Source: Candidatus Limnocylindrales bacterium
GTDB lineage: Bacteria; Chloroflexota; Limnocylindria; Limnocylindrales; CSP1-4
NCBI GenBank assembly: GCA_038327765.1
Contig: JBBQLI010000001.1
Span: 54,072-118,071, forward strand
Direction: 5' to 3'
Length of the DNA: 64,000 nucleotides
Shown: piece by piece, positions 1-64,000 of the stretch
Position numbering within the stretch: the stretch's first letter is position 1
How the letters are laid out: each line of letters starts with the position of its first letter
Program-made: the position numbers and the translations under genes
Notes under the pieces: model-generated
Databases searched by the model: none
Seen by the model: the letters and a program-made list of their open reading frames with translations, nothing else
Told to the model about the DNA's origin: nothing

Positions 1-87
1 GGTCAGCCGGCCGACCTCACCGAGATCATGCTGCCCCAGGCCGGCGAAGATCGGCACCTTCGAGAGCATCGCGAGCTTGTGATCCAT
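1..87 (-). CDS. cyclic nucleotide-binding domain protein, N-terminal fragment (gene continues beyond window start)
   Basis: Reverse strand reads ATG(85-87) MDHKLAMLSKVPIFAGLGQHDLGEVGRLT, a classic start of a cNMP-binding/Crp-type domain. AAGGAGG Shine-Dalgarno about 10 nt upstream. Not in the ORF track because it is truncated by the window edge. Confidence 0.45.
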   Translation of the reverse strand, partial: MDHKLAMLSKVPIFAGLGQHDLGEVGRLT

Positions 88-190
88 GTGCTGACGACCT
101 CCTTGACCTGCGACGGTCGGCGCAGCATACGCGGTCGACACGAGCGCCGGAGCCCGACGGCTGGACCGGTACACTTCGAGCCCCGACCCG

Positions 191-1954
191 ATGCCCGAGG
201 TTCCCGCCGCGATGTCCGACGCCGTGCACCCTTACGACCGTCCATCCGATCCCGCGAAGCGCCATTCCGCTGCGCTGACCGACGGCCCCGACCGCGCGGC
301 CGCGCGCGGGATGCTCAAGGCGATCGGGTTCACCGATGAGGACCTCGCGAAGCCGCTGATCGGCGTCGGCACGACCTGGATCGAGACCATGCCGTGCAAC
401 TACAACCACCGCCGGCTGGCCGAGCGCGTCAAGGCCGGGATCCGGGCGGCGGGCGGCACGCCGATGGAGTTCAACACGATCGCGGTGAGCGACGGGGTCT
501 CCATGGGGACCGAGGGGATGAAGTCGTCCCTGGTGAGTCGCGAGGTCGTCGCGGACTCGATCGAGCTGGTCGTGCGCGGTCATCTCCTCGACGGGGTCGT
601 GTGCGTCATCGGCTGCGACAAGACCGGCCCGGGCGCCGCGATGGCGCTCGGCCGGATGGATGTCCCCGGCCTGATCCTGTACAGCGGGACGATCTATCCG
701 GGCACCATCCACGGCCAGCGCAATGCGACGGTCGTGAGCATCTTCGAGGCGATCGGGGCGTACCGCGCGGGCACGATCACCCAGGAGGAGCTGTACGAGG
801 TCGAGTCGCTCGCCTGCCCCGGCCCGGGGGCCTGCGGCGGTCAGTTCACCGCGAACACGATGTCGATGGCGCTCGAGTTCCTGGGGCTCTCCCCGGCCGG
901 CCTGAACGGGATCCCGGCCGACGATCCGGCCAAGGACGCGGCCGCCTATCGCTGCGGCGAGCTGGTGATGGATCTGGTCCGCGACGACCTGCAGCCATCG
1001 GCATTCGTCACTCGCGCGGCGCTCGAGGATGCCGTCGCTGCGGTCGCCGCCACGGGCGGCTCCACGAATGGCGTCCTGCACCTTCTCGCGATCGCCCACG
1101 AGTACGGGATCCCGCTGGATATCGACGAATTCGGGGCGATCGCCGATCGGACACCCATCGTGGCCGACCTTCAGCCGGGCGGCCGTTACACGGCGTCCGA
1201 CCTGTACGACGCCGGTGGCGTCGGCCTGGTCATGCGCGAGCTATTGGGGCGGCCCGGGCTCATCGATGGCACGCGCCCCACCGTCGACGGCCGCACCATC
1301 GCGCAGATCGCCGGGGACGCGGTCGCGACCGACGGCCAGAAGGTGGTCCTCCCGATCGCGACGCCGCTGAAGCCCACGGGCGGTCTGGCGATCCTGCGCG
1401 GCACGCTGGCACCGGACGGCTGCGTGGTGAAGCTCGCGGGCCACGAGCGCCGGCTCCATCGCGGTCCGGCCCGTGTCTTCGATTCGGAGACCGAGTGCTT
1501 TGCCGCGGTCCGCGACCGCCGGATCGTGCCCGGCGATGTCGTGGTCATCCGGTACGAGGGACCGGTCGGCGGCCCAGGGATGCAGGAGATGCTGAGCGTC
1601 ACCGGCGCCCTCGTCGGCGAGGGCCTGGGCGACTCGGTGGCACTCATCACCGATGGCCGCTTCTCGGGCGGCACCCATGGCCTGATGATCGGCCACATCG
1701 CACCCGAGGCCGCGCTCGGTGGCCCGATCGGGATCGTGCAGGAAGGCGACATGATCATCATCGATGTCGACCGCAAGGCACTCGACCTCGAGGTCCCAGC
1801 CGACGAGCTCGCGCGGCGGCGCGCGGCCTGGTCGCCGCCGGCCCCGCGCTACACCGGCGGCGTGCTCGCGAAATACGCCGCGCTCGTCGGGTCCGCATCG
1901 GAGGGCGCGGTGACCACCGGCCCGCGGATGACCGCGCAGCTGGGCCGCGGATGA
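191..1954 (+). CDS. ilvD: dihydroxy-acid dehydratase
   Basis: 587 aa. IlvD/EDD family signatures ([33 protein letters not shown]). Start could alternatively be the second ATG at 212. Confidence 0.9.
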
Positions 1955-2853
1955 GCGGCGACGTCTCGATCGGGATCAAGACGTCGCCACAGGAAGTCGA
2001 CTGGCCCACCCTGGAGGCCGCCTGGGGGCGGATCGGCGAGCACGCGGTGTTCGACAGCGTGTGGATGAACGACCATCTGACCAACCCGCTCCTGCCCCGC
2101 GCCGGGGCATCGTGGGAAGCGCTGACGGCCGTCTCGGTGCTCCTGCACCACGTCCACGGGAAGTCGGTGGGTCATGCGGTCCTGTCCGCGACGTTCCGCC
2201 ACCCGGCCGTGCTGGCAAAGGCGATCGCGCTCCTCGACCACGCGACCGGCGGCCGATTCATCCTGGGGCTGGGGGCCGGGTGGGTGGAGCCGGAACACGT
2301 GCCGTTCGGGATCCCGTTCCCGCCCATGCCCGAGCGGTTCGACCGCTTCGAGTCGGCTGTCCACGTGATCCAGGCGCTCGGATCCGCCCAGGCACGGACC
2401 GCCGCCGGCGTCACCCGGCCCGACCGCTTCTACCCGCTCGTCGGCGCCACCAACGATCCGCCGCCGCTGACGCCGGGCGGACCTCCCGTCTGGCTGGGTG
2501 GACAGAAGCCACGTGGCATGGCGCTCGCCGCGGCCGTCGCCCAGGGCTGGCTCCTGCCGGCCGTCACGCCTGACAAGGCCGCCACGGACATGACCTATTT
2601 CGCCGCGCGACGAGACGACCTGCTGGCGGCCTTCGCGGCCATCGGACGGGATCCGGCCGGGTTCACGATCGCGGCCCAGGTGCCGGCCGGCACGACCGCC
2701 GCGTCTCGTCGGGAAGGGTTGCGAGCCGCCCGCGACGCCGTCCGCATCGGCGCGACCCACGTGATCATCGGCATGCCGCCCCAGCTCGGTGCGACGGGCG
2801 TGGACCTCGTCGCCCGCGAGATCGCCGAGCCGCTGCGGGACGCCATCGGATGA
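1951..2853 (+). CDS. LLM-class flavin/F420-dependent oxidoreductase (luciferase-like monooxygenase family)
   Basis: ATG at 1951 overlaps the ilvD stop (ATGA). Product has SVWMNDHL...FRHPAVLAK...[12 protein letters not shown] motifs typical of the luciferase-like family. The track shows this frame as the 3' part of a long spurious ORF. Confidence 0.7.
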
Positions 2854-3803
2854 GCATCGAGGTCCGGACGGCCAACACCGGCACCGACGACCTGGCGACG
2901 ATCGCCCGGATCATCACGATCGCTCGTCCTGATGATCCGACCACCGTCGACGAGATGCGCTGGAGCGATGCCACGTACCCGGGCAGCCGACGGTTCATCG
3001 GCACGCTCGACGGCGAGGACGTGGGGGTCGGGACGGTCGGCCGGATCCACGCCTATCCGCCCGAGTTCGACGCGCTCTGGGCCACGCTGGACGTCCTGGC
3101 GGGCGCGAGGCGACGCGGAGTCGGCACGGCCCTGCTCGCGACGATCAGGGCGGCGACCATCGAGGCCGGCAAGTCGGAACTCCACGTCCCGGTGTCGGAC
3201 GGCCGACCCGAGGCGGTGGCCTTCCTCCTCCGGCGCGGCTTCACCGAATACGAGCGCGCCGCGATGGTCGACCTTCGTCTCGCCGGTCTCGAGCGTCCGG
3301 CGATCGGCCTGGCTGCCGGCCTGCGGCTGGTGACGCTGGAGAGTCGACCCGACCTCGTCCCGGGCGTGCATGCCGTGGCGCTCGAAGCCTTCGACGATAT
3401 CCCCGGCGCGGACGACCCGATGGCCGCCGGTGATCTCGCCGAGTTCCGGGCCCGCGATGTCGACCGCGCCATCATCCCGTCGTGGGGCTTCGTCATGGCT
3501 GTCGACGATGTCACGGACCAGGTGGTCGGCTACGCCTCACTTGCCTTCGACCCGGGCTCGTCGACCGTCGCCTACCACGACATGACCGCGGTCCTGCGTG
3601 CGCGGCGCGGGCAGGGTGTCGCCACGGCCCTCAAGGCGGCGACGATCTCGGCCGCGATGGACCACGGCCTCGAGCGTCTCTACACGGGCAACGACGTCGA
3701 CAATGCGCCGATGCGCGCCGTGAACGCGCGCCTCGGCTATCGGCCGCTCCCGGATTGGCTCACGATGCGCGGTCCGGCGAGGCACGGCATGATGACGCCA
3801 TGA
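2850..3803 (+). CDS. GNAT-family N-acetyltransferase with two tandem acetyltransferase domains (MshD-like architecture)
   Basis: 317 aa with two R/Q-x-x-G-x-G/A acetyl-CoA motifs (RRRGVGTALL and RRGQGVATAL). ATGA overlap with the upstream gene. Confidence 0.7.
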   Translation: MSIEVRTANTGTDDLATIARIITIARPDDPTTVDEMRWSDATYPGSRRFIGTLDGEDVGVGTVGRIHAYPPEFDALWATLDVLAGARRRGVGTALLATIRAATIEAGKSELHVPVSDGRPEAVAFLLRRGFTEYERAAMVDLRLAGLERPAIGLAAGLRLVTLESRPDLVPGVHAVALEAFDDIPGADDPMAAGDLAEFRARDVDRAIIPSWGFVMAVDDVTDQVVGYASLAFDPGSSTVAYHDMTAVLRARRGQGVATALKAATISAAMDHGLERLYTGNDVDNAPMRAVNARLGYRPLPDWLTMRGPARHGMMTP

Positions 3804-4042
3804 CGGACGACAGCCGCCACCTCCCGCCCGACCCGGTCGCGTATGACGACGTTCGCAACGTCCATGCCCGGGCGCGCGGGCTGGCGGCGCCGTACATCGC
3901 CGGCGGCCGGGATCCGGACCCCGTGGCAGCCGGTCGCGAAGAGCGGTACTACGGGAAGCTTCTCGTCGGGATGGTCGCGTTCCTCATCTTCGGGGGCTTC
4001 GTGATCGGCGCCGCGATCGCCATCTTCCGGATCGGGGTTTGA
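3801..4042 (+). CDS. small membrane protein, hypothetical
   Basis: ATG at 3801 overlaps the GNAT stop (ATGA). 80 aa with a C-terminal hydrophobic helix (LLVGMVAFLIFGGFVIGAAIAIF). Confidence 0.4.
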
Positions 4043-5475
4043 GCAGGTCGACCGTGGTCCCGTCCGGCGCGACCGATGCCGCGCGCTGGAGCGATGCGCA
4101 TGACGACCTCGTTGCCACCCTGCGTGAGCTGATCAGGATCCCATCGGTCAATCCACCGCCGGCGGACGCCCCAGACGGGGAGCTGCAGGCGGCCCGCCTC
4201 ATCGCGGATCGGCTGCAGAGCTGGGGCCTGGCACCCGAGGTGATCGAGCCCGTCGCCGGGCGCGGCTCGGTCCACGTCCGTCTCCGTGGCGACGGCAGCG
4301 GCGGCGAGCCGCTCCTCCTGCTGTCCCACCTCGACGTGGTCCCGGCCCCGCCGGAGCGCTGGTCGCACGCGCCATTCGAGGCGGAGATCGCGGACGGCTA
4401 CGTCTACGGCCGTGGCGCCGTGGACATGAAGGACATGGTCGCGCTCGAGATGGGCGTGGTCCGCCTGCTTGCGGCCGAAGCGCGGGCCGCGGGCCTCGAT
4501 CCCGCCCACGACCCGATCCCCGGCCTTCGCCGCGACGTCCTGTTGACCGTGACGGCCGACGAGGAGGCCGGCGGGTCGGCCGGTGCCGGCTGGATCGTGG
4601 TGCACAGGCCCGAGTGGCTTCAGGCCGCCGGCGCCCTGAACGAATGCGGCGGCGTGTCGATGACCGTGGGCGGCCGGCGGTTCTACCCGATCCAGGTCGC
4701 GGAGAAGGGCTACATCGCCTATCGCATCGCCGTCCGGGGCACGTGGGGTCATGGGTCGATGCCTCGCGAGGACAACGCCGCGCTTCTCGCCGCCCGCGTC
4801 ATCGAGGCGGTCTCCGTCCCGGGACCCATCCGCGTGACGCCGGTCATGACCCGGTTCCTCGAGGCGGCCGCGGACGCGCTGCCCGCGGCCGCCGCCCGTA
4901 CCCTGCGGGGGCTGCTCGCGGAGGACCCGGCCCGCGCCGAGGCTGCCCTCGAGGCCATCTGCGAACCCATGTACGCGCGGGCACTCCGAGCGCTCCTGCG
5001 CGACACGGCCAGCCCCGATGTCGTCCATGCCGGGATCAAGTACAACGTGATCCCCGGCGACGCCACGATCGAAGTGGATTGCCGCGTGCTGCCCGGGATG
5101 TCCGAGCCGGACATGCGCGCCGAGCTCGAGCGACGCATCGGCCCGGAGCTCTGCGCCGTGTGCACGATCACGCTGATCGTCAAGGGCGGACCGGTCGAGT
5201 CGCCGGCGGATGGGCCGCTCTACGACATCCTGACCCAGACGCTGCGCGACCACGATCCCGAGGCCGTCCCGCTGCCCGTCATGGCGCCGATCGCCACCGA
5301 TGCGACCAGCATGGCCGTGCTGGGCGTCCCGACGTACGGCTTCGTGCCGCTCCGCAACGATGCCGACGAGCGGTTCATGGAGCGATTCCATGGTGTCGAC
5401 GAGCGGGTCTCCCTCGATGCGCTCCGGTTCGCCCTGCCCGTCCTCTACGACGTGGTTCGCCGCTTCTGCGGCTGA
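4039..5475 (+). CDS. M20 family metallopeptidase (dipeptidase/desuccinylase-like)
   Basis: 478 aa with LLSHLDVVP, GRGAVDMKD and TADEE motifs of the M20/ArgE/DapE family. Confidence 0.8.
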   Translation: MSRSTVVPSGATDAARWSDAHDDLVATLRELIRIPSVNPPPADAPDGELQAARLIADRLQSWGLAPEVIEPVAGRGSVHVRLRGDGSGGEPLLLLSHLDVVPAPPERWSHAPFEAEIADGYVYGRGAVDMKDMVALEMGVVRLLAAEARAAGLDPAHDPIPGLRRDVLLTVTADEEAGGSAGAGWIVVHRPEWLQAAGALNECGGVSMTVGGRRFYPIQVAEKGYIAYRIAVRGTWGHGSMPREDNAALLAARVIEAVSVPGPIRVTPVMTRFLEAAADALPAAAARTLRGLLAEDPARAEAALEAICEPMYARALRALLRDTASPDVVHAGIKYNVIPGDATIEVDCRVLPGMSEPDMRAELERRIGPELCAVCTITLIVKGGPVESPADGPLYDILTQTLRDHDPEAVPLPVMAPIATDATSMAVLGVPTYGFVPLRNDADERFMERFHGVDERVSLDALRFALPVLYDVVRRFCG

Positions 5476-5481
5476 CGGCAC

Positions 5482-5697
5482 TCAGCGGGGTTCGCTCGGA
5501 CCACCCTCCGGGGCCCGGACGCGGATCAGCTCATCGCACGTGGTGCAGGCGTAGAGCTGGCCATCCACCCACTCCCGCTCCGGGTCGTGGTCACTCACAT
5601 CGTGATGCGACCGCCGTCGCTCCAGCGCGCCCCAGGTCCCATCCTCATGCCGGTGTTCGATCCGGAGCAGGACCTCCGCGAGACGACTCTGATCCAT
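5482..5697 (-). CDS. small hypothetical protein (71 aa) downstream of the MarR gene
   Basis: ATG preceded by GGAGG 9 nt upstream. Contains a single CTTC motif. 46-bp gap from the MarR gene on the same strand. Confidence 0.4.
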   Translation of the reverse strand: MDQSRLAEVLLRIEHRHEDGTWGALERRRSHHDVSDHDPEREWVDGQLYACTTCDELIRVRAPEGGPSEPR

Positions 5698-5742
5698 GGT
5701 GTGACGCCTCCATGCCGTTCGGCGCGAGCGTACGCCGTCTGT

Positions 5743-6324
5743 CTACTCCTGTGGGTCGCGGGGCGTCCGGATGAGCCGCCCGCGACGGTTGATGGCATGG
5801 GTCGCGAGCGCGGCGACACCCATCGCCACGATGGCGCGCTCTGCGGTCGGGAGCGGCCGCACTGCCGACAGGAATTGGTCCGCCCTCGAGCGATCCACGA
5901 CGCGCAGGATGGCGTGCCCGCGAGGGGTCAGGCGGAGCGTCCGCTGGCGGCGATCCTCATCCTCCTGGTGGCGTTCCACGAACCGGCGCCGGACCAGACC
6001 GTCGATCAGTCGGCTGGTCGCCGACGGTGAGCGTCCGATCTCCTCCGCGAGCTCCCCGACGGTCATCGTGCTGCCGTCGGCGAGCACATAGAGGGCGGCC
6101 AGCTGGGTGAACCCAAGTCGCAACTCGCCGAGCTGGCTCGCGAACCCGATCACCAGCTCGCGCCACAACGCCCGACCCATCGCCACGCGTTCGCTGATCT
6201 GGCGGACGTTCGGGATGCGGTTCCCCGCCGCCAGCACCGGCGCCGACAGGTCGGCCTCGAACCGTCGCGCGACCGCCCGCCGGGGAACGGCGTGACGACG
6301 CGCAGGAACCGCGGATTCGCTCAC
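5743..6324 (-). CDS. MarR-family transcriptional regulator
   Basis: Winged-helix MarR core (LTPRGHAIL...). Start uncertain: TTG at 6360 in the track, GTG at 6324, or ATG at 6180. Divergent from fabD. Confidence 0.75.
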   Translation of the reverse strand: MSESAVPARRHAVPRRAVARRFEADLSAPVLAAGNRIPNVRQISERVAMGRALWRELVIGFASQLGELRLGFTQLAALYVLADGSTMTVGELAEEIGRSPSATSRLIDGLVRRRFVERHQEDEDRRQRTLRLTPRGHAILRVVDRSRADQFLSAVRPLPTAERAIVAMGVAALATHAINRRGRLIRTPRDPQE

Positions 6325-6413
6325 GCTGAAAGGGTACGGTCCCGGCAGAGGTCCGTGCAACCGTGCATGCGAATCGGGGGTGGAGCGCGACCTCCGGACT
6401 ACCCTTGACCACG

Positions 6414-7376
6414 ATGACGACGTTCGCTTATGTCTTCCCCGGCCAAGGGTCGCAGTCGGTCGGCATGGGGCACGCCGTGGCCGAGGTCTCCCCAGGTGCT
6501 GCGGCCGTGTTCGAGGCCGCGGACGCAGCCCTCGACGAGCCGATCACCCGGGTCGCGTGGGACGGACCCGCCGAGCGCCTCGACCTGACCGAGTTCGCAC
6601 AGCCGGCGATCCTTGCAACGTCGATCGCGATCCTCGCCGCGATGAGGGAGCGCTGGGCCGCCGCAGGTCTCGCCGAACCGCAGCCGCGCTTCGCCGCAGG
6701 CCACTCCATGGGCCAGTATTCCGCGCTCGTCGCTGCCGGCGCCCTCGATCTGGCCGATGGCGTGCGCCTTGCGCACACGCGCGGCCTCCTGATGCAGGCC
6801 TCCGGTGGTGGACGGGATGGATCGATGGCGGCGCTCATCGGCCTCGATGACGCCCGCATCCCCGAGGTCGTTGCGGCGGCGTCCGCGCACGGCATCTTCG
6901 TCGTCGCCAATCGCAACGCCCCGGGCCAGGTCGTGGTGTCAGGTGAGCGGGCGGCCGTCGAGGCCGGCGCCGAGATCGCCAGGAGCCTGGGCGCGAAGCG
7001 CGCCATCGTGCTGCCGGTGTCAGTGGCGGCGCACTCCCCGCTGATGGCCGGGGCCGCCGACGGGATGCGCGCCGCGCTCGCGGGCGTCGCGTTCCACGAT
7101 CCCCATCCGACGTTGCTCGCCAACGCGGACGCGACCGAGATCGCCACCGCGGACGGCTGTCGGGCTGAACTCATCGAGCACCTGACCGCCGGCGTCGACT
7201 GGGTGGGCGCCGTCGGAACGATGCGCGCCGCAGGGGTCGACACATTCATCGAGGTCGGGCCCGGCAAGGTGCTGACCGGACTCATCCGGCGCATCGCCCC
7301 CGACGCCGAGGTCATCGCCGCCGACGATCCAGCGACCGCCCAGCGCCTCCTCGAACTCGCCGCATCGCCCGTCTGA
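6414..7376 (+). CDS. fabD: malonyl-CoA:ACP transacylase
   Basis: MTTFAYVFPGQGSQ...GHSMGQYSA motifs. The track ORF starts at GTG 6363, but the conserved N-terminus begins at ATG 6414. Confidence 0.9.
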   Translation: MTTFAYVFPGQGSQSVGMGHAVAEVSPGAAAVFEAADAALDEPITRVAWDGPAERLDLTEFAQPAILATSIAILAAMRERWAAAGLAEPQPRFAAGHSMGQYSALVAAGALDLADGVRLAHTRGLLMQASGGGRDGSMAALIGLDDARIPEVVAAASAHGIFVVANRNAPGQVVVSGERAAVEAGAEIARSLGAKRAIVLPVSVAAHSPLMAGAADGMRAALAGVAFHDPHPTLLANADATEIATADGCRAELIEHLTAGVDWVGAVGTMRAAGVDTFIEVGPGKVLTGLIRRIAPDAEVIAADDPATAQRLLELAASPV

Positions 7377-7410
7377 ATCGTCCCCGCAACCCAAAGAAGG
7401 AGCCGCCAAC

Positions 7411-8685
7411 GTGCGCAGACCCGACTACGACCGACGAGTCGTGGTGACCGGCCTCGGTGTCATCAGCCCCGTCGGGAATGACGTCGATACCGCCTGGACC
7501 AACCTGCTCGAAGGTCGTTCCGGGCTCGACACCATCACCCATTTCGATCCCGCGCCCTACGAAGCCAAGCTCGCCGGCGAGGTCAAGGACTTCAGCGCAT
7601 CCGCCTGGATGGACGCGAAGGCAGCCCGACGCAGCGAGTCGAGCATGCATTTCGGCGTCGCCGCCGCCAAGCAGGCCCTGGCCGACTCCGGCTTCGAACT
7701 CACCGACGAGAACCGCACCGAGGTCGGAGTCGTCTTCGGCTCCGGCGCCGGTGGGCAGACCCTCATGATCGACAACTACGCGGCCCTCCACGAGCGTGGG
7801 ACCCGCGCCGTCGGCCCGACGTTCATCGCGAATGCCCTGGTCGACAGCTGTTCGGGGATGATCGCCATCGAGACCGGCGCGATCGGCCACAACGTGTGCA
7901 TGGTCTCGGCCTGCGCTACCGGCACGCACAACATCGGCGAGGCGGCCGAAGCGATCCGGCGCGGCGACTGCATCGCGATCATCGCGGGCTCCACCGAGGC
8001 GCCCATCCTGGAGGTCGGGCACGCCGGCTTCTCGAACATGCGCGGGATGGGCATGCCCCGCCCAGGCGAGGGACCTGCGACCGTGTCGCGGCCGTTCGAC
8101 CTCACCCGCGACGGGTTCGTGCTGGGCGAGGGTGCCGGGTCGCTCTTCCTGGAAGACCTCGAGCTCGCCAAGGCGCGTGGCGCGAAGATCTACGCGGAGG
8201 TCATCGGCTACGGCTCGGCGGCCGATGGCTGGGACATGATCCAGCCGATCGCAGCTGGCGCCGGCTCCTCCCGAGCGATGAGGATGGCGCTCGAGCGACG
8301 CGGTGTGCCCGCCGACGAGATCGACCTCATCAACCCCCACGGGACCTCCACGCCGCTCGGCGACAAGCGCGAGGCCGAGGCGATCTGGACCGTCTTCGGC
8401 CCGCGCTCGGCATCGTCGGCTCGCTCGCTCGCGATCAGCGCCACCAAGTCGATGACGGGCCACATGATGGGCGCGGCCGGCGCGTTCGAGGCGTTCGCGA
8501 CGGTCAAATCGATCGTCCACCAGGTGGTTCCCGGCACGATCAACTTCCGCGAGCCGGACCCCGAGGCCGATGTGTGGGTCATCAGCGAGACGCAGGACCT
8601 GCCGATCCGCTACGGGCTCTCGAACAACATCGGTCTGGGCGGCCACAACGGCGCCGTCATCTTCAAGCGCTACGACGGGGACTGA
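7411..8685 (+). CDS. fabF: beta-ketoacyl-ACP synthase II (KasA/FabF-like)
   Basis: 424 aa. KAS active-site Cys in SACATG, with HGTSTPLGD and GHMMGAAG motifs. GTG start with AAGAAGGAG upstream. Confidence 0.9.
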   Translation: MRRPDYDRRVVVTGLGVISPVGNDVDTAWTNLLEGRSGLDTITHFDPAPYEAKLAGEVKDFSASAWMDAKAARRSESSMHFGVAAAKQALADSGFELTDENRTEVGVVFGSGAGGQTLMIDNYAALHERGTRAVGPTFIANALVDSCSGMIAIETGAIGHNVCMVSACATGTHNIGEAAEAIRRGDCIAIIAGSTEAPILEVGHAGFSNMRGMGMPRPGEGPATVSRPFDLTRDGFVLGEGAGSLFLEDLELAKARGAKIYAEVIGYGSAADGWDMIQPIAAGAGSSRAMRMALERRGVPADEIDLINPHGTSTPLGDKREAEAIWTVFGPRSASSARSLAISATKSMTGHMMGAAGAFEAFATVKSIVHQVVPGTINFREPDPEADVWVISETQDLPIRYGLSNNIGLGGHNGAVIFKRYDGD

Positions 8686-8762
8686 CGGACGGTCCCTGGC
8701 CGCGGCGGCATCGTCCGCCGCGGTCGGTACAATCGCGCAGCGCCAACGCTTGAGGAACCAAC

Positions 8763-10031
8763 GTGCCTGAACGCGATCCTGCCCGCCGTGCCGTCCTGAC
8801 CGGGCTCGGTGCCGTCATGCCCATCGGCAACGACTTCCCGACCTACTGGTCGAACCTGGTCGCGGGGGTCACGGGCACACGCCTGATCACGAGCTTCGAC
8901 GCCTCCGCGCACGAGGTGAAGATCGCGGCCGAGGTGCTGGACTTCGATCCGACCACGGTCATGGACGCCAAGATGGCCCGGAGGATGAGCCGCTTCATCC
9001 ATCTCGCGATGGGCGCCGGCAAGGAGGCCGTGCGCGACTCCGGCATCGACTTCGCGGCGATGGACCAGGACCAGCGCGACCGCGTGGGCGTGGTCGTGAA
9101 CACGGGCGGCGGCGGCATCGAGGCCATCATCGACGGCACCCACATCCAGGACACCAAGGGTCCGCGCTTCGTCAGCCCGTTCGCCGTCCCGGCCCTCTCG
9201 GGTTCGATGGCGGCATGCATGCTCTCCATGGAGTACGGCCTGACCGGCCCCGTGATCACCCAGGTGGCCGCCTGCGCGACGTCGGTCATCGCGTTCCACG
9301 ACGCGCTGCGGCTCATCAGGACCGGCGAATGCGACGTGGTCCTGACCGGCGGCTCCGAGGCACCGATCGTGCCCATGGGCATCGCCGCGCTCGGCAACAT
9401 GACGGCGCTCTCGAAGCGGAACGACGACCCGGCGACCGCCTCGCGGCCGTTCGACCTGACGCGCGACGGGTTCGTGCTCGGCGAAGGTGCCGGCGTGGTC
9501 GTCGTGGAGTCGCTGGCCCATGCGCAGGAGCGCGGCGCGACGATCCTGGCCGAGATCCTCGGCGGCGCGCTGACCGCCGATGCATTCCACATCAGCGCCC
9601 CGGATCCGTCGGGCCGCGGCCAGGCCCGCGCGATGACCTCGGCACTGCGCAATGCCGAGGTCGCCCCGGACGAGATCGACTACATCGTGGCGCACGGGAC
9701 GTCGACCTCGCTCAACGACGTGACCGAGACGCGGGCGATCAAGGCCGCCTACGGCGAGCATGCCTACAAGGTGGCGATCAGCTCCCCGAAGTCGATGATC
9801 GGGCACCTCGTCGGCGCAGCCGGCATCGCCAGCGTCCTGGCGGGTGTCGGTGCGATCCGCGACCAGATCATCCCGCCGACGGCGAACCTCCATACGCCTG
9901 ACCCGGAGTGCGATCTCGACTACGTGCCGTTGACAGCGCGGGCCGCGAAGATCGAGACCGTCGCGATCGACGGGTTCGGCTTCGGCGGGCAGAACGCCGT
10001 GGCGATCTTCCGCCGGTTCACGGACGCCTGA
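8763..10031 (+). CDS. fabF: beta-ketoacyl-ACP synthase II, second paralog (KasB-like)
   Basis: 422 aa with AACATS, HGTSTSLND and GHLVGAAG motifs. Tandem to the first KAS as in kasA-kasB. Confidence 0.9.
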   Translation: MPERDPARRAVLTGLGAVMPIGNDFPTYWSNLVAGVTGTRLITSFDASAHEVKIAAEVLDFDPTTVMDAKMARRMSRFIHLAMGAGKEAVRDSGIDFAAMDQDQRDRVGVVVNTGGGGIEAIIDGTHIQDTKGPRFVSPFAVPALSGSMAACMLSMEYGLTGPVITQVAACATSVIAFHDALRLIRTGECDVVLTGGSEAPIVPMGIAALGNMTALSKRNDDPATASRPFDLTRDGFVLGEGAGVVVVESLAHAQERGATILAEILGGALTADAFHISAPDPSGRGQARAMTSALRNAEVAPDEIDYIVAHGTSTSLNDVTETRAIKAAYGEHAYKVAISSPKSMIGHLVGAAGIASVLAGVGAIRDQIIPPTANLHTPDPECDLDYVPLTARAAKIETVAIDGFGFGGQNAVAIFRRFTDA

Positions 10032-10521
10032 GCGACCGACCCTCGTACGTCTCGATCGCGGCGATGTGCGCCGCCGACAGGGCGACCGGCCGCGCCGTCG
10101 CATAGTCGTAACGAACCAGCACGGATTCGCTCAGCGCGACCAGGCCGGGCGCGGACCCGGGTAGTCCGGCGAGCAGGCGATGCTCCAGCGTGAATGACGA
10201 GCGACCGATCCGGGTCGCGCGCGTCTCGACCTCGACGATCTGGCCGTGGAACGCGGGTGCGCGATAGGTGATGCGCGCTTCGGCGAGGATGAGGCTCTCG
10301 GCACCCTCCGTCCCCGGCGCGATGGGCTCGCCCGTGACGTCGGTCCAGTACTGGATCCGAGCGATCTCGCAGTAGGTCAGGTAGACCGCGTTGTTGACGT
10401 GGCCCATCGCGTCGGTGTCTGCGAAGCGGATCGCGATCGTGACGCGATGGGGGAAGTCGCCCGCAACGTCATACGGATCGAGTCCGTCGCGAGGACGCGC
10501 GTGCGGATGCGGGTGGGTCAC
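10018..10521 (-). CDS. hotdog-fold acyl-CoA thioesterase (4HBT/YbgC-like)
   Basis: FADTDAMGHVNNAVYLTYCE motif. 14-bp convergent overlap with the KAS gene. Start chosen at GTG; the track shows TTG at 10539. Confidence 0.7.
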   Translation of the reverse strand: MTHPHPHARPRDGLDPYDVAGDFPHRVTIAIRFADTDAMGHVNNAVYLTYCEIARIQYWTDVTGEPIAPGTEGAESLILAEARITYRAPAFHGQIVEVETRATRIGRSSFTLEHRLLAGLPGSAPGLVALSESVLVRYDYATARPVALSAAHIAAIETYEGRSLRRP

Positions 10522-10531
10522 GGGACCGAGT

Positions 10532-12820
10532 CTACGCAACCCGGCGGCGGGCGCGCAGGCGCAGCGAGTTCAACAGCACCGCCACCGACGACGACGCCAT
10601 GGCCCCTGCGGCAAGGGCCGGATCCAGCCTGATCCCGAACCATGGGTAGAGCGCACCCATGGCGACCGGGATGAGCAGGACGTTGTAGGCGAACGCCCAG
10701 AACAGGTTCTGACGGATCACCCGCATCGTGGCGCGCGACAGCTCGATCGCCCGTGCCACGGCCCGCGGATCGCCCCCGACCAGCGTGACGTCCGAGGCCT
10801 CGATCGCGACATCGGCGCCGGTCCCGATGGCAACACCAAGATCGGCCTGGGCGAGGGCGGGGGCGTCATTGAGGCCGTCGCCGACCATCGCCACCCGACG
10901 TCCCGCGGCCTGCAGCCGCTCGATCAGGGCGGTCTTGTCCGCCGGTCGCGCGTCGGCGACGACGTGGTCCGCCGTGATGCCGACCGCGCGCGCGACGACG
11001 GCGGCCGTCGTCACGCCATCCCCGGTGGCAAGCCAGACCTCGATGCCCTGCGCGACCAGCGCCTCGACAGCCGCGGCCGCCTCCGTCTTGAGCGGATCGA
11101 CGATGCCGAACAGCCCGATCGCGCGGCCGTCGACCGCGACGAAGGCGACCGTGCGCCCGTCCGTGCCGGTCGCGCGAGCCGCATCCGCGAGGTCCGTGAG
11201 GTCGATCCCCCGGTCGGTCAGCCAGCGGCCGCTGCCAACCAGCACGGTCCGCTCGCGCGTCTCGTCGCTGACGACGGCCTCCACGCCGCCGCCGGCCGTC
11301 GCCGCGAACCGCGTCGCCCGATGAAAGCCCAGTTCGTCGCGATTGGCGCGGATGACGATGGCGGCGCCCAGCGGATGCTCGCTGCCGCGTTCGGCGGCCC
11401 CGGCGAGGTCCAGCAGCGTGGCGGTCGTGACGCCGTCGACCGTCGCCACGGCATCCACCCTGGGCCGACCCAGCGTGAGCGTACCGGTCTTGTCGAGGAC
11501 GACCGTGTCGATGCGGTGGGCGATCTCGAGGGCCTCCCCTCCGCGGATGAGGATGCCGCTCTCCGCCCCGCGTCCGGTCCCCACCATGATCGCGGTGGGT
11601 GTCGCCAGACCCATGGCGCACGGACAGGCGATCACGAGGACCGCGATCGCGGCGACAAGGCCGTGTGTCAGGCGCGGCTCCGGTCCGAGCACCAGCCACG
11701 CCACGAGCGTCACGGCGGCCACGGCCAGGACCACCGGCACGAACACCTCGGCGATGCGGTCCGCCAGCCGCGCGATGGGCGCCTTCGACCCCTGGGCACG
11801 CTGGACGAGTGCCACGATCCGGGCGAGGGCCGTGTCGCGCCCGACCCGGGTCGCGCGCATGACGAAGGTCCCGGTCGTGTTCATGGTGGCGCCGATGACC
11901 TCGTCGCCGGGTCCCTTGACCGCCGGCAACGGCTCGCCGGTAAGGAGTGCCTCATCGACCGCGGAGGACCCCTCGATCACGACGCCGTCGACCGGGACCT
12001 TGTCGCCTGGCCGGACGCGCAGGAGGTCCCCGACGACGATGGCGTCGAGCGAGACCTCCATCTCCTCGTCGCCGACGACGCGCCGCGCCGAGGTGGCACC
12101 GAGCGCCGCGAGTCGCCGGATCGCCCCGGTGGTCCGGGACTTGGCGCGGTGTTCGAGGTAGCGTCCCAACAGGACCAGACCGATGATCAGGGTGGAGCTG
12201 TCGAAGTACGTGACGGGCTCAAGACCGGCCTCGCTGACGAGGTGCGGCGCCAGCGTGATCACCACGCTGTACCCCCAGGCCGCGGTCGTGCCGATGGTCA
12301 CGAGGGTATCCATCGTGCTGGTGCGGTGGCGCGCCGCGCGCCAGGTCGAGCGGTAGAACCGCCGACCGGCCCAAGCCTGGACGATCGTCGCCGGCATGAT
12401 GACCAGGAGGTTGCGCGACTCCATCGCAAACCCGGCGATGGGGAGGGCCATGACGGCCATGATCCCGGCCGCCACCACGATCGAGACGACGGATCTGACG
12501 AGGATCGCGCGGGCCTCGCGGTCGCGCGTGGCGTCCTCGCCGGACAGCTCCTCAAGGACCGTCTGGCGGGCGGCGCCCGAGGCCGGCGGAGCCGAGCGCA
12601 CGTCGTAGCCGGCCGCTTCGACCGCACCGACGAGCGCGGCTCGGTCGGTGGTCTCGGCCAGGTAGTGGATGGTTGCCTGCTCGGTCGCGAGATTGACGGT
12701 CGCGTCGACCACGCCCGGGGTCTTGCGCAAGAACCGTTCGATCCGGTTCACGCACGACGCGCAGGTCATCCCTTCGATGGGAAGGACGGCTTCGCTGGGT
12801 GTGGGCACGCTGGTCATCAT
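10532..12820 (-). CDS. copA: copper-translocating P1B-type ATPase
   Basis: N-terminal [15 protein letters not shown] domain, CPC, DKTGTLT, HP, and GDGxND motifs. The ATGATG start at 12820 gives 763 aa. The track's upstream extension is Arg/Pro low-complexity. Confidence 0.9.
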
Positions 12821-12835
12821 ACTCCCAGGGAGTAT
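12819..12835. promoter_or_regulatory. perfect 17-bp palindrome ATACTCCC-A-GGGAGTAT overlapping the copA RBS and start codon; candidate metal-repressor operator
   Basis: Read directly. Its GGGAG also serves as the copA Shine-Dalgarno. A near-identical palindrome occurs at 44046-44060. Confidence 0.5.
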
Positions 12836-12927
12836 AGCACCCGGTCCTCGGGCGTCCGCCCGGACGAGGCCCGAGCACCAGGGTCCGTGGCCGGACCGGT
12901 CGTCCCGCGGCGAGGCACACTGTCGCG

Positions 12928-13512
12928 GTGACGACCGACAGCCGACGCGGCGCCCTGATCCGGACGATCGCCGGGCCGGATGGGCCCATCCATCTCGGGG
13001 CGTCCGACGCGGGGATCGTGGCCGTGGAACAGGCGAGCGAACGGGACAGATTCGCTGACGGGCTCGCACGGCGGCTCCGGGCTCCGACCGAGGCGGACCA
13101 CGACGCCCCGACCGACGACCCTCGCCGTGGCCACCTCGACCGTGCACAGCGGATCCTCGGCGACCTGCTGGCGGGCCGACCGGCGGCCGCCACCGTCCCT
13201 ATCGACCTCGCCGATCGACCCGAGTGGGATCAGCGCGTCCTGGTCGCGGTCAGCGACATCGGCTGGGGCGAGACCGCGAGCTACGGGGAGATCGCCCGAC
13301 GGATCGGAGCAGCGGGTGCCGCCCGTGCCGTCGGCGGCGCACTCGGCCGGAACCCCGTGACGCTGCTCATCCCGTGCCACCGCGTGATCGCCGCGGATGG
13401 CACGATCGGGGGCTACGGCGGTGACGCGTGGGGGTCGCGCGAACGCGCGCTTCAGCGCAAGCGGACCCTCCTCCATCGCGAAGGCGTCACCGTTGCCGTC
13501 CGGGCCGGATAG
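12928..13512 (+). CDS. ogt: methylated-DNA-protein-cysteine methyltransferase
   Basis: PCHRVI active-site motif and C-terminal HTH. GTG start. Confidence 0.85.
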
Positions 13513-13552
13513 ACTCCGCGCGAACCCGTCGCCGCCCTTGCTGGAGGCATGA

Positions 13553-15391
13553 TTGACCGCCGCGATCGCGCCCGCCCCGTCGATGTTCGCGGTCTTCCGT
13601 CGGCGCGATTTCTCGCTGCTGTGGATCGCCCAGCTCGTCTCGACGGCAGGCTCGGCGCTGACCGATCTGGCGGCCGGCATCTACGTCTACCGCGTGACCG
13701 GCTCCGCGCTGGCTGTCGGCCTGACGCTCATGGCCACCGCTGTCCCGAGCCTCATCGTCGGTCTCCTGGCGGGGGTCTACGTGGATCGCCACGACCGACA
13801 GCGGATCATGATCGGGACCAACGTGGTCCAGGCGGTGGTCGTCGGCCTGATCGCTGTGGTGCTGGGCATCCAGGGGCTCGCGCTGCCTGGTCTGTACCTG
13901 CTGATCTTGCTCAACGCGGGCGTGAAGCAGTTCTTCGACCCGGCGCATGACAGCCTGATCCCCGAGATGGCCAGCGACGAGGAGCTGGGCGCGGCCAACG
14001 CGTTCCTGTCCATCGCAGCCTTCGGGTCGACCGCGATCGGGTTCGCCGGCGCCGGTCTCCTCGCCAGCACGATCGGGCTGACGTGGGCCTTCATCATCGA
14101 TGCCGCGACCTTCGTCTTCTCGGCCGGCTGCATCCTCGTGATGCGCAAGATCGAGATGCCGGCTCCGGAGGAGGACGCGAGCGTCGCGGTCATCGTGGCG
14201 AATCTGAAGTCGGGCGTCTCGACGCTGTTCGGCACGCCGGTCATCCGCTCGCTGTTCTTCGTGGGCGCCTTCATGTTCGTGGCGTTCGGGCTGTGGAACG
14301 TGCTGCTCCTGCCGTTCTCGATCCGCGTCCTCGGCGCCACGGAGTTCGAATACGGTCTCCAGGAAGGCCTCACTTCGGTCGGGTTCGTGGTCGGCTCGCT
14401 GCTGATGGCACGGTTCTCGGGTCGCCTGCCCGAGCCGGCGTGGATCGTCGTCTCGATGGTAGGGATGGGCATCGCCGGCCTCGGCTACGCCACGTCGACC
14501 AGCGTCCCGTTCGCGATCCTCCTGGTGACCCTCAGCGGACTCCTCCAGCCACCGTCGTCGGTCTCGCGCTCGGTCCTGCTCCAGCGCAACACGCCCCGCG
14601 AGATGCGCGGGCGGGTCTTCTCGGCGTTTTCCGTCATGCGCGACGTGATCTTCCTGATCGGGATGGCCGGCGCCGGCCTTGCCGACATCATCGATATCCG
14701 CCTCCTGATCGTGGTGGCGTCGTGCCTGCTCTTCGTCTCGGCCGGGATCACGCTTGTGGCGCCCGGATTGCGGGTCTCGACCTGGGGCGCAGCCGCAGGT
14801 CGGTTGCGTGCCGCGGCGGCGGGCAGTGCCGGCATGTCTGGCGTGCCGCTCCGCGCCGCGACCCTCGGCGACTTCGATCGGCTCGTGGGTCGCCTGGCGA
14901 CCTTCGCGAAGCTGTCACCGGCACAGCGCTCGGCATTCGTCGGGGCCGCGACCGTCCGCGACGTCCCGGAGGGGACACGGATCGTGGAACACGGCGAGGT
15001 CGCCTCGAACGCGTACTTCGTGCTGGACGGCTCGGCGACGGCGGGCATCCCCGAGGAAAGCGGCTATCGCGGGCTCTCGACGATGGGCCCGGGCGACTTC
15101 TTCGGCGAGATCGCGGCTCTGACCGGGTCCACACGGACCGCGGATGTCGTCGCCGACACGGACTCGGTCCTCATGGAGGTCCCGGCCGATTCGCTCCGCG
15201 CCACCATGTCCGTCCCCGAGATCCAGCGGCTCGTCCTCTCGACGCTCAGCTCGCGGCTGATCCGGACGGAGTCCGCCGACCTGCCGCGTCTCGCCGGCGT
15301 CGACCAGGACGACCTGCGCGACCTGCGCACGCCACGACCGGCCGTCACAGCCCTCCCGGCCGCGGACGAGGATGCGGTGTCACCAAGCTGA
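13553..15391 (+). CDS. MFS transporter fused to a C-terminal cyclic nucleotide-binding (CAP_ED) domain
   Basis: About 12 TM segments followed by GEVASNAYFVLDGS...GPGDFFGEIAAL, a cNMP-binding beta-roll. TTG start 6 nt after GGAGG. Confidence 0.8.
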   Translation: MTAAIAPAPSMFAVFRRRDFSLLWIAQLVSTAGSALTDLAAGIYVYRVTGSALAVGLTLMATAVPSLIVGLLAGVYVDRHDRQRIMIGTNVVQAVVVGLIAVVLGIQGLALPGLYLLILLNAGVKQFFDPAHDSLIPEMASDEELGAANAFLSIAAFGSTAIGFAGAGLLASTIGLTWAFIIDAATFVFSAGCILVMRKIEMPAPEEDASVAVIVANLKSGVSTLFGTPVIRSLFFVGAFMFVAFGLWNVLLLPFSIRVLGATEFEYGLQEGLTSVGFVVGSLLMARFSGRLPEPAWIVVSMVGMGIAGLGYATSTSVPFAILLVTLSGLLQPPSSVSRSVLLQRNTPREMRGRVFSAFSVMRDVIFLIGMAGAGLADIIDIRLLIVVASCLLFVSAGITLVAPGLRVSTWGAAAGRLRAAAAGSAGMSGVPLRAATLGDFDRLVGRLATFAKLSPAQRSAFVGAATVRDVPEGTRIVEHGEVASNAYFVLDGSATAGIPEESGYRGLSTMGPGDFFGEIAALTGSTRTADVVADTDSVLMEVPADSLRATMSVPEIQRLVLSTLSSRLIRTESADLPRLAGVDQDDLRDLRTPRPAVTALPAADEDAVSPS

Positions 15392-15493
15392 CAGGCTCGC
15401 GGTCGCACGTCGACTCGTCGCAGGTCACGGCGATGGCGTAGGGTGCACCCAACGACCGGTCCACACCACCCCGGTCAGGAGAGGTACCGCGAG

Positions 15494-15697
15494 ATGCAGA
15501 AGAAGATCCAGCTTCCCAAGGAGCAGCTCATCGATCCCGAGGAGGCGGCCAGACGCCTCATCGACGAGAACGATGTCGAGGGTCACGGGGTGCCGAGCGA
15601 CATGTCGCTCGAGTCGCTCTCGCGTCGTCTGCCGTCGACCGGCGGGGAATTCCTCGACGAGGACGACCAGAGCCCGAACGGAGTCCGCTCCCGCTGA
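15494..15697 (+). CDS. small acidic protein, hypothetical (67 aa)
   Basis: ATG with AGGAGA about 9 nt upstream. Highly acidic; no recognisable domain. Confidence 0.35.
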   Translation: MQKKIQLPKEQLIDPEEAARRLIDENDVEGHGVPSDMSLESLSRRLPSTGGEFLDEDDQSPNGVRSR

Positions 15698-15761
15698 GCG
15701 CACCGCGCGCCCATCCCCTGACGACCGCCCGGTCCTGGCCGGGCGGTCGATCCATGCCCGC

Positions 15762-16607
15762 TCAGGCGGGCGTCTCGCGCGGATCGGCCTCCTCGTTCGC
15801 GGTGGCGGCGAGCAGGCTCTTGATCTCGAACGGGCTGGCGTCCGGGTAGCGTGCTCGAAGCAGCGCGGCATAGCCAGCGAGATGCGGAGCGGCGAACGAG
15901 TTGCCGGTCGCCCGGATGCGCGTCCCGCCTCGCCACGCGACGTCGACGTCGACCCCGTGCGCGCCGAATTCCACCGGCGGGGACGGGTTGTAGAACCAGA
16001 CGGTCGGGTCGCCGACATCGTGCGCGGCGGTCGAGATGACCGTGGCGAACAGGGACGGGTACGACGGGCCCGGGACGTTGTTGGCGGCACTCACGAGGAG
16101 GGTGTTCGCGAAGTAGGCCTGGTCGGCGACCTCGTGGAAGAGTCCATGCAATGCGTCGCTCCGCGACGAGAGACTCAGGTTGACCACCCCGATCCCCTGT
16201 CCGATCACCCACTCCAGCGCGGCCAGGAACGCCAGGCCCTGACCGCGATTGTCCGGACCCAGGACCCGGATCGAGACGAGGGACGCGCCTGGCGCGATCG
16301 CATGGATGATCCCCGCGCAGGCGGTCCCGTGACCCACGACATCCACACGCGTCGGGTCGTCGACCACCACCGCCGCGTCGCCGTCGATGGTCACGTGCAC
16401 GCTGCGGCTGAGCCGTCCGCCGACCGCCGGATGGTCGCCCTCCACCCCGGAATCGATGATGGCCACGGTCACGCCGCGCCCATCACTCGCCCCGAAGACG
16501 GTGTCGCGATCGAGGCGTCCGAACGGCCGGTCGCGGGTCAGCCCCGTGCGACCGCCGGATGCGAACGGTTCACTCCATGCGGGGAGCGACAGACGCGATC
16601 CGGTCAT
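15762..16607 (-). CDS. S8 family subtilisin-like serine peptidase without signal peptide or propeptide
   Basis: Catalytic triad context IIDSGV (Asp), HGTACAG (His), GNSFAAPHLAG (Ser). ATG at 16607 overlaps the stop of the GAF gene (ATGA). 281 aa. Confidence 0.8.
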   Translation of the reverse strand: MTGSRLSLPAWSEPFASGGRTGLTRDRPFGRLDRDTVFGASDGRGVTVAIIDSGVEGDHPAVGGRLSRSVHVTIDGDAAVVVDDPTRVDVVGHGTACAGIIHAIAPGASLVSIRVLGPDNRGQGLAFLAALEWVIGQGIGVVNLSLSSRSDALHGLFHEVADQAYFANTLLVSAANNVPGPSYPSLFATVISTAAHDVGDPTVWFYNPSPPVEFGAHGVDVDVAWRGGTRIRATGNSFAAPHLAGYAALLRARYPDASPFEIKSLLAATANEEADPRETPA

Positions 16608-17395
16608 GATCCGGGTGGCCGGCGGAGCCCCCGTCGTACGGTCCGCCGCAGCACCGCGTCGAGGACATCCACGACCAGGTCGGCGTCGTCGCCATCGATG
16701 GCGTGGAGGCGGGCGAGCCGATCGGCGATCCGCCACACGGGCGAGCCATCGGGCGTCCCGCTGCCACTCGCTGCCGAGACGAGGTCGTCGATGGCCGCCT
16801 CGTCAAGCGAGCCGGGTGCGGCCGCCGCGACAGCGAGCAGGGCATCGCGCAGGAGACGCGCACCGTCGCGCTCGAGACGGGTCGCCCCGATCGCGACGCT
16901 GGCCTGGCGTGCGAAGACCGTGGCGAGTTCGATATCGCGCAGCCCGAAGCTGGTCCCGTCGGTCCGGTCGAGGACCTCGAGGACGCCCAGGATGCCGGCA
17001 TCGTCGACGAGCGGGACGGCCAGGAGCGAGCGCGGGACGTAGCCGGTCTGCGTGGCGGCGTCGCGTCCGAACCGTGCATCGGCGGCGACGTCTGCGATGG
17101 CCAGGGGCGCACCGGTCGCGAACACATAGCCGGCCACGCCGTCGCCCGGCGCGATCGACAGTCCGATCACGCCCTGGCCGCGCTCGCCGGCCGCGACCCG
17201 GAAGACCAGCCGATCGGTGGTCGGGTCGTAGAGCGCCAGTGAGGCGGCCTCGGCGGCGAACATCGCGACGGTGGCCTCCACGATGCTGTGCAGCACCGCC
17301 TCGCCGCCCGGTGACTCCAGGCGACTGGCGGCGTCGATCCGGCTCGCGACGGCGGCGAGCGCGGCGAGACTCGCGTCGCGTGTCTGGTCGTTCAT
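16604..17395 (-). CDS. GAF domain protein
   Basis: 263 aa. N-terminal GAF fold pattern (VAGYVFATGAPLAIADV...LAVPL) plus a roughly 100-aa C-terminal region. ATGA overlaps with both crp (upstream) and the S8 peptidase (downstream). Confidence 0.75.
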   Translation of the reverse strand: MNDQTRDASLAALAAVASRIDAASRLESPGGEAVLHSIVEATVAMFAAEAASLALYDPTTDRLVFRVAAGERGQGVIGLSIAPGDGVAGYVFATGAPLAIADVAADARFGRDAATQTGYVPRSLLAVPLVDDAGILGVLEVLDRTDGTSFGLRDIELATVFARQASVAIGATRLERDGARLLRDALLAVAAAAPGSLDEAAIDDLVSAASGSGTPDGSPVWRIADRLARLHAIDGDDADLVVDVLDAVLRRTVRRGLRRPPGS

Positions 17396-18114
17396 CGGCG
17401 CACGGTCCCGGCCAGTCGCAGCGGATCGGGGATCACGAGCACCTCGCCCTCGAACCTGAGGAGGTCGGCCGCGACCAGGTCGGCCAGGAGCCGGTTCACC
17501 GACTGGCGGGAGCCGCCGATCATCCCGGCCAGCTCTGCCTGGGTATATGGCCAGGACAGCCGGACTTCGGCGGTCGACGGCCCGACCGTATCGGCGCCGA
17601 TCATCCGCAGGAGGTGATTGGCGAGGCGGCCCGGGAGATCGAAGAAGTGCAGATCTTCGACCTGTCCGGTCAGGCGCCGGATCTCACCGGCAAGGGTGGC
17701 CAGGAGGACTCGACGCATGCCTGGCTCGGTATCGAGCAGACGGTCGAACGCATCACGCCGCAGGATCAGGGTCAGCGACGGTTCGAGCGCCTCGGCCGTC
17801 GCGGACCGCGGCGCATCGTCGAGCAGGGCCAGCTCCCCGAAGAACCCGCCTGGGCCGATCGTGGTCAGGATGGCCGCCTCCGAGCCGTCGCTTGCCGGCA
17901 GAAGGATCTTGACGGCACCGCTGACCACGACGAACAACGCATCGCCGGCGTCTCCTGCGTGGAAGAGGACCTCTCCCCGGCGTGACCGCCGTTGACGCAT
18001 CGCCTCCACACAACGGTCGAGCGACCGCTCATCGATGTCCGCGAACAGGCGACAGGCGCGGAGCGCGTCGTGCCCGATGGTGCGGTCGAAGGCGGTCAGG
18101 ACCATGCCCGCCAT
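17392..18114 (-). CDS. crp: Crp/Fnr family transcriptional regulator
   Basis: cNMP-binding domain (GPGGFFGELALL) followed by a C-terminal HTH (TQAELAGMIGGSRQSVNRLL). Confidence 0.85.
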   Translation of the reverse strand: MAGMVLTAFDRTIGHDALRACRLFADIDERSLDRCVEAMRQRRSRRGEVLFHAGDAGDALFVVVSGAVKILLPASDGSEAAILTTIGPGGFFGELALLDDAPRSATAEALEPSLTLILRRDAFDRLLDTEPGMRRVLLATLAGEIRRLTGQVEDLHFFDLPGRLANHLLRMIGADTVGPSTAEVRLSWPYTQAELAGMIGGSRQSVNRLLADLVAADLLRFEGEVLVIPDPLRLAGTVRR

Positions 18115-18149
18115 CGTAACAACCGGCGCGTTCGCGCCGATCGGGTGCG

Positions 18150-18446
18150 CTACGGGCGAGGCACCGGGCGCATGGGATAGACGCCCACCACGATCGGCGT
18201 CCGGGGATCGAGCGAGAGCTCATAGCCGATCTCGCCCGCACGCAGCAGCTCACCCAGCAGCGCGCCTTCGCGGGCCGGCAATCCGACGAAGATGTGGCCT
18301 GGATCGAGGACGACCTCGTGGACGTCATCATCCTCGCCGGTGATCGCGAACCGGCGGCGCAGTTCGTGCATCGGCACATACGGGCGACTCTTGATGAAGC
18401 GCCGAAGCTGCGGGGCGGTACACGGGGAGCTGTGATCGGGGCCCAT
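18150..18446 (-). CDS. hypothetical protein (conserved-looking C-terminal about 98 aa of a longer low-complexity ORF)
   Basis: The track ORF 18150..19163 has a 240-aa Pro/Ala/Arg-rich N-terminal part that overlaps the 3' end of the downstream peptidase gene, so only the C-terminal segment from ATG 18446 is called. Confidence 0.3.
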   Translation of the reverse strand: MGPDHSSPCTAPQLRRFIKSRPYVPMHELRRRFAITGEDDDVHEVVLDPGHIFVGLPAREGALLGELLRAGEIGYELSLDPRTPIVVGVYPMRPVPRP

Positions 18447-19096
18447 GGGGCGCGACCCTGCGTTCTGGACGTGGGCCGGACCAGGCCCGTTCGGAGGCGC
18501 GCCGAACGGTGCCCCCGGCCCGCGCGCCGTGGCTGGCAGCGGCCGTTGGCCAGAAGCGTGGTCAAGGCCGGCGCCGGCGATCGCGCGATCCGCATGCGCT
18601 TCGGAGCCGGCCGCGGAGCCTTGGTCGTCCGCCCGATCCGAGGCGGATGGTGTCGTGACGGGGACCACGGGGGCGACAGGATCGGCGTGGAGAGGTTCGA
18701 TCGGCCGGGCGGCCGCGCTGAGCGGCTCGGGGTCAGCACGACGCTCCTCGCGCTCGGCTGGCGCGCCGATCGGCCGACCCGCCGACGACGCTGCGGGCGC
18801 GGGTCGTGGACTCGCGCTGTGCTCGATCGCGTCGTCGCGCTCGGAGCCCGCGGCACGGACGGGTCGCGGCTCCGCGGGCGACCCAGGTCGGGCCCCCTCG
18901 TGCCGGGCGCGCTCGTGATGCGCACGGCCGTGGCGCCGGCTCATCGGCCGACGTCCCCGGGAAGGGCATCCCGAGTGGTTCGAGCGCCGCAGGAACGGCG
19001 CGACAACAGGCTGGTCATGAGGCTCTCGGACGAAATGCGGCGACGCGGTCGGCGTCCACCCGCTGGCCGATGATACCGCACGGTCCCGTGGACCCC

Positions 19097-20248
19097 TCAG
19101 CCGTCGACGATGAGCAGGTCGCGCGGCGCCTCGTTGAGGACGTCGGGGCCGGTCCGCCCGCACACGACGATGTCCTCGATGCGTGCGCCGTACTCGCCGA
19201 CGAGATAGATGCCCGGCTCCACCGAGAATGCCATCCCGGTCTCGAGCGGGAGCCCGTTCCCTGCGATGAGATAGGGATCCTCGTGGCCCTCGAGTCCGAT
19301 CCCGTGGCCGGTCCTGTGGAAGAACGCCGCACCGTAGCCAGCCGCATCGATGGGCACGCGTGCCGCCGCGTCGATGGACTCGCAGGCGACACCGGGATGG
19401 ACCGCCACGGTGGCGCTCGCCTGGGCGGACTGGAGGACCGCGAAGAGGTGGCGGAACCGCTCATCGGGACCCTTCGCCGGGTCGCCGCCGGTCACCCACA
19501 GCACGCGCGTGATGTCCGACCCGTAGCCGGACAGCGTCCCGCCGATGTCCAGCACGATGGGCTCGCCCGCCTGGATGACGCGATCGGACGCATCGTGATG
19601 CGGCGACGCGGAGTTCGGCCCCGAGCCGACGATCGCAAAACGGGCGTCCTGATGGCCTTCGGCGATGAGCCGCTCGCAGACGTCGCGGGAGACGTCAGCC
19701 TCGGTCCGTCCGATGAGCGCGCCCGCGGCGATCTGGGCGACGACTCGGTCGGCGGCGTGGGCCGCGAGTCGAAGGAGCGCGATCTCGTCGGGATCCTTCA
19801 CCATCCGCAGGTCGCGCAGGACGGTCGACAGGACATCCACGCGCGCCCCCGGTCCGAGCGCAGGCTGGATGCGCAGCAGGTGGCTGGCCCACAGGGAATC
19901 CGAGACTGCGACGCGGGTCGTCTCCCCGCTGGGGGCGACGCCGGCCACGACGAGCGCGTACGGGTCGTCGCTCTCGTCCCAGGTCCGGATCTCGAGGGGC
20001 GTGTGGAGGCCAGCCTCGGCGGCACTCCGCTCCAGCCGCGGGACCACGAGGAAGGGCGGGGCGCTGGCAGGGAGGACCAGCATCGTGAGGCGCTCGAGCG
20101 CCATCGCTTCGTAGCCGGTCAGGTAGCGCAGGTCCGGACCCACCCCGACCAGCAGGGCGTCGACCTCGTGTGCGCTGGCCGCGGCAGCGGCCCGCTCCAA
20201 CCGCTCGAGATAGCGCGATCCCGGGATGACCGGCAGGGTCGCGCTCAT
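19097..20248 (-). CDS. M24 family Xaa-Pro aminopeptidase/creatinase-like metallopeptidase
   Basis: 383 aa with the pita-bread fold and HRTGHGIGLEGHE plus GMAFSVEPGIY metal-ligand motifs. Confidence 0.85.
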   Translation of the reverse strand: MSATLPVIPGSRYLERLERAAAAASAHEVDALLVGVGPDLRYLTGYEAMALERLTMLVLPASAPPFLVVPRLERSAAEAGLHTPLEIRTWDESDDPYALVVAGVAPSGETTRVAVSDSLWASHLLRIQPALGPGARVDVLSTVLRDLRMVKDPDEIALLRLAAHAADRVVAQIAAGALIGRTEADVSRDVCERLIAEGHQDARFAIVGSGPNSASPHHDASDRVIQAGEPIVLDIGGTLSGYGSDITRVLWVTGGDPAKGPDERFRHLFAVLQSAQASATVAVHPGVACESIDAAARVPIDAAGYGAAFFHRTGHGIGLEGHEDPYLIAGNGLPLETGMAFSVEPGIYLVGEYGARIEDIVVCGRTGPDVLNEAPRDLLIVDG

Positions 20249-20583
20249 GACGCCAGCCAGCGTGCGACCGTCGCGGGACCGTCCTCGAAGAGCTTGCGAT
20301 ATGCCAGGACCCGATCCGCGCCGGCGGCCAGGATCCGCTTGCGTTCGAGCGGATCGTCGTGCTGGCCGACTGCCAGGACGCGTGTTCCCGCGGCGACCGC
20401 CCGACCGACCACCTCGTCGGGGTCGTAGATGAGCGCGGTCAGATCGACGATGAGGAATGGCGTTGACGGCAGGTCAGCCGATGAACGGACCGCGACCGGC
20501 TCGGCCGACGCGCCGAGGACCGCACGGCGCAATCGATCCTGCCAGATGAGATCCTGCGCGAGGATGGCGACCTGGGTCGTCAA
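20245..20583 (-). CDS. receiver-like (single-domain response-regulator-like) hypothetical protein
   Basis: 112 aa. FLIVDL (phospho-acceptor-like Asp) and VLAVGQHDDP...AGADRVLAY resemble REC domain elements. ATGA overlaps on both sides. Confidence 0.4.
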   Translation of the reverse strand: MTTQVAILAQDLIWQDRLRRAVLGASAEPVAVRSSADLPSTPFLIVDLTALIYDPDEVVGRAVAAGTRVLAVGQHDDPLERKRILAAGADRVLAYRKLFEDGPATVARWLAS

Positions 20584-21080
20584 CCGTAGTGCTCGGCGAG
20601 GTGGTGGAACACGTCCCGCGCGGTGACCACGCCGGTCGGTCGACCGTCCTCGACGATCGGGATATGGCGGAACCCGCCGATCGCCATCTTGTGGATGGCC
20701 ATCGCGATCGGATCGTCGTGGCGCAGCACCACCGGATCCGGCGTCATGAAGTCACGGACACGGAACGCGTCCAGCTGCTTGCCGGCCGCCCGTGCGACGG
20801 CATCGCGGTCGGTGAAGATGCCGACGAGACGCTCCCCGGACGTGACGAGGACGCAGTCGGCCTCCGCGGCCTGCATCCGGGCGATCACGACATCGACCGG
20901 GGTGTCGGCACTCACGGTGATCGGTGGTGGCGCGCCGAGATCGTCGAGGTGCTCACCGAGCAGGCGGGAGTGGAACGAGGTGACCGCCTGCGGCACATCG
21001 GCCCCGGCGAGGTCGGCCCCACAGTTGTCGCAGACCTCCGCGCCGCTCAGGTTGAAGTGGCCACAGACCGGGCAGTCCAT
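20580..21080 (-). CDS. zinc-ribbon plus CBS-pair domain protein
   Basis: N-terminal CPVCGHFNLSGAEVCDNCG (C4 ribbon) followed by two CBS motifs. Confidence 0.75.
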   Translation of the reverse strand: MDCPVCGHFNLSGAEVCDNCGADLAGADVPQAVTSFHSRLLGEHLDDLGAPPPITVSADTPVDVVIARMQAAEADCVLVTSGERLVGIFTDRDAVARAAGKQLDAFRVRDFMTPDPVVLRHDDPIAMAIHKMAIGGFRHIPIVEDGRPTGVVTARDVFHHLAEHYG

Positions 21081-21089
21081 CCCGTCCTC

Positions 21090-22169
21090 CTACTCGACCG
21101 TCCAGGTCTCCCCACCGTTGAGCACGGCCGTCAGGTCGCCGGCACCGGACTTCGCGATCGCACTGGCGATCTGGTCCTCGATCAGGCGGTCGTGGGTCGG
21201 TCGATGGACCGCCCGCAGCACGCCGACCGGGACCGGGAATTCCGGATAGGACATCCGCGACAGCATCAGCGCGAGGTAGGGCTCCTCGGCCGCTTCATCG
21301 TGCACCAGCAGATCGGCTTCGGTGATGCCGTCCTGCCCGATGGTCACCACTTCGGGGTGGAGACCGTTGAGCCGGATGCCCTTGTCGCGGTCCTTGCCGA
21401 AGATCATGGGCTTGCCGTGCTCGAGGAAGAGCATGCGGTCCTCACGGACCTCGCGGTCGGTGAAGTCGCGCCACGCCCCGTCGTTGAAGATGTTGCAGTT
21501 CTGGAGGACCTCGACGAAGCACGAACCCTTGTGCCGGCCGGAGCGTTCGAGCGTCTGCTGCAGGTGCTCGGTGTGCGTATCGACCGAACGGGCGACGAAA
21601 CTCGCCTCGGCGGCGAGCGCGATCGTCAACGGGATGATCGGCGTGTCGAGCGAGCCCATCGGCGTGGACTTGGTGCGCTTGCCGAATTCCGACGTCGGGG
21701 ACGCCTGTCCCTTCGTCAGTCCGTAGATGCGGTTGTTGAACATGATCATGTTGATGTCGACGTTGCGGCGCATCGAATGGATCACGTGGTTGCCGCCGAT
21801 CGACAGGGCATCGCCGTCACCGGTGATCACCCAGACCATGAGGTCCGGACGCGACGCCTTGAGACCGGTGGCCAGCGTCGGTGCACGCCCGTGGATCGTA
21901 TGGAAGCCGAACGTGTTCATGTAGTACGGCAAGCGCCCTGAACAGCCGATCCCCGAGATGAAGACGATGTTCTCCTTCGGGTAGCCGAAGTCGGGCATCA
22001 CCTTCTGTGTCTGGGCAAGGATCGAGTAGTCGCCGCACCCCGGACACCAGCGGACCTCCTGGTCAGACACGAAGTCCTTGCGGGTCAGCTGGATGATCGC
22101 CGCGTTCTCGGGGCTGAGCGGTGGCTGCGCCGGGATGGGCGCCGCAGCGTGTCCGTTGGCTTCGGTCAT
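21090..22169 (-). CDS. korB: 2-oxoglutarate/2-oxoacid:ferredoxin oxidoreductase beta subunit
   Basis: TPP-binding motifs WCPGCGDY and GDGD. ATG at 22169 overlaps the korA stop (ATGA). The track ORF extends spuriously to 22874. Confidence 0.9.
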   Translation of the reverse strand: MTEANGHAAAPIPAQPPLSPENAAIIQLTRKDFVSDQEVRWCPGCGDYSILAQTQKVMPDFGYPKENIVFISGIGCSGRLPYYMNTFGFHTIHGRAPTLATGLKASRPDLMVWVITGDGDALSIGGNHVIHSMRRNVDINMIMFNNRIYGLTKGQASPTSEFGKRTKSTPMGSLDTPIIPLTIALAAEASFVARSVDTHTEHLQQTLERSGRHKGSCFVEVLQNCNIFNDGAWRDFTDREVREDRMLFLEHGKPMIFGKDRDKGIRLNGLHPEVVTIGQDGITEADLLVHDEAAEEPYLALMLSRMSYPEFPVPVGVLRAVHRPTHDRLIEDQIASAIAKSGAGDLTAVLNGGETWTVE

Positions 22170-24028
22170 GACGGGTTCTCCGCGAGCAGTCGCTCGGCTT
22201 CGGCGACGATCTCCGCGATGCGGAACGGCTTGCCGCGGACGCGGTCGTAGCCGACAGCGTCGATCAGATACCTGGCTCGGACCAGCATCAGGAGCTGGCC
22301 GAGGTTCACTTCGGGGATCAGGACCCGGCGATACGAGCGCAGGACGTGCTCCGTGTCGGCCGGGAACGGGTTGAGGTGGCGCAAATGGGCGTGCGCGACG
22401 GACTTGCCCGCAGCGTGCAGGCTCTCGACCGCGGACCGGATGGCGCCATACGTGGAGCCCCAGCCCAGGATCAGGAGATCGCCGCTGGTCGGGCCGAAGA
22501 CGTCGAGCGGCGGGATGTCGTTCGCGATACCCGCCACCTTGGCCGCGCGCAGAAGCTGCATCCGCTGGTGGTTGTCCGGGTCGTAGCTGACGTTGCCGGT
22601 GAGATCGGCCTTCTCGAGGCCGCCGATCCGATGCTCCAGGCCGGCCGTGCCGGGGACCGCCCACGGACGGGCCAGCGTCGCGGGATTGCGCTGATACGGA
22701 CGGAACGGCGCGTCGCCACGCTCGGCGTTGGGGACCGAGATGTCGGGCAGATCGGCCGGGTTCGGGATCATCCACGGCTCTGAGCCGGTCGCCAGGAACG
22801 CGTCCGAGAGGTACGCGACCGGGGTCATGTACTTGAGGGCCAGGCGCCATGCCTCGATGGCCATATCGAAGCACTCGCCCGGGGTTGCCGGCGCCACGAT
22901 CGGGATCGGCGAATCGGAGTTGCGGCCGAACATGACCTGGAGCAGGTCGGCCTGTTCGTTCTTGGTGGGCATCCCGGTCGACGGGCCGGCGCGCTGGACG
23001 TCGATGACGACGAGCGGCAGCTCGACCATGACCGCGAGGCCCATCGCCTCGGTCTTGAGTGCGATGCCCGGCCCGGAGGATGCCGTCATCCCGAGTGAGC
23101 CGCCGTAACTGGCGCCGATCGCGGCGCCGATCGCGGCGATCTCGTCCTCTGCCTGGAAGGTCTTGACCCCGAAGGTCTTGTAGGTCGCGAGCTGGTGGAG
23201 GATGTCACTGGCCGGCGTGATCGGGTAGCTGCCGTAGAACAACGGCCGCTTCGCCAGCGTCGACGCCGTGAGGAACCCGAGAGCGGCGGCCTCGTTTCCC
23301 GTGATGTTCCGGTACGTGCCCGGCGGCAGGTGCGCGGGCTTGACGCGGTAATGGGTGTGGAAGATCTCCGTGGTCTCGCCGAAGGCATAGCCCGCCTTGA
23401 GGGCGCGCTTGTTCGCCTCGGCGACGATCGGGCGGGCGGCGAACTTCTGGTCGACCCAATGGAGGGTCGGCTCCATGCTCCGCTCGTAGAGCCAGAACAT
23501 GATGCCGAGCGCGAAGAAGTTCTTGGTCAGGTCCTTCTGCTTGCTGGTCATGTCGAGCCCGTCGAGCGAGCGCTCGTTGAGCGTCGAGATCGGGATCTCG
23601 AAGACCGTGTAGGACTTCAGCGATCCGTCGGTCAGCGGGTTGCTGGCGTACGCCGCCTTGTTGAGGTTCTGCTGCGTGAACGCGTCGCTGTTGACGATCA
23701 GCGCGCCGCCCGCCGGCAGGTCCGTGACGTTCGTCTTGAGCGCTGCCGGGTTCATCGCCACGAGGACGTCGGGCTGGTCGCCCGGCGTGTGGATCTCCGA
23801 CGAGCTGAAGCTGATCTGGAAGCCGGACACGCCCGGCAGCGAACCAGCCGGCGCACGGATCTCGGCGGGGAAGTCAGGCAGGGTGCTGATGTCGTTCCCG
23901 AAGACCGCTGCCGTCCGCGTGAACTGCGTTCCGGTGAGCTGCATCCCGTCGCCGGAATCGCCGGCGAACCGGATGGTGACGCGTTCGAGCTCCTCGAGTT
24001 CCGACGTGGTCTCCGTGGTGGTCGTCAC
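22166..24028 (-). CDS. korA: 2-oxoglutarate/2-oxoacid:ferredoxin oxidoreductase alpha subunit
   Basis: 620 aa. Fused pyruvate:ferredoxin-oxidoreductase domains I and II of the KorA type. Confidence 0.9.
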   Translation of the reverse strand: MTTTTETTSELEELERVTIRFAGDSGDGMQLTGTQFTRTAAVFGNDISTLPDFPAEIRAPAGSLPGVSGFQISFSSSEIHTPGDQPDVLVAMNPAALKTNVTDLPAGGALIVNSDAFTQQNLNKAAYASNPLTDGSLKSYTVFEIPISTLNERSLDGLDMTSKQKDLTKNFFALGIMFWLYERSMEPTLHWVDQKFAARPIVAEANKRALKAGYAFGETTEIFHTHYRVKPAHLPPGTYRNITGNEAAALGFLTASTLAKRPLFYGSYPITPASDILHQLATYKTFGVKTFQAEDEIAAIGAAIGASYGGSLGMTASSGPGIALKTEAMGLAVMVELPLVVIDVQRAGPSTGMPTKNEQADLLQVMFGRNSDSPIPIVAPATPGECFDMAIEAWRLALKYMTPVAYLSDAFLATGSEPWMIPNPADLPDISVPNAERGDAPFRPYQRNPATLARPWAVPGTAGLEHRIGGLEKADLTGNVSYDPDNHQRMQLLRAAKVAGIANDIPPLDVFGPTSGDLLILGWGSTYGAIRSAVESLHAAGKSVAHAHLRHLNPFPADTEHVLRSYRRVLIPEVNLGQLLMLVRARYLIDAVGYDRVRGKPFRIAEIVAEAERLLAENPS

Positions 24029-24525
24029 GCGCCTTCCGGCTCCTTCATTCGCTGGTGTGGCCGGGGCGGCAGGTTGAGCAGCTCCTCCGGGAACGACTCG
24101 GCCAGGTACTTGATGATGTCGGCCTGTCGCACGACGCCGACGAGATGGCGGGCGTCATCGACGACCGGGACATTGCGATAGCGGCCCGTCTGCATCAGAG
24201 TGATGGCGTCGCCGATCGTCTGGTCCAGGTCGAAGGTCCTGGGCTCGGTCGTCATAAGGGTCTCGACCGAGGCCTTGAGATCCACGTGGCCTGCCACGAT
24301 CTGGCTGAAGACATCGCGTTCGGTCAGCACGCCCAGCAGGCGGCCATCGGCGTCGCACACGAAGACCGAATCGCCCGTCCCGGTGCGCTTGATCTTGCGC
24401 AGGCAGGTCGCCAGCGAGGTTCCCGGCGGGACCGTCATGGGGAGGCGCCGACTGAGCACCCCGAGGCGCTCCTCCAGGATGGCCGGGACACGTCGGACGA
24501 CGGCGCTCTCGGTGAGATCGTTCAC
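24025..24525 (-). CDS. CBS-pair domain protein
   Basis: 166 aa with two CBS motifs. Its stop overlaps the korA start. Confidence 0.75.
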   Translation of the reverse strand: MNDLTESAVVRRVPAILEERLGVLSRRLPMTVPPGTSLATCLRKIKRTGTGDSVFVCDADGRLLGVLTERDVFSQIVAGHVDLKASVETLMTTEPRTFDLDQTIGDAITLMQTGRYRNVPVVDDARHLVGVVRQADIIKYLAESFPEELLNLPPRPHQRMKEPEGA

Positions 24526-24616
24526 AGCCCAAAGTGTAGACCGTCATCTCCGGATCCGAGGCGAAGCCGTCCCCGGGGCGCAACGTTCGCTCGATCCGGC
24601 TGCTAGCCTCGGGCCG

Positions 24617-25585
24617 ATGGATCGTCGACGCCTTGGTGGGATCGCCCTGATCCTGGTCTCGGCGGCGGGGTTCGGGTCCGGGTCGCTCTTCGCGCAGCCG
24701 GTGTACGGATCGGGGGTGGACTGGCTGACGCTGTCGGCCTGGCGCTTCCTCTTCGGCGCTGGCCTGGCTTGGCTGTGGCTGCTGGCCTCGCCGACGCGAC
24801 GCGCGGGCCTGCGGGCGCTGGACCGGCGAGCGGGGGCGGTGGGGTTCCTGCTTGGCGTCCTCTACGTGGGCAATTCGGGGACGTACTACGCCGGTCTCCA
24901 GACCGTCTCGCCGTCGCTCGCAGCGCTCATCGTCTACATCTACCCGGCCGTCGTCGCCGTGCTGACCCTCCGGATCGGGCGGCGTCTGGAAGGCCGCCGC
25001 GCATGGTTCGCGCTGGCGATCGCGTTCGTCGGGACCGCGCTGGCACTCGGCGGCATCGATCGCGCGAAAGCGCCTTCGATCGCCGGCCTGCTGCTGGTCC
25101 TTGTGTCGCCTCTGATCTACTCGGTCTGGATCGTGCTCTCGGCGCGGCTCTCGGGCGAGCGTCGCGGGTCGGTCGGTGGGGCATCCGAGGCGGGGGCGGC
25201 TGCCGGTGCGGCGACGGCGCTGATGATGACCGCGACCGCGACCGTCTACTGGGGCTGGAACCTGCTCGTCGGTCGCCCGGTCCTGCCCGGTCAGATCCCC
25301 GCCGGCGCGTGGATCGGGCTGGTCGGGGTAGGCGTGGTCTCGACGTTCATCGCGATCCAGACGTTCTACGCCGGGGCGCAGCGGATCGGCGCGGCACAGG
25401 CGGCCCTGATCAGCACGGTCGAGCCGGCCTACACGATCGTCCTCGCGGCCCTGCTCTTCGGGATCGGCCTGACGCCGGTCCAGCTGGCGGGCGGGGCGCT
25501 GATCCTTTTCAGCGTGGTGGTGGCCCAGACCGGCTCAGCGAGCGGACGCGCGGCGACGTCATTCGTGCGGGTCGCGGACGAATAG
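24617..25585 (+). CDS. EamA/DMT-family transporter
   Basis: 10-TM pattern with two EamA repeats. Start at the internal ATG of track ORF 24200..25585. Confidence 0.75.
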   Translation: MDRRRLGGIALILVSAAGFGSGSLFAQPVYGSGVDWLTLSAWRFLFGAGLAWLWLLASPTRRAGLRALDRRAGAVGFLLGVLYVGNSGTYYAGLQTVSPSLAALIVYIYPAVVAVLTLRIGRRLEGRRAWFALAIAFVGTALALGGIDRAKAPSIAGLLLVLVSPLIYSVWIVLSARLSGERRGSVGGASEAGAAAGAATALMMTATATVYWGWNLLVGRPVLPGQIPAGAWIGLVGVGVVSTFIAIQTFYAGAQRIGAAQAALISTVEPAYTIVLAALLFGIGLTPVQLAGGALILFSVVVAQTGSASGRAATSFVRVADE

Positions 25586-25932
25586 GCGCGGCAGGTGGGG
25601 CGATGGCGCGGCAGGTGCGGGCGCGGGTGGCACGGGCGGGCGCGGCGACGCGTTGGCCGGGCGCTCGGGCTTGCGGGGCGCGCGCGGGGCTTGCGGGGCG
25701 CGGGACCGAGGTTCTCCCAGATGCCACCGCCCGTGGCGTTAGACGACGGCACGAGAAGGCGTGATGCCCGGTGCTGCATCAACGTGGTGGGCGGGACGCA
25801 AGTGATGCGGATCCGTGCGGCTCTTGGCATCACGCTCGCGAGGCGAGTCACCTAATGCTCTCCGGGGTGGCAGTAGAGCGGAACCCGCCCCTGGCCGCCA
25901 CCGCCACTCCCCGGCCACCACGACCGCGACCG

Positions 25933-26691
25933 CTACCCCCGACCGGCTGCCGCCAGCACGGCCCGTGCCCCGTAGGTCAGCATCGTCCCGTCCGACCCGA
26001 GGCCAAGGAACGTGAAACCCAGCTCGATGTGTCGCGCGACGACGCTCGGGTCGTAGAGCAGGATCCCCGTCGCCTTGCCATGCGACTTCGCGGCCGCGAC
26101 CACCGACGCGATCGCGTCGAGATAGCGCGGATCGTCGAACCGACCCGGCACCCCCAGCGCATGCGACAGGTCGGCCGGGCCCACGAACAGGACATCGGCG
26201 CCGGGAACGGCGGCGATCTCGTCGATATGCTCGAGCGCGCCAACGGTCTCGATCTGGAACACGCCCAGGATCTGATCGTCGAGCTGGCCGACGGTGGCGT
26301 GGGTGTAGCGGCCCGCACCCTGGCCACGGGCCAGGAGGGCCACACCACGGATCCCGTGCGGCGGGAAACGCATCCACGAGAGCGTCTCGTGGACATCGTC
26401 GACGGACTCGATCCGCGGAACCACCAGGCCGCCGGCGCCGAGGTCGAGCGATCGGGCGACGCGCAGGCGATCGCTTCGTTCGATCCGGACGAGCGGCGTT
26501 GCAGCCGTGGCACCGATCGCGTAGATCTGGGTCAGGACGTCGCCTTCGAAGCCCATCCCGTGCTCGGTGTCGATCAGGAGCCAGTCGAACCCGGCTCGAC
26601 CGAGGGTCTCGGCATTGAAGGGGGATCCCGAGGACAGCCAGGCGCCGACCGTGGTCTCACCGGCGAGGATGCGTTCGCGAAGGGTGGTCAT
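25933..26691 (-). CDS. HpcH/HpaI-family aldolase (2-dehydro-3-deoxyglucarate/2,4-dihydroxyhept-2-enedioate aldolase-like)
   Basis: MTTLRERILAGE...LLIDTEHG motif typical of HpcH/HpaI/GarL. ATG at 26691. Confidence 0.8.
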   Translation of the reverse strand: MTTLRERILAGETTVGAWLSSGSPFNAETLGRAGFDWLLIDTEHGMGFEGDVLTQIYAIGATAATPLVRIERSDRLRVARSLDLGAGGLVVPRIESVDDVHETLSWMRFPPHGIRGVALLARGQGAGRYTHATVGQLDDQILGVFQIETVGALEHIDEIAAVPGADVLFVGPADLSHALGVPGRFDDPRYLDAIASVVAAAKSHGKATGILLYDPSVVARHIELGFTFLGLGSDGTMLTYGARAVLAAAGRG

Positions 26692-26732
26692 GCGCGCATT
26701 CTGACCGACCGCGGAAGCCGCCGAGCGACGAC

Positions 26733-28064
26733 CTATGACCCGCTGACGAGCCCGGCGGTGTCGACGACCTGCAGATCTCGTCCCGTGATCACGTCCAGTT
26801 GATGCATGACGTCGTCGTCGAACGCCGGGTCGCTGGCCCCGCTGATGTACCACGGCGATCCGTTGTCGGCGAGGATCATCCCGTAGCGCTGGAGGGCGAC
26901 CGCGATCACCCTGGCCTGCGGCGAGAAGTGCGACACGTCATACGACGCACGGAGCCGGACGCGCAGCCCCATCGGCGGCAGCGACGTGGAACTGGACGAG
27001 CCGGCCTCGTGACGAGCCGGGTAGATGTACGAGGTCCGCGTCTGGTTCGTGGTGAAGCGCAACGCGTGATCGATCTCGCCCGCGGCGACCTCGTCGTACC
27101 GGACGAGACCGGGGAGGATCGGCAGACCGGCCGCATCAGCACTGGTCCAGCCAGCCGGCCGCAACGCGTTCGACGTCAGATCCCAGGTCGCGCCGCTGCC
27201 GGCGTGCCAGACGCCGTTCACCTTGCTCGCGGCGAACAGCTCGTAGAGCTTGCAGAGGTCCTTGTCGACGATCAGGAGATGACCGTCGGAGCCGGCCTCC
27301 ACCGTGGGGCTCGCCGGGATCGGATAGAGGACGTGGTCGGATTCGGTGCTGTACTGGAATGTCACCGCGGAGCCGGGCGTGTCGCCGGCAACCACGTTGA
27401 ACGGGATGCCATAGCCGGCATACGACCCGAAGTCCATGTGCAGCCCGCGCGTGAGCCCGATGGCGGCGATCATCGTCGCCGAGTTCGAGGCGATGTCGCG
27501 CCCATCCACCCGGGTATTCCAGACGTTGTCGACGGGGAAGATGCCGCAGTCCGGAGCGCCCGCCAGCGTCGGAGAGCCGTTCGGGCTGGCGACAGGGTTC
27601 GGGTGACTGGCGGGGTCCCTCGGATTCGTGCCGGCGCGGACCTCCGTGCCGTCGTGATAGCCATCGCCGTCGGTATCCGCGTTGCGTGGGAGGGTCCCAC
27701 GCGCCTGCTCCTGGGCGTTGGTCAGCCCGTCGTGGTCGGGGTCTTCCTTGCCGTCGCCGATGCCATTGCGGTTCGTATCGCCCTTGAGCGGGTTGGTGCC
27801 GGCCAGGTATTCATAACGGTTCGTCAGCGCGTCGTGGTCGGGGTTCTCCCTCCCATCAGGGATCCCGTCGCGGTCCGTGTCCGCCCGGGTGGGACTGGTG
27901 TGCGACTTGTGGATCTCGAACCAGTCTGGCAGCCCGTCGTGGTCGCGGTCGCTCGTCGACGAGGCCGCGGAGACCGCCGGCAGCGAGCTCCCGACCAGGG
28001 CCGCGAGCAGGAAGGCCGTGGCGGCGATGCGGCGGGCGTGGGTCGTCATCGACATGGCGGCCAT
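26733..28064 (-). CDS. secreted protein with thrombospondin type-3-like Ca-binding repeats plus an unknown C-terminal domain
   Basis: Signal peptide (MAAMSMTTHARRIAATAFLLAALVGSSLPAVSAA). Repeated D-x-D-x-DG-x-x-D motifs (DRDHDGLPD, DTDRDGIPD, DTNRNGIGD, DTDGDGYHD). C-terminal roughly 280 aa unassigned. Confidence 0.7.
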   Translation of the reverse strand: MAAMSMTTHARRIAATAFLLAALVGSSLPAVSAASSTSDRDHDGLPDWFEIHKSHTSPTRADTDRDGIPDGRENPDHDALTNRYEYLAGTNPLKGDTNRNGIGDGKEDPDHDGLTNAQEQARGTLPRNADTDGDGYHDGTEVRAGTNPRDPASHPNPVASPNGSPTLAGAPDCGIFPVDNVWNTRVDGRDIASNSATMIAAIGLTRGLHMDFGSYAGYGIPFNVVAGDTPGSAVTFQYSTESDHVLYPIPASPTVEAGSDGHLLIVDKDLCKLYELFAASKVNGVWHAGSGATWDLTSNALRPAGWTSADAAGLPILPGLVRYDEVAAGEIDHALRFTTNQTRTSYIYPARHEAGSSSSTSLPPMGLRVRLRASYDVSHFSPQARVIAVALQRYGMILADNGSPWYISGASDPAFDDDVMHQLDVITGRDLQVVDTAGLVSGS

Positions 28065-28154
28065 CGTCGCCCCTCTCTCACCAGGATGCGACCCCCAAGT
28101 CGTCCCGGATGCATGACCCCGTGGTCCGGTTCCGGGCTGCACCGCCCGAGCGGG

Positions 28155-28637
28155 TCACTCCCCGACGACGGTGCTCCGTCGCTCCAGCAGCACCACGTCC
28201 CGCCAACGGCCCGCGGCATCACGCCCGAGACGATGCTGCACGCCGATCCGCTGGAACCCGGCTCGCTCATGGAGGGCGAGGCTCGCCACGTTCTCGGCCA
28301 GCACGCCGGCCATGAGCGCCCACACGCCACTGGCCTCGGAGGCCTCGATGAGGGCTGCGAGCAGCGCTCGGCCGATCCCGAGCCCGCGCGCCGAAGCTGC
28401 GATGTAGACGCTCTCCCACGCGACCCCGGCGTAGACGCGGCGCGCCGAGTAGGGCGACAGCGCGACCCAGCCCACGATGGTCCCATCGGGCGACGACCTG
28501 GCCACGAGCCGGCAATCGGTGCGATGGGCGCGATCCCAGGTAGGCCAGTCCGGTGCGCTGGTCTCGAGCGTCGCGTCGCCCGTGGCGAGACCGTGCTCGT
28601 AGATCCGCAGCACGGCCGGCCAGTCGGCGGGTGTCAT
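28155..28637 (-). CDS. GNAT acetyltransferase, phosphinothricin-acetyltransferase-like
   Basis: MTPADWPAVLRIYEHGLATG N-terminus typical of the PAT/bar family. ATG at 28637. Confidence 0.75.
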   Translation of the reverse strand: MTPADWPAVLRIYEHGLATGDATLETSAPDWPTWDRAHRTDCRLVARSSPDGTIVGWVALSPYSARRVYAGVAWESVYIAASARGLGIGRALLAALIEASEASGVWALMAGVLAENVASLALHERAGFQRIGVQHRLGRDAAGRWRDVVLLERRSTVVGE

Positions 28638-28782
28638 CGGTTCGATGCCAGGTGGCGGCGGCAGGAGCGGCACGCCCCGATCGTAGCGCGACGCGCCAGT
28701 CGACACGGCGACGAACGAGGCATCGCCCCAGGCGCGCGCTCGACACCATCGGCGCAGTACGCCACGTGCCACACTGGCCGCC

Positions 28783-29280
28783 ATGACCAGCGACCCGGCC
28801 ACCCAGGCGATCGTCGAGGCATCGGCCCGCCTCTCGGCCCTTCGGGCCCGGATCGTGGCGGGCGACCCATGGCCGTTGGCGGATCGGTTCGACCATGCCC
28901 CGGAGGCGTCGTGGGGGCCGCCCGAGATCCTTGCCCACTGCCTCGAGATGGTCGACTACTGGCGGGGCGAGCTCGGGCGCGTGGCCGCCGGTACCGGCAG
29001 CAGCCCCGTCCCATTCGGCAGGACCGCGACGGATACCGATCGGCTGGCCGCGATCGAGCGCGACCGGCACCTGCCGAGCGCCGAGCTCCTCGACCGCCTC
29101 GAGGCGGGCATCGCCCGGGCCCTGGCGGCGGCGGCCGGCTGGAGCGCCGCCCAGCGGGAGCAGCTCGGGAGCCATCCGTCGGGTGACGTGCTGTCGGTGA
29201 GTGCGGGGCTTCCGCGCTTCATCGGGGGACATCTGCTGGCCCACCTCGACCAGCTCGAGGCGACCATCCCGGCGGGCTGA
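28783..29280 (+). CDS. DinB/YfiT-like (mycothiol-dependent-enzyme-like) hypothetical protein
   Basis: ILAHCLEMVDYW and HLLAHLDQL His-containing helices typical of the DinB_2 fold. Confidence 0.55.
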   Translation: MTSDPATQAIVEASARLSALRARIVAGDPWPLADRFDHAPEASWGPPEILAHCLEMVDYWRGELGRVAAGTGSSPVPFGRTATDTDRLAAIERDRHLPSAELLDRLEAGIARALAAAAGWSAAQREQLGSHPSGDVLSVSAGLPRFIGGHLLAHLDQLEATIPAG

Positions 29281-29377
29281 CCCTCGTCGCGATCCGGTCC
29301 TCGCGCGGTGCGTGCGACACTCCGCCACACGACGACGCTCGTCGTCGGCTCAGCCGCAGGTCGAGAGGGTCAGCGCC

Positions 29378-29866
29378 ATGGCCACCGCTTCAGAAACCTC
29401 CGCGGAGATGTCCCGGGCGACGTCGGCCCCCCATCTCCACGTCCCGCGCCTCGTCCTGTCGACCGACGTCGGCACGGAAAGCGTCCTCGACCGGATCGCC
29501 GATGTCGTGAATCGTCTCATCGGCTCGATGTGGCTCTTTGTGGGGATCAGCCTGGGCATCGTCGTCTGGCTGTTCGCCGGCAACATCATCGGGTTCGACA
29601 AGACCCCGTGGCCGCTCCTGCTGACCATCCTGAACCTGCCGCAGCTCTCGATCATGATCTCGCTCCAGGTCAGCGCGAACCGCGCCCAGTCTGCCAGCGA
29701 CGCCAGGGCGATGGCCGATCACGCGACCCTCGTCGCCCTCCACGAACTCTCCAAGAAGCAGGTCGAGATCCTCGACGGCCAGAACAAGGTCCTCGCGATC
29801 CTGGAGGGCGCCGTCGTGACGAGCGGGTCGGCCACGATGACCGGGCCGGCCGCGGCCGGCGCCTGA
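29378..29866 (+). CDS. DUF1003-like membrane protein
   Basis: Two TM helices followed by a charged coiled C-terminus (LSIMISLQVSANRAQ...HELSKKQVEILD). Confidence 0.55.
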   Translation: MATASETSAEMSRATSAPHLHVPRLVLSTDVGTESVLDRIADVVNRLIGSMWLFVGISLGIVVWLFAGNIIGFDKTPWPLLLTILNLPQLSIMISLQVSANRAQSASDARAMADHATLVALHELSKKQVEILDGQNKVLAILEGAVVTSGSATMTGPAAAGA

Positions 29867-29897
29867 TCCCTCGCGCCCGATAGCCGAGGACCGAACG

Positions 29898-30416
29898 ATG
29901 TGGACCCTGGGGACACCGCCACTCGAACTGGTGATCCGCTCGGCGGTCATCTACATCCTGTTCTTCGGCGCCCTGCGCCTGTTCGGCAAGCGTGAGGTCG
30001 GCCAGTTCACGCTGTTCGACCTAGCCCTCGTGCTGCTCGTCGCGAACGCCGTCCAGCCGGCCATCACCGGCCCCGACCAGTCGCTCACGGGCGGCTTCAT
30101 CGTCATCGCCACGATCTTCATCATGAACCGAGGGGTGGCGCTCCTGCGGGTGCGCAGCTCCCTCGTGCGACGTGTCCTCGACGTCGAACCCACGACCATC
30201 GGGCGCGACGGCGCGTGGCTGACCGACGAGATGGAACGACAGGGGGTCGATGCGGCTGATGTCGAGGAGGCGCTCCGCGAACACGGGATCGCCACCGTCG
30301 AGGAGATGAAGCTCGCGACGCTCGAGCAGGACGGGTCCATCAGCATCGTCGGGGTCGATGGCAAGGGCAACGCGGCCACGAAGCGCCGCCGCCGCCGCTA
30401 CCGCCGCCCGAACTGA
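29898..30416 (+). CDS. DUF421/YetF-like membrane protein
   Basis: N-terminal TM pair plus a C-terminal soluble domain. Ends in a poly-Arg tail. Confidence 0.6.
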   Translation: MWTLGTPPLELVIRSAVIYILFFGALRLFGKREVGQFTLFDLALVLLVANAVQPAITGPDQSLTGGFIVIATIFIMNRGVALLRVRSSLVRRVLDVEPTTIGRDGAWLTDEMERQGVDAADVEEALREHGIATVEEMKLATLEQDGSISIVGVDGKGNAATKRRRRRYRRPN

Positions 30417-30442
30417 GTCGCACTCGCCGCCCGGCTGGAGGC

Positions 30443-32404
30443 TCAGGCCTTTGGCGGTTCGCCCAGGACGTGGACCTTGAGGAAGGCGAGGATCCGTTCG
30501 AACGCGTCGCGACGATTCTCGCGCCGCTCCCAGCCATGGCCCTCGTCGTCGTACCAGTGGACCTCGTAGGTCTTGGCCTCGATCTCGAGTGCCTCGACCA
30601 TCTTCTCGGTCATGAGCGGCACGACGCGCTTGTCCTTCCGCCCGTGCAGGATCAGGAGGGGCGCCTGGATCCGTTCGGCGCGATAGAGCGGCGACCCGCG
30701 ACGGTAGACCTCGGCCCGTGCGTCGTCGTCGGGCGAACCCATCATCCGGTGAAGGTCCAGGCGACCCAGCCGGTCTCCATGCCGGTAACTCTCGGCGATC
30801 TCTGAATCGCCGTACAGGTCGATCCCGGCGCTCCACAGCCCGGGTTCCTCCACGAGCGCGCACAGGACCATGTAGCCACCGTACGAGCCGCCATAGATCG
30901 CAAGCGCCCCGTCCGACCAAGTCTGCCCGGTCGCCCAGCGTGCGCCGTCGATCAGGTCGTGGACGTCCGCGTGGCCCCATTCGTCGTGGTTGGCGTGGCG
31001 GAACGCGCGCCCGTAGCCCGTGGAGCCGCGGAAGTCGATGTCGAGCACCGCGAACCCGGCATCGGCGAGCAGCAACTTGAACGGCTGGAACGAGCGGAAC
31101 GACTGCCACGTCGGGCCGCCGTGCGGGTAGATGACCGTGGGCACCCGGGTGCCGCCACGCTTGCCGGTCGCCGCGAGCGGGCGCCACAGCGTGCCTTCGA
31201 TGCGCAGCCCGTCGCGGGCGGTGAACGAGATCCGCTCCCCCGTCGGGACGCGTCCGGGCGCGAGTGCCGCGGCCAGCACGGCAGGACGGGCGTTCGTCAC
31301 GCGGCGAGGGCGGGCGTCCTCGGGTGCGACGCCCGGGACCGGTAGCAGCCACAGGTCCTGGGGCTGGGTCTCGCTCTCGCCGATCGCGACGATCGAGGTG
31401 CCGTCGGCGGTCCAGCCCACGGATCGCCACACGCCATCCCACGGGTTGACTCGCTGACCGGCGCTGGCCGTCGCGGTGACGCGCGGTGTCTTGGGTGGTC
31501 GCCCGCGGCCACGCTTCGGAGCGACGGCACCGGCCATCTCGCCCACGACCAGGTCCACCAGCCCGTCGCGCACCTCGATGTGGACGAACCGAGCGCTATC
31601 GGGCGCGGGCAGTGGCACGTTGCCGTAGCCACCAAACGGCTCGCCGTGCTCGCGCGCACCCGCCGTCAGGACCAGGCGGTCGTGCCCGTCGGGTGTGCGC
31701 CGGATCACCTGGAACCAGCCGTCGGCATCGGACACGTACAGCAGCGAACCATCGGGAAGCCAGTGGATCCCGGCATCCCAGCTGCGCTCGCCGGCGACGA
31801 TCTGTTGCCGACCGGTCGCCACGTCCACGATGGCGATCTGCGACGTCTCGGGGTCCTCGTGGAGGAGCCTGGCCGTGACGGCGACGCGGTCGCCATCGGG
31901 CGCCCATTCGAAGCCCTCGATATCGATGTCCGGCGCGGTCAGGACCCTGGCCTCCGGCGGCTTGGGATCATTGGCCGGACGCCCACGCCGCGGGACCGGC
32001 GCGTCGATCAGCCAGACCTGCGACCAGCCGCGACGGCGCGAGATGAAGCCCAGGCGATGACCATCGGGCGACCAGCGCGGGTGGTGCGCTCCGCCGGGCT
32101 TCGCGACCACCTTCGTGGCACGCGAGCCGTCGGCTTCGATCACCCACAGCTCATCGTCGCGGAGGTATGCGAGACGGCGGCCGTCGGGCGACCACTGCGG
32201 ATCGGAGATCGCCTTTGCCGACGCGGTGAGCTGGGTCGCGCTGCCGCTGCGCAGGGACATCGTGAACAGCTGTCGGGTCCCGGCTCGATCCGCGGTGAAC
32301 GCCACGATCCGCTCGCGCGGATGGAGCCGATACTCGCGCGGCGGATCGATGGCGACGATGGCCTCGATCGTGAGCGCTGGGGTGGTGGGTGCGGGGCTGG
32401 CCAT
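30443..32404 (-). CDS. S9 family peptidase (prolyl oligopeptidase/dipeptidyl aminopeptidase with N-terminal beta-propeller)
   Basis: TolB-like propeller repeats, then an alpha/beta hydrolase with GGSYGGY (nucleophile Ser) and the D/H of the triad. Confidence 0.85.
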   Translation of the reverse strand: MASPAPTTPALTIEAIVAIDPPREYRLHPRERIVAFTADRAGTRQLFTMSLRSGSATQLTASAKAISDPQWSPDGRRLAYLRDDELWVIEADGSRATKVVAKPGGAHHPRWSPDGHRLGFISRRRGWSQVWLIDAPVPRRGRPANDPKPPEARVLTAPDIDIEGFEWAPDGDRVAVTARLLHEDPETSQIAIVDVATGRQQIVAGERSWDAGIHWLPDGSLLYVSDADGWFQVIRRTPDGHDRLVLTAGAREHGEPFGGYGNVPLPAPDSARFVHIEVRDGLVDLVVGEMAGAVAPKRGRGRPPKTPRVTATASAGQRVNPWDGVWRSVGWTADGTSIVAIGESETQPQDLWLLPVPGVAPEDARPRRVTNARPAVLAAALAPGRVPTGERISFTARDGLRIEGTLWRPLAATGKRGGTRVPTVIYPHGGPTWQSFRSFQPFKLLLADAGFAVLDIDFRGSTGYGRAFRHANHDEWGHADVHDLIDGARWATGQTWSDGALAIYGGSYGGYMVLCALVEEPGLWSAGIDLYGDSEIAESYRHGDRLGRLDLHRMMGSPDDDARAEVYRRGSPLYRAERIQAPLLILHGRKDKRVVPLMTEKMVEALEIEAKTYEVHWYDDEGHGWERRENRRDAFERILAFLKVHVLGEPPKA

Positions 32405-33453
32405 CAGCGCTCGAGCGCCGCGGCCCACGGGCCGATCAGCGCGATGTGCTTGCGGACGTGCCCGTACGAACAGTCGTAGACCCAGCTCCAGCCGTCGGGC
32501 GCACGCAGCTCATCGAGCGTCAGGGTCCGCGCGGCCGCCAGCAGCCGTTCGCGTGCGACTCGCAGACGGGCGAGCGTCGCCGATACCGTTTCGCCACGAC
32601 TCGCGGCGGTGTGAGCGGCGTTCCACGCATCGATGCCCTCGTCCGGATCCGACAGCCAGATCCCCTGGTCGTGGTAGACGTCGATCGCCCGGGCGCCCTC
32701 GACCATCCAGTCGGCGAGATGACCGAGGTGGTACTGGAGCGTCCAGCCGGGAGTGACCTCGCCGGTCGTCCAGTGGTCGGCCGGGATCGTCGCGAGGAGG
32801 GCCTCAAGCTCGTGATGGCCCGCCTCGTCCGCGACGATGAACGCGTCGTGGTCGTCGGCGCGCGGGTCCCCCACGAACGGGTCGCCATCGATCTGGCGAA
32901 GGCGCAGGCCATCCGCCCACGGTTCGATGATCGCGAGGTGGTCCAGGTAGTGGCCGTGCAGGGTGAGATAGATCCAGCCCCACGCGGCGTCGTCGCGGAT
33001 GCGCTCCGGCGTCAGCCGCTTGGCCTCGGCGAGGAGCGCCGTCCGGGACGCACGCAGACGGTCCAGGATCTCGTCCCGCGGGAGCATCTGCCACGGGTCG
33101 CGCAGCCGCTCGTTGAACGTATCGAACTCACCGCCGTCGAAGTCGTCGTCGGTGGGCCAGCGACCGGTCTCGATCGCCGTCCGGGTGTAGTCGACAGCGA
33201 GCGCCTGCCAAGCCGTGAGGTGACCGACGTGCTCGGCCAACGACCAGTCCGGTCCGCCCGCATCCGACGGCGCGGCGCCCGGCAGATGCCATGCCGCATC
33301 GTCCAGCCCGGCCCACGACGCGACGAGCCGCTCCCACAGCGCCAGCTCATCGGCCCACAGGTCGCGCGCGGACGCGCGCAGGTCGGTCGCGCGGAGATCG
33401 GCCAGCGGCGCGCGCCGGAGATCGGTGGCGGGATCGGCCTGGACCGGCGTCAT
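32404..33453 (-). CDS. hypothetical protein with two DinB_2-like four-helix-bundle repeats
   Basis: Internal duplication (HVGHLTAWQ... and HLGHLADWM...). Stop overlaps the S9 start. Confidence 0.5.
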   Translation of the reverse strand: MTPVQADPATDLRRAPLADLRATDLRASARDLWADELALWERLVASWAGLDDAAWHLPGAAPSDAGGPDWSLAEHVGHLTAWQALAVDYTRTAIETGRWPTDDDFDGGEFDTFNERLRDPWQMLPRDEILDRLRASRTALLAEAKRLTPERIRDDAAWGWIYLTLHGHYLDHLAIIEPWADGLRLRQIDGDPFVGDPRADDHDAFIVADEAGHHELEALLATIPADHWTTGEVTPGWTLQYHLGHLADWMVEGARAIDVYHDQGIWLSDPDEGIDAWNAAHTAASRGETVSATLARLRVARERLLAAARTLTLDELRAPDGWSWVYDCSYGHVRKHIALIGPWAAALER

Positions 33454-34319
33454 CAGCCGGAGTTCCGCCGAGCCTCTGGTTCGCTCGCAGTCTTCTCGAG
33501 CTGATCCCCGAGTTCGATCGTGCGCCGGAAGGCCGCCCAGACCGCTTCGGACAGGACGGTCCGGAGCCTGCCGGACTCCAGCTCGTGGAGGGCGGCCGCG
33601 GAGGTTCCGCCCGGCGAGGTGACCATGTTGCGCAGCTCGGCCGGGTGCATCCCGGATTGCTTCGCGAAGAGCGTGGAGCCCTCCAGGGTCTCGATCACCA
33701 GGTCGTGGGCGATGTGGCGCGGAAAGCCGAGGTGGACGGCGGCATCGATGAGCGCCTCCATCACCAGGAAGACATACGTGGGACCCGTGCCGCTGACAGC
33801 GGTCGCCATGGCCACCATCTTTTCGTCATCGACTTCGAGCTGCGCGCCAAGCGCCCCGAGCAGGGCGGCCGACTGCGCACGCTGTTCGGGAGTCGTCTCG
33901 GGCGTGGCGTACCAGACGGTCATCCCCTTGCCGAGACGGGCCGGGGTGTTCGGCATGGAGCGGACCACCTGGTCGTGGTCGAGGATCGAGGTGATGGCCT
34001 TGGTCGTGGCACCGGCGAGGACGCTCAGGACCAGTTGCCCGCGCTTGAGGTGTGGTCCGATCTCGCGCCCAACCTTGACCAGCATCTGGGGCTTGATGCC
34101 CAGCAGGATGACGTCCGCGCCGGCGATGGCGTCGAGATTGCTGGAGACCGTCCGGATGCCGTATTCGCGTTCCAGCGCCTCACGGCGTTCGGCGCGGGGG
34201 TGGCTGGCGACCACCTGACCGGGGTCCACGAGCTTGCCGCGCAGCAGCCCGGCGATCATCGCTTCGGCCATCACGCCCGAGCCGACCGTCGCGATGGTGG
34301 CCTTCGAGAGGGGGGACAT
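33453..34319 (-). CDS. proC: pyrroline-5-carboxylate reductase
   Basis: Rossmann GSGVMAEA N-terminus plus the ProC C-terminal dimerisation domain. ATG at 34319. Confidence 0.85.
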   Translation of the reverse strand: MSPLSKATIATVGSGVMAEAMIAGLLRGKLVDPGQVVASHPRAERREALEREYGIRTVSSNLDAIAGADVILLGIKPQMLVKVGREIGPHLKRGQLVLSVLAGATTKAITSILDHDQVVRSMPNTPARLGKGMTVWYATPETTPEQRAQSAALLGALGAQLEVDDEKMVAMATAVSGTGPTYVFLVMEALIDAAVHLGFPRHIAHDLVIETLEGSTLFAKQSGMHPAELRNMVTSPGGTSAAALHELESGRLRTVLSEAVWAAFRRTIELGDQLEKTASEPEARRNSG

Positions 34320-34400
34320 CCGCCGGAGTATAGCCGGGGCGTGCCCGGCTCCCGGTCCGGTTCCCGGCCGAAATGTCCGCTCTGGACGCGCCACGGGGTG

Positions 34401-35348
34401 TCAGGCGGTCGCGGACCCCAGGAGGAAGAAGCGGGCGGTCGCGGTGACGGCGGCGCTGGTGAAGCCTGCCTGGCGGAGGGCCGCTTCCAGTTCCGCCGGC
34501 TCGTAGTAGACCTTGACGATCGTGAACTCCCGCCCGTCGTCGAGGCGACGGATGGAGGTGTCGTCGGCCGGCGTCGGATGATCGACAGCGGAAGACTGCG
34601 GATCCGGCCGCGAGTCGATGAAGGCGAAGCGGCCGCCTGGCTTCAGCCAGCGCCGGACCAGGGCAAGGAAGGCGGGGAGTCGTTCGCGCGGCACGTGGCT
34701 CAGCCAGAACCCGGTGAACACGCCATCGACAGCGCGATCTGGTTCGGCCCAGGCGTCGCGCACGTGGATATGGGCTCGCAGCGCGTGCGCGACCAGACGG
34801 TCACGGGCACGGTCGAGGACCGCGGGGTTGGCGTCGTAGATCGACAGCTCACCCTTCCCGGCCAGCAGCGGCGACCACCAGCCGGTGCCGGCGGCAAGCT
34901 CGACGAGCTGGCCATGCCACGGCAGCGCGTCGAGCCACAGACCGGCGGCGTCGAGGTCCGCGTTCCAGGTGGCGTCATGGATCGCGCCGCGGGCATACCG
35001 CCCGCGGCGGAGATACCAGTCGTCGTACTCGGGAGCGCGCGCGGCGTAATACGGGATCAGCGCCGCTTCGGGGTCAGGAGACTCCGTGAGACTCGGGCGA
35101 TCGAGCGTGGCGGACGGTGCGGCGGGTGCGGCCGGTTCGACTGATGCGGTCGTCGTGGAGCCCACCGCGACCGCGACGTGCCCGCGCTCCGTGATGGCCT
35201 GGCGGAGTCGGAAGCGGAGGAAGCCATTGTCGCCGGCCTTGCCAAGGCAGTCCGGGCACAGACTGGCCCAGCCCTCGAGGTCGTCGGGGCCGCGGCAGGT
35301 GTGGCTGGCGCCGCACCACAGGCACTGGAACATGGCTCGAAATGGCAT
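34401..35348 (-). CDS. class I SAM-dependent methyltransferase with N-terminal Cys4 zinc-ribbon
   Basis: CLWCG...CPDC, then a methyltransferase fold (LVELAAGTGWW...LKPGGRFAF). ATG at 35348; the track ORF extends to 35594 through low-complexity sequence. Confidence 0.7.
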   Translation of the reverse strand: MPFRAMFQCLWCGASHTCRGPDDLEGWASLCPDCLGKAGDNGFLRFRLRQAITERGHVAVAVGSTTTASVEPAAPAAPSATLDRPSLTESPDPEAALIPYYAARAPEYDDWYLRRGRYARGAIHDATWNADLDAAGLWLDALPWHGQLVELAAGTGWWSPLLAGKGELSIYDANPAVLDRARDRLVAHALRAHIHVRDAWAEPDRAVDGVFTGFWLSHVPRERLPAFLALVRRWLKPGGRFAFIDSRPDPQSSAVDHPTPADDTSIRRLDDGREFTIVKVYYEPAELEAALRQAGFTSAAVTATARFFLLGSATA

Positions 35349-35358
35349 CGCCGGTGTC

Positions 35359-36288
35359 CTAGGTCGTGATCGGCGTCCAGGAGCCGATCGGCGCGACCTC
35401 CTCGAACGCGTCGGGATCCATGATCTCCGCCAGCAGCTCGATACCGTCGATGACGCGCGGCCCGGGCCGACTGAAGTAGGCCGACCCATCCACGGCGAAG
35501 ACCTGCCCCCGTCGAACCGCGGGAAGCTCGCGGTACCAGCTGGGCTTCGGCGTCCGGCCCCATTCGTCGACGGTCTCGGCAAGATGCAGCCCACAGGGCA
35601 TCAGGACCAGCATCTCCGGGTCCACCTCGGCCACGGCGTCCCAGGAGGTCTCCACCGACTTCTCGCCGTCCGCCCCCAGGACATCCCAGCCGCCGGCGCG
35701 ACGGACCTGCTCGGGGACCCAGTGGCCCGCGGCGAATGGCGGATCGAGCCACTCGAGGCTGGCGACACGGATGGGCGGTCGACCGGTCTCGCGTCGCGCG
35801 GCGACGACCTCCTCGATGGCGCCGAGGCGCTCGCGCAGCGATTCGACGAGATCGATGGCGGCGTCCTCGGCTTCAGCCATGGCACCGACGGTCGTGATCG
35901 TGTTGAGGATCCCCTCGATCGAGGTCGGCTCGAGCGAGACCACGGTGATATCACTGTCGATGCGGCGGGCGACGGCGTTCACCTCGCGATAGCTCACGGC
36001 GCAGACGCGACACAGCTCCTGGGTGAGGATGAGATCGGGCTGCGCCGCCGCCAGCGCCGCCTCATCGAGCTCGTAGAGCGATGACCCGCCGTGCATCGAC
36101 GCGGTCACCAGCTGGTGGATATCCCGCGAGCTTGCCGTGCGGAGGTCGTGGATGCTGCGCGTGACGACCGGCTTGCCGATGACCTCGGGCGGGAAGTCGC
36201 ACTCGTGGGTGATGCCGACGAGCTCATCGCCGAGACCGATCGCGCAGACGATCTCCGTGGCGGACGGAAGGAGCGAGACGATGCGCAT
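35359..36288 (-). CDS. cobalamin/iron-siderophore type (TroA/BtuF-like) binding protein without signal peptide
   Basis: MRIVSLLPSATEIV...DLILTQ pattern of class-8 periplasmic binding proteins, but no leader peptide. Confidence 0.65.
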   Translation of the reverse strand: MRIVSLLPSATEIVCAIGLGDELVGITHECDFPPEVIGKPVVTRSIHDLRTASSRDIHQLVTASMHGGSSLYELDEAALAAAQPDLILTQELCRVCAVSYREVNAVARRIDSDITVVSLEPTSIEGILNTITTVGAMAEAEDAAIDLVESLRERLGAIEEVVAARRETGRPPIRVASLEWLDPPFAAGHWVPEQVRRAGGWDVLGADGEKSVETSWDAVAEVDPEMLVLMPCGLHLAETVDEWGRTPKPSWYRELPAVRRGQVFAVDGSAYFSRPGPRVIDGIELLAEIMDPDAFEEVAPIGSWTPITT

Positions 36289-36339
36289 GTGGGGCTCCGG
36301 TCAGCCAGGCGGCCCGGTGCCCACGGACCGGGAGCGGGA

Positions 36340-36627
36340 TTACTGTGGCTTGGCCGCGTCGACCGCGGCGCGGGCGGCCGCCTTGTCGGTGTACCAGGTG
36401 ACGTCGATGGTCGCATAAGCCGCCCACTCGGTCGGCAGCGACTCCTCGGGAAAGATCGCGTTGACCGGGCATTCCGGCTCACAGGCGCCGCAGTCGATGC
36501 ATTCGTTCGGGTCGATGTACAGCTTCCGATCGGTGCCTTCGTCGAAGTGGATGCAATCGACCGGGCAGACAGAGACGCACGAGACGTCGAGCACATCGAT
36601 GCACGGCTCGGCGATCACGTAGGTCAT
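36340..36627 (-). CDS. fdxA: 7Fe ferredoxin ([3Fe-4S][4Fe-4S])
   Basis: CIDVLDVSCVSVCPVDCI and CIDCGACEPECP cluster motifs. 95 aa. GAGGAGG Shine-Dalgarno upstream. Confidence 0.9.
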   Translation of the reverse strand: MTYVIAEPCIDVLDVSCVSVCPVDCIHFDEGTDRKLYIDPNECIDCGACEPECPVNAIFPEESLPTEWAAYATIDVTWYTDKAAARAAVDAAKPQ

Positions 36628-36716
36628 TCAGGGTCCTCCTCGAGGGGATGGCTGCACGGCTCCCATGTCCGCTGCGGGCACGAGGGTACCACCGAAAGGC
36701 GCGTCGTTGGCCGGGC

Positions 36717-37268
36717 TCAGGGTTGCAGGGCGGTCACCCAGCGGACCGCGATCCACATGCCATTGGCAAGGTGACCAGGGATATGGCACGCGACCAGCCA
36801 CGTCCGCGGATCGGGGGCCGTGGAGGAGCTCGGCAGCGGAGCGTCCGTGGCGACATCGGTCGGGACGGTCCAGCGGACGTCGACCCGCTGCCCGGAGGCG
36901 ACCACGATCCGCAGCCCGGCGACGTCCGGTGGGACGCTCACCTGGGGCGTGGGACCGGGTGGCGCTTCGGCGGTCGCGGCCTCGGCGATCTCCCACGCGT
37001 CCTGGACGGGGCCGGCACCGAAGACAGCCTCATGCGGCTCGAGACCACCGTTGATCACGTGCAGGAGGATGGTCTCGCCGGGGATGAGGTCGAGTTCGCC
37101 GGGCAGGAACGAGTAGTCCTTCGCGATCAGGTTGACCTCGCGCGGGGCAGCGAGCGTGCCGGCGACCGGGCGTGGCGTGGGCGGAAGGGGCGCCGCGTCG
37201 CAGGCGGCGAGGGCCACGGACAGGGCCGCGACGCACGCGGCAAGGACCGATGGCGCGAGTCGGGGCAT
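36717..37268 (-). CDS. cupredoxin (type-1 blue copper) lipoprotein
   Basis: Lipobox LAAC in the signal peptide. C-terminal CHIPGHLANGM His/Cys/His/Met ligand cluster. Confidence 0.7.
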   Translation of the reverse strand: MPRLAPSVLAACVAALSVALAACDAAPLPPTPRPVAGTLAAPREVNLIAKDYSFLPGELDLIPGETILLHVINGGLEPHEAVFGAGPVQDAWEIAEAATAEAPPGPTPQVSVPPDVAGLRIVVASGQRVDVRWTVPTDVATDAPLPSSSTAPDPRTWLVACHIPGHLANGMWIAVRWVTALQP

Positions 37269-37729
37269 CGGCGCAAGTCTACGAGGGGCAGGGGATGAAG
37301 CCGCGCGAGCGAGCCAGTTCCGGTCCGGCCACCCGAACTTTGTTCCTGGGTCCGTATCTGGTCGAATGTGCACCCCACGCACCTTGGACGAAGTGTCGGT
37401 GTCCTTCGGGTCGCCGGGACACCGTCTGCGCGCGGTAGCGAGGGAGACTCGTGCGTGGATCTGCGGGCAGCATCGTCCGATCGGCCCGGAAGCGGTCACA
37501 TCCCTCGCATAGGGTGCAGGGAGTGCACATCTGAGGCGGTTTGCGGCCCGGCCGACCTCGGGCCGCGACCCGGCCGGGGTCTCCACGGCCCTCGCGCCGC
37601 CCGGAACGACCCACGGCGAGCCTTGACATGCCCTGCGCATGCGCCGCATCGTGTCGCCGACCCCGCCGTCGTCGCGTCGCCCATCCCCGCCGTCGTCGCG
37701 TCGCTCCTTCCCCGAGAACGAGGGATCGC

Positions 37730-38815
37730 TTGACTAGCCCTGGCACTGTCGCCGACCAGCCTGCCTCGGATGGCGCTGCGCCCAACCGGATCGCTGTCCG
37801 CCTGGAGGGCGTCGACAAGCGATATGGCGATGTCGTCGCGGTCGACGGCCTGGACCTCGAGGTCCGCGACGGCGAGTTCTTCTCCATGCTCGGACCGTCC
37901 GGGTCGGGCAAGACGACGACGCTGCGCATGATCGCCGGCTTCGAACTCCCGACCAGCGGGCGGATCCTGCTCCACGGTCAGGACGTCACGTCGGTTCCCC
38001 CGTTCGACCGCGACGTCAACACCGTCTTCCAGGATTACGCGCTCTTCCCGCACATGACCGTCGCCGACAACGTCGCGTATGGCCTGATGGTGCGCAAGGT
38101 GCCGAAAGCGGAACGTGCGACACGCGTCGCCGAGGCGCTCCGCATGGTCCGCCTGGAGGGCTATGACGGTCGCAAGCCATCACAGCTCTCCGGTGGCCAG
38201 CGCCAGCGCGTCGCGCTCGCCAGGGCCCTCATCAATCGGCCGCGCGTGCTGCTGCTCGATGAACCCCTCGGCGCCCTTGACCTGAAGCTCCGGGAGGAGA
38301 TGCAGATCGAGCTGAAGGCGATCCAGCAGCAGGTCGGGATCACGTTCATCTACGTCACCCACGACCAGGAAGAGGCGCTCACGATGAGCGACCGACTGGC
38401 CGTCTTCAACCGGGGTCGCGTCGAGCAGGTCGGCCCGCCGGCGGACGTTTACGAACGGCCCACGACCAGGTTCGTCGCCGGCTTCGTCGGCACGTCCAAC
38501 CTGCTGACCGGTGCCGTGGCGCAGGCGGTCCTGGGGCAGGCCGGGACGTTCACGATCCGGCCCGAGAAGATCCATCTGGCGGCACCCGACACGGCCGCCG
38601 GGCCGGGTGAGGTGTCGGCGCCAGGTCGGATCCGGGCCGTGGTCTACCTCGGCCCGGATACCCGCTACACGGTCTCGCTCGACGCGGGCTCCGACCTCGT
38701 GGTCACCCAGCAGAATCTCGCGACGTCCTCCACCGAGGCGCTCGCCCAGCAAGGCAACGCTGTCCGCCTGGTGTGGAAGCGACAGCACGCACTTCCTGTC
38801 GCGGACGGGGCGTGA
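37730..38815 (+). CDS. potA: spermidine/putrescine ABC transporter ATP-binding protein
   Basis: Walker A GPSGSGKTT, LSGGQRQR, Walker B LLLDEPL, and a C-terminal TOBE-like domain. TTG start 6 nt after GAGGGA. Confidence 0.8.
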   Translation: MTSPGTVADQPASDGAAPNRIAVRLEGVDKRYGDVVAVDGLDLEVRDGEFFSMLGPSGSGKTTTLRMIAGFELPTSGRILLHGQDVTSVPPFDRDVNTVFQDYALFPHMTVADNVAYGLMVRKVPKAERATRVAEALRMVRLEGYDGRKPSQLSGGQRQRVALARALINRPRVLLLDEPLGALDLKLREEMQIELKAIQQQVGITFIYVTHDQEEALTMSDRLAVFNRGRVEQVGPPADVYERPTTRFVAGFVGTSNLLTGAVAQAVLGQAGTFTIRPEKIHLAAPDTAAGPGEVSAPGRIRAVVYLGPDTRYTVSLDAGSDLVVTQQNLATSSTEALAQQGNAVRLVWKRQHALPVADGA

Positions 38816-38834
38816 ACCGATTGGAGGTCCAGGG

Positions 38835-40022
38835 ATGAGGATGCGCGGGATGCTGACGATCGCCGCTGTCGCGGTGATCGTCGTGAGTGCCTGTAGCAGC
38901 GGCAGCAGCGGAACTCCGAAGCCGAGCGTACCGACCGCGGTCGGAGCCGGGGAGGGCGCCCTGAACCTGGTCGCATGGTCCGGCTATGTCGTGGGTGGGA
39001 CGGGCGGCGAGCAGGTCCAGGGATACGACTGGGTCACGCCGTTCGAGACCGCGACCGGGTGCAAGGTGACCGTCAAGGTCGGCCTCGACTCCGCGAATAT
39101 GGTCCAGCTGATGAAGGCCGGCGGCTATGACGGCGTCTCCGCGTCGGGCGACGCAACGCTGCGGCTGATCGCCGGTGGCGACGTCGCGCCGGTCAATCTC
39201 GACCTCATCCCGAACTACAAGGACGTGTTCGGCGGCCTGAAGAACCAGCCGTACAACACGGTCGGTGGGGTCAGCTACGGCGTCCCCCACGGTCGCGGCG
39301 CGAATGTCCTCATGTACAACCCGGCAGTCGTCACCACCCCTCCGGACAGCTGGAGCGTCGTGTTCGACGCCAACTCGCCATACAAGGGCAAGGTCACGGC
39401 CTACAACTACGCGATCTACATCGCGGACGCAGCCGTCTACCTGATGTCCACCAAGCCGGACCTGAAGATCACCAATCCGTACGCACTGGACGCGACGCAG
39501 CTGGCCGCGGCGGTCGACCTGCTCAAGCAGCAGAAGACGCTGGTCGGCAAGTACTGGGGCACGTCGCAGGAAGAGATCGACGGGTTCGCCAATGGCGACA
39601 TGGCCGTCGGGACCGCGTGGCAGTACCAGGCCAACACGATCAATGCCGCGAACGGCAAGGTGAAGGTCGCCGTGACGTTGCCGAAGGAAGGCACCACCGG
39701 CTGGTCCGACACGTGGATGATCTCGTCGAAGGCCACCCACCCGAACTGCATGTACAAGTGGATGGACTACATCCTCTCGCCTGCAGCCAATGCAGCCGTG
39801 ACCGTCTACTTCGGTGAGGCTCCGGTCAGCGCCGCTGCGTGCGTCGAGGCCGAGAAGCTGAGCCCCGGCCATTGCGACACCTTCCACGCCAACGACGAGA
39901 CCTACTTCAAGCAGGTCTACTACTGGAACACGCCGACCGTGAACTGCCTCGATGGACGCGGGTCCATCTGCACGGACTTCGACGCGTGGACCAAGGCCTG
40001 GACGGATATCACGGGGAGCTAG
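38835..40022 (+). CDS. potD: spermidine/putrescine ABC substrate-binding lipoprotein
   Basis: Lipoprotein signal (VVSACSSGSSG) plus the PotD/PotF-family fold. ATG after GGAGG. Confidence 0.8.
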   Translation: MRMRGMLTIAAVAVIVVSACSSGSSGTPKPSVPTAVGAGEGALNLVAWSGYVVGGTGGEQVQGYDWVTPFETATGCKVTVKVGLDSANMVQLMKAGGYDGVSASGDATLRLIAGGDVAPVNLDLIPNYKDVFGGLKNQPYNTVGGVSYGVPHGRGANVLMYNPAVVTTPPDSWSVVFDANSPYKGKVTAYNYAIYIADAAVYLMSTKPDLKITNPYALDATQLAAAVDLLKQQKTLVGKYWGTSQEEIDGFANGDMAVGTAWQYQANTINAANGKVKVAVTLPKEGTTGWSDTWMISSKATHPNCMYKWMDYILSPAANAAVTVYFGEAPVSAAACVEAEKLSPGHCDTFHANDETYFKQVYYWNTPTVNCLDGRGSICTDFDAWTKAWTDITGS

Positions 40023-40058
40023 GGTCGGTCCACTGACCGCACTCAGTCCCCGTCCGCT

Positions 40059-40955
40059 GTGACCGTCGATCGCGCCGCCGCTCCGTCCGCCTCCGTGGCG
40101 CGACGGGTGGCGGCGGCGCTCTACCGACGCCCGCGCGTCCAGCTTGCCGCGCTCCTCGCAGCGCCCCTGGGCTGGCTCGTGCTGGCGTACCTCGGGTCGC
40201 TTGGGCTCTTCCTGGTGACCTCGTTCTGGCGCGTGGACTCCTTGTCCGGGAACATCGTCACCGAGCCGACGCTGGCCAACTACCAGGCCGTGCTCACCCA
40301 GGAGATCTACCGGACGATCGCGGTCCGGACCGTCGGGATGGCCGCGCTTGTCACGTTCACCGACATCGCACTGGCCTTCCCGATCGCCTTCTATATGGCG
40401 CGGCTGGCTTCGTCCCGTACGCGCGGGATCCTGGCCGTTTCGATCCTCCTCCCGCTCTGGTCCGGCTACCTCGTCAAGGTCTATGCCTGGCGGCTCATCC
40501 TGAGTGAAGGCGGCGTCCTGAATGCGGTCCTTGAGCCGTTCGGTCTCAGGAGTCCCGGGTACAGCGACGTCGCTGTCTGGCTGGTCGAGTCCTACCTGTG
40601 GCTGCCGTACATGATCATCCCGATCTTCGCTGGGCTCGAGCGCATCCCGGGTTCCTTGCTCGAAGCATCGGCGGACCTTGGCGGAAAGGCCGGGATGACG
40701 TTCCGTCGGGTCATCCTGCCGCTGGCACTGCCCGCGGTCGCCGCTGGCTCGATCTTCACGTTCAGTCTCACGCTGGGCGACTACATCACCCCGACCCTCG
40801 TCTCGAACACACGGTTCATCGGCAACGTGGTGTACGACTCGGTGGGGATCGCGGGCAATCAGCCCTTCGCCGCGGCATACGCGATGGTCCCGGTCACGAT
40901 CATGCTGATCTTCCTGCTGATCGCACGGCGCCTCGGCGCCTTCGACGCACTCTGA
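40059..40955 (+). CDS. potB: polyamine ABC transporter permease
   Basis: 6-TM BPD_transp_1 permease with an EAA-like loop. Confidence 0.8.
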   Translation: MTVDRAAAPSASVARRVAAALYRRPRVQLAALLAAPLGWLVLAYLGSLGLFLVTSFWRVDSLSGNIVTEPTLANYQAVLTQEIYRTIAVRTVGMAALVTFTDIALAFPIAFYMARLASSRTRGILAVSILLPLWSGYLVKVYAWRLILSEGGVLNAVLEPFGLRSPGYSDVAVWLVESYLWLPYMIIPIFAGLERIPGSLLEASADLGGKAGMTFRRVILPLALPAVAAGSIFTFSLTLGDYITPTLVSNTRFIGNVVYDSVGIAGNQPFAAAYAMVPVTIMLIFLLIARRLGAFDAL

Positions 40956-41764
40956 TGGGCATCTCGAGGCGGACACGGATCGCGCTGCGCATCGCGGCAG
41001 CCTTGATCCTTGGCTTCATCTACGTGCCGATCGGGATCATCGTCCTGTACTCCTTCAACGCGGCCAAGGTGGCGACCTGGCCGATCCAATCGTTCACCCT
41101 CGACTGGTACGCGAAGGCCGTGACCGATCAGGGCATCCGTTCGGCTCTGGGGGCCTCGGTCCAGGCGGCGATCGGGGCGACCGTCGTCTCGCTGGTCCTT
41201 GGCACCCTGATCGCGATCGCCGTCCAGCGCTACCGATTCTTCGGTCGGGATGCCATCTCGTTCGTCGTGATCCTGCCGCTGGCCCTGCCAGGCATCGTCA
41301 CCGGCCTTGCCCTGAACACCGCCTTCCGAACCATCGGTTTCGACTTCGGCATGGCCACGATCGTCATCGGCCACGCTACGTTCTGCATCGTGGTCATCTA
41401 CAACAATGTCGTCGCACGACTGAGGCGGACGGCGCGATCGATCGAGGAAGCATCCTCGGACCTTGGCGCCGACACCTTCTCGACATTCCGGCGCATCACG
41501 CTGCCGTCCATCCGCACCTCATTGATCGCCGGCGGCCTTCTGGCATTCGCGCTGTCCTTCGACGAGATCATCGTGACCAACTTCACGGCGGGCGCCGGCA
41601 TCCAGACCCTGCCGATCTGGATCTTCAACAACTACCAGCGGCCGAACCAGCTGCCGCTGGTCAACGTGGCCGCGGTCCTGGTGCTCGTCCTTTCGATCGT
41701 GCCGGTCTACCTCGCGTCGCGGTTGACCGCGGATCCTGCCTCCGTTGCCGGCGCCAGGACCTGA
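40955..41764 (+). CDS. potC: polyamine ABC transporter permease
   Basis: ATGA overlap with potB. 6-TM permease. Confidence 0.8.
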   Translation: MGISRRTRIALRIAAALILGFIYVPIGIIVLYSFNAAKVATWPIQSFTLDWYAKAVTDQGIRSALGASVQAAIGATVVSLVLGTLIAIAVQRYRFFGRDAISFVVILPLALPGIVTGLALNTAFRTIGFDFGMATIVIGHATFCIVVIYNNVVARLRRTARSIEEASSDLGADTFSTFRRITLPSIRTSLIAGGLLAFALSFDEIIVTNFTAGAGIQTLPIWIFNNYQRPNQLPLVNVAAVLVLVLSIVPVYLASRLTADPASVAGART

Positions 41765-41780
41765 TCGCACGCCCGAGCCG

Positions 41781-41823
41781 TGATCAACCGTGGACGTGCC
41801 GCCTGATCAACCGTGGACGTGCC
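41781..41823. repeat. tandem duplication of a 20-mer TGATCAACCGTGGACGTGCC (period 23 bp) directly after potC
   Basis: Read directly. Two identical copies, at 41781-41800 and 41804-41823. Confidence 0.7.
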
Positions 41824-42369
41824 ACTTGATGCCGATGAACGCGGTCGCGGCCGTGAACAGGACCGGCGACCAGCGACCGATGAGATTCGAAACGCGAGCG
41901 CGCACGGGGCACCTCCTGCACGGGTCACCCTGACCCGGACTCCGACGTTCGGACCCCTTCCAAGGAGTGCCCGGTCCGCTTCGTACGCCGATGGCCAGTG
42001 TCGCGCGCGGCGCTTAGCTGCGGCTTACGCAGCCTTGAGTACGGGTATCACGGGCGCGGGGGTGCGGTCACGGCAGGGCCGACAAGCCGGGCCGATCCGG
42101 GCCGAGCCGATCCGATCCGGGCCGACCGTGGACCAGCACGAGCGCCACCCGACGTCTGAGCGCCTCGGATCGCCCCCAAAACGGTCGTTCCGCGGTCAAA
42201 TGACGCTGGCGGCGGTCCACCTGACGATCGAGCGCGCCTCGACAGACCTTCGCCGGTCGCTTGGCGCTCCCGGTGATCCTGGCTGGGTCGGCGAATCTCC
42301 TCGAACCTCCGCGCCGCGAACCTCCGCGCCGCCCCGCGCCCCACGACGCCGCCCCCCACAAACGCGGCG

Positions 42370-43314
42370 TTACTTGATCGGGAGCGTCGGGACCTGGCTC
42401 AGCACGGACTGGATGGCCTGCGCGGCCCCGAGGAGTGCCGACGACTCCGCCGGGATGACGATCTTCGTGTTCGGGCTGGCAGCGAACTTGGAGAGCGTGT
42501 CGAGCTGCAGGATGGCCACGAGGGTCGGGTTCGGGTCGGCCGCCTTGATCGCGTCATACACGGTCTTGATGGCTTGGGCTCGGCCTTCGGCCTCCAGGAT
42601 CTGGGCCTGCCGATTGCCCTCCGCGATGAGGATGGCCGCCTGCCGTTCGCCCTCGGCGCTCTTGATCGCGGCCTGTCGCTCGCCGTCGGCGACATTCACC
42701 GCCGACTGCTGGAGACCCTCGGACTGGAGGATCTTCGCGCGCTTCTCCTGGTCGGCCTGCTTCTGGAGCGCCAGCGCCTGGAGGATCTGTGGGGGCGGGG
42801 TGATCTCCACGATCTCGATCCGATTGATCCGGATGCCCCACTTGTCCGTGACGGCTTCCATCATCTGCTGGACGTCGACGTTGATCCGCTCGCGCTCCGA
42901 GAGCGCCTGGTCGAGCGACAGGGTGCCGATCACCGAACGGAGGGCGGTCCGGGCCAGCGCGTCGATGGCGACATCGAAATTGGAGATGCTGAACAGGGCC
43001 TGCTTGGCGTCGACGATCTGGGTGAAGATCGTGGCGTTCACCGCGACCACCACGTTGTCCTTGGTGATCACTTCCTGGCGATCGCCAGGGCGTGGGATCT
43101 CGCGCATATCGACGAAGACGATCGCATCGATGAACGGGGCGATGATGACCATGCCCGGCTCATGGATGCCGTGGAATTCGCCGAGCCGCTTGACGACGCC
43201 GACCGAGCCCTGCTGGACCAGGTTGACGGTGGAGCGCAGCAGGTAGATCGCGAACAGGACGATGACGACGAGCGCGACGCCGGCGACGATCGCCGCGACA
43301 GTGGAGGAATCCAT
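42370..43314 (-). CDS. SPFH/band-7 (stomatin/HflK-like) protein
   Basis: N-terminal TM, SPFH domain, and a C-terminal Ala/Gln coiled-coil with repeated AEG(E/N)RQA motifs. Confidence 0.85.
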   Translation of the reverse strand: MDSSTVAAIVAGVALVVIVLFAIYLLRSTVNLVQQGSVGVVKRLGEFHGIHEPGMVIIAPFIDAIVFVDMREIPRPGDRQEVITKDNVVVAVNATIFTQIVDAKQALFSISNFDVAIDALARTALRSVIGTLSLDQALSERERINVDVQQMMEAVTDKWGIRINRIEIVEITPPPQILQALALQKQADQEKRAKILQSEGLQQSAVNVADGERQAAIKSAEGERQAAILIAEGNRQAQILEAEGRAQAIKTVYDAIKAADPNPTLVAILQLDTLSKFAASPNTKIVIPAESSALLGAAQAIQSVLSQVPTLPIK

Positions 43315-43319
43315 CGGGT

Positions 43320-43799
43320 CTATGCCTCCGAGGGCTGGGCCGACGGCGAGCCGGCAGGACGGACGAGAAGTGTCGTCCCGCGCACCGCGCTGATGACGAC
43401 CGATGCGCCAGACTCGATCGCCGCGTGATGCGCATCGACGATGGCTAGCCAGACCTCGCCGGCCAGGCGGACATGGCCTGGATGGAGCTCGTCGCCGATG
43501 GGATCGAGCGCAAGCGCCTGTTGTCCCACGAACCCGCCGTGGACACCGGGACCGACGGCGCCCGGCGCGCGTCGATGCATGCGTCGACCCACGAAGGGTC
43601 GAACCAGCCCGACGCCGGCGACGGCCACGACGACGGCGACGACCGCCGAGGCAAGGGGTGGAAGATCGGGTGCGAAGACCGCCACGACCCCGGCGGCAGC
43701 GGCGCCCAGGGCCAGGAAGATCGCATAGAACGTCGTACTCGCGATCTCCGCGACGAGGAGAGCGACTGCGATCACGAACCAGATCACCGGGATCGGCAT
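43320..43799 (-). CDS. NfeD-family membrane protein (partner of SPFH)
   Basis: Two or three TM helices plus a C-terminal OB-fold-like region. Classic nfeD-SPFH pairing. ATG at 43799. Confidence 0.7.
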   Translation of the reverse strand: MPIPVIWFVIAVALLVAEIASTTFYAIFLALGAAAAGVVAVFAPDLPPLASAVVAVVVAVAGVGLVRPFVGRRMHRRAPGAVGPGVHGGFVGQQALALDPIGDELHPGHVRLAGEVWLAIVDAHHAAIESGASVVISAVRGTTLLVRPAGSPSAQPSEA

Positions 43800-43852
43800 G
43801 CGTCGACTATAGGCTGTCCGTGTCAACACGCAACGCGCACTCGGGCGCGCGC

Positions 43853-44023
43853 CTACATGGTCGGGACGTGGTCCGCTGAGAGGAACGAATCGGGGTCGTC
43901 CTTGAAGTCCAGCAGGCAGCCCTTGCCGCAGAACCAGTAGGTGGTCCCGTCGTACTCGAACGAGAGGTCGGACGTGTCCGTATCGACCTCCATCCCGCAG
44001 ACCGGATCGATCGCGATCGCCAT
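43853..44023 (-). CDS. YHS/TRASH-domain small metal-binding protein (56 aa), absent from the ORF track
   Basis: Translation MAIAIDPVCGMEVDTDTSDLSFEYDGTTYWFCGKGCLLDFKDDPDSFLSADHVPTM shows the DPVCGM...YWFCG.GC YHS signature. AAGGAGG lies 7 nt upstream of the ATG. Confidence 0.7.
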   Translation of the reverse strand: MAIAIDPVCGMEVDTDTSDLSFEYDGTTYWFCGKGCLLDFKDDPDSFLSADHVPTM

Positions 44024-44045
44024 GAGCGTGCCTCCTTCATCCAGG

Positions 44046-44060
44046 TACTCCCCGGGAGTA
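44046..44060. promoter_or_regulatory. perfect 15-bp palindrome TACTCCC-C-GGGAGTA in the divergent intergenic region; candidate operator
   Basis: Read directly. 22 bp upstream of the YHS-gene ATG. Same half-sites as 12819-12835. Confidence 0.5.
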
Positions 44061-44109
44061 TACCCGCGCGCATCGCTGCGGCCAACGCCGGAGTAGCATC
44101 ACCGGCCAC

Positions 44110-44454
44110 ATGGACGCCATCGACGTCAGCGCAGCACGCTCCACGCTTCGCGCCGAGCGCGATCGACTCCGAATCGACCTGGGCGAGGCGATCGTCGCGC
44201 CCGGGCAGATGACCTACGGCTCGCAGGCGGCGGCCGCCAGCCAGGTCTTCGCCCAGCAGCGCGATCTCGCCCTGCGCGACCGGACCATCGCGCTGCTCTC
44301 GCTCGTCGACGAGGCGCTCGAGCGCCTGGACGCCGGGACCTTCGGGGCGTGTACGCGCTGCGGGAGACCGATCGCTCCGGCCCGGCTCGAGGCCTTGCCG
44401 TGGGCGGCCACCTGCATCGAATGCCAGCGCATCCGCGACCGGGGCGACCGGTGA
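44110..44454 (+). CDS. DksA/TraR-family C4-type zinc-finger protein
   Basis: C-terminal CTRCGRPI...CIECQ four-Cys finger after a coiled region. Confidence 0.6.
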   Translation: MDAIDVSAARSTLRAERDRLRIDLGEAIVAPGQMTYGSQAAAASQVFAQQRDLALRDRTIALLSLVDEALERLDAGTFGACTRCGRPIAPARLEALPWAATCIECQRIRDRGDR

Positions 44455-45452
44455 CGGACGACGACGCGCCGCTGGTCACCCTCGCGGACATCCGGGCCGC
44501 CGCCGAGCGTCTGCGCGGCATCGCGATCCGGTCGCCGCTGGTGCCGTTCGGCCGGCCGGAGTCGCGCCGGTTACTCAAGGCGGAGTCGCTCCAGCCGATC
44601 GGTGCATTCAAGCTCCGGGGCGCCTATGCGCTGATCTCGACCCTCGGCGAGGCCGAACGACGGGCCGGGGTCATCACGTATTCGTCGGGCAATCACGCCC
44701 AGGGCGTGGCCCGCGCCGCGCGCCTGCTGGGGATCCCAGCCGTGGTCGTGATGCCGAGCGATGCACCGACCATCAAGCGTGACCGGGTGGTCGCCGACGG
44801 CGCCGAGCTGATCGTGGTGGGAACGGCGTCGGATGAGCGCCAGCGGGTCGCGGAGCGGGTCGCGGCGGAACGCGGGCTCATCGTGGTCCCGCCCTACGAC
44901 GACGACCGGATCATCGCCGGTCAGGGCTCGATCGGGATCGAGCTTGTGGAGGACGTGCCCGACCTCGCCGCCGTGCTCGTGCCGATCGGTGGGGGCGGCC
45001 TGGCCAGCGGGATCGCGACGGCGATCAAGGCGCTCCGCCCGGAGGTCCGGGTCATCGGCGTCGAACCCGACCTTGCGGCCGATGCCCGCGACTCGCTCGC
45101 GGCCGGTTCGATCGTGCGCTGGCCGGCCGAACAGGTGTCGCGGACGATCGCCGACGGCACACGCAGCCAGGCCATCGGGCGGCGGACGTTCGCCCACCTT
45201 CGTGCGTATCTCGATGGGATCGTGACCGTCAGCGAGGCGGAGATCGCGGCGGGTGTCCGGCTTGCGGCCGAGGAAAGCCGACTGGTGGTGGAGCCGTCGG
45301 GGGCGCTGTCCGTGGCAGCCCTGGCATTCCGTGCCGGGGAACTCGGGCTGGACCGGCTGGACGGGTCGGTGGTGGCCGTCGTCAGCGGTGGCAACGTGGA
45401 CCCCGAACGCTACCTGGCATTCCTGTCCGCGCCGATCCCCGAACGCGGCTAG
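44451..45452 (+). CDS. threonine/serine dehydratase (PLP-dependent, fold type II)
   Basis: PLP-Lys motif QPIGAFKLRGA and glycine loop GGGGL. The GTG start overlaps the previous stop (GTGA). Confidence 0.85.
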   Translation: MTDDDAPLVTLADIRAAAERLRGIAIRSPLVPFGRPESRRLLKAESLQPIGAFKLRGAYALISTLGEAERRAGVITYSSGNHAQGVARAARLLGIPAVVVMPSDAPTIKRDRVVADGAELIVVGTASDERQRVAERVAAERGLIVVPPYDDDRIIAGQGSIGIELVEDVPDLAAVLVPIGGGGLASGIATAIKALRPEVRVIGVEPDLAADARDSLAAGSIVRWPAEQVSRTIADGTRSQAIGRRTFAHLRAYLDGIVTVSEAEIAAGVRLAAEESRLVVEPSGALSVAALAFRAGELGLDRLDGSVVAVVSGGNVDPERYLAFLSAPIPERG

Positions 45453-45464
45453 CGCCGCGCTGGC

Positions 45465-46514
45465 CTAGGTCCCGGGGTCGCCGCGCTCCTGCGCGAGTCG
45501 TTCGGCCAGGCGCTGCTCTCGGATCCGGATCTCGGCGAGCTGGACCGCAGCCCGGCGGTCGTTCCGTCCGGAGTCGCGTTCCTCGGACCGGAACCAGCCG
45601 CGGACCACGAGCATGATCGAGGCGATGAAGATCACGTCGCCCACGATCCACATGAGTCCGGCAGCGAGCCGCTGATCATCGAGCGGCGAGAGACCCCATG
45701 ACCGCACCACCGTCGCGTAGTGCACGTACAGCACGCTCTCGACGTTGATCATGACGAACGCGAGGAACGTGTTCTGGGTCATCTGCATGAAGATGTGGAC
45801 GGCCCGGACCGGGTGGGCCATCCGCCAGGGCGACGGATCAAGTGCGATGGCCGGCCACCAGAACAGGAGCGCAGCGGTCAGGAACAGGGCGTGTTCCAGA
45901 TCGTGGAGGAACGGGTCCTCGAGGGTGGCGTTGAACAGGGGCGAGAAATGCGCGGCCCACAGGACCGCCGCCAGGAAGAGCCAGCCCACCACCGGGAATG
46001 ACAGCACGCGCATCACGCGCGAGTGGAGGACGGGCAGGATCCAGTGCTGACGCGTCTGATGCGAGGCGACGCGCAGCAGCAGCGTCACGGGTGCTGACAG
46101 CGCGATCAGCGGTGCGGCGACCAGGATCAGCAGGATGTGCTGGACCATATGCACCGAGAACAGGGTCGTGTCATAGCGGTCGATGCCGGACATCAGGGCG
46201 ATCGCGATGGCGACCTGTCCGCCCACGAAGGTCCACGTCCGGCGCGGCGGGACGGGGTGATCAGGGTGGACCGCGTTCACCCGTCGGACCGCCCAACGCC
46301 ACCACAGGAGGGCGGCCACGATCCCGAGCGTCGGGAATGGTTCGAACGACCAGCCGAACAGCAGGTTCAGGACGGTCGGTGGATCCAGCGGACCGATCGA
46401 CGGCGCGGTCGCCGAGGCGGCCGCCACCGACCCGGCACCGGCCACGAGGCGGAGCGCGGCCAGACCGCCGATGAGCAGGGGGACGGGGGCCGGACGAGCG
46501 CGCATCGGCGGCAT
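45465..46514 (-). CDS. ctaG: cytochrome c oxidase assembly factor CtaG (Caa3_CtaG family) membrane protein
   Basis: Polytopic protein with conserved His-containing helices (HMVQHILL, HDLEHALF). Divergent from ctaC. Confidence 0.7.
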   Translation of the reverse strand: MPPMRARPAPVPLLIGGLAALRLVAGAGSVAAASATAPSIGPLDPPTVLNLLFGWSFEPFPTLGIVAALLWWRWAVRRVNAVHPDHPVPPRRTWTFVGGQVAIAIALMSGIDRYDTTLFSVHMVQHILLILVAAPLIALSAPVTLLLRVASHQTRQHWILPVLHSRVMRVLSFPVVGWLFLAAVLWAAHFSPLFNATLEDPFLHDLEHALFLTAALLFWWPAIALDPSPWRMAHPVRAVHIFMQMTQNTFLAFVMINVESVLYVHYATVVRSWGLSPLDDQRLAAGLMWIVGDVIFIASIMLVVRGWFRSEERDSGRNDRRAAVQLAEIRIREQRLAERLAQERGDPGT

Positions 46515-46704
46515 CGTCCCACGAACCGACGCGTGGCGACGCGCCTGGCCCGGGTCTCTGAGACGGTCAGCGGGACGCCGCCTCCCGAGCCGGACGACGG
46601 CGGCACGCGCCGGGTATCATGACCGCGGCCCGCCAGCGGGCCCGTTTGACGCTGCCATCTCGCCGGGCACCCACACGGGACCCGCGACTCGCCGAGGACA
46701 CTGG

Positions 46705-47901
46705 ATGTCGAGCACCCAAGGCGCCCGCCGCTCCGGCTCCACCGCGCTCGTGGTGGTGCTCGTCCTCGCCGTGGTCGGAGTGGTCCTGGCCATCGTCACG
46801 GGCGCCGGCGCACGGGTCGTCGAGAGCCTCTACCCGCCGGTCGCGGTCACGACCCAGGGCGCGGAGATCCGCAACCTCTACACCATCGTCTTCATCATCG
46901 CCGTCGCGATCTTCTTCCTCGTCGAAGGACTGATCGTGTGGACCGTCATCCGTTATCGCCGCCAGCCCGGCGACGACACGCTGCCGCCCCAGATCCACGG
47001 CAACAACATCGCCGAGGTCACCTGGACCGTCGTGCCCACGCTCATCGTCGCGTTCCTGTTCGTGATCTCGTGGCAGACGCTCAATAGCGTCGACGCCACC
47101 ACCACGACGCCCGACACGAAGATCCGCGCGGTCGCGGGGCAGTTCCAGTGGACGTTCGACTACATGCCCGCCAACTACGACCCCGACACGGCCGCTGGCA
47201 AGGACATCGCGCCCCTGTTCACGCAGTACTCCCCCATCGGTGCGGATGGCGGCCTTGACGTCCCGACCGGGCGCACCATCCAGCTTTACCTGACCAGCCC
47301 CGACGTGATCCACGCGTTCTACGTCCCGCAGTTCCTGTTCAAGCGCGACGTCGTGCCGGGTCGGGTCAACCGCTTCGATTTCAATGTCGACGAGAGCTAT
47401 GCCGGGGGGACGTTCCGGGGGCAGTGCGCGGAACTGTGCGGGACCGGGCATCGCCTGATGCTGTTCGAGGTCCACGCCCTGAAGGGGCCCGACTTCGATG
47501 CGTGGCTCGCCAAGCAGGTCGCTGCTGCGGTCGCCACCCCGGCGCCATCCGCCTCCGCGGGTCCGCCGGCCTCTCCCGGCGCCAGCGGCCAGGTCCCGAG
47601 CGGCGCGCCGGCCGCGGGCACGGAGCTGCACATCTCGGCGACCAACATCGCGTTCGATCAGACGGCGCTCAGCGCGCCGGCGAACAGCCCGATCACCATC
47701 GACTTCGAGAACAAGGACGCGGGGACCCCGCACGACATCAAGATCTTCAAGGACAGCATCGGCGGTACTGTCGTGTATGACGGCAAGATCTTTCCCGGTG
47801 TCGCCACCCAGCAGTACCTGGTCGGCCCGTTGGCGGCCGGGACCTATCCCTTCGAGTGCTTCGTCCATCCGAACATGACCGGCACGTTGACGGTCCAGTA
47901 A
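46705..47901 (+). CDS. ctaC: cytochrome c oxidase subunit II with a C-terminal fused type-1 copper (cupredoxin) domain
   Basis: Two TM helices, then the CuA site (H...CAELCGTGHRLM). A Pro/Ala/Ser linker follows. A roughly 95-aa domain carries PHD, then FECFVHPNMTG (His-Cys-His-Met). Confidence 0.85.
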   Translation: MSSTQGARRSGSTALVVVLVLAVVGVVLAIVTGAGARVVESLYPPVAVTTQGAEIRNLYTIVFIIAVAIFFLVEGLIVWTVIRYRRQPGDDTLPPQIHGNNIAEVTWTVVPTLIVAFLFVISWQTLNSVDATTTTPDTKIRAVAGQFQWTFDYMPANYDPDTAAGKDIAPLFTQYSPIGADGGLDVPTGRTIQLYLTSPDVIHAFYVPQFLFKRDVVPGRVNRFDFNVDESYAGGTFRGQCAELCGTGHRLMLFEVHALKGPDFDAWLAKQVAAAVATPAPSASAGPPASPGASGQVPSGAPAAGTELHISATNIAFDQTALSAPANSPITIDFENKDAGTPHDIKIFKDSIGGTVVYDGKIFPGVATQQYLVGPLAAGTYPFECFVHPNMTGTLTVQ

Positions 47902-47909
47902 GGAGCCCG

Positions 47910-49538
47910 ATGGCAACGACCACGTTGACGCCGGCAGCCACGTCGTACCGCAGCGGCCTGTACGACTGGATCACCACGACCGATCACAAGAAGATCGGGA
48001 TCCTGTACATCATCAACTCGTTCCTGTTCTTTTTCATCGGCGGCACGCTGGCGCTCGGTGTCCGGACGGAACTGGCCCAGCCCGGTCTGCAGTTCCTGAC
48101 CGAGGCGGGCTACAACGAAGCCTTCACGATGCACGCCACGTTCATGATCTTCCTGTTCGTGATCCCGATGCTGGCGGGCTTCGGCAACTACATCGTGCCG
48201 CTCCAGATCGGCGCACCGGACATGGCCTTCCCGCGCATCAACGCCCTGTCGCTGTGGATGCTCCCGCTGGCCGGGGTCCTGCTGCTGTCGGGCTTCTTCA
48301 CGGGTGGGACCGCGGCGGCCGGCTGGACCAGCTACAGCCCGCTGGCCCAGGACAGACCGTTGGCGGCGGTCGGCTCGGGCGAGGACCTGTGGATCGTGGC
48401 CATCATCCTGATCGGGACCAGCTCGATCCTTGGCGCGATCAACTTCCTGGTCACGATCTTCAAGATGCGCGCCCCGGGGATGACCCTCTTCCGGATGCCG
48501 ATCATGGTCTGGACCGTGCTCGTCACCTCGGTCCTGGTGCTCATGGCCACGCCGGTCATCACCAGCGCCCTGATCATGCTGTTCATCGATCGCAACTACG
48601 GCGGGTCGTTCTTCGACCCCAGGGTGGGCGGCGATCCGATCCTCTACCAGAACATCTTCTGGTTCTACTCGCACCCGGCGGTCTACGTGATGATCCTGCC
48701 CGCGATGGGCATGGTCAGCGAGATCCTGCCGGTCTTCAGCCGAAAGCCGCTATTCGGCTACAAGGCGTTCATCTTCGCGACGGCCGGCATCGGCGCCCTG
48801 GGCTTCTCGGTCTGGGCGCACCACATGTTCACGACCGGCGCGGTCTACCTGCCGTTCTTCAGTCTCATGACGTTCCTGATCGCCGTCCCCACCGGCGTGA
48901 AGATGTTCAACTGGATCTTCACGATGTGGCGCGGGCAGCTGATGCTCAAGACGCCGTTGTTGTTCGTGCTCGGGTTCCTGTCGATGTTCCTCATCGGCGG
49001 CATCAACGGCGCCTTCAGCGCCAGCGTCCCGGTCGACTTCGCCCTGCACGACACCTACTGGGTGGTCGCGCACCTGCATTACGTCCTGTTCGGCGGGTCC
49101 GTGTTCGGGATCATGGGCGGCTTCTACTACTGGTTCCCCAAGATGACCGGCCGCATGCTCAATGAGACCGTCGGCAAGATCCAGTTCGTGCTGATGTTCA
49201 TCGGGTTCAACCTGACGTTCTTCCCGATGCATGAGCTGGGCCTGGCCGGCATGCCGCGTCGCATCGCCGACTACGCCTCGGCCGCGGGCTGGAACGACCT
49301 GAACCTCGTGGCCACGATCGGCGGCTTCACGATCGCTGCATCGATGCTGCCGCTGCTCTGGAACGTCTTTGCCTCGCTGCGCAACGGCACGATCGCCGGC
49401 GACGACCCGTGGGAGGGCAATACACTCGAATGGGCGACGAGCTCGCCGCCGCCCGCCTACAACTTCGACCACCTGCCGGAGATCCGCTCGGAGCGCCCGG
49501 TCTTCGATCTCCGTCACGGCACCACCCACGGGCACTGA
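47910..49538 (+). CDS. ctaD: cytochrome c oxidase subunit I
   Basis: 542 aa with heme-a/CuB ligands (WFFGHPEVY-like, [17 protein letters not shown]). AGGAG upstream. Confidence 0.95.
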
Positions 49539-49545
49539 GCGACCC

Positions 49546-50205
49546 ATGACGAGCGACGCGCACGCCCTCACCACCACCGTCGACCACGGCGCCGACGCTG
49601 GCGCCCACGACACTCGCGGCGGCATCAGCAACCCCGTCCTCGGGATGTTGCTGTTCATCACCTCCGAGGTGATGTTCTTCTCCGGCCTGTTCGCGGCCTA
49701 CTTCAGCGTCCGGGCCAACGCCCCGCAGTGGCCGCCCGTCAATCCGCAGACCCAGGAGCTGTTCCACGTGGACATGTTCCCGCTGGTACTGCCGGCCACG
49801 ATCCTGCTGGTGATCAGCTCCTTCACGTGCCAGTTCGCGGTCTGGGCGATCCGCCGCGACGACCGGACGGCGTTCCTCCGCAACATGACCGTCACCGTGG
49901 TCATCGGGGCGATCTTCCTGATCATGCAGGCCACGGACTATTCCATCCTCGGCTCGGAGGGCGTCACGCTCTCGTCCGGGACGTTCGGGACCACGTACTT
50001 CACGCTCACCGGGTTCCACGGCGCGCACGTCTTCGGTGGCGTGATCATGCTCTCGGTGGTGCTCTATCGCGGGCTCGCCGGCCAGTTCTCGGCGAAGCAC
50101 CACGATGCGATCGAGGCAGCCTCGCTGTACTGGCACTTCGTGGACGTGGTCTGGATCCTGCTGTTCTCGCTTCTCTACCTCCTCCCTGGCAACGCGCCGC
50201 ACTAG
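49546..50205 (+). CDS. ctaE: cytochrome c oxidase subunit III
   Basis: Five-TM CoxIII fold (TGFHGAHV). Confidence 0.9.
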
Positions 50206-50216
50206 GAGCAGTGGCC

Positions 50217-50423
50217 ATGGACGAACCCATCAAGCATCCGATCAAGAACCCGCGCCGGGTCTTCCTCATCGCGGCGGCCTTCCTGTTCATCGCGCTGGTC
50301 TTCTGGGGCGTTCCCACGCTCGGACACTGGCACGTGGACTACGCGGGGACCACGATGCTGGTCGCCCTCGCGATCGCGATGAGCCTGATGGCGTATGTGC
50401 TCATCGCCGGGTCGCGCGAGTGA
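50217..50423 (+). CDS. small 2-TM protein, probable cytochrome oxidase subunit IV-like (CtaF N-terminal-half-like)
   Basis: 68 aa with two TM helices. AGGAG upstream. Positioned as the fourth gene of the cta operon. Confidence 0.55.
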   Translation: MDEPIKHPIKNPRRVFLIAAAFLFIALVFWGVPTLGHWHVDYAGTTMLVALAIAMSLMAYVLIAGSRE

Positions 50424-50464
50424 CGGACGCGACGCGCGACGCGCGCGACTGACCCGGGCGCCCG

Positions 50465-51571
50465 ATGCTGGAGCAGATCTGGAACTGGTTCCTGGAGCAG
50501 ACCGCGCTGCTCGTGACCCCCGACTGGGGTTCGATCATCGCGCTGTTGCCGGTCGGGGTGATGGCCCTGGTCCTCGTCTGGCTGTTCCTGACCTTCCGCC
50601 GCTTCCGCGCCCAACCGCCGGCTCGTCGGGGCAAGCAGCGCATCGAACCGAGGACGCCCGCCGGGATCCACATGCCCGGACCGTCGTTCTCGCCCGTCTT
50701 CGCGGCCATCGGCGCGGCGCTGCTGCTGTTCGGCCTCGTCTACGGGGGCTGGGTCCTCGTCCTCGGCGGCATCGCACTGGTGCTGAGCCTGCTCTACTGG
50801 CTGGCTGAGGGGCTGCGCACCTACGACCGCGATACCGGATCCACCGCGCTGGCCCTCCCGGCTACGGTCCACGATGGCCCGCCGCCCGGCGTGCACATGC
50901 CGGGACCATCGTTCCGGCCGTTCGTCGGAGCCGTGGGGATGATGATCCTGATGTTCGGGCTGGTGTACGGCGGCTGGCTGCTCCTGGCCGGCGTGCTGTC
51001 CCTGGTCTTCACGCTGGTGGGCTGGCTGGTGGATGCGGTCGGGGAATACGGACAGGTCGCCAGGGCCGACACGACCGGGCACCTGGAGAACCTGCCCGCC
51101 CCGCGAACACCGTCGCTGCTGCTGAGCGTGCTGGCGGTCCTCTTCGTCGGCGGCGTCCTGCTCCAGACCGGGATCCTGCCCCCGAAGTCGGGCAGCGTCT
51201 CGGCCGTGACGCCCGGCGGGTCCGCGGCGCCATCGGGGGTGTCATCCTCGGCCAAGCCGGCCGGTTCCTCGACCCCCGCCGCGTCAGCCGCGACCGGGGA
51301 CGTCTCCATCACGGCCCAGGGCGTGGCCTTCCTCGATACGGCCGTCAGCGGCCCTGCCGGCAAGCCGTTCACGATCGCCTTCAGCAACCAGGATGCCGGA
51401 ACCGCCCACGATGTCGACATCAAGGACGCGTCCGGCGGTGACCTGTTCAAGGGCGAGATCTTCCCGGGAGTGGCGACGAAGGTCTACGCCGTGCCCGCCA
51501 TCCCCGCGGGTACCTACACGTTCGTCTGCTTCGTGCACCCGAACATGACGGGCTCGATCACGCTCAAGTAA
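50465..51571 (+). CDS. membrane protein with duplicated HMPGPSF-motif two-TM modules and a C-terminal type-1 copper (cupredoxin) domain
   Basis: IHMPGPSFSPV...LVYGGW and VHMPGPSFRPF...LVYGGW repeats. C-terminal FVCFVHPNMTGSITLK is nearly identical to the ligand loop in the ctaC fusion. Confidence 0.7.
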   Translation: MLEQIWNWFLEQTALLVTPDWGSIIALLPVGVMALVLVWLFLTFRRFRAQPPARRGKQRIEPRTPAGIHMPGPSFSPVFAAIGAALLLFGLVYGGWVLVLGGIALVLSLLYWLAEGLRTYDRDTGSTALALPATVHDGPPPGVHMPGPSFRPFVGAVGMMILMFGLVYGGWLLLAGVLSLVFTLVGWLVDAVGEYGQVARADTTGHLENLPAPRTPSLLLSVLAVLFVGGVLLQTGILPPKSGSVSAVTPGGSAAPSGVSSSAKPAGSSTPAASAATGDVSITAQGVAFLDTAVSGPAGKPFTIAFSNQDAGTAHDVDIKDASGGDLFKGEIFPGVATKVYAVPAIPAGTYTFVCFVHPNMTGSITLK

Positions 51572-51640
51572 GGGACGGTCCCAGCCACGCCGCGCCGACC
51601 GATCCTGATCGCCGTCGGACTCGCCATCGTCACGACGGCG

Positions 51641-52108
51641 GTGCTGGTGCTCATCGCCGGTGCCGCTCGTCACCCAGACACGGCACAGATCGCGGTCGGC
51701 CAGCCGGCGCCAGCGGTCGTCGGCACCACCCTCGATGGGTCGAGCGCCGACTTGTCGACGCTGCGCGGGCATCCGGTCCTCGTCAACTTCTGGGGGCCGT
51801 CGTGCGTCCCGTGCCGCCAGGAATTCCCGCTGCTGAACCAGAAGCTCCAGCAGCACGCAGCCGACGGGCTGGTCGTGCTGGGGATCCTGACCGACGACCC
51901 GGTGCAGGGTGCTCGGGACTTCACCGCGCAATTCGGCGGGACCTGGCAGACCGTCATCGACCCGGACAAGGCGATCAAGGACGCGTACCGGGTGGCGGCT
52001 CGGCCACAGAGCTACTTCATCGACGGAAGTGGCGTGTTGCGCTCGATCCAGATCGGGTACCTGACCGACGTCGACTTCGAGCGCCAGTACGCGAAGATCG
52101 CACCGTGA
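51641..52108 (+). CDS. tlpA: TlpA/ResA-like thiol-disulfide oxidoreductase
   Basis: WGPSCVPC thioredoxin motif. The in-frame upstream sequence encodes a TM anchor but has no ATG/GTG/TTG before 51641. Confidence 0.75.
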   Translation: MLVLIAGAARHPDTAQIAVGQPAPAVVGTTLDGSSADLSTLRGHPVLVNFWGPSCVPCRQEFPLLNQKLQQHAADGLVVLGILTDDPVQGARDFTAQFGGTWQTVIDPDKAIKDAYRVAARPQSYFIDGSGVLRSIQIGYLTDVDFERQYAKIAP

Positions 52109-53076
52109 CCACGGCGGCCGTCTCGATCCACGGGCTCGTCAAGCGCTACGGCGCACGCACGATCCTCGACGACGTCTCGCTCACGATCGAGCCCGGACAG
52201 ATCGTGGCGCTGCTGGGTCCGAATGGCGCGGGGAAGACGACCACCGTGGAGATCGTCGAAGGCTACCGACGTGGCGACGCCGGGGTGGTCCGGGTGCTCG
52301 GCGAGGATCCGGTCGGAGGCGGTCGCGCGTTGCGAGCGCGGGTGGGCCTGATGCTCCAGGGCGGCGGGATCGACATGCGCGCCCGACCGCGCGAAACGCT
52401 GGTCCAGTACGGGCGGTTCCATGACGAGCCGCGCGATGCCGACGAACTGCTGGACCTCGTGGGACTGACCGGCCCGCTCGCGACGACGCGCTATCGCCGA
52501 CTCTCCGGCGGCGAGAAGCAGCGGCTCGGACTGGCGCTGGCGCTGGTCGGACGCCCCGAGGTGGTCATCCTCGACGAACCGACGGCCGGGATGGACCCCG
52601 AGGCCCGTGCGACGACTCGCCGGATCATCACGGGCTTGCGCGACGGGGGCGCGGCGGTCCTCCTGACAAGCCACGACCTGACCGATGTCGAACGCGTGGC
52701 CGATCGGATCGTCGTGCTCCACGGCGGACGGATCGTGGCCGCCGGCTCCGCGACCCAGCTGATGAGCGGTGTCCGGCCGTCCGTGCGGTTCCGTCTGGAT
52801 GGTCCGCTCAGCGCGGCGGAGGCCGCGTCGCTGGGGTCGGCCGTGGGCGGCAGGGTCGTGGATGCCGACGATGGCGGGTACCGGCTGGAGGATGTGGCGC
52901 CGACGCCTGTGATCGTCTCCGCGGTCGCGACCTGGTCCGCGGCGAACGGCCGGATGCTGGCCGATATCCGGACCGTGGGCGGGACGCTCGAGGAGGCCTA
53001 CCTCGAACTGGTCGGCACGGGCGCCGACGGCGATCCCGTCGATCCCGTCGAGCCCGCCGGGACGGGCGCGCCGTGA
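52105..53076 (+). CDS. ABC transporter ATP-binding protein (ABC-2/DrrA-like)
   Basis: GPNGAGKTT, LSGGEKQRL and ILDEPT motifs. GTGA overlap with tlpA. Confidence 0.85.
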   Translation: MTTAAVSIHGLVKRYGARTILDDVSLTIEPGQIVALLGPNGAGKTTTVEIVEGYRRGDAGVVRVLGEDPVGGGRALRARVGLMLQGGGIDMRARPRETLVQYGRFHDEPRDADELLDLVGLTGPLATTRYRRLSGGEKQRLGLALALVGRPEVVILDEPTAGMDPEARATTRRIITGLRDGGAAVLLTSHDLTDVERVADRIVVLHGGRIVAAGSATQLMSGVRPSVRFRLDGPLSAAEAASLGSAVGGRVVDADDGGYRLEDVAPTPVIVSAVATWSAANGRMLADIRTVGGTLEEAYLELVGTGADGDPVDPVEPAGTGAP

Positions 53077-53825
53077 GCGGGCCTGCCAGCCTCCTGACCG
53101 CGATCCGGGCGCAGACGGCCATGGAGCTGCGGCTGACCGCGCGGCGCGGCGAGAACCTGCTGGCGCTGGTCGGGATCCCGATCATCGTCCTGCTCTTCTT
53201 CGGCTCGGTCGACGTCATCCCCGTGCCGGCCGGCTCCACGCGGATCGGGATCCTGTTGCCGGGCACGCTGGCGCTCGCGATCCTGGCCGCGGGGCTGGTC
53301 AACCTTGGGATCGCGACGGCCTACGAACGGTCCTATGGCGTGCTCAAGCGGCTGGGTGGATCCCCGCTGGGACGGACCGGGCTGGTCGCCGCGAAGGTCG
53401 TCACGATCGTCATCGTCGAGATCGTCATGGTCGGGGCGCTGGTCGTCCTGGCAACGCTGGTGTTCGGGTGGAGGGCGGGACCGGGCGGTTCGGTCGTTGG
53501 GTTCGTGGGGGCGGTCCTGCTCGGGACCGCGGCGTTCGTCGGGCTCGGTCTGGCACTCGCGGGCACGCTGCGCGCGGAGGCGACGCTGACCCTCGCGAAC
53601 GTGCTATTCCTGCTGTCGATGCTGCTGGGCGGGGTCATCGTGCCGCACGACCAGCTGCCCGGGCCGATCGCCGCGCTCGCGGGTGCCCTGCCGGCGGCGG
53701 CCCTCGCCGACGCGTTCCGCTCCGCGTTGGGTGGCGGCGGCGAGCTCCTGCAGCCGCTCGCCGTGGTGACGGTCTGGGCGGTTGCCGCGATCGGGTTCAC
53801 CGTGCGCACGTTCCGCTGGGAGTAG
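53073..53825 (+). CDS. ABC-2 family transporter permease
   Basis: 6-TM permease, coupled to the upstream ATPase (GTGA overlap). Confidence 0.8.
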   Translation: MSGPASLLTAIRAQTAMELRLTARRGENLLALVGIPIIVLLFFGSVDVIPVPAGSTRIGILLPGTLALAILAAGLVNLGIATAYERSYGVLKRLGGSPLGRTGLVAAKVVTIVIVEIVMVGALVVLATLVFGWRAGPGGSVVGFVGAVLLGTAAFVGLGLALAGTLRAEATLTLANVLFLLSMLLGGVIVPHDQLPGPIAALAGALPAAALADAFRSALGGGGELLQPLAVVTVWAVAAIGFTVRTFRWE

Positions 53826-53936
53826 GAAGCCGGTACTCGCGGATCGGCGCAGCACCCACCCGGGAACGATTCGCGCGTCGCCGTCGCCATACCCTGTGAA
53901 CGCGACCGTCATGGTCGCGTCGCAGACGAGGCGACA

Positions 53937-54500
53937 GTGGACCAGCGACGGTACGTCGAACGGGCGCAGCAAGGCGATCATGACGCCTTCGCGGTGCTTG
54001 CCGGCGCGGCCATCGCACGCCTAGACACCGCCGCCCGGCTGATCCTCCGCGACCGCGAACTCGCACGTGATGCGGTCCAGGAGGCACTCGTCCGCGCCTG
54101 GCGTGACCTGCCCCGACTGCGTGATCCGGAACGGTTCGACGCCTGGCTCCATCGACTCACCGTGCACGCCTGCATCGATGCCGTGCGCCACCGGCGCCGC
54201 CGACCGATCGAAGTGGTACTGACCACCTTCGACCCGCCGCTGGCGCGCGACTTCGCCTCCGACATCGTCGATCGAGATCGACTCGACCGTGCGCTCCGGG
54301 CGCTCGAACCCGAATGGCGCGCGATCGTCGTCCTCCACTACTACCTGGGGATGCCGCTGCCGGACGTGGCCGGCACCCTCGGGATCCCCCTCGGCACGGC
54401 GAAGTCGCGCCTGCATCGGTCCCTCGGGTTGCTTCGCGCAGCCGTCGAGGACGACACGGGCGGCGGCACCGGATCGCTCAAGGAAGGGCAGTACGCATGA
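53937..54500 (+). CDS. ECF-type RNA polymerase sigma-70 factor
   Basis: Region 2 (DAVQEALVRAWR, FDAWLHRLTVHACID) and region 4 (LPDVAGTLGIPLGTAKSRLHR). Confidence 0.85.
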   Translation: MDQRRYVERAQQGDHDAFAVLAGAAIARLDTAARLILRDRELARDAVQEALVRAWRDLPRLRDPERFDAWLHRLTVHACIDAVRHRRRRPIEVVLTTFDPPLARDFASDIVDRDRLDRALRALEPEWRAIVVLHYYLGMPLPDVAGTLGIPLGTAKSRLHRSLGLLRAAVEDDTGGGTGSLKEGQYA

Positions 54501-55861
54501 CGCCGATCGATCGCTTCGAACGACAGCTGCCGGCCGCCCTGGCCGACCTGGGTGACGAGCGTACGCCCGACTACCTCATCGACCTCCTCGGGCGGACCGC
54601 CCGTACGCGTCAGCGGACCGCCTGGAACTCCCCAGGAAGGTGGATCGACATGCCCAGCTTCATCAGCCGGCCGGCGCTCGTCGCCTTGCTCACGGCCATC
54701 GTGGTCGTGGCGATCGGCGGCGCCATCTGGATCACGCGCCCGAACCCTGACCACCCGTCCATCGCGGGTGGGCCGACGCCAGCTCCGATCATCACCGACT
54801 CGCCGACACCAGTCTCACCGACAGCGACGCCGACCGAGGTCGTGACGTCCGTCGTCCCGGAGGCGCTCCGCTACACGTGGGTCTCAGCGCCGCGTGCGGT
54901 CGCCGGTCTCAGTCCGCGCCAGCGCTTCCGCTTCACGCTTCGCTCGTCCTCCCTGGCCTTCCCGAACGATTCGCTCACCGCCGCCGACCTTCGATCGGAT
55001 GCGTTGCTCGCCGGCGACCAGCTTGAGTTCCGTCTCCAGGATGCTGAGTCGACCTGCACGGCGGGCGCTACCGGCGCCTACCGCTACGTCCTGTCGCCGG
55101 GCGGCTTCCGGCTTCATCTCGACCCGGTCGGGACCGACGCCTGCACGACCCGTTCGCTGGCGCTCAGCGGCGACTGGATCCGCGTCGCGTGCACGAACAC
55201 GCAAGACGCGTGCTTCGGCGATCTCGAGGCCGGCACGTACCCGTCGCAGTACGTCGACTTCCGTCTTGCGCCCGGTTCCGGCGACGCCTGGGCACCCGCG
55301 TACGCGGCCCTGACGTACACGGTCCCGAGTGGATGGTCGAATGACGGTGATTGGCCGTACTTGTTCAAATTGACGCCTTCGCCCGACTATTCGCTGGAAA
55401 CCGGTAGTGGACCTACCGCCACGCACGAGGTGGCGGCATACGCGCGACCGGTGGCCGCGAAGGACTGCAACGGGACCGTGGACTCGCGCTCCGCACCAAC
55501 TGTTGATGGACTGCTCAGCGCGATCACCCATCGAACGGGGATCGTCACCGGCGCGGGCGGGACCCTTGCCATTGGGAGTCGGACAGCCAGCTGGGTCGAC
55601 ATCGCGGTCGCGGATGCGTGGACCGGCACGTGCCCCGGCGACGACCGTCCCGGAGTCGTCTTCGCGACCTCCCCGCCGCTCGGGTCGGGCATCCCGGGTG
55701 CGTTGCTCGGCATCGCACGGGGCGAACGTATCCGGGTCGTCGTCCTGGACCTCGGCCGCGGGGACCTGGCCCTGATCCTCATCGATTCGACCCACCCCGA
55801 CCGCTTCGATCAGCTGGTCTCGCAGGCGATGCCGATCATCGGATCCTTCGTGTTCAAGTAG
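54497..55861 (+). CDS. putative anti-sigma factor/membrane-anchored extracytoplasmic protein
   Basis: ATGA overlap with the sigma gene. Roughly 80-aa cytoplasmic N-terminus, a single TM (ALVALLTAIVVVAIGGAIWI), and a Pro/Thr linker. Extracytoplasmic domain with six Cys. Confidence 0.55.
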   Translation: MTPIDRFERQLPAALADLGDERTPDYLIDLLGRTARTRQRTAWNSPGRWIDMPSFISRPALVALLTAIVVVAIGGAIWITRPNPDHPSIAGGPTPAPIITDSPTPVSPTATPTEVVTSVVPEALRYTWVSAPRAVAGLSPRQRFRFTLRSSSLAFPNDSLTAADLRSDALLAGDQLEFRLQDAESTCTAGATGAYRYVLSPGGFRLHLDPVGTDACTTRSLALSGDWIRVACTNTQDACFGDLEAGTYPSQYVDFRLAPGSGDAWAPAYAALTYTVPSGWSNDGDWPYLFKLTPSPDYSLETGSGPTATHEVAAYARPVAAKDCNGTVDSRSAPTVDGLLSAITHRTGIVTGAGGTLAIGSRTASWVDIAVADAWTGTCPGDDRPGVVFATSPPLGSGIPGALLGIARGERIRVVVLDLGRGDLALILIDSTHPDRFDQLVSQAMPIIGSFVFK

Positions 55862-56092
55862 GCCGACGCGGGCCGATCCTGCGGCACCGACCTGGACCTC
55901 CCTCCTCATCCCCTCCCCGACGAGGCGGCTCTCCTCCAGAGGCCGCCTCGTCGATCCATGTCCGGATGATCCATGCCTGGCGGATCCGAGGCCTGACGCC
56001 CGGCCGACTTCGGCGGGCGGTGAACCTTTTCCTGCGACCGCGACGCCATACCCTTCGAAGGCGACCGTCGTGGTCTCCCCAGGATCGAGGCG

Positions 56093-56389
56093 ATGGTGGA
56101 CGATCGGGGTCTCGTCGAACGAGCGCAGGACGGCGATCACGACGCCTTCGCGGTGCTCGTGGATCGGCGTCTGCCACGGCTCGACGCCGCGGCGCGCCTG
56201 ATCCCGCGCGACTCGGACCTCGCTCGCGACGCGATCCAGGAGACCCTCATCCGCGCCTGACGCGATCTCCCGGCGCTCCGCGAGCCAGATCGGTTCGATG
56301 CGTGGGTGCATCGCCTCACGGTCAACGCGTGTCTCGACCTCGCCCGGCGTCGTCGGCGACGACCGATCGGGAGCATGCACTTCAGGTAG
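56093..56389 (+). pseudogene. truncated, nonsense-containing duplicate of the 5' third of the ECF sigma gene, including its promoter-like upstream sequence
   Basis: Aligns to 53937-54260 (MVDDRGLVERAQDGDHDAFAVL... vs MDQRRYVERAQQGDHDAFAVL...). TGA at 56258 replaces the Trp codon of the VRAW motif. Homology ends after RRRRRPI; region 4 is absent. Confidence 0.6.
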
Positions 56390-56465
56390 GACGTGTCCTC
56401 CCACACATCCAAACGGCGGCCCCACCTCCAGGGCGCCGCCGTGTGACCGAGCATTGACGGCGCGG

Positions 56466-56520
56466 ACTCCGGGACAAAGAAGTACTCCGGGACAAAGAAG
56501 TACCCCGGGACAAAAGAAGA
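56466..56520. repeat. three tandem copies of an 18-bp A-rich unit ACTCCGGGACAAAGAAGT
   Basis: Read directly. Locally low GC in a roughly 72% GC context. Confidence 0.6.
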
Positions 56521-56718
56521 ACCCCGGGTGGTCGGGCCCGGGGTTCAAGGAAAAGGCGTTGGTTTCGGAACCGGTTCGGAACCGTTCCCGTGCCATCTAC
56601 TCTAGCCGAGCTCGCCGATCTCGTCCAACGGCGCCTCACAGGCCGGGGACGAGGCCTCGCGCCAGACGCACCACAGGCCTTTGGCGCGGTCGAACGCGGC
56701 GGGCGGGCGGACATCAAG

Positions 56719-56746
56719 AAACCCGGCCTGCTCGGCCGGGTTTCGA
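56719..56746 (-). terminator. Rho-independent terminator hairpin CCCGGCC-TGCTC-GGCCGGG followed by a T-tract
   Basis: Perfect 7-bp GC stem, then TTTCTT on the minus strand (TTTCG on the plus strand). Confidence 0.6.
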
Positions 56747-56757
56747 GGTTGTCGCGT

Positions 56758-56832
56758 TGGTTGCGGGGACTGGATTCGAACCAGTGACCTTCGGGTTATG
56801 AGCCCGACGAGCTGCCGCTGCTCCACCCCGCC
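56758..56832 (-). tRNA. tRNA-Met (anticodon CAT), initiator-type features, CCA encoded
   Basis: GGCGGGGTGGAGCAGCGGCAGCTCGTCGGGCTCATAACCCGAAGGTCACTGGTTCGAATCCAGTCCCCGCAACCA. Three consecutive G-C pairs in the anticodon stem. A 1:72 mismatch (G1/A72). Near-identical to E. coli tRNA-fMet from memory. Confidence 0.85.
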
Positions 56833-57087
56833 GATGGATGGTAGTCGTCGGGAGTGCTTCGGTCAAACGGCCGCGGTGGAAATCGACGCCGATCGTTGCG
56901 GTACGGGTGGCGTGGCATTGGCGCCGTGGCGTAGGTGCCGTGAGCGTCCGGCGTTGCGCGTGCCGTGGCGCGGGACCTGACGCCGTGACCCACGGAGCAA
57001 TCGTCGAATCCTCCCACGGCCCGGCAAACTTGCAGGTTCCGGGCCGCGCCACGGGAGAACGCGACCCATCCCGAGTGCGGCCGGTCG

Positions 57088-58488
57088 TCAGGTCCCGCGG
57101 GACGGGAACGGGTCGGTCGGCACGGCGCCGGGTGGTCCTGCGGGTGGTTCTGCGGGTGGTCCCGCGGGCCGTCCCGTCAGTCGCCGACCCCCCACTGCAA
57201 AGCCCACGACGAGGCTCGTGAGCAGCACGGTCGTGAACACATAGAAGGGCAGGAGCAGGTTCCGCTCGGCCAGGATGCCCGCACCAAGGGACGCCACGAT
57301 GAACCCCATCGTGCCCGCGGCGCCAAACCAGCCTTGTGCCGTGGAGGAGCGACCTGGCGGCGAATTCGCGGCCACGACCGCGTAGAGCGCCGGGTTCAGG
57401 AAGGCGAACCCGGTCGACTCGATGAGGATGAGCGGGATCGCCAGCCACGGCGTGCCGATGAACGTGTACAGGATCCCGGTCACCGCAGGCAGGATCGACC
57501 CGATCACGATGAACGCCAGCGACCCGCGACGGTCGACGATCCTGCCGGCGATCGGCGAGAAGAGCAGCACCGGGAGCCCGAACATCGCGAAGGTCAAGCC
57601 GATGAACGACAGGTTCGCCCCCAGGTGCTGGAGGAAGAGACTCCAGATCACCTCGTACGTGCCGCCCGCGTAGTAGCCGCCGGCGTTGATGATCAACGCG
57701 GCGATCAGCCCGCGCGACCAGAGACTGGTGGGGCCGAGACCGACCTGCACGCCTTGGTCGCCCTCAGCGCTGGACGCGGAGACCACTCGCGCGCGATCGG
57801 CGTCGAGGTCCCGAGCCGCTCGGCCCGCCAGCGACGGCGGATCCGGCGGGAACTCGGTCCAGTCCGGGGCCGGGCCGGCGTGGGTCCGCCCGGGCGTCTC
57901 GCGAACCCGCACGGCGATCGCGACCGCCGCGACCGCCGCCGCGATGCCGCTGAACACGAAGACGAATCCGATCCCGCCGAGGTTGGCGGCCCCGAACGCG
58001 GCGATCGCCGGCCCGAGCAGCAGGCCACCCATCTGCGCGGCCCCGTACAGCCCGAACGCCTCGCCGCGCTTCCCTGGTGGCGTCGCGTCGGTGAGGAAGC
58101 CGCGAGCGGCCGGATCGTAGATGGCGGCGCACAGACCGGCGCCGGCCCGCAGCACCAGGAATGCGACTGGCGTCGTCGCGATCAGCGGCAGCGCACCCAG
58201 CAGCCCGCCGGCGAGCAGGCCACCCACCATCAGCGGCTTGCGGGCGGTGCGGTCGGCCAGCCAGCCGAAGATCGGCTCGCTGACGAGCCGAGCCGCCGGC
58301 CATGCGGCGATGACCAGCCCGAGCGTCGCAAGATCCAGCCCGTGCTCGGTGAAGTACAGGGGGAGGACCGGAAGGAGCCCGCCGAACCCGAGCCAGACGA
58401 CGAATTCGGCGATCAGCAGGGGCAGGATGTCGCCCCACTGGTCGAGCCAGGTTGCGAGACGCGAGCGAGTGGGCAGCACAGTCATCAA
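57088..58488 (-). CDS. MFS transporter
   Basis: 12-14 TM helices and an MFS signature (GWLADRTARKP). Confidence 0.85.
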   Translation of the reverse strand: MMTVLPTRSRLATWLDQWGDILPLLIAEFVVWLGFGGLLPVLPLYFTEHGLDLATLGLVIAAWPAARLVSEPIFGWLADRTARKPLMVGGLLAGGLLGALPLIATTPVAFLVLRAGAGLCAAIYDPAARGFLTDATPPGKRGEAFGLYGAAQMGGLLLGPAIAAFGAANLGGIGFVFVFSGIAAAVAAVAIAVRVRETPGRTHAGPAPDWTEFPPDPPSLAGRAARDLDADRARVVSASSAEGDQGVQVGLGPTSLWSRGLIAALIINAGGYYAGGTYEVIWSLFLQHLGANLSFIGLTFAMFGLPVLLFSPIAGRIVDRRGSLAFIVIGSILPAVTGILYTFIGTPWLAIPLILIESTGFAFLNPALYAVVAANSPPGRSSTAQGWFGAAGTMGFIVASLGAGILAERNLLLPFYVFTTVLLTSLVVGFAVGGRRLTGRPAGPPAEPPAGPPGAVPTDPFPSRGT

Positions 58489-58620
58489 GGGTCAGGGTCC
58501 GGGCGAGTCGAACGAGCGTAGCCGGACGACGCGAGGTCACGTCGCCTGGGTGCTCCTGATGGGACCGACGGCGGTGCCCGTGGCGCGAAGGTCGGACCGT
58601 ATACTCGGCAACTCCAATCC

Positions 58621-58635
58621 GCGAACCGGGTTCGC
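58621..58635. promoter_or_regulatory. 15-bp palindrome GCGAACC-G-GGTTCGC, 15 bp upstream of the drrA-like start
   Basis: Read directly. Lies in the divergent MFS/ABC intergenic region. Confidence 0.3.
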
Positions 58636-58649
58636 CGCGAAAGGCTCAC

Positions 58650-59627
58650 ATGACCGACACCATCACCGCCGAAGGCCTCGTCAAGATCTATCGCGGCCGC
58701 AAGACCGAGGTCCGCGCCCTCGACGGGCTGGATCTCACCGTCTCCGAGGGCACCGTCCTGGGGCTGCTCGGGCCGAACGGCGCGGGCAAGACCACCACGG
58801 TCCGTATCCTCGCCACGCTCCTGAAGCCCGACGCCGGCCATGCGACCGTGGCCGGGTTCGACGTGGTGCGCGACGCCCAGAGACTCCGGTCCGTCATCGG
58901 CCTCTCTGGTCAATACGCGGCGATCGACGAGAACCTGACCGGTCGCGAGAACCTGTGGATGTTCGGGCGGCTCTACCAGCTCAAGAGTGCCGACGCCCGG
59001 CAGCGGGCCGGCGAGCTCCTCGACCAGTTCGACCTGGCCGACGCCGCGGACCGCACCGTCAAGACGTACTCCGGCGGCATGCGTCGTCGCCTCGACCTTG
59101 CGAGCGCGCTCATCGGACGCCCGCAGCTGCTCTTCCTGGATGAGCCCACCACGGGGCTCGATCCGCGCAGCCGCCTGGGCATGTGGGAGGTGATCCGCGG
59201 CCTGGTCCGTGGCGGGACGACCCTCCTGCTGACCACGCAATACCTCGAGGAGGCCGACGAGCTGGCCGACACGATCGCGGTGGTCAACCACGGGAAGATC
59301 ATCGCCCGGGGCACGGCCGACGAACTCAAGTCGCAGGTCGGCGGGGAACGGATCGAAGTGGTCGTCCACGGTCGCGCTGACGTGGCTCGCTCCATCGAGA
59401 TCCTCGCCCACATCGGCGGCGAGCGACCGGTGGTCGACGAGCACACCCGGAAACTGACGGTGGCCGCACATGGCGGCGCCGCTGTGCTGACCCAGGTGCT
59501 GCGCGAGCTCGATGAGGCGTCGATCGCGATCGATGACATCGGGCTGCGTCGCCCCACCCTCGATGACGTCTTCCTCAGCCTGACCGGTCACGCGTCGGCC
59601 GACGACGACACGGAGAACGCCGCATGA
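58650..59627 (+). CDS. ABC transporter ATP-binding protein (DrrA-like)
   Basis: GPNGAGKTT, YSGGMRRRL and LFLDEPTTGLD motifs. Confidence 0.85.
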   Translation: MTDTITAEGLVKIYRGRKTEVRALDGLDLTVSEGTVLGLLGPNGAGKTTTVRILATLLKPDAGHATVAGFDVVRDAQRLRSVIGLSGQYAAIDENLTGRENLWMFGRLYQLKSADARQRAGELLDQFDLADAADRTVKTYSGGMRRRLDLASALIGRPQLLFLDEPTTGLDPRSRLGMWEVIRGLVRGGTTLLLTTQYLEEADELADTIAVVNHGKIIARGTADELKSQVGGERIEVVVHGRADVARSIEILAHIGGERPVVDEHTRKLTVAAHGGAAVLTQVLRELDEASIAIDDIGLRRPTLDDVFLSLTGHASADDDTENAA

Positions 59628-60469
59628 CCGCATCCACGCGCACGACCTCCCTGCCCGCCCCTGACGGCGGCATCCGCCAGGCCGCCAGCGACGGCCTCGT
59701 GGTCATGTGGCGCAATCTCAAGCGCATCCCGCGGATCCCGGAGCTTGCGATCTTCGCGATCCTCCAGTCGATCATGTTCGTGCTGCTGTTCTCGGTGGTG
59801 TTCGGCGGCGCGATCGCGCTCCCCGGATTTCCCGGAGCGAATGCGTTCCGCGAATACCTGATGCCCGGGATCTTCGCCCAGACGATCGTGTTCGCCGCCG
59901 CGACGACGGCCGTGGGCATGGCCGACGACGTCAACAAGGGCCTGCTGGACCGCTTCCGTTCGCTGCCGATGGCGCGTTCCGCGGTGCTGACCGGACGGAC
60001 CCTCGCGGATGTCCTTTACAACGGCGGCATCCTGGTGGTGCTGATGCTGAGCGGGCTCGTGGTCGGGTGGACCGTCCGCACCGACATCCTCCAGTTCCTC
60101 GCCGGCGTCGGCCTGCTCCTCCTGTTCGCGTTCGCGATGTCGTGGCTGGGTGTCTGGCTGGGACTGTCCGTGCCGACCGTGGAGGTCGCCCAGCAGGTCG
60201 GCTTCACGGTGCTCTTTCCGATCACGTTCATCTCGAACGTGTTCGTCGCCACATCCACGCTGCCGTCCTGGCTCCAGCCGGTCGCGGAGTGGAACCCGAC
60301 AAGCACGCTGACTGCCTCGCTGCGCCATCTGTGGGGCAACCCGAACCCGGTCACCTCGACGAGCTTCCCCGCCCAGAACCCGATCCTCGTCACGCTGCTG
60401 TGGGTGGTCCTGTTCGTGGCGGTCTTCGGGACGCTCGGCGTCCGACGCTATCGCTCGATGAGCCGCTGA
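59624..60469 (+). CDS. ABC-2 type transporter permease (DrrB-like)
   Basis: 6-TM permease. ATGA overlap with the ATPase gene. Confidence 0.8.
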   Translation: MTASTRTTSLPAPDGGIRQAASDGLVVMWRNLKRIPRIPELAIFAILQSIMFVLLFSVVFGGAIALPGFPGANAFREYLMPGIFAQTIVFAAATTAVGMADDVNKGLLDRFRSLPMARSAVLTGRTLADVLYNGGILVVLMLSGLVVGWTVRTDILQFLAGVGLLLLFAFAMSWLGVWLGLSVPTVEVAQQVGFTVLFPITFISNVFVATSTLPSWLQPVAEWNPTSTLTASLRHLWGNPNPVTSTSFPAQNPILVTLLWVVLFVAVFGTLGVRRYRSMSR

Positions 60470-60479
60470 CAGCCAGGCC

Positions 60480-60809
60480 GTGGTCCTCCCTCCCGAGATC
60501 CTGCTCCTCGCGATCGCTCTGGTCCTGCTGCTGCTGATCCCCGCTCGGCGCCTCCAGCTGGCCGGGTTCTCGGGTCGGGCCATCGGGACCTACGGCGTCA
60601 TCCTGTGGCTGCTCGCGTTCCTGCTGGCCCTGCGACCGATCGGCGCGCGGTTCCTGATCCCGCTCCTGCTGATCGCGTACATCGCGCCGTTCGTGACCGC
60701 GCCACCGGTCCTGCGCCGGGTCCTGCGTCGCCGCATCGTCGCGCCGGTCACGGCGCCGCCGATGAAGAACGTCACGCCACCCGACGAGCGCGACGACTCG
60801 CCCTCCTGA
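60480..60809 (+). CDS. small membrane protein, hypothetical
   Basis: GTG start. Three hydrophobic helices. 109 aa. Confidence 0.4.
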   Translation: MVLPPEILLLAIALVLLLLIPARRLQLAGFSGRAIGTYGVILWLLAFLLALRPIGARFLIPLLLIAYIAPFVTAPPVLRRVLRRRIVAPVTAPPMKNVTPPDERDDSPS

Positions 60810-60823
60810 CCGCGGCTGACACC

Positions 60824-62014
60824 ATGCGGCACGACCTTGGCTGGCACCTGGATCCCGGCATCGTCTTCCTGAACCACGGTTCGTACGGTGCCTGCCCGGA
60901 ACCGATCCTCGCCGCACAGCGGGAACGCCGCGCCCGGTTGGAGTTCGAGCCCATCCGATTCCTCACGCACGACCTGTCCGGCTACATCGCCGAGGCGCGC
61001 GACGCGGTCGGGGCGTTCCTGCACGCCGACCCGGCCGGCCTCGCCTTCGTCCCGAACGCGACGACCGGGATCGACACCGTCCTTGCGAGCCTGCGCTTCG
61101 CACCAGGTGACGAACTGCTGACGGACGACCACGAGTACAACGCCACGCTGAATGCGCTGCGCGCTGCCGCTTCGCGCGACGGGGCACGCGTGGTCGTCGC
61201 GGCGATCCCCTTCCCGGTCGAATCTGCGGACCAGGTGGTCGAGGCGATCGCGGAGACCGTGACACCACGGACGCGGCTCGCCCTCCTCAGCCACGTCACC
61301 AGCACCACGGGGTTGGTGTTCCCCATCGAACGCCTGGTCGCCGAGCTGCGCGAGCGCGGCGTGGAGACCCTCGTTGACGCGGCGCACGCACCCGGGATGG
61401 TGCCGGTGGACGTGGATGCGCTTGGCGCCGCGTACTGGACCGGCAATGGGCACAAATGGCTCTGCGGGCCGAAGGGTGCGGCCATGCTGTGGGTCCGGGC
61501 GGACCTGCGCGAGGGGATCCATCCACTGGTCATCTCGCATGGTGCCAATGAACCGCTGGCCTCCTCGACGCGGTTTCGCATCGAGTTCGACTGGATGGGG
61601 ACCGCCGATCCCACCGCGGCGCTGACGCTGCCCGACGCGATCACCTGGATGGCCGCCCAGGTACCGGGCGGCTGGCCGGAGATCTTGGCGGCGAACCACG
61701 CGCTGGCCGTCCGCGGTCGCGACCGGTTGATCGGGGCGTTGGGGATCCCGGTGCCAGCACCGGATTCGATGCTCGGTTCGATGGCAGGCGTGCCCGTCGC
61801 TGCCCTTGCCACGGATGTCGAGGCGGCGGCGTTCGCGCAGCGGCTCTACGCCGAGGACCGGATCGAGGTGCCCATCACCGGGTGGCCGGTGCGGGCTGCG
61901 CGCGCCGACGGCCGCGATGCGCCGCGTGCAGCGGTCCTGCGGATCTCCGCGCAACGCTACAACGAACCGTCGGACTACGAGGCCCTGGCGTCAGCGCTTG
62001 TGCGCGCCGGATGA
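60824..62014 (+). CDS. class V aminotransferase-fold PLP enzyme (isopenicillin-N-epimerase/cysteine-desulfurase-like)
   Basis: FLNHGSYGACP N-terminus and PLP-Lys motif GNGHKWLCGPKG. Confidence 0.8.
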   Translation: MRHDLGWHLDPGIVFLNHGSYGACPEPILAAQRERRARLEFEPIRFLTHDLSGYIAEARDAVGAFLHADPAGLAFVPNATTGIDTVLASLRFAPGDELLTDDHEYNATLNALRAAASRDGARVVVAAIPFPVESADQVVEAIAETVTPRTRLALLSHVTSTTGLVFPIERLVAELRERGVETLVDAAHAPGMVPVDVDALGAAYWTGNGHKWLCGPKGAAMLWVRADLREGIHPLVISHGANEPLASSTRFRIEFDWMGTADPTAALTLPDAITWMAAQVPGGWPEILAANHALAVRGRDRLIGALGIPVPAPDSMLGSMAGVPVAALATDVEAAAFAQRLYAEDRIEVPITGWPVRAARADGRDAPRAAVLRISAQRYNEPSDYEALASALVRAG

Positions 62015-62760
62015 GCGCCCAGGGAGGGTCCATCGCCCTGCACGGTGGCCACGAATACCGGCCCGGCGACGAACCGTTCCTGCGCGAGTTGCTGCGCCTC
62101 GCGGCCGCACGTCCTGGCAGGCGCGATCGCTCGGACCCGATCCGGGTCTCGATCGTGCCGACGGCCGCGGCGCGAGGCCGTCCGGAACGTGCGGCGGCTG
62201 AGGGGGTCGAGGCATTCCAGCGGGTCGCGCGCGACGTGGTGCTGCTGACCGGCCGAGGGGTCGAGACCATGGTCATCCGGGTGGTCGACGCGGTGAGTGC
62301 CGCAGACCCGATGCTGGCCGATGCCCTGCGCATCTCGGATGTGATCCATTTCCCCGGCGGTGACCCCGACCTCATCCCCACGATCCTGCGTGGCACGCCG
62401 GTCTGGGCCGCCATCCTCGAAACGCTCGGCACGGGCGCGATCCTGGCGGGTGCGAGCGCCGGAGCGATGGCGCTGGGCGAGGTCACATGGACGCCCGACG
62501 GTCTGATCCCCGGGCTGGGTCTTGTCCCGGGCGTCGTGATCGCCCCGCATGCCGACGCCGATACATGGGACCGGGTGGTCCAGCGCTATGCGTCGGGTCT
62601 GTCGGCTCCGGTCGGGATCCTCGGGATCGCAGAGCAGACCGGCGTCATCGTGGGCTCGGACGGCATGTGGCGAGTCGTCGGGCAGGGCGAGGTCCGCTGG
62701 GCCGCTCCCGGCACGAGCGAGGTCCTCATCGTCACGGACGGGGCGACGTTCCGCCCGTAG
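62011..62760 (+). CDS. S51-family (peptidase E/cyanophycinase-like) class-I glutamine-amidotransferase-fold protein
   Basis: ATGA overlap with the upstream gene. GASAGAM nucleophile-elbow-like motif. Confidence 0.65.
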   Translation: MSAQGGSIALHGGHEYRPGDEPFLRELLRLAAARPGRRDRSDPIRVSIVPTAAARGRPERAAAEGVEAFQRVARDVVLLTGRGVETMVIRVVDAVSAADPMLADALRISDVIHFPGGDPDLIPTILRGTPVWAAILETLGTGAILAGASAGAMALGEVTWTPDGLIPGLGLVPGVVIAPHADADTWDRVVQRYASGLSAPVGILGIAEQTGVIVGSDGMWRVVGQGEVRWAAPGTSEVLIVTDGATFRP

Positions 62761-64000
62761 CCAGCGCCTCCAACCAGTCGACGATGCTGCCGTAGAACGT
62801 GGTCTCGCCGTCGGTCGGCCAGCCGAGCGCGAACCGCTGACCGGTCGCTGGATCGAGCGCGGTCACGAAGAGCAGGTACCGGTCGATGCCCGGGATGTGG
62901 CTGACGTCGATGCTGGCGTTCGGTTCGTCGAGCGGCGCCGGGATCTCGGCGATGGCATAGGGTCGGGCCGCGGAGGGATCGAGCGCGAACGGTCGGTCGA
63001 TGTCCGTCGGTAGCGATCGCCAGGCCTCGAGCCGGATGCCGCGCCAACCCTCGGCGACGAGCGCTGCCGCATCGACCGACGCGATGACCGACCCTTCATG
63101 CAGGGGCCCGACGTCGACGGTCGTGTCGGCCCGACCCAGGACGGGCGCCGCCACGCGATCGAAGCCGCTGGCAAGCCAGCGATCCTGGAGCGGCGGCGCA
63201 GGGATCGGTTCACTCGCTTGGGGCGATGCAGGCGTGAGACCCGAGAGCTGGAACCCGAGCGCCACGAACACGACCAGCATCAGGAAGAATCCTGCCGTCA
63301 GCATGCGCGAGAGGCGCGGCCACGAGGCTGGCCAGGACGGGAGCCGGTTGGCAAGCGGGCCCATGACCGGGAGGTGGCGGAGGAGCACACCAGGATCGAA
63401 CGGATGCTCGATACGGAGCGCCCCGACCGCGAACACCACCGGGATCGCAAGGGCAAGCAGGACGCTTGCCCAGACATACGAGGCCCGCACGGAGAGGACC
63501 GGGATCAGCAGGGCCAATGCGCCGATGATGGCCACGGGCGAACCGAGATCGCGCGCGCGCCGACCCGATCCGCGGGCCAGTCCGCGCACGAGGCCACGCG
63601 CGCCGAACCAGGCGGCCGCCCACAGGGCCGCGGCCACGAAGACGGTGTTCAGCCCCACGTCCGCGATCACCCGGAACGGATGACCGACTGCCTCGAGGAG
63701 CTGGCCGATCGCCGACACCGCCAGCAGGACCCCGACGCCGATGAGCGCACCCAAGAGGTAGCCGCGGACGCCGTCGCGACCACCCTGCCACAGGCCGCCG
63801 CCGACGGCTGCGAACAGGCGTCGCGTGGTCTGATGCGCCCGGCGGACCTCGTCGGCGATCGCCTCCGGCGACCCGAGCCGGTCGAGCGCGGCGCGTTCCG
63901 CCTGGGGCCGACTCAGGCCCCGGGCGATCCCGTCGTCGGTGGCATCCTCGATGTGGGCCGCCAGCTCCGAGCGCACGTCGGCTGTTTCCGCATCGGGCAT
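62732..64000 (-). CDS. polytopic membrane protein with cytoplasmic N-terminal helical domain (possibly starting at the window's last base)
   Basis: ORF runs to the window edge. Multiple TM helices plus a C-terminal soluble domain. Convergent 29-bp overlap with the S51 gene. Confidence 0.45.
   Translation of the reverse strand: MPDAETADVRSELAAHIEDATDDGIARGLSRPQAERAALDRLGSPEAIADEVRRAHQTTRRLFAAVGGGLWQGGRDGVRGYLLGALIGVGVLLAVSAIGQLLEAVGHPFRVIADVGLNTVFVAAALWAAAWFGARGLVRGLARGSGRRARDLGSPVAIIGALALLIPVLSVRASYVWASVLLALAIPVVFAVGALRIEHPFDPGVLLRHLPVMGPLANRLPSWPASWPRLSRMLTAGFFLMLVVFVALGFQLSGLTPASPQASEPIPAPPLQDRWLASGFDRVAAPVLGRADTTVDVGPLHEGSVIASVDAAALVAEGWRGIRLEAWRSLPTDIDRPFALDPSAARPYAIAEIPAPLDEPNASIDVSHIPGIDRYLLFVTALDPATGQRFALGWPTDGETTFYGSIVDWLEALATGGTSPRP

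Follow-up and report, generated by a model that had tools for sequence, protein, structure and literature searches.

A conserved GAF–S8 subtilase pair in Limnocylindria and its candidate role in cyclic-nucleotide-wired peptide processing

The S8 protease Kex2 (kexin) recognizes a short, invariant non-prime-side motif and frees many peptides from a tandem-repeat precursor, as seen for α-factor and the fungal repeat proteins. That enzyme, a eukaryotic, Ca-dependent protease of the Golgi lumen, has a P-domain and is specific for dibasic sites. The ISPs of Bacillus are cytoplasmic subtilases without a classical I9 propeptide, regulated via a short conserved N-terminal extension with a LIPY/F motif. 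The sequence after which PatA cleaves is G(L/V)E(A/P)S (PMC10885120), and QhpE is a cytoplasmic leader peptidase acting before export by a dedicated ABC transporter (PMC7876137). In Myxococcus xanthus, the signal-peptide-less, subtilisin-like protease PopC is bound and restrained by its operon partner PopD until the stringent response, a signal that depends on a nucleotide second messenger, and PopC cleavage generates an intercellular signal (PMC6434023). No literature was found on a system joining Crp, GAF and S8 proteins with DVEGH-motif proteins, nor a described case linking cyclic nucleotides to S8 peptide processing. Here, such a locus within a 64-kb stretch of Limnocylindrales DNA (the window) is compared with 83 loci from Limnocylindria, with loci of other Chloroflexota and of Actinomycetota plasmids, and with 80 metagenome loci. 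With modest confidence, we lean towards the view that it encodes a cyclic-nucleotide-wired peptide-processing module.

On the minus strand of the window, a Crp/Fnr-family regulator of 240 aa (18114-17392) is followed by a GAF-domain protein of 263 aa (17395-16604) and a leaderless S8 subtilase of 281 aa (16607-15762). The original prediction had the three genes joined by ATGA overlaps, and both 4-nt junctions can be read directly in the sequence. The crp stop and GAF start codons overlap at 17395-17392, reading cgccgATGAacg, while the GAF stop and S8 start codons overlap at 16607-16604, reading ggatcATGAccg. This arrangement is far from chance, as an NTGA junction is kept between Crp and GAF in 52 of 72 related loci and between GAF and S8 in 53 of 80. 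The gene order, whose conservation had been proposed as a check, is kept as a GAF–S8 pairing in virtually every locus with flanks of sufficient length: the GAF gene directly adjoins the S8 gene in 80 of the 83 Limnocylindria loci (the remaining three have no flank), in 6/6 distant loci and in virtually all metagenome loci that include flanking DNA. In the Miltoncostaea and Streptomyces plasmids the two genes come in the opposite order and likewise overlap by 4 nt, and in three relatives (P0252, P0258 and P0283) they are fused into one polypeptide. These data link the S8 and GAF proteins in function, as a pair that is conserved, translationally coupled and sometimes fused.

The S8 protein, read from the ATG inside the ATGA, belongs to peptidase family S8 (clan SB), with a Pfam Peptidase_S8 match over residues 43-275 (9e-28; PF00082, 97.8 bits against a gathering cutoff of 21.8). 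Its predicted intact Asp/His/Ser triad is present: Asp52, His93 and Ser237, together with the oxyanion Asn177, align to D32, H64, S221 and N155 of subtilisin BPN' and are invariant in 57 relatives. Family-specific motifs comprise an N-terminal PAWS, GHGTACAG and TGNSFAAP, the last holding Ser237, and the N-terminus reads MTGSRLSLPAWSEPFASGG, of which the family conserves P9, A10, W11, S12 and F15. A longer, GTG-initiated ORF at 16736 was rejected as the S8 gene, since homologues begin at the same ATG and are ~275 aa long. AlphaFold2 modelled the protein with a pLDDT of 86.5; no solved structure is especially close, the TM score to subtilisin BPN' being ~0.66-0.70. The nearest NCBIfam families are QhpE, mycosin and, weakly, PatA, and we counted this for a precursor-processing reading, as the nearest named families are precursor processors. 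Mycosin itself (TIGR03921) was rejected as an assignment, with 103.8 bits where the cutoff is 278.75, no hydrophobic termini and no ESX genes nearby.

The absence of a signal peptide and of an I9 propeptide, also predicted originally, was upheld. A Pfam search gave no I9 match, the most hydrophobic 10-residue window among the first 50 residues reaches 0.44 (Kyte-Doolittle) and is the first beta strand, and re-analysis for a cryptic signal peptide or Tat motif found neither. Lacking I9, a hydrophobic h-region and a Tat motif, the protein is not a classical secreted subtilisin. Signal, Tat and transmembrane features are likewise absent from 57 family members, and a cytoplasmic location follows from the fusions seen among relatives, which besides GAF–S8 include S8–kinase, LuxR HTH–S8 and an ABC exporter–S8 protein (P0273) with the layout of a peptidase-containing ABC transporter. 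The S8 protein is a cytoplasmic endopeptidase. It could be argued that an ordinary secreted or housekeeping subtilase merely lies by chance near regulators, with the overlaps as a by-product of a compact, high-GC genome, given that S8 peptidases are common and 4-nt overlaps frequent in high-GC bacteria. However, besides the missing export features, the GAF pairing persists across phyla, in both gene orders and with fusions, and the flanking motif genes and operator described below are specific to the module; these comparative data contradict such an explanation and make it barely tenable.

The GAF protein (minus strand, 16604-17395; Pfam GAF 4e-19, residues 32-169) consists of an N-terminal helix, a GAF core at residues ~30-173 and a conserved four-helix C-terminal tail at 178-257, where family alignments reveal conserved W221, D225, L245 and R250-R251. 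The ~90 residues after the GAF domain match no Pfam family, and AlphaFold2 gave a pLDDT above 90 for the core and of 51-78 for the tail. Both by sequence and by structure, the best matches are cAMP/cGMP-binding GAFs, the nearest structures being the Lcd1 GAF with cAMP (5w10, 2e-17), CyaB2 (1ykd), PDE10A GAF-B (2zmf) and PDE2A (1mc0). The family carries an invariant TGYVPRS, which we take to correspond to TGYxT(R/Q)S of PDE-type GAFs, so that Pro121 presumably occupies the position of the phosphate-contacting Thr in cNMP-binding PDE GAFs. With this replacement, the GAF protein may or may not bind cNMPs; cAMP is put forward as the leading candidate ligand. While the tail had originally been suggested to act as an inhibitory prodomain surrogate, natural GAF–S8 fusions lack it, and a docking role thus fits at least as well.

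The first gene of the trio (minus strand, 17392-18114) encodes a Crp/Fnr transcription factor with a cNMP-binding barrel (Pfam cNMP_binding, PF00027, 3e-25, 88 bits), a C-terminal Crp-type HTH (HTH_Crp_2, PF13545, 9e-13, 48 bits) and a phosphate-binding-cassette-like FGELAL...RSATAEA in its translation; at 76 vs 266 bits in the E. coli CRP equivalog model, it is not an equivalog of that protein. The proposed cyclic-nucleotide context of the operon proved real and recurrent. A Crp gene lies upstream of the GAF gene in 72 of the 74 related loci with room, and in this lineage the GAF–S8 pair is co-transcribed with the Crp-family regulator. Moreover, genes for MFS–cNMP, cNMP–SpoIIE and cyclase–STAND proteins are found near the pair in related loci, and a cNMP-binding or cyclase gene is present in 30/33 metagenome loci whose flanks reach 5 kb or more. 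Such surroundings invite comparison with anti-phage or conflict systems of Pycsar/CBASS logic, in which a STAND/TPR cyclase would sense infection and its nucleotide would activate a GAF-gated protease. Cyclase–AAA_16–TPR genes do adjoin the pair in several loci, and PADLOC gave domain-level matches of the cNMP domains to Pycsar effectors and of the S8 protein to 'subtilase' (2e-14) and IetS (9e-7). Yet these matches reflect generic domain similarity, that to IetS covering 39 residues, and with the system-specific models of PADLOC-DB no component gene matched, the GAF protein being without any match. In addition, the window holds no cyclase adjacent to the module, and the genes on its flanks (M24 peptidase, O6-alkylguanine-DNA methyltransferase-type gene and Cu-ATPase) stay constant across many of 80 species-level Limnocylindria genomes, among which S8 identity is 58-85%. 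Constant flanks of this kind are the pattern of vertically inherited core genes, not of defence islands. A role in defence, which would also leave the DVEGH genes and their operator unexplained, appears very unlikely.

The main functional clue, which the original description had not included, is found outside the trio (15762-18114): a small ORF, a palindrome and an MFS–cNMP gene suggest that the S8 protein is a precursor-processing protease with a candidate substrate family. The small ORF (plus strand, 15494-15697; MQKKIQLPKEQLIDPEEAARRLIDENDVEGHGVPSDMSLESLSRRLPSTGGEFLDEDDQSPNGVRSR) is convergent with the S8 gene, encodes an acidic protein of 67 aa and, by sequence reading, has a Shine-Dalgarno AGGAGAGG at 15477-15484 (plus strand). 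This candidate substrate or precursor contains a DVEGH motif (plus strand, 15572-15586; codons gat gtc gag ggt cac), the proposed P5-P1 of S8 cleavage and the sole match to [DE]V[EQ]G[HY] in six frames of the window. Orthologues are called as genes in L001-L003, and tblastn detects them in ~20 loci. The small ORF and eight other DVEGH proteins gave no Pfam or NCBIfam match at E<=1, and the small ORF matches none of the known RiPP precursor families NHLP/Nif11, Frankia_peptide and aroma-sacti/StsA-like. Among relatives, small genes with a (D/E)-(V/T)-(E/Q/S)-(G/A)-(H/Y/F) motif almost always flank the module. Strict [DE]V[EQ]G[HY] matches do so in 68/83 Limnocylindria loci, where ~195 of 199 lie at -2500 to -500 or +500 to +2000 from the S8 start and almost none elsewhere, while DVSGH, DTEGH and DTSGH variants are found in loci without strict matches.

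The motif often occurs in tandem repeats, in which the spacers are hypervariable and the motif itself invariant. L021, for example, has 10 copies of SGSLRKAIPDEDVEGH, encoded by 9.5 repeats of a 48-bp unit that are 100% identical, while the window protein has a single motif and a second copy decayed to LDEDDQSPNG. Acidic residues are enriched at P8-P6 of the motif alignment, sequence entropy after the His rises to 3.4-3.9 bits at P1', and many DVEGH ORFs stop 0-4 residues past the motif. In distant loci, the motif marks the boundary between leader and core in recognised RiPP-type precursors, those of L089 and L092 matching NHLP/Frankia_peptide and that of L093 aroma_sacti_dom; only distant-locus precursors give such matches. 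On the protease side, S8 Ser147 is at the position of BPN' Gly127, lining the S1 pocket, and this residue is Ser in 111/111 loci with His-type motifs and Gly in all with Tyr/Phe-type motifs, although the covariation splits two clades and could stem from one ancestral change. An alternative is that the DVEGH proteins, instead of being substrates with functional products, are protease inhibitors, chaperones or decoys in the manner of PopD or of a propeptide acting in trans, with the motif filling the cleft and ligand-bound GAF relieving inhibition. The motif does suit subtilisin subsites, its association with the module is strict, and the S8 protein has no I9 propeptide, while leaderless subtilases are known to be restrained by short peptides or partner proteins, as in PopC/PopD (PMC6434023). 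However, at least 10 identical repeats per protein combined with extreme spacer variability are hard to account for by inhibition, in distant relatives the motif is followed by cores of the type seen in lanthipeptide, radical-SAM or aromatic-rich products, and the DVEGH genes have what looks like an inducible operator of their own. An inhibitory function is, on these data, improbable.

This candidate operator for the co-encoded Crp-family protein is a perfect palindrome, TGTCACCAAGCTGACA, at 15378-15393. It lies 101 nt upstream of the small-ORF ATG, overlaps the MFS stop codon and has no second perfect TGTNN-N6-NNACA palindrome beside it anywhere in the 64-kb window. Related loci totalling 939 kb contain 37 TGTC[GA]-N6-[CT]GACA palindromes and zero with other TGTNN half-sites, and in 28 of the 37 the first DVEGH motif follows 160-325 nt downstream; the TGTCR-N6-YGACA palindrome precedes DVEGH genes at a fixed distance. 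It differs from the canonical CRP box TGTGA-N6-TCACA, which is not enriched. Between the convergent S8 gene and small ORF, a GC-rich hairpin (15723-15748) with a 10-bp perfect stem, GACCGCCCGG/CCGGGCGGTC, and a 6-nt loop may serve as a bidirectional terminator without a T-run; a consensus terminator scan requiring a T-run did not call it.

The MFS gene (plus strand, 13553-15391) encodes an EntS/MFS_3-like transporter of 612 aa with a C-terminal cNMP-binding domain (Pfam MFS_1 1e-36, MFS_3 9e-26 and cNMP_binding 1e-16, residues 469-552), a candidate cNMP-gated exporter. The cNMP domains of this protein and of the Crp protein weakly match TIGR03896 ('bacteriocin-type transport-associated'). In many Limnocylindria loci the S8/GAF pair has a gene of this MFS–cNMP architecture next to it, and in L088 and ~25 metagenome loci such a gene is directly up- or downstream of the pair and co-operonic with it; both the transporter gene and the small ORF of the window type are confined to part of the lineage. 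The transporter bears on whether the peptides are released at all, as the DVEGH proteins could instead be cytoplasmic regulators that cleavage activates or destroys in a cAMP-triggered switch of regulated intracellular proteolysis. For example, the acidic repeat region might mask a basic C-terminal helix until a ligand-dependent GAF–S8 cut. Indeed, where DVEGH genes lie upstream of crp, their products have in common a conserved basic, helical C-terminus beyond the final motif (NPLLARELARAKERDVQRAASRGNL / MRLAKARNSDIEREARQHQLANEAR), with the look of a functional module and not of a spacer. In most Limnocylindria loci no transporter is adjacent, and the S8–kinase and HTH–S8 fusions suggest intracellular signalling. 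On the other hand, the ABC exporter–S8 fusion, the co-operonic MFS–cNMP genes and the leader/core position of the motif in distant loci do not suit regulators, and hypervariable, perfectly repeated cores are instead typical of released peptides. We consider regulated proteolysis possible, though unlikely.

Returning to peptide processing as the favoured reading, we infer from these comparisons cleavage at the motif, GAF–S8 contact, a GAF ligand and Crp–palindrome binding. Upon cAMP or cGMP, the Crp-family protein would bind the palindrome and turn on the precursor gene at 15494-15697. The S8 protease would recognize its site by a P4 Val, a P2 Gly/Ala and a P1 His and cut after the His; a single peptide would be freed, or many where the precursor is repetitive, and each would end in ...DVEGH. 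The GAF protein may dock on the protease via its helical tail, with a small ligand gating or targeting the protease, and the MFS transporter with its cNMP-binding domain would export the peptide product. The processing system is probably cAMP-wired, and the MFS–cNMP exporter probably takes part. In function it would recall PatA on multi-core PatE, QhpE on QhpC ahead of export, or Kex2 on α-factor repeats, with a GAF sensor and cNMP control in addition. No modifying enzyme is present at the locus in this lineage. The predicted peptides, with their high charge and lack of modifications, are unusual among known bacterial pheromones or antibiotics. The original interpretation as a whole, a cAMP- or ligand-controlled intracellular protease module, is thus supported in part.

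It could further be speculated that the module serves cAMP-gated peptide signalling in soil Chloroflexota and Actinomycetota, as a bacterial counterpart of Kex2/α-factor, and acts as a RiPP leader peptidase elsewhere. Here, Crp would turn on tandem-repeat precursors, the GAF-controlled subtilase would cut after every DVEGH, and cNMP-gated MFS or ABC transporters would export species-specific peptides, sensed by TPR–STAND adenylate cyclases or other receptors that feed back via cAMP. Other lineages would have recruited the protease/GAF cassette as leader peptidase of several RiPP classes. This wider scheme is conceivable, but we hold it to be rather doubtful.

Limnocylindria is an abundant and largely uncultured class of soil and freshwater. 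If the processing reading is true, a role could be assigned to a locus conserved in this class, and the DVEGH-motif tandem-repeat proteins would form a new ribosomal peptide precursor family, absent from Pfam and NCBIfam and paired with a specific protease whose predicted cleavage rule is P4 Val, P2 Gly/Ala and P1 His or Tyr. Cyclic-nucleotide signalling, through Crp, GAF, cNMP-gated transporters and STAND cyclases, would be joined to peptide processing. A sequence-specific, leaderless and possibly ligand-switchable subtilase could also be used for traceless tag removal, and the cassette would provide a genome-mining handle for RiPP clusters, because in other phyla lanthipeptide, radical-SAM and aromatic-rich precursors occur beside GAF–S8 genes.

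Among the known systems, Bacillus ISP was rejected as an identity for the window protease, which lacks LIPY/F and has the conserved PAWS...F segment and a separate GAF partner instead; ISPs are general proteases without dedicated precursor genes, unlike the S8 protein with its DVEGH genes. PopC differs in its size of 51 kDa, its long N-terminal region and its secretion as a protein, and we know of no DVEGH-type precursor or cNMP link for PopC/PopD. The likeness of the proposed S8–DVEGH processing to Kex2 is one of logic, not orthology. The ABC exporter–S8 fusion resembles C39 PCATs in coupling leader removal to export, although the latter use C39 rather than S8 and a double glycine rather than DVEGH, and in the window protease and transporter are separate. 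QhpE, the best NCBIfam match (7.5e-31), is likewise a small subtilase without signal peptide or propeptide. However, the window protein is not QhpE (NF049966, 107.2 bits against an equivalog cutoff of 165), and qhpABCDFG are absent from the neighbourhood; QhpE itself acts on QhpC, a substrate unrelated to DVEGH proteins, works without a GAF partner and has been reported as a single-turnover enzyme. Nor is it the PatA/PatG cyanobactin protease, being a single-domain protein of 281 aa far below the cutoff of TIGR03895 (20.3 bits vs 421; 2e-8 for the Streptomyces homologue), with a precursor motif that is different from, though similar to, the G(L/V)E(A/P)S which PatE-type precursors carry along with AYDG sites. 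PatG macrocyclase, heterocyclase and DUF domain are absent, GAF, Crp and a cNMP-binding transporter are present, and the hosts, unlike those of PatA, are Chloroflexota and Actinomycetota. Still, the system shares with PatA/PatE a cytoplasmic S8 subtilase and a multi-core precursor in which an invariant recognition sequence flanks hypervariable cores, and the PatA site is similar to D-V-E-(G/A)-H from P4 to P2, with P1 being Ser in PatA and His here.

The three minus-strand genes encode a Crp/Fnr regulator (18114-17392; 240 amino acids (aa); Pfam cNMP_binding and HTH_Crp_2), a GAF protein (17395-16604; 263 aa; Pfam GAF at residues 32-169, followed by ~90 unassigned residues), and an S8 subtilase (16607-15762; 281 aa; Pfam Peptidase_S8 at residues 43-275). 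The two ATGA overlaps by which the original prediction had linked them can be read directly in the window sequence, and its description of the peptidase as a leaderless enzyme with a complete active site also holds. Alignment to subtilisin BPN' and 57 relatives places the triad at Asp52, His93, and Ser237 (TGNSFAAP), and these three residues and Asn177 are invariant. No I9 propeptide was found with Pfam, and the N-terminal 42 residues are hydrophilic and carry no twin-arginine motif or signal peptide; over the first 50 residues, the Kyte-Doolittle mean of any 10 consecutive residues is no higher than 0.44, a value reached at the first beta strand. A longer reading frame starting at GTG 16736 was ruled out as the gene, because the homologues are ~275 aa long and begin at the ATG within ATGA. 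In the predicted structure of the S8 protein (pLDDT 86.5), the conserved N-terminal PAWS segment forms short helices of moderate confidence. The nearest solved structures are calcium-loop-deleted variants of subtilisin BPN' with TM scores of at best ~0.66-0.70, and the protein is thus without a close structural relative.

Judging from the names of its closest homologues, the window (G+C content ~70%) belongs to a member of Candidatus Limnocylindria (Chloroflexota). The gene linkage is kept in other genomes. In a set of 83 Limnocylindria loci, comprising 80 species representatives and three contigs, GAF lies directly upstream of S8 wherever the flank exists, and crp precedes GAF in 72 of the 74 loci with room for it. 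NTGA overlaps occur at the GAF/S8 junction in 53 of 80 loci and at the Crp/GAF junction in 52 of 72. The locus search with a 7-sequence alignment returned 80 genome loci, all from Limnocylindria, and distant lineages were gathered by other routes. The GAF–S8 pair, with overlaps of 1 or 4 nucleotides (nt), is also found in Herpetosiphonaceae, Thermomicrobiaceae, and four further metagenomic contigs, with S8 proteins ~45% identical to that of the window. Plasmids of the Actinomycetota Miltoncostaea oceani and Streptomyces sp. NBC_00184 carry the reversed order, S8 followed by GAF, with a 4-nt overlap. The actinobacterial branch, used as query, yielded 80 metagenome loci; in essentially all of these contigs that have flank, GAF adjoins S8 on one side or the other. 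GAF–S8 is therefore a conserved unit, with Crp as its usual companion. In the Thermomicrobiaceae contig (L086/L087), a gene for a Barstar-domain protein (6885-7436, minus strand) lies convergent to the pair and just downstream of it. In the window, a conserved ORF of ~98 aa (18150-18446, minus strand; ...QLRRFIKSRPYVPMHELRRRFAITGEDDDVHEVVLDPGHIFVGLP...) is located 35 bp upstream of crp, between an M24 peptidase gene and the operon. It matches no family in Pfam or NCBIfam and is 63-87% identical in ~40 related loci; since it is placed elsewhere in some of them (L067, L076), it probably lies outside the core module.

A search among 1.8 billion protein cluster representatives returned 214 S8-family clusters at E<1e-30, including natural GAF–S8 fusions (P0252, P0258, P0283). 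Other members fuse S8 to a C-terminal Ser/Thr kinase (~605 aa) or an N-terminal LuxR/GerE HTH domain (P0250, P0254, P0261, P0268, and P0293 are among the fused members), or carry S8 at the C-terminus of an ABC exporter (P0273, 967 aa). Such fusions speak for a direct functional connection and for localization in the cytoplasm. The stand-alone GAF protein has a helical tail that is missing from the GAF–S8 fusions, and this suggests that the tail serves as a docking element when the two proteins are separate. In the predicted structure of the GAF protein, a confident core is followed by a four-helix C-terminal region scored at 51-78, a low to moderate confidence consistent with a region that may become ordered upon partner binding; a fold search with the tail gave no informative match.

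Cyclic-nucleotide functions surround the pair. In the window, an MFS transporter gene with a C-terminal Pfam cNMP-binding domain (MFS–cNMP) lies on the divergent strand at 13553-15391, and such a gene is directly co-operonic with GAF–S8 in L088 and ~25 metagenome loci. Elsewhere, the companions include ABC–cNMP and cNMP–SpoIIE proteins, stand-alone cNMP-binding proteins, response-regulator cyclases, and large cyclase–AAA_16–TPR (STAND) proteins, including one that hits the 'TOMM system kinase/cyclase' model. Among metagenome loci flanked by 5 kb or more, 30 of 33 contain a cNMP-binding or cyclase gene. The closest matches of the GAF domain, in sequence as well as in predicted structure, are GAF domains that bind cAMP or cGMP, namely Lcd1 with cAMP (5w10), CyaB2 (1ykd), PDE10A GAF-B (2zmf), and PDE2A (1mc0). 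At the position of a phosphate-contacting Thr in PDE-type GAFs, the family of the window protein carries an invariant Pro. A defence system is a less likely reading of the locus and was not adopted, as PADLOC gave generic domain matches only. Further along the window, ORFs of 846, 272, and 213 aa (10391-13200, both strands) run antisense over the gene of a Cu-type P-type ATPase (10532-13147, minus strand) and are typical high-GC artefacts, not genes. An O6-alkylguanine-DNA methyltransferase-like gene (12928-13512, plus strand) overlaps the 5' end of the listed ATPase ORF, and the true ATPase start is therefore probably further downstream.

The candidate substrate of the peptidase is encoded by a small ORF convergent with S8 (15494-15697; 67 aa, MQKKIQLPKEQLIDPEEAARRLIDENDVEGHGVPSDMSLESLSRRLPSTGGEFLDEDDQSPNGVRSR), which has a good Shine-Dalgarno element (AGGAGAGG) at a distance of 9 nt from its ATG. 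Comparison across loci revealed a common motif, (D/E)-V-(E/Q)-G-(H/Y), in the small ORFs adjoining the pair, hereafter DVEGH. In six frames, [DE]V[EQ]G[HY] occurs only once in the 64-kb window, inside this small ORF. A strict match is found beside the operon in 68 of the 83 Limnocylindria loci, and the loci without one show variants such as DVSGH, DTEGH, and DTSGH. About 195 of 199 matches fall into two narrow zones, one immediately before crp or in the crp–GAF interval and the other just downstream of S8, and the rest of each locus (~8 kb) is essentially motif-free. MFS and the small ORF of the window were ruled out as a conserved core, being found in only part of the lineage; the core consists of GAF–S8 and one or more DVEGH genes. 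The Thermomicrobiaceae contig showed no DVEGH-type ORF, and the DVEGH proteins match no family in Pfam or NCBIfam. The convergent S8 and DVEGH genes have a GC-rich hairpin between them, with a perfect 10-bp stem and a loop of 6 nt (15723-15748). It lacks the T-run on which the terminator scan depends and went unreported by that scan; the promoter and terminator consensus scan of 13300-18600 gave nothing useful.

Many motif ORFs are tandem arrays in which the motif is invariant and the spacer species-specific. For example, arrays contain 10 copies of SGSLRKAIPDEDVEGH (L021), five of GHKVKAVEDEDVEGH (L046), six of QKVRKHERIADDDDVEGH (L065), or three of GSHFRNPSD...EEVEGH (L088), and others are built from AKQRATGDDDDVEGH (L081) or AAKPAAKPAAKPEVEGH (L090, L149, L157). 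In L021, a 48-bp DNA unit is repeated 9.5 times with 100% identity (3780-4233) and encodes SGSLRKAIPDEDVEGH. Repeat number and spacer differ in nearly all species, implying fast expansion, contraction, and turnover of the arrays. In L088, a 60-aa protein with three EEVEGHGSHFRNPSD repeats (6901-7083, minus strand) scored 24.4 bits against a cutoff of 25 for Pfam Rv2632c-like, a match that is probably compositional.

Loci of the actinobacterial type are arranged in the order S8, GAF, a small oppositely oriented ORF with D-V-E-(G/A)-H, and MFS–cNMP. A third group has motifs with a final Tyr or Phe, flanked by a helical leader on one side and, on the other, by a core of the kind typical for ribosomal natural products. 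This group includes three aromatic-rich precursors (L091), a radical-SAM/M16 cluster (L084), an NHLP/Frankia_peptide precursor with a LanKC-like enzyme (L089), a Streptomyces aroma_sacti_dom protein beside cyclase–S8–GAF genes (motif EPEVQAH), and further members in L144 and L160. On the Streptomyces sp. NBC_00184 plasmid (L093, NZ_CP108138.1), one overlapping operon (1801-8355) encodes, in order, a radical SAM protein, an iron-containing redox enzyme, a 69-aa 'aroma-sacti cluster' protein, a 1052-aa cyclase–AAA_16–TPR protein matching the TOMM kinase/cyclase model TIGR03903 at 4e-47, S8, and GAF, and is apparently a RiPP cluster with the same GAF–S8 cassette.

Instead of being precursors, the DVEGH proteins could be regulators inside the cell that are switched through cleavage, and this is the main rival reading. 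It draws on the DVEGH proteins encoded upstream of crp, which continue past the last motif into a conserved basic helical C-terminus, e.g., MIGTMNPLLARELARAKERDVQRAASRGNL... or WMPDAGSSMRLAKARNSDIEREARQHQLANEARQ...KRTHQKG (L011, L016, L019, L021, L022, L027, L031, and L035, at ~3500-4400 on the plus strand; also L170 and L173). A second type, encoded downstream, ends in ...DVEGHFGxIxSPxSRGE, and the window has neither conserved C-terminus. That the DVEGH proteins act as inhibitors or decoys of the peptidase is less likely, and adjacency by chance is excluded.

Several observations suggest the motif as the cleavage site of the peptidase, with a putative cut after its His. Across 245 distinct motif contexts, in which low entropy at P5-P1 is built into the search pattern and the flanks are free of this constraint, acidic residues gather at P8-P6 and entropy rises to 3.4-3.9 bits at the residue after the motif His, a jump that is a signature of non-prime-side recognition. 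Many window-type ORFs stop 0-4 residues past a terminal DVEGH. Classical subtilisin subsites suit Val at P4, Gly or Ala at P2, and an aromatic or imidazole side chain at P1. The P4/P2/P1 pattern closely resembles the PatA site of multi-core cyanobactin precursors, G(L/V)E(A/P)S (PMC10885120). Among named S8 families, those nearest to the window protein process precursors: QhpE and mycosin, whose scores both fall short of the cutoff, and, weakly, PatA. In the cytoplasm, QhpE takes off a leader ahead of export by an ABC transporter (PMC7876137). In BPN', the 125-127 strand lines the S1 pocket, and its Gly127 is the counterpart of S8 residue 147 in the alignment. Residue 147 is Ser in all 111 loci with His-ending motifs and Gly in every locus with a Tyr/Phe motif (six by automatic typing, and L084 and L144 by inspection). 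Such covariation is as expected from P1–S1 co-evolution; it is suggestive rather than conclusive, because the two residue states largely split two clades.

A candidate operator accompanies the motif genes. The window has a single perfect TGTNN-N6-NNACA palindrome, TGTCACCAAGCTGACA (15378-15393), located 101 nt before the ATG of the small ORF. Crp/Fnr sites have the format of a 16-bp 5-6-5 palindrome starting with TGT, making the co-encoded Crp regulator the obvious candidate binder. In 939 kb, comprising the window and the Limnocylindria loci, 37 perfect TGTC[GA]-N6-[CT]GACA palindromes were found, and the other 14 TGTNN half-sites gave no perfect palindromes. The first DVEGH motif follows 160-325 nt past the palindrome in 28 of the 37 (163-205 nt in 25), and several of the remaining palindromes precede variant-motif ORFs. 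The canonical E. coli-type CRP box, TGTGA-N6-TCACA, was not enriched (8 matches vs 12 expected); the palindrome that matters here is TGTCR-N6-YGACA.

The picture with the best support is that of a cytoplasmic endopeptidase under Crp control and GAF regulation, with DVEGH-motif precursors as its substrates. It builds on the conservation and fusion of GAF–S8, the cytoplasmic features, the strict association with motif genes, the repeats, the operator statistics, and the residue-147 covariation, from which we infer a cleavage position, a role and ligand for GAF, recognition of the palindrome by Crp, export, and a biological role for the peptides. The Crp-family regulator would bind the TGTCR-N6-YGACA palindrome before DVEGH genes, and the product would be exported, likely in many lineages, by cNMP-gated transporters. 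The central prediction is that S8 cuts after the DVEGH His and that GAF and cAMP modulate this cleavage. The distribution covers a syntenic conserved locus in Limnocylindria and, among other Chloroflexota and in Actinomycetota, a cassette attached to several clusters of RiPP type. Text searches of the literature on the motif strings and 'aroma-sacti', and on GAF with subtilisin/S8 plus Crp, cyclase, or leader peptide, found nothing relevant. Four features appear to be new: a GAF partner that is obligatory, the wiring to cyclic nucleotides, the family of DVEGH precursors together with its operator, and this distribution. Each component type is already known, as is the cutting of multi-core precursors at an invariant motif by S8 enzymes: PatA acting on PatE and Kex2 acting on α-factor follow the same logic.

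Follow-up and report, generated by a model that had tools for sequence, protein, structure and literature searches.

An oxygen reductase of Limnocylindria with blue-copper carrier domains fused to two of its subunits

Two subunits of an oxygen reductase of the Limnocylindria, an uncultured lineage of soil and freshwater bacteria, carry fused blue-copper carrier domains in place of the cytochrome c of related enzymes, and this double fusion suggests a copper-based, fully tethered electron route to oxygen. The DNA analysed, hereafter the window, is a stretch of 64,000 nucleotides from Candidatus Limnocylindrales bacterium (GTDB lineage Bacteria; Chloroflexota; Limnocylindria; Limnocylindrales; CSP1-4), corresponding to positions 54,072-118,071 of the forward strand of contig JBBQLI010000001.1 (assembly GCA_038327765.1); all coordinates below are positions within the window. 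A first-pass annotation had described an oxidase operon at 46705-51571, and the features of this region and of its flanks are as follows:

45465-46514, minus strand: CtaG-type oxidase assembly factor (Caa3_CtaG, PF09678, E 5e-67), divergent from the operon
46705-47901, plus strand: ctaC, oxidase subunit II with a C-terminally fused type-1 copper cupredoxin, 398 aa (Pfam, NCBIfam CoxB)
47536-47601, plus strand: Pro/Ala/Ser-rich flexible linker of CtaC, residues 278-299 (pLDDT <50)
47602-47898, plus strand: cupredoxin domain 1, residues 300-398 of CtaC (PF13473, pLDDT about 95, ligands invariant)
47910-49538, plus strand: ctaD, oxidase subunit I, A2-type (Pfam COX1, E 3e-163)
49546-50205, plus strand: ctaE, oxidase subunit III (Pfam COX3, E 1e-37)
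50211-50423, plus strand: small conserved ORF of 70 aa with two hydrophobic stretches, without a Pfam or NCBIfam match
50465-51571, plus strand: six-helix membrane protein of duplicated CtaF (subunit IV)-like type with a C-terminally fused type-1 copper cupredoxin, 368 aa (Pfam, model)
51176-51286, plus strand: Ser/Ala/Pro-rich flexible linker of the latter protein, residues 238-274 (pLDDT <50)
51287-51568, plus strand: cupredoxin domain 2, residues 275-368 (PF13473, pLDDT >90, Foldseek)
51587-52108, plus strand: membrane-anchored TlpA/ResA-like thiol:disulfide oxidoreductase (Pfam AhpC-TSA, Redoxin)

The ctaC product matches the Pfam families COX2_TM (residues 44-123), COX2 (140-256; E 1e-16) and Cupredoxin_1 (PF13473; 303-397; 39.9 bits, cut-off 27), and scores above the cut-off of the NCBIfam CoxB equivalog TIGR02866 (166 against 148 bits). 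The binuclear CuA ligand set H...CxExCGxxHxxM is present (H203, C241, E243, C245, H249 and M252); these residues, as well as W149, are invariant among 42 CtaC homologs with 59-89% identity, and so are the type-1 (T1) ligands of domain 1. The linker that follows is formed to 73% by Pro, Ala and Ser, and varies from about 9 to 36 residues in the homologs. In domain 1, the ligand His343 lies upstream within the sequence GTPHD (codon 47731-47733), and the loop FECFVHPNMTG holds Cys385 (47857-47859), His388 (47866-47868) and Met391 (47875-47877). Its best sequence matches in the PDB are auracyanin B (1ov8, E 2.5e-5), auracyanin A and amicyanin, and the Thermus caa3 subunit 2yev_B is among the top structural matches of CtaC. 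A search for the haem c motif CxxCH in CtaC and in all GC3-filtered candidate ORFs of the window returned none. The architecture proposed at first pass, an intact CuA domain continued by a Pro/Ala/Ser linker and a C-terminal cupredoxin, is thus borne out by Pfam matches, pLDDT and invariant ligands.

The gene at 50465-51571, previously taken as a generic member of the operon, codes instead for a duplicated subunit-IV (CtaF)-like membrane protein. Its product matches Cyt_c_ox_IV (PF12270) in two stretches (47.9 against 26.9 bits) and Cupredoxin_1 at residues 268-366 (33.8 bits, cut-off 27), and both repeats (IHMPGPSF...) match the CtaF-like C-terminal extension of the COX1 protein of an Actinomycetota locus, L084. 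Helices are modelled at residues 21-48, 76-93, 96-124, 151-168, 171-204 and 217-235, the membrane part with moderate confidence (pLDDT 50-80); from the positions of these helices and the positive-inside rule, the second cupredoxin is predicted to lie outside the membrane. The linker measures about 29 to 45 residues in homologs. Domain 2 has His315 (codon 51407-51409) upstream of the loop FVCFVHPNMTG, which, as read on the DNA (51527-51547), holds Cys355 (51527-51529), His358 (51536-51538) and Met361 (51545-51547). The top Foldseek matches of the model are amicyanin (1id2) and the auracyanins 6kol, 2aan and 1qhq, with plastocyanins also found, each of these three groups at a probability of 1.00, and the Thermus scotoductus nitrite reductase NirK (6hbe) is among the fold matches. 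Among 42 homologs of the second protein, His315, Cys355 and Met361 are invariant and His358 is at least 90% conserved; in one homolog (P0183), the second His is replaced by Gln.

Both domains thus combine the beta-sandwich fold with the His, Cys, His, Met ligand set of type-1 copper cupredoxins, and both would be expected to bind copper. When the Cys-x2-His-x2-Met loop and the PH motif before it are aligned with amicyanin, each ligand pairs with one of His53, Cys92, His95 and Met98, which we take to be the copper ligands of that protein. Both domains are modelled with pLDDT 90-97 and the linkers as disordered, the inter-domain geometry of the models not being reliable. The His...Cys-x2-His-x2-Met set and the two loop sequences quoted in the first-pass annotation were found as described; the profile and structure comparisons that it had suggested agree, with both C-terminal domains above the Cupredoxin_1 cut-off, cupredoxin folds at pLDDT >90, and amicyanin, auracyanins and plastocyanins closest to the second model. 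The domains had also been called near-identical, but they share 54% identity over 98 residues, and near-identity is confined to the ligand loop.

The arrangement is widespread among related genomes. Both fusions and the gene order are kept in 79 of 80 related loci, all from metagenome-assembled genomes (MAGs) of uncultured Chloroflexota/Limnocylindria; the second T1 gene is found in 57 of the 58 loci with sufficient downstream DNA, 80 of 81 CtaC sequences across genomes have both the CuA and the T1 motifs, and the upstream His is present in all cupredoxin domains examined in these loci. Identity is 55-58% within each of the two oxidase-linked cupredoxin classes and 48% between them, and the nearest neighbour belongs to the opposite class for just 2 of 137 domains. 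The classes are old paralogs that have been separately maintained, which argues for selection on both cupredoxins. Fusions of related cupredoxins with many other proteins, among them a kinase, are also found, as are tandem arrays; one such cupredoxin is carried by a lipoprotein-like protein with an unannotated N-terminal region of about 430 residues and a possible lipobox.

The operon encodes a COX1-fold subunit I, a subunit III and a subunit II with CuA, which places the enzyme in the A family of haem-copper oxygen reductases. CtaD scores above the cut-off of TIGR02891 (710 against 671 bits) and contains the sequence WFYSHPAVY, with the YSHP motif of the A2 subfamily at residue 251. In A2 enzymes, as classified by Pereira and Sousa, Tyr-Ser (YSHP) in helix VI replaces the glutamate of the A1 motif GHPEV. 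Given this motif, the label 'aa3-type' used at first pass is unproven, and the haem type is not readable from the window. The ORF at 50211-50423 is kept in 58 of the 80 related loci (median identity 52%), between ctaE and the second cupredoxin gene wherever positions are listed, and its product is possibly a small oxidase subunit. A CtaG homolog is found in 79 of the 80 loci, at the same position and on the opposite strand in the 12 with listed coordinates. Present in 57 of the 80 loci, the TlpA/ResA-like gene has ResA as the best NCBIfam match of its product, below the cut-off; it probably starts at an ACG codon at 51587, the first canonical start being a GTG at 51641.

A third cupredoxin of the same family was found on a bc complex. 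In loci L085-L104, an operon encodes cytochrome b6, subunit IV, a Rieske protein and a membrane-anchored monohaem cytochrome c subunit with a C-terminal cupredoxin. One such locus (L090, JANONZ010000200.1) and an oxidase locus (L046, JANONZ010000224.1) belong to the same assembly, their co-occurrence being that of one binned MAG. The bc-linked cupredoxins are 55-69% identical to the closest oxidase-linked domains, and the G+C content of the loci matches (68-69%). The window itself was searched for the cytochrome b6/Rieske/cytochrome c-cupredoxin operon and does not contain it. The cytochrome c-cupredoxin fusion of this MAG shows that cytochrome c does occur in the lineage, contrary to what the first-pass annotation had hinted.

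Fused or dedicated donors are known from several other systems. Caa3 oxidases (Thermus thermophilus, 2YEV; Bacillus; Rhodothermus) are likewise of the A family, of the A2 type in Thermus, with the donor fused C-terminally to the CuA domain, and L084 has the same type of operon but with a CoxB-cytochrome c fusion bearing the haem motif CIGCH. In contrast, the domain that follows CuA in the present enzyme is a cupredoxin of the type-1 copper kind instead of a haem c domain, and CtaC has no CxxCH; moreover, caa3 enzymes have no counterpart of the extra donor domain on the subunit-IV-like protein. CtaC and CtaD find their best structural and NCBIfam matches in the actinobacterial bcc-aa3 supercomplex (CtaC/D/E/F and QcrC of Mycobacterium and Corynebacterium), which also has a CtaF-type subunit IV module and tethered domains with no soluble carrier, in a single-membrane cell. 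The QcrC subunit of that supercomplex is a dihaem protein and carries electrons as a tethered domain. However, the Limnocylindria enzyme has an A2-type subunit I and a duplicated, cupredoxin-fused CtaF, and the c-subunit of complex III is monohaem with a cupredoxin, not dihaem. Scores against the actinobacterial models aa3_CtaC_Actin (NF050117; 198 against 250 bits) and cyt_aa3_Actin (NF050116; 718 against 880 bits) are below their cut-offs.

Among copper proteins, the auracyanins of Chloroflexus and Roseiflexus, membrane-tethered type-1 copper carriers from the same broad phylum, are the closest solved sequence relatives (1ov8, 2aan, 6kol); they work with alternative complex III and the reaction centre (PMC10873879). 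Auracyanins are, however, separate proteins with a longer ligand loop, whereas the loop here is short, of the amicyanin type, and fused to the oxidase. Amicyanin has the same ligand spacing, aligns over the full length and is the top Foldseek match of the second model, but it is a soluble partner of methylamine dehydrogenase; against the amicyanin equivalog TIGR02657 the score is 16.4 bits (cut-off 110.2). In several archaeal cases, blue copper proteins take the place of cytochrome c in linking a Rieske/cytochrome b module to a haem-copper oxidase (PMC3750248; PMC7300363; PMC9038741): the SoxM supercomplex and sulfocyanin of Sulfolobus, halocyanin and the ba3 oxidase of Natronomonas, and the blue copper genes beside cox and complex III of ammonia-oxidising archaea and Angelarchaeales. 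There, the copper proteins are separate polypeptides; neither window protein matches the sulfocyanin (SoxE) family PF06525 at E <= 0.01. AcoP of Acidithiobacillus ferrooxidans, a membrane-anchored single-domain cupredoxin, binds to cytochrome c as well as to cytochrome c oxidase, whose activity it supports (PMC4059628), but is a separate protein with an unusual green, high-potential site in the iron-oxidation chain of an acidophile. The three-domain copper nitrite reductases, although unrelated in reaction, are designed on the same lines, their cupredoxin or cytochrome c donor being tethered as an extra fused domain.

Taken together, the operon probably encodes an A2-type haem-copper oxygen reductase in which tethered blue-copper domains replace cytochrome c as the electron input, fed by a b6-type bc complex. 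Both paralogous cupredoxins would be on the outer face of the membrane, cupredoxin 1 on a flexible linker of about 20 residues from the CuA domain of subunit II, at the position of the caa3 cytochrome c, and cupredoxin 2 on a linker of about 35 residues from the six-helix protein with its two subunit-IV (CtaF)-like hairpins. Electrons, taken up singly by the cupredoxins, would travel to CuA and on to the low-spin haem and the haem-CuB site; their probable source is the b6-type Rieske/cytochrome b complex known from the same clade. The chain would then run from quinol to the Rieske FeS centre, haem c and the T1 copper of complex III, and on through T1 copper of the oxidase to CuA, with all carriers covalently tethered, as would suit a cell without an outer membrane to hold soluble carriers. 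The first-pass suggestion of a hard-wired donor gains support from the location of domain 1 at the caa3 cytochrome c position, with which it is consistent; the electron-donor role, the direction and order of transfer, the topology and supercomplex formation are what we infer from this arrangement. Use of the two oxidase cupredoxins in parallel is as possible as use in series. The cupredoxins of all three classes are acidic, with a net charge that averages about -5 in both oxidase-linked classes and lies between -1 and -8 in the bc-linked domains, so that electrostatic complementarity does not back a hand-over from domain to domain.

That same acidity, making mutual docking unlikely, fits a different view, in which the two cupredoxins are separate ports for different donors, the bc complex and another dehydrogenase at the periplasmic face, much as amicyanin serves methylamine dehydrogenase. 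The long-kept distinction between the two classes and the fusion of related cupredoxins to so many partners (lipoprotein-like, kinase, tandem arrays) would agree with it, but neither the window nor the 80 related loci, where conserved housekeeping genes form the flanks, encode a candidate dehydrogenase beside the operon, and the bc complex is the only partner found with the same domain family; we regard separate ports as unlikely, if the most serious of the alternatives. The presence of the assembly genes for CtaG and the TlpA/ResA-like redoxin on either side of the operon could indicate that the cupredoxins are chaperones or stores loading copper into CuA and CuB, not redox carriers, and the cupredoxin-fold proteins PCuAC, CopC and CupA do carry copper (PMC9145763; PMC4059628). 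However, the ligands form the His2-Cys-Met set of classical type-1 sites, spaced as in amicyanin, the PCuAC motif H(M)X10MX21HXM (PMC9145763) is absent from domain 1, which has one Met, every one of the closest structures is an electron carrier, and a chaperone would have no need to stay attached, in 80 genomes, to two different mature subunits, all of which makes this role improbable.

Marginally less probable again is that electrons come from an external metal or mineral, for example from Fe(II), Cu(I) or Mn(II), in the way known for rusticyanin and sulfocyanin in acidophiles. Oxidase-wired blue copper proteins have this function in Acidithiobacillus and Ferroplasma (PMC3750248; PMC4059628), and in a single-membrane cell the cupredoxins would face the exterior; yet the cupredoxins have neither a SoxE Pfam match nor a rusticyanin-like one, the reported habitats of the Limnocylindria are ordinary soils, lakes and groundwater, with acidic iron-rich sites not among them, and there is a dedicated bc complex that bears the same domain. 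The Gln in place of the second His in P0183 might be taken as a sign that the domains are structural remnants that have lost copper, but with the four ligands invariant or at least 90% conserved in every set while their surroundings have diverged to 50-60% identity, we give this hardly any credence.

The cupredoxin-fused oxidase is, accordingly, best read as a further variant of the donor-fused haem-copper oxidases. The first-pass annotation had allowed that such a fusion might prove common and already characterised; common it is in its own lineage, while our search of the literature for either cupredoxin-fused subunit found no description or characterisation. More tentatively, high-potential respiration in the Limnocylindria might run wholly through a tethered blue-copper wire, with the haem c/cupredoxin bc complex and the two-cupredoxin A2 oxidase forming an obligate III-IV supercomplex, an extension that is possible but that we do not hold to be likely. 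If true, three type-1 coppers would do the work that falls to the dihaem cytochrome cc in actinobacteria and to the fused cytochrome c domain in caa3 oxidases, and the Limnocylindria would have reached a third, independent answer to carrier retention in single-membrane bacteria, one that saves haem iron.

The oxidase genes of the window, in a region of about 70% G+C, form a compact plus-strand operon that runs from ctaC to a redoxin gene:

45465-46514, divergent from the operon and upstream of it: CtaG-type assembly factor
46705-47901, plus strand: ctaC (COX2_TM, COX2 and Cupredoxin_1 by Pfam)
47910-49538, plus strand: ctaD (ATG at 47910, inside an ORF that opens at 47856)
49546-50205, plus strand: ctaE
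50211-50423, plus strand: small ORF of 70 codons whose product has two hydrophobic stretches
50465-51571, plus strand: second cupredoxin gene, 368 codons (two Cyt_c_ox_IV stretches and Cupredoxin_1 by Pfam)
ending at 52108, plus strand: thiol:disulfide oxidoreductase (redoxin) gene

Reading of the ORFs and the Pfam matches bore out the coordinates and motifs of the first-pass annotation. Its aa3-type label is an assumption, since subunit I, the ctaD product, carries WFYSHPAVY, a marker of the A2 subfamily that also includes the Thermus caa3 enzyme. The small ORF at 50211-50423 has no family match in Pfam or NCBIfam and is kept in 58 of 80 related loci, with a median identity of 52%; it may encode an unrecognised small oxidase subunit. 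The flanks of the operon are non-respiratory (a DksA-type zinc finger, a PLP enzyme, ABC transporters and an ECF sigma factor). The gene for the ECF-type sigma factor (53937-54500) is followed by an ORF of 455-515 residues with no Pfam match (region 53937-55861), perhaps encoding its anti-sigma partner.

The redoxin gene is in frame with the preceding gene and lies directly past the TAA stop of the latter (window 51569-51660); its first canonical start, a GTG at 51641, falls within the predicted membrane anchor. At the start position, ATG is found in 13 relatives (M-PRRPIL...) and ACG in the window (51587-51589) and in 16 relatives, and 12 relatives with a non-canonical codon there have no ATG, GTG or TTG upstream within the ORF. 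A purine-rich AAGGGA is located about 10 nt upstream of the ACG. The redoxin may be translated from an ACG start codon, or by reinitiation.

The C-terminal domains of the ctaC product (residues 300-398 of 398) and of the second protein, hereafter CtaF2-cupredoxin (residues 275-368 of 368), both match Cupredoxin_1 above the gathering score (Pfam), as expected from the first-pass annotation, which had also called them near-identical; their pairwise identity is 54%. Among 42 CtaC homologs of 59-89% identity, the CuA set (H203, C241, E243, C245, H249 and M252) and Trp149, which presumably corresponds to the tryptophan through which electrons enter subunit II in Paracoccus, are invariant, and so are the candidate type-1 (T1) copper ligands H343, C385, H388 and M391. 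The second protein, compared over 42 homologs, keeps H315, C355 and M361 without exception and H358 in at least 90%. In P0183, a homolog of the second protein encoded outside the window, a Gln replaces the second His ligand. The nearest solved proteins by sequence are auracyanin B (E 2.5e-5), auracyanin A, the Roseiflexus auracyanin and amicyanin. In the alignment with amicyanin, AGTPHD stands opposite A-MPHN and AGTYPFECFVHPNMTG opposite AGTYDYHCTPHPFMRG; His53, Cys92, His95 and Met98, which we take to be the copper ligands of amicyanin, are all paired, and the spacing Cys-x2-His-x2-Met is identical.

Structure prediction of the two fusions agreed with a cupredoxin assignment. In the AlphaFold models pLDDT is about 95 in both cupredoxin domains, and the linkers that precede them (residues 278-299 in CtaC and 238-274 in the second protein) are disordered. 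A Foldseek search of the PDB with the model of the second protein gave amicyanin, three auracyanins and plastocyanins as top matches; with the full CtaC model, CoxB structures dominated the matches and none was informative on the cupredoxin. Because the PCuAC chaperone motif (PMC9145763) is absent from the cupredoxin domains, both score far below the amicyanin equivalog cut-off, and neither matches the sulfocyanin model (Pfam), we assign both domains, on sequence and model, to a T1 cupredoxin subfamily of their own, with predicted copper binding.

The body of CtaC is structurally nearest to mycobacterial CtaC (30% identity) and to subunit II of the Thermus caa3 enzyme, and it falls below the NCBIfam cut-offs of the actinobacterial models. 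The second protein is modelled with six transmembrane helices preceded by a short N-terminal helix. Because its basic loops (RRFRAQPPARRGKQR and others) come after helices 1, 3 and 5, its cupredoxin would, by the positive-inside rule, lie outside the membrane, on the CuA side. The membrane part consists of two repeats, each formed by GIHMPGPSFSP and a helical hairpin, and since both match the CtaF-like (subunit IV-like) C-terminal extension of COX1 in an Actinomycetota oxidase, the anchor is built from genuine oxidase subunit-IV modules. It is reasonable to propose that the second protein is a subunit of the oxidase. In P0155, a CtaF2 protein encoded outside the window, two cupredoxins stand in tandem.

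Searches for related sequences returned 2965 protein clusters for CtaC, the best 120 of which all have COX2 and Cupredoxin_1, and 1178 for the second protein. In species-representative genomes, 584 loci matched, and the best 80 all reach the last cupredoxin residue. The named sources are all uncultured MAGs (Candidatus Limnocylindrales/Limnocylindria, Chloroflexota and 'uncultured Chloroflexia'), a few of the bins being evidently mislabelled. CuA and T1 motifs are both present in 80 of the 81 CtaC sequences from the window and the 80 loci, the exception being cut by a contig end, and the second T1 gene is found in 57 of the 58 loci with enough downstream DNA. Recurring across the 80 loci are genes for the DksA-like protein, the PLP enzyme, CtaG, CtaC, CtaD, CtaE, the small ORF, CtaF2-cupredoxin, the redoxin and the ABC transporter, and the gene order is that of the window in the loci whose positions were listed. 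Cupredoxin identity is 55-58% within each of the two classes and 48% between them, and only two of 137 domains have their nearest neighbour in the other class; the classes are ancient paralogs, both therefore maintained since before the clade diversified. One contig of 76 kb, JBCLDE010000003.1, carries the whole oxidase operon twice (L022 and L024), inverted and about 10 kb apart. The two copies have the same ORF layout and reflect either a genuine inverted duplication or a chimera that arose in assembly or amplification.

Used alone to query the full library, the cupredoxin domain retrieved 2582 representative proteins. The top scorers begin with some 100 residues of hydrophobic sequence, read by us as roughly three helices, and continue into two to four tandem cupredoxins; P0252 and P0254 have up to four or five. 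The three tandem-cupredoxin proteins with known context are encoded at the end of a cox operon, past CtaG, in Actinomycetota MAGs (loci L081, L083 and L084); the operons are of the caa3 type and the proteins have two or three tandem T1 cupredoxins. The next gene encodes a TlpA-like redoxin in L081 and L084, and a fused CtaA-CtaB haem A synthase in L083. In L084, the clearest of the three, the order is CcdA, ResB, ResC, CoxB::cytochrome c (with a CIGCH motif), COX1::CtaF, COX3, COX4_pro, CtaG, the tri-cupredoxin protein (L084:10001-11329) and the redoxin. The Limnocylindria enzyme has a cupredoxin on subunit II where caa3 has cytochrome c, and the tandem cupredoxins of Actinomycetota cox operons make cox-linked cupredoxins a wider theme of these single-membrane phyla. 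Just upstream of the maturation genes and caa3 operon, L084:1-1468 holds a cytochrome b gene, a 4Fe-4S ferredoxin-like gene and an ORF of 121 residues, which may form an unusual quinol-oxidising module. A cupredoxin of the oxidase-domain family also occurs in P0330, a Ser/Thr protein kinase encoded outside the window.

No GC3-filtered candidate ORF in the window has a CxxCH motif, and around the operon in 80 genomes there is no Rieske motif and no homolog of the L084 cytochrome b, ResB, ResC or CcdA. A search with the tandem-cupredoxin protein returned proteins of about 360 residues in which a cytochrome c domain is followed by a C-terminal cupredoxin; by their sequences, each has a single transmembrane helix and a single CxxCH haem motif (CARCH or CAQCH), besides a Pro/Ala/Ser linker and a cupredoxin with the PH...C-x2-H-x2-M ligand pattern. 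On 20 contigs (L085-L104, for example L103:1694-6337), wherever the contig is long enough, the genes are ordered as cytochrome b6-like, subunit IV-like (Cytochrom_B_C), Rieske, cytochrome c::cupredoxin and a Kelch-repeat protein of about 485 residues, and a Pfam scan agrees. In the contigs that reach far enough upstream (L089, L103 and L104) the end of a long ORF, in L103 a Pyr_redox_2 and 4Fe-4S protein, overlaps the start of the cytochrome b gene.

One assembly has both systems, the bc operon on JANONZ010000200.1 (L090) and the fused oxidase operon on JANONZ010000224.1 (L046); in at least one clade member, therefore, a third cupredoxin of this family forms the C-terminus of the c-type subunit of complex III. 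This co-occurrence in a single MAG is, like the domain architecture, the conservation and the fold, a matter of observation. Each bc-linked cupredoxin shares 55-69% identity with the oxidase-linked domain nearest to it, which for P0469 is the CtaF2 domain of the same MAG, and bc and oxidase loci share a G+C content of 68-69%. Searched by tblastn with the bc operon and its neighbours, the 64-kb window gave matches only to the two cupredoxin domains. As to the c-type cytochromes about which the first-pass annotation had wondered, a cytochrome-c-free organism, at first suggested by the window and the 80 operon loci, was rejected on the cytochrome c::cupredoxin bc operon, which lies in L046's own assembly.

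We propose a relay in which a b6-type complex would oxidise quinol, the Rieske cluster would reduce the haem c domain, and electrons would then pass to the cupredoxin of the same bc subunit, to one or both oxidase cupredoxins, to CuA, to the low-spin haem and to the binuclear site. Each carrier would be tethered by a flexible linker, the linkers of the tethered carriers being about 10-45 residues long, and copper would stand in for the greater part of the haem c. We infer the copper occupancy, the potentials and the sequence of electron transfer, as well as any supercomplex. Single-membrane bacteria are known to tether donors by fusing cytochrome c to the oxidase (caa3), by anchoring cytochromes through lipid (Bacillus) or by a dihaem subunit (QcrC of the actinobacterial supercomplex), and the proposed relay would parallel all three.

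All three cupredoxin classes are acidic, and the two oxidase cupredoxins, both acidic, show no electrostatic complementarity, which lends no support to direct cupredoxin-cupredoxin docking; these two may act in parallel. A serious variant of the relay is that the cupredoxins are separate entry ports for different donors. A role as copper chaperones is unlikely: the ligands are the classical T1 set, the relatives are electron carriers, and the domains are permanently fused to two mature subunits. Electron uptake from external metals, as with rusticyanin, finds no support, being favoured neither by the sequence relatives nor by the habitat, and the conserved ligands contradict a loss of function.

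To our knowledge, cytochrome c is the only built-in donor described for haem-copper oxidases (caa3), and every blue copper donor to an oxidase is a separate protein, in most cases from archaea. Nitrite reductases with a tethered cupredoxin or cytochrome are likewise known. The separate donors are auracyanin, halocyanin, SoxM sulfocyanin and AcoP (PMC3750248, PMC4059628, PMC10873879), and in archaea blue copper genes are described as adjoining cox and complex III genes (PMC9038741, PMC7300363). The open-access literature gave us no description of subunit II, a CtaF-like subunit or a bc cytochrome c subunit carrying a fused cupredoxin. The sole metabolic account found for the lineage, the Eulabeiota preprint, refers to it as a 'cytochrome c terminal oxidase'. 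Databases label the proteins 'cytochrome c oxidase subunit II', 'plastocyanin', 'aa3-type cytochrome oxidase subunit IV' and 'cupredoxin domain-containing protein'; the sequences and domains are therefore already public and the fusion design is undescribed in the open-access papers. The first-pass annotation had allowed that the fusion might prove both common and characterised in this lineage: common it is, and it is uncharacterised in the open-access literature and more elaborate than first noted.

A class-level bacterial lineage, reported to be widespread in soils and fresh waters and with no cultured member, carries T1 domains on two oxidase subunits and seemingly on complex III. If the proposed relay is true, it would offer a natural system for intramolecular electron transfer from T1 copper to CuA, and a third strategy against the loss of soluble carriers in single-membrane bacteria, the other two being cytochromes c that are fused or held by lipid, and the dihaem subunit of actinobacteria. 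The annotation as a cytochrome c oxidase, as in the Eulabeiota preprint, would then mask a largely copper-based chain, and the copper and iron demand predicted for the lineage would be affected by it.

Follow-up and report, generated by a model that had tools for sequence, protein, structure and literature searches.

What is encoded directly behind the ctaC, ctaD and ctaE genes of an uncultured Limnocylindria (Chloroflexota) bacterium, and what could the products contribute to the oxidase? The window analyzed here, a stretch of 64,000 nt with 70% GC, carries at this place two reading frames, a short one (p68) and a longer one (p368). A first-pass annotation had read p368 as a tandem-duplicated module resembling CtaF, the actinobacterial oxidase subunit IV, fused to a soluble blue-copper domain, and p68 as the split-off N-terminal half of CtaF.

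Gene order and neighbors of p68 and p368

Both reading frames, spanning 50217-51571, were verified at their coordinates (Table 1). The GC3 of p368 was 0.91, which is typical of true genes in this window, and an AGGAG motif lies about 10 nt upstream of the p68 start. The order ctaG / ctaC-ctaD-ctaE-p68-p368-trx-ABC was kept in 80 Limnocylindria/Chloroflexota genomes with 42-67% identity, and the same cta-p68-p368 synteny was found in members about 37% identical. The ctaC-D-E-p68-p368 part was shared by the 80 loci and by L081-L083. In all loci the cta operon was flanked by genes for CtaG and a ResA/TlpA-like thioredoxin. The ABC pair further downstream is a generic DrrAB-like exporter and no role in the oxidase is claimed for it. 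The first-pass annotation had named lack of similarity to subunit IV families and lack of synteny with cta genes as evidence against itself; the similarity (see below) and the synteny were both present.

Table 1. Features of the oxidase locus in window coordinates; aa numbers refer to p368
Feature	Position	Strand	Description
ctaG	45465..46514	-	Caa3_CtaG assembly factor, divergently transcribed; 226 bits; syntenic in related loci
ctaC	46705..47901	+	Subunit II with CuA site (CAELCGTGHRLM); COX2_TM, COX2 and Cupredoxin_1 matches
CtaC, second T1 cupredoxin	47611-47898	+	Paralogous domain on A/P/S/G-rich tether of CtaC; Cupredoxin_1
ctaD	47856..49538, likely start 47907	+	Subunit I; COX1, 544 bits
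ctaE	49546..50205	+	5-TM subunit III without TM1-2
p68	50217..50423	+	68 aa, two TM helices (ORF call and TM prediction)
p368	50465..51571	+	Six TM helices and cupredoxin; CtaF-like/split subunit III fragment with duplicated hairpin
p368, N-terminal region	50468..50611	+	Amphipathic helix aa 2-17, invariant P19-D20-W21, TM1 aa 21-49; N-terminus predicted extracellular
p368, repeat 1	50657..50824	+	aa 65-120, G-I-HMPGPSF-S-P and TM2-TM3 hairpin
p368, repeat 2	50882..51049	+	aa 140-195, G-V-HMPGPSF-R-P and TM4-TM5 hairpin
p368, motif after hairpin 2	51023..51082	+	Invariant, cytoplasmic: W187..D190...E194-Y195......D202..G205-H206
p368, TM6	51113..51178	+	aa 217-238, chain back to outer face
p368, tether	51179..51298	+	aa 239-278, Ser/Ala/Gly/Pro-rich, flexible
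p368, cupredoxin	51299..51571	+	aa 279-368, type-1 copper
trx	51641..52108	+	ResA/TlpA-like thiol-disulfide oxidoreductase, always directly downstream of p368

CtaC, CtaD and CtaE all scored highest against actinobacterial aa3 models, the best NCBIfam matches being cyt_aa3_Actin and CtaD_CoxA for CtaD and aa3_CtaE_Actin for CtaE. The CtaE protein covered only positions 77-255 of the 258 positions of the COX3 Pfam profile. CtaD has no C-terminal TM extension, and its tail beyond aa 491 is without a hydrophobic segment. No c-type cytochrome, Rieske protein or CxxCH gene was found in the 64-kb window, and complex III or ACIII genes were detected neither in the window nor in the fetched flanks.

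The duplicated hairpin and its relation to subunit III

The HMPGPSF motif occurs in p368 at aa 69 and 144, in both places with FGLVYGGW and a TM hairpin behind it. In a pairwise blastp comparison the repeats shared 52% identity across 56 aa (E 1e-23), and the proposed tandem duplication held across the family, as both repeats with their motif copies were present in every intact orthologue examined. Among 41 orthologues, G67-I68-H69-M70-P71-G72-P73-S74-P77 were invariant in repeat 1 and P139-P140-G142-H144-P146-P148-S149-R151-P152 in repeat 2, which is conservation far beyond chance; L042 and L056, which had looked like single-repeat variants, showed Thr for Ser in the repeat motif. The repeats grouped by type (1 or 2) in 105 of 109 cases, and the duplication is old.

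Hydropathy and an AlphaFold2 model, built on an alignment of database sequences, placed the six TM helices at aa 21-49, 76-93, 96-124, 151-168, 170-204 and 217-235. The motif loops contain 7, 2 and 2 Lys or Arg residues, with one further Arg at the end of TM1, and the N-tail and hairpin turns contain none. The predicted topology obeys the positive-inside rule and places the motif loops in the cytoplasm. The packing of the helices was modeled with moderate confidence (pLDDT about 65-88, pTM 0.35).

The CtaF-like character of p368 was supported by the Pfam profile Cyt_c_ox_IV (PF12270), which matched in two stretches with 47.9 bits against a cut-off of 26.9. Taken alone, repeat 1 (profile positions 80-125, 24.2 bits) and repeat 2 (81-124, 24.6 bits) both mapped to the C-terminal half of the profile and fell just under the threshold; M. 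smegmatis CtaF matched positions 1-131 with 170 bits. Direct comparison of p368 with CtaF by hhalign was weak (P 8e-4 to 4e-3, probability below 25%), and mycobacterial CtaF chains were not among the matches of a PDB profile search with p368. The Pfam alignment of aa 20-55 to positions 30-55 of the profile contributed about 12 bits. An HMM of the N-terminal region of p368 gave no signal against the CtaF N-half, leaving this alignment of p368 TM1 to CtaF TM2 without independent support.

A relation to canonical subunit III was also detected. Repeat 2 matched residues 9-65 (TM1-2) of R. sphaeroides COX3 with E 0.0047 as a single sequence and 6e-4 as a profile, mouse COX3 matched with E 0.04, and the COX3 N-terminus itself gave a weak cross-match to Cyt_c_ox_IV (E 0.21). 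In these alignments GWLVDAVGE of p368 faced GWWSDVVTE of COX3. The invariant cytoplasmic segment also resembles the 'GHHT' segment of COX3. The COX3 Pfam profile PF00510 did not match the repeats at E<=10, and since the similarity is confined to the N-terminal 56 residues of single COX3 chains (E 6e-4 to 0.04), p368 is related to a part of COX3 and is not a member of that family. At a deeper level, the repeat module is the hairpin that TM1 and TM2 form in canonical subunit III. This agrees with published structures in which CtaE and CtaF jointly form subunit III and CtaF gives the equivalents of TM1-2 (PMC8361435). The p368 family also provides an intermediate sequence between CtaF of actinobacteria and the N-terminus of COX3.

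The proposal that p68 represents the split-off N-terminal half of CtaF was weakly supported. The gene was present between ctaE and p368 in 77 of the 80 related loci, with the consensus MHPLRHPRNAA...VDYAGTTML...AYVLVAGS, and its fifteen database homologues (61-68 aa) carry no Pfam domain. In its favor, a chimera of p68, loop and repeat widened the Cyt_c_ox_IV match to profile positions 3-125 and added about 15 bits, and V-D-Y-A-G-T-T of p68 can be set beside V-E-W-A-G-T-T of the CtaF N-half. The CtaF N-halves of Mtb and Msm were scored by a p68 HMM at 14.7 and 8.4 bits, values equalled by 0-9 of 500 shuffles, and hhalign gave P 0.0047. However, p68 alone had no Pfam match, its HMM gave only 0.2 bits on the C. 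glutamicum CtaF N-half, and a PDB search with p68 returned chance matches only. The likeness to the mycobacterial CtaF N-half is colinear and weakly suggests p68 as a candidate small subunit resembling the N-terminal half of CtaF.

Cupredoxin domains on p368 and CtaC

The C-terminal domain of p368 reached 33.8 bits with Pfam Cupredoxin_1 (PF13473; cut-off 27) and matched an amicyanin profile with E 1.6e-10. A weak match to amicyanin was all that the NCBIfam search returned for p368 and p68. AlphaFold2 modeled the domain as a beta-sandwich with pLDDT >90, and Foldseek matched it to amicyanin and auracyanin (E 1e-7). The copper ligands H315, C355, H358 and M361, with an amicyanin-type C-x2-H-x2-M loop, were invariant in the 41 orthologues, and H358 was nearly invariant in a set of 52 sequences. 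By score, predicted fold and ligand set, the C-terminus is assigned to the type-1 (blue) copper cupredoxins, which confirms the proposed blue-copper fusion. The domain was kept in every intact full-length orthologue examined. The tether before it had pLDDT <50 at aa 240-274 and varied from about 28 to 51 aa across orthologues.

The extra cupredoxin of CtaC was encoded by 44 of 62 ctaC reading frames and was missing from at least seven lineages. Domains of the p368 type and the CtaC type clustered by type in 54 of 56 cases. The CtaC domain lies at the C-terminus, where caa3 oxidases hold cytochrome c, and Pfam found no cytochrome c domain on CtaC.

More than 1178 homologues of p368 are in the databases. 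The first-pass annotation had held the architecture to be undescribed, and no description of Limnocylindria oxidases or of CtaF/subunit IV-cupredoxin fusions was found in searchable papers. Automatic database annotation, however, already places the pair of Cyt_c_ox_IV and cupredoxin domains on more than 1000 proteins, and the claim stands for the papers searched but not for the databases.

Probable role in the oxidase and comparison with known systems

From these features, p368 is probably an integral subunit of the aa3 oxidase that completes a split subunit III and carries a tethered blue-copper domain for electron entry. Together with p368, p68 would probably belong to the membrane part of an actinobacterial-type aa3 heme-copper oxidase. 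The TM1-2 helices of subunit III that are missing from CtaE would be supplied in trans by p368, as they are by actinobacterial CtaF. The unit of H-x-P-x-P-S-x-x-P and hairpin is doubled in tandem, with its motif loops predicted in the cytoplasm; one of the hairpins would hold the canonical subunit III position, and the second might serve as an additional interface, for instance to a partner complex. The sixth helix would return the chain to the outside, where the disordered tether of about 40 residues would hold the amicyanin-like domain. This domain is most likely a built-in carrier that would take electrons from a quinol-oxidizing complex to the CuA of CtaC, either directly or via the paralogous CtaC-tethered cupredoxin, and would do with copper what the fused cytochrome c does in caa3 oxidases.

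Other readings were weighed against this one. The repeat could reflect an assembly or annotation artefact or a decaying gene: many related MAGs are from error-prone long reads, frameshifted chimeric 'proteins' (P0136, P0218, P0220) were encountered, and L073 looked single-repeat. The gap in L073 proved to be a run of masked N, and 41 intact orthologues from independent assemblies hold both repeats with type-specific signatures, with the GC3 of p368 also against decay. The conservation and the clustering of the repeats refuted this reading, to which we give practically no credence. It also seems unlikely that p368 acts as a mobile blue-copper carrier anchored in the membrane, similar to auracyanin or halocyanin, with the CtaF-like helices as a mere polytopic anchor and not part of a stable subunit. 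The long disordered tether, the membrane-tethered auracyanins among the closest structural neighbors of the soluble domain and the JGI family label 'plastocyanin' would fit such a carrier. However, known carriers need just one helix or a lipid anchor whereas p368 keeps six helices. Its invariant cytoplasmic motifs have their homologue in a structural element of subunit III, and it is just these helices that CtaE is missing. In every locus the gene stands within the cta operon.

A role chiefly in maintenance or assembly of the oxidase copper centers, either as a stabilizer or in copper delivery with CtaG and the TlpA/ResA-like thioredoxin, could be argued from AcoP, a membrane-anchored cupredoxin of an oxidase gene cluster that binds tightly and keeps the oxidase active (PMC4059628), and from the two flanking genes found in all loci. 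The complete invariant His-Cys-His-Met set with its amicyanin-type loop is instead a signature of electron-transfer type-1 domains, and the paralogous domain of CtaC sits at the position of cytochrome c in caa3; we consider it quite unlikely that p368 is mainly such a maintenance or assembly partner and not an electron carrier. Assembly-partner and electron-carrier roles are compatible with each other. The reading of p368 as an electron-carrying oxidase subunit can be extended: by analogy, the duplicated hairpin and p68 might form a docking surface for the quinol-oxidizing complex in an obligate III-IV-type supercomplex, with the two tethered cupredoxins replacing the di-heme QcrC wire of actinobacteria. 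This would be the foremost candidate explanation of why the hairpin is duplicated and is offered tentatively. Contacts via CtaE and CtaF in the III2-IV assembly of M. smegmatis (PMC8361435), the actinobacterial affinity of CtaC, CtaD and CtaE, and the lack of a cytochrome c domain on CtaC and of CxxCH genes in the window are consistent with it, but the window and the fetched flanks hold no complex III or ACIII genes.

It is conceivable, if speculative, that Limnocylindria and related Chloroflexota run a cytochrome-c-independent, all-copper electron entry, in which blue-copper domains are tethered to subunit II and to a split subunit III fragment and the hairpins with p68 dock the quinol-oxidizing partner, much as in the III2IV2 supercomplex of actinobacteria but wired with copper. 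Oxidase stability, proton uptake and contacts within supercomplexes are governed by subunit III, also in its split CtaE/CtaF form, and the p368 family suggests that the TM1-2 hairpin is a movable and duplicable module able to bear an electron donor. As Limnocylindria are uncultured and abundant in soils and lakes, much of the aerobic respiration in the environment may run through terminal oxidases that use tethered copper carriers instead of cytochrome c.

Cupredoxin partners of terminal oxidases are known, such as the sulfocyanin SoxE in the SoxM supercomplex (PMC3062577). Like the p368 domain, SoxE, halocyanin, AcoP and auracyanin are membrane-anchored cupredoxins that feed or stabilize a heme-copper oxidase, some of them from within the oxidase cluster. 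Each of these is a protein of its own, anchored by one helix or a lipid, and none is fused to a module of the subunit III/CtaF type.

CtaF (PF12270; M. smegmatis, M. tuberculosis and C. glutamicum structures 6ADQ, 6HWH, 8HCR and 7Q21) resembles p368 in being encoded among the cta genes and in providing a motif and TM hairpin for the helices absent from the 5-TM CtaE. It has about 140 aa, four TM helices and one hairpin and is without a soluble domain, whereas p368 has 368 aa, six TM helices and two hairpins, with an additional C-terminal TM helix, the tether and the T1 cupredoxin. The motif differs as well, being F-x-P-H-S-x-W-P in CtaF and the COX3-like H-x-P-x-P-S-x-x-P in p368, and the CtaF-type half containing its TM1-2 may here sit in the separate 68-aa gene. 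Canonical 7-TM COX3 (R. sphaeroides 1M56 chain C; mitochondrial) shares with p368 the succession of motif (H-x-x-P-P-S-x-W-P), two helices and W-x-D-x-x-x-E. Its hairpin is single and covalently continuous with TM3-7, while that of p368 occurs twice and on a separate protein.

In the bo3/aa3 quinol oxidases (CyoB/QoxB), the TM1-2 hairpin of subunit III is relocated to the C-terminal TM13-14 of subunit I. There it occurs once and without a redox domain, and CtaD of the present locus has no such extension. In caa3 oxidases, subunit II ends in a fused cytochrome c (Thermus thermophilus 2YEV). The electron carrier is built in as proposed here, and CtaC carries an additional redox domain in the corresponding place. 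The heme c domain of caa3 is packed on CuA, whereas in the Limnocylindria locus a T1 cupredoxin is held on a long flexible tether and a second copy is carried by a putative subunit III-derived subunit.

The repeated module of p368

The 368-aa ORF p368 carries the motif HMPGPSF at aa 69 and aa 144, and FGLVYGGW and a helical hairpin come after each copy. These units shared 52% identity across 56 residues (pairwise blastp, E 1e-23), which bears out, at the coordinates given, the tandem duplication proposed in the first-pass annotation. Its CtaF-like reading was also right, as p368 scored 47.9 bits (cut-off 26.9), in two stretches, against Pfam Cyt_c_ox_IV (PF12270), the family of actinobacterial CtaF (oxidase subunit IV).

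A search of all PDB sequences, by phmmer with the single sequence and with a 41-sequence profile, placed repeat 2 (aa 143-194) on residues 9-65 of subunit III from Rhodobacter sphaeroides (E 0.0047 and 6e-4, respectively), the N-terminal TM1-TM2 hairpin of the canonical 7-TM subunit. The paired segments included vHMPGPSFRPF/YHILPPSIWPF and GWLVDAVGE/GWWSDVVTE (p368/R. sphaeroides). Mouse COX3 matched repeat 2 at E 0.04, mycobacterial CtaF chains were not among the profile matches in the PDB, and hhalign of the p368 family with mycobacterial CtaF was weak (P 8e-4 to 4e-3). The R. sphaeroides N-terminus itself gave a weak cross-match to Cyt_c_ox_IV (12 bits, E 0.21). In p368 the motif reads H-x-P-x-P-S-x-x-P, nearer to the COX3 form than to F-x-P-H-S-x-W-P of mycobacterial CtaF. 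These matches agree with published structures, in which CtaE and CtaF jointly form subunit III and CtaF gives the equivalents of TM1-2 (PMC8361435). The CtaE of the window covers only positions 77-255 of the 258 in the COX3 profile and no C-terminal helices were found in its CtaD, therefore, within the operon, only the p368 hairpins are candidates for the subunit III helices that CtaE lacks. Judged by its sequence, the module is more exactly described as the TM1-2 hairpin split off subunit III than as CtaF alone.

The p368 elements in the table were taken from hydropathy and an AlphaFold2 model (52 sequences, mean pLDDT 71). The three motif-bearing loops contained 7, 2 and 2 Lys or Arg residues, with one more Arg at the end of TM1, while the N-tail and hairpin turns contained none. 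The topology predicted from this distribution puts the N-terminus and the cupredoxin outside, with the HMPGPSF loops facing the cytoplasm like the COX3 N-terminus.

Features of the p368 locus and protein, with matches to Cyt_c_ox_IV
Feature	Position	Strand	Description
ctaG	45465-46514	-	Caa3_CtaG, 226 bits
ctaC	about 46705-47901	+	COX2_TM, COX2, C-terminal Cupredoxin_1
ctaD	47856-49538	+	COX1, 544 bits
ctaE	about 49546-50205	+	COX3
p68	50217-50423	+	68-aa ORF, two TM helices
p368	50465-51571	+	368-aa ORF
Thioredoxin	51641-52108	+	ResA/TlpA-like thiol-disulfide oxidoreductase
Exporter	3' of thioredoxin (both span 51641-53825)		DrrAB-like ABC-2, ATPase and permease
N-terminal helix	aa 2-17		amphipathic
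TM1	aa 21-49
Hairpin A	aa 76-93, aa 96-124
Hairpin B	aa 151-168, aa 170-204
TM6	aa 217-235
Linker	aa 240-274		disordered, Ser/Ala/Gly/Pro, pLDDT <50
Beta-sandwich	aa 280-367		confident, pLDDT >90
Repeat 1 alone	aa 65-120		24.2 bits, profile positions 80-125
Repeat 2 alone	aa 140-195		24.6 bits, profile positions 81-124
p368 N-terminal part	aa 1-125		36.4 bits, profile positions 30-125
M. smegmatis CtaF (control)			170 bits, profile positions 1-131

The small ORF p68 and the N-terminal half of CtaF

The first-pass annotation also proposed that the subunit IV-like unit is split, with p68 as its N-terminal half. TM2 opens with V-[DE]-[YW]-A-G-[TV]-T in both p68 and the CtaF N-half, and an artificial chimera of p68, loop and repeat 1 raised the Pfam score from the 24.2 bits of the lone repeat to 39.7 bits, with a match spanning profile positions 3-125. 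A p68 HMM matched the CtaF N-halves of M. tuberculosis (14.7 bits) and M. smegmatis (8.4 bits) colinearly, scores equalled in 0-2 and 2-9 of 500 shuffles, respectively; for C. glutamicum the score was 0.2 bits. The hhalign comparison gave P 0.0047, and no Pfam domain was found in the 15 database homologues of p68. This similarity is weak but consistent; however, Pfam aligns the TM1 of p368 itself to CtaF TM2. Correspondence of p68 to the CtaF N-half is thus plausible, not established. The ORF was present in 77 of 80 related loci, and divergent loci had ORFs of 60-71 aa at its position.

Distribution and conservation of the p368 family

More than 1178 p368 homologues were detected in a collection of 5.8 billion proteins, nearly all with PF13473 and PF12270, and all named sources were Candidatus Limnocylindrales/Chloroflexota MAGs. 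They were named 'plastocyanin', 'cupredoxin domain-containing protein', 'cytochrome c oxidase subunit 4' or 'aa3-type cytochrome oxidase subunit IV'. A one-genome-per-species scan yielded the 80 loci (42-67% identity), all from Chloroflexota/Limnocylindria MAGs apart from L065, which is labelled Gaiellaceae, and essentially all displayed the order ctaG(-), ctaC, ctaD, ctaE, p68, p368, thioredoxin, ABC, ABC. An exhaustive search with the TM part among 1.84 billion cluster representatives found only 392 clusters, including members of about 37% identity with HLPGPSxWP motifs. Of these divergent members, two that were checked on their contigs had the same operon with a CtaA-CtaB fusion ahead of it. 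This gene (L081:1623-3431 and L082:1393-3297; COX15-CtaA and UbiA, 602-634 aa), a fused haem A synthase/haem O synthase, stands before ctaG; the window has a PLP-dependent enzyme at the corresponding site (44349-45452) instead.

Conservation of the motif in orthologues, a check suggested in the first-pass annotation, held for both copies, which were invariant in 41 intact orthologues, as was W187..D190...E194-Y195......D202..G205-H206 after hairpin B. Repeat 1 has the form HMPGPSFAP and repeat 2 the form H-[MIV]-P-[GP]-P-S-[FWY]-R-P. The repeats clustered by type (105 of 109 units) and every intact member has two, therefore the duplication is older than the divergence of the family; both copies are under selection. 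An apparent one-repeat locus was rejected as a masked-N artefact. Frameshifts occurred in several database proteins (P0136, P0218, P0220, P0149, P0208) and long-read MAG loci (L065-L079), and the resulting chimeric translations joining ctaE, p68 and p368 could be taken for real fusions. A metagenomic protein, P0263 (L084:565-1806, 413 aa), is built of two successive complete CtaF units of four TM helices each and has no cupredoxin. It matched Cyt_c_ox_IV in two stretches (66.8 bits), bears the motifs HLPPPSWMP and HLPGPSWWP, and appears to be an independent duplication of whole CtaF.

The thioredoxin and exporter genes followed p368 in essentially every related genome (L001-L083), including the members of about 37% identity; the thioredoxin may reduce the cysteines of CuA and the type-1 copper site. 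A 56-aa YHS-domain protein (57.8 bits) is encoded at 43853-44023 (-), about 1.4 kb upstream of ctaG; YHS domains are frequently associated with copper handling. The GC content of the window is about 70%. At 56096-56368 (+), beside tRNA-Met (56758-56832, -), a truncated copy repeats the first 91 residues of an ECF sigma factor (53937-54500). With 70% identity and an in-frame stop, it is probably a pseudogene fragment.

Cupredoxins and proposed role

Fusion to a blue-copper domain, also proposed earlier, was confirmed: the C-terminal domain matched Cupredoxin_1 (33.8 bits against 27), has an amicyanin-type C-x2-H-x2-M loop, and its ligands H315, C355, H358 and M361 were invariant in the 41 intact orthologues. 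Amicyanin was closest by profile (E 1.6e-10) and also stood at the top of the Foldseek matches (E about 1e-7), together with the membrane-tethered auracyanins of Chloroflexi. CtaC, whose CuA site is normal, has a second type-1 cupredoxin (47611-47898), which an Ala/Pro/Ser/Gly-rich linker joins to its C-terminal end and which is paralogous to that of p368 (about 50% identity). The two clustered by type in 54 of 56 cases. The extra domain was present in 44 of 62 CtaC ORFs, and at least seven lineages (L006, L008, L009, L018, L051, L055, L075) lack it and have just a tail of 37-45 aa. All intact full-length p368 orthologues examined retained the cupredoxin.

A literature search found no description of a duplicated, cupredoxin-fused CtaF/subunit III fragment, and all family members come from uncultured bacteria. 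The first-pass annotation did not recognise the architecture as described, which stands to this extent. Standard models detect both domains and databases already label some members subunit IV; p368 is such a fragment and not a new kind of system.

CtaC, CtaD and CtaE scored best against NCBI actinobacterial aa3 models. The analyses establish the homology, the duplication, the copper ligands, the predicted topology and the gene order. We infer that p368 with p68 is most likely an integral subunit with a built-in copper electron carrier. It would complete subunit III, which is split in this aa3 oxidase of the actinobacterial type, and its blue-copper domain, flexibly tethered at the outer face, would pass electrons to CuA, with CtaC usually bringing a second tethered blue-copper domain. 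The extra hairpin may have a docking role, an attractive idea because in mycobacteria complex III is contacted through CtaE and CtaF (PMC8361435). Among blue-copper proteins, sulfocyanin in SoxM and halocyanin (PMC3062577) and AcoP (PMC4059628) are known to feed or bind terminal oxidases. The fusion in CtaC is a copper analogue of the cytochrome c fusion of caa3 oxidases. These follow the same logic of a built-in carrier, with haem c where p368 and CtaC would use copper.
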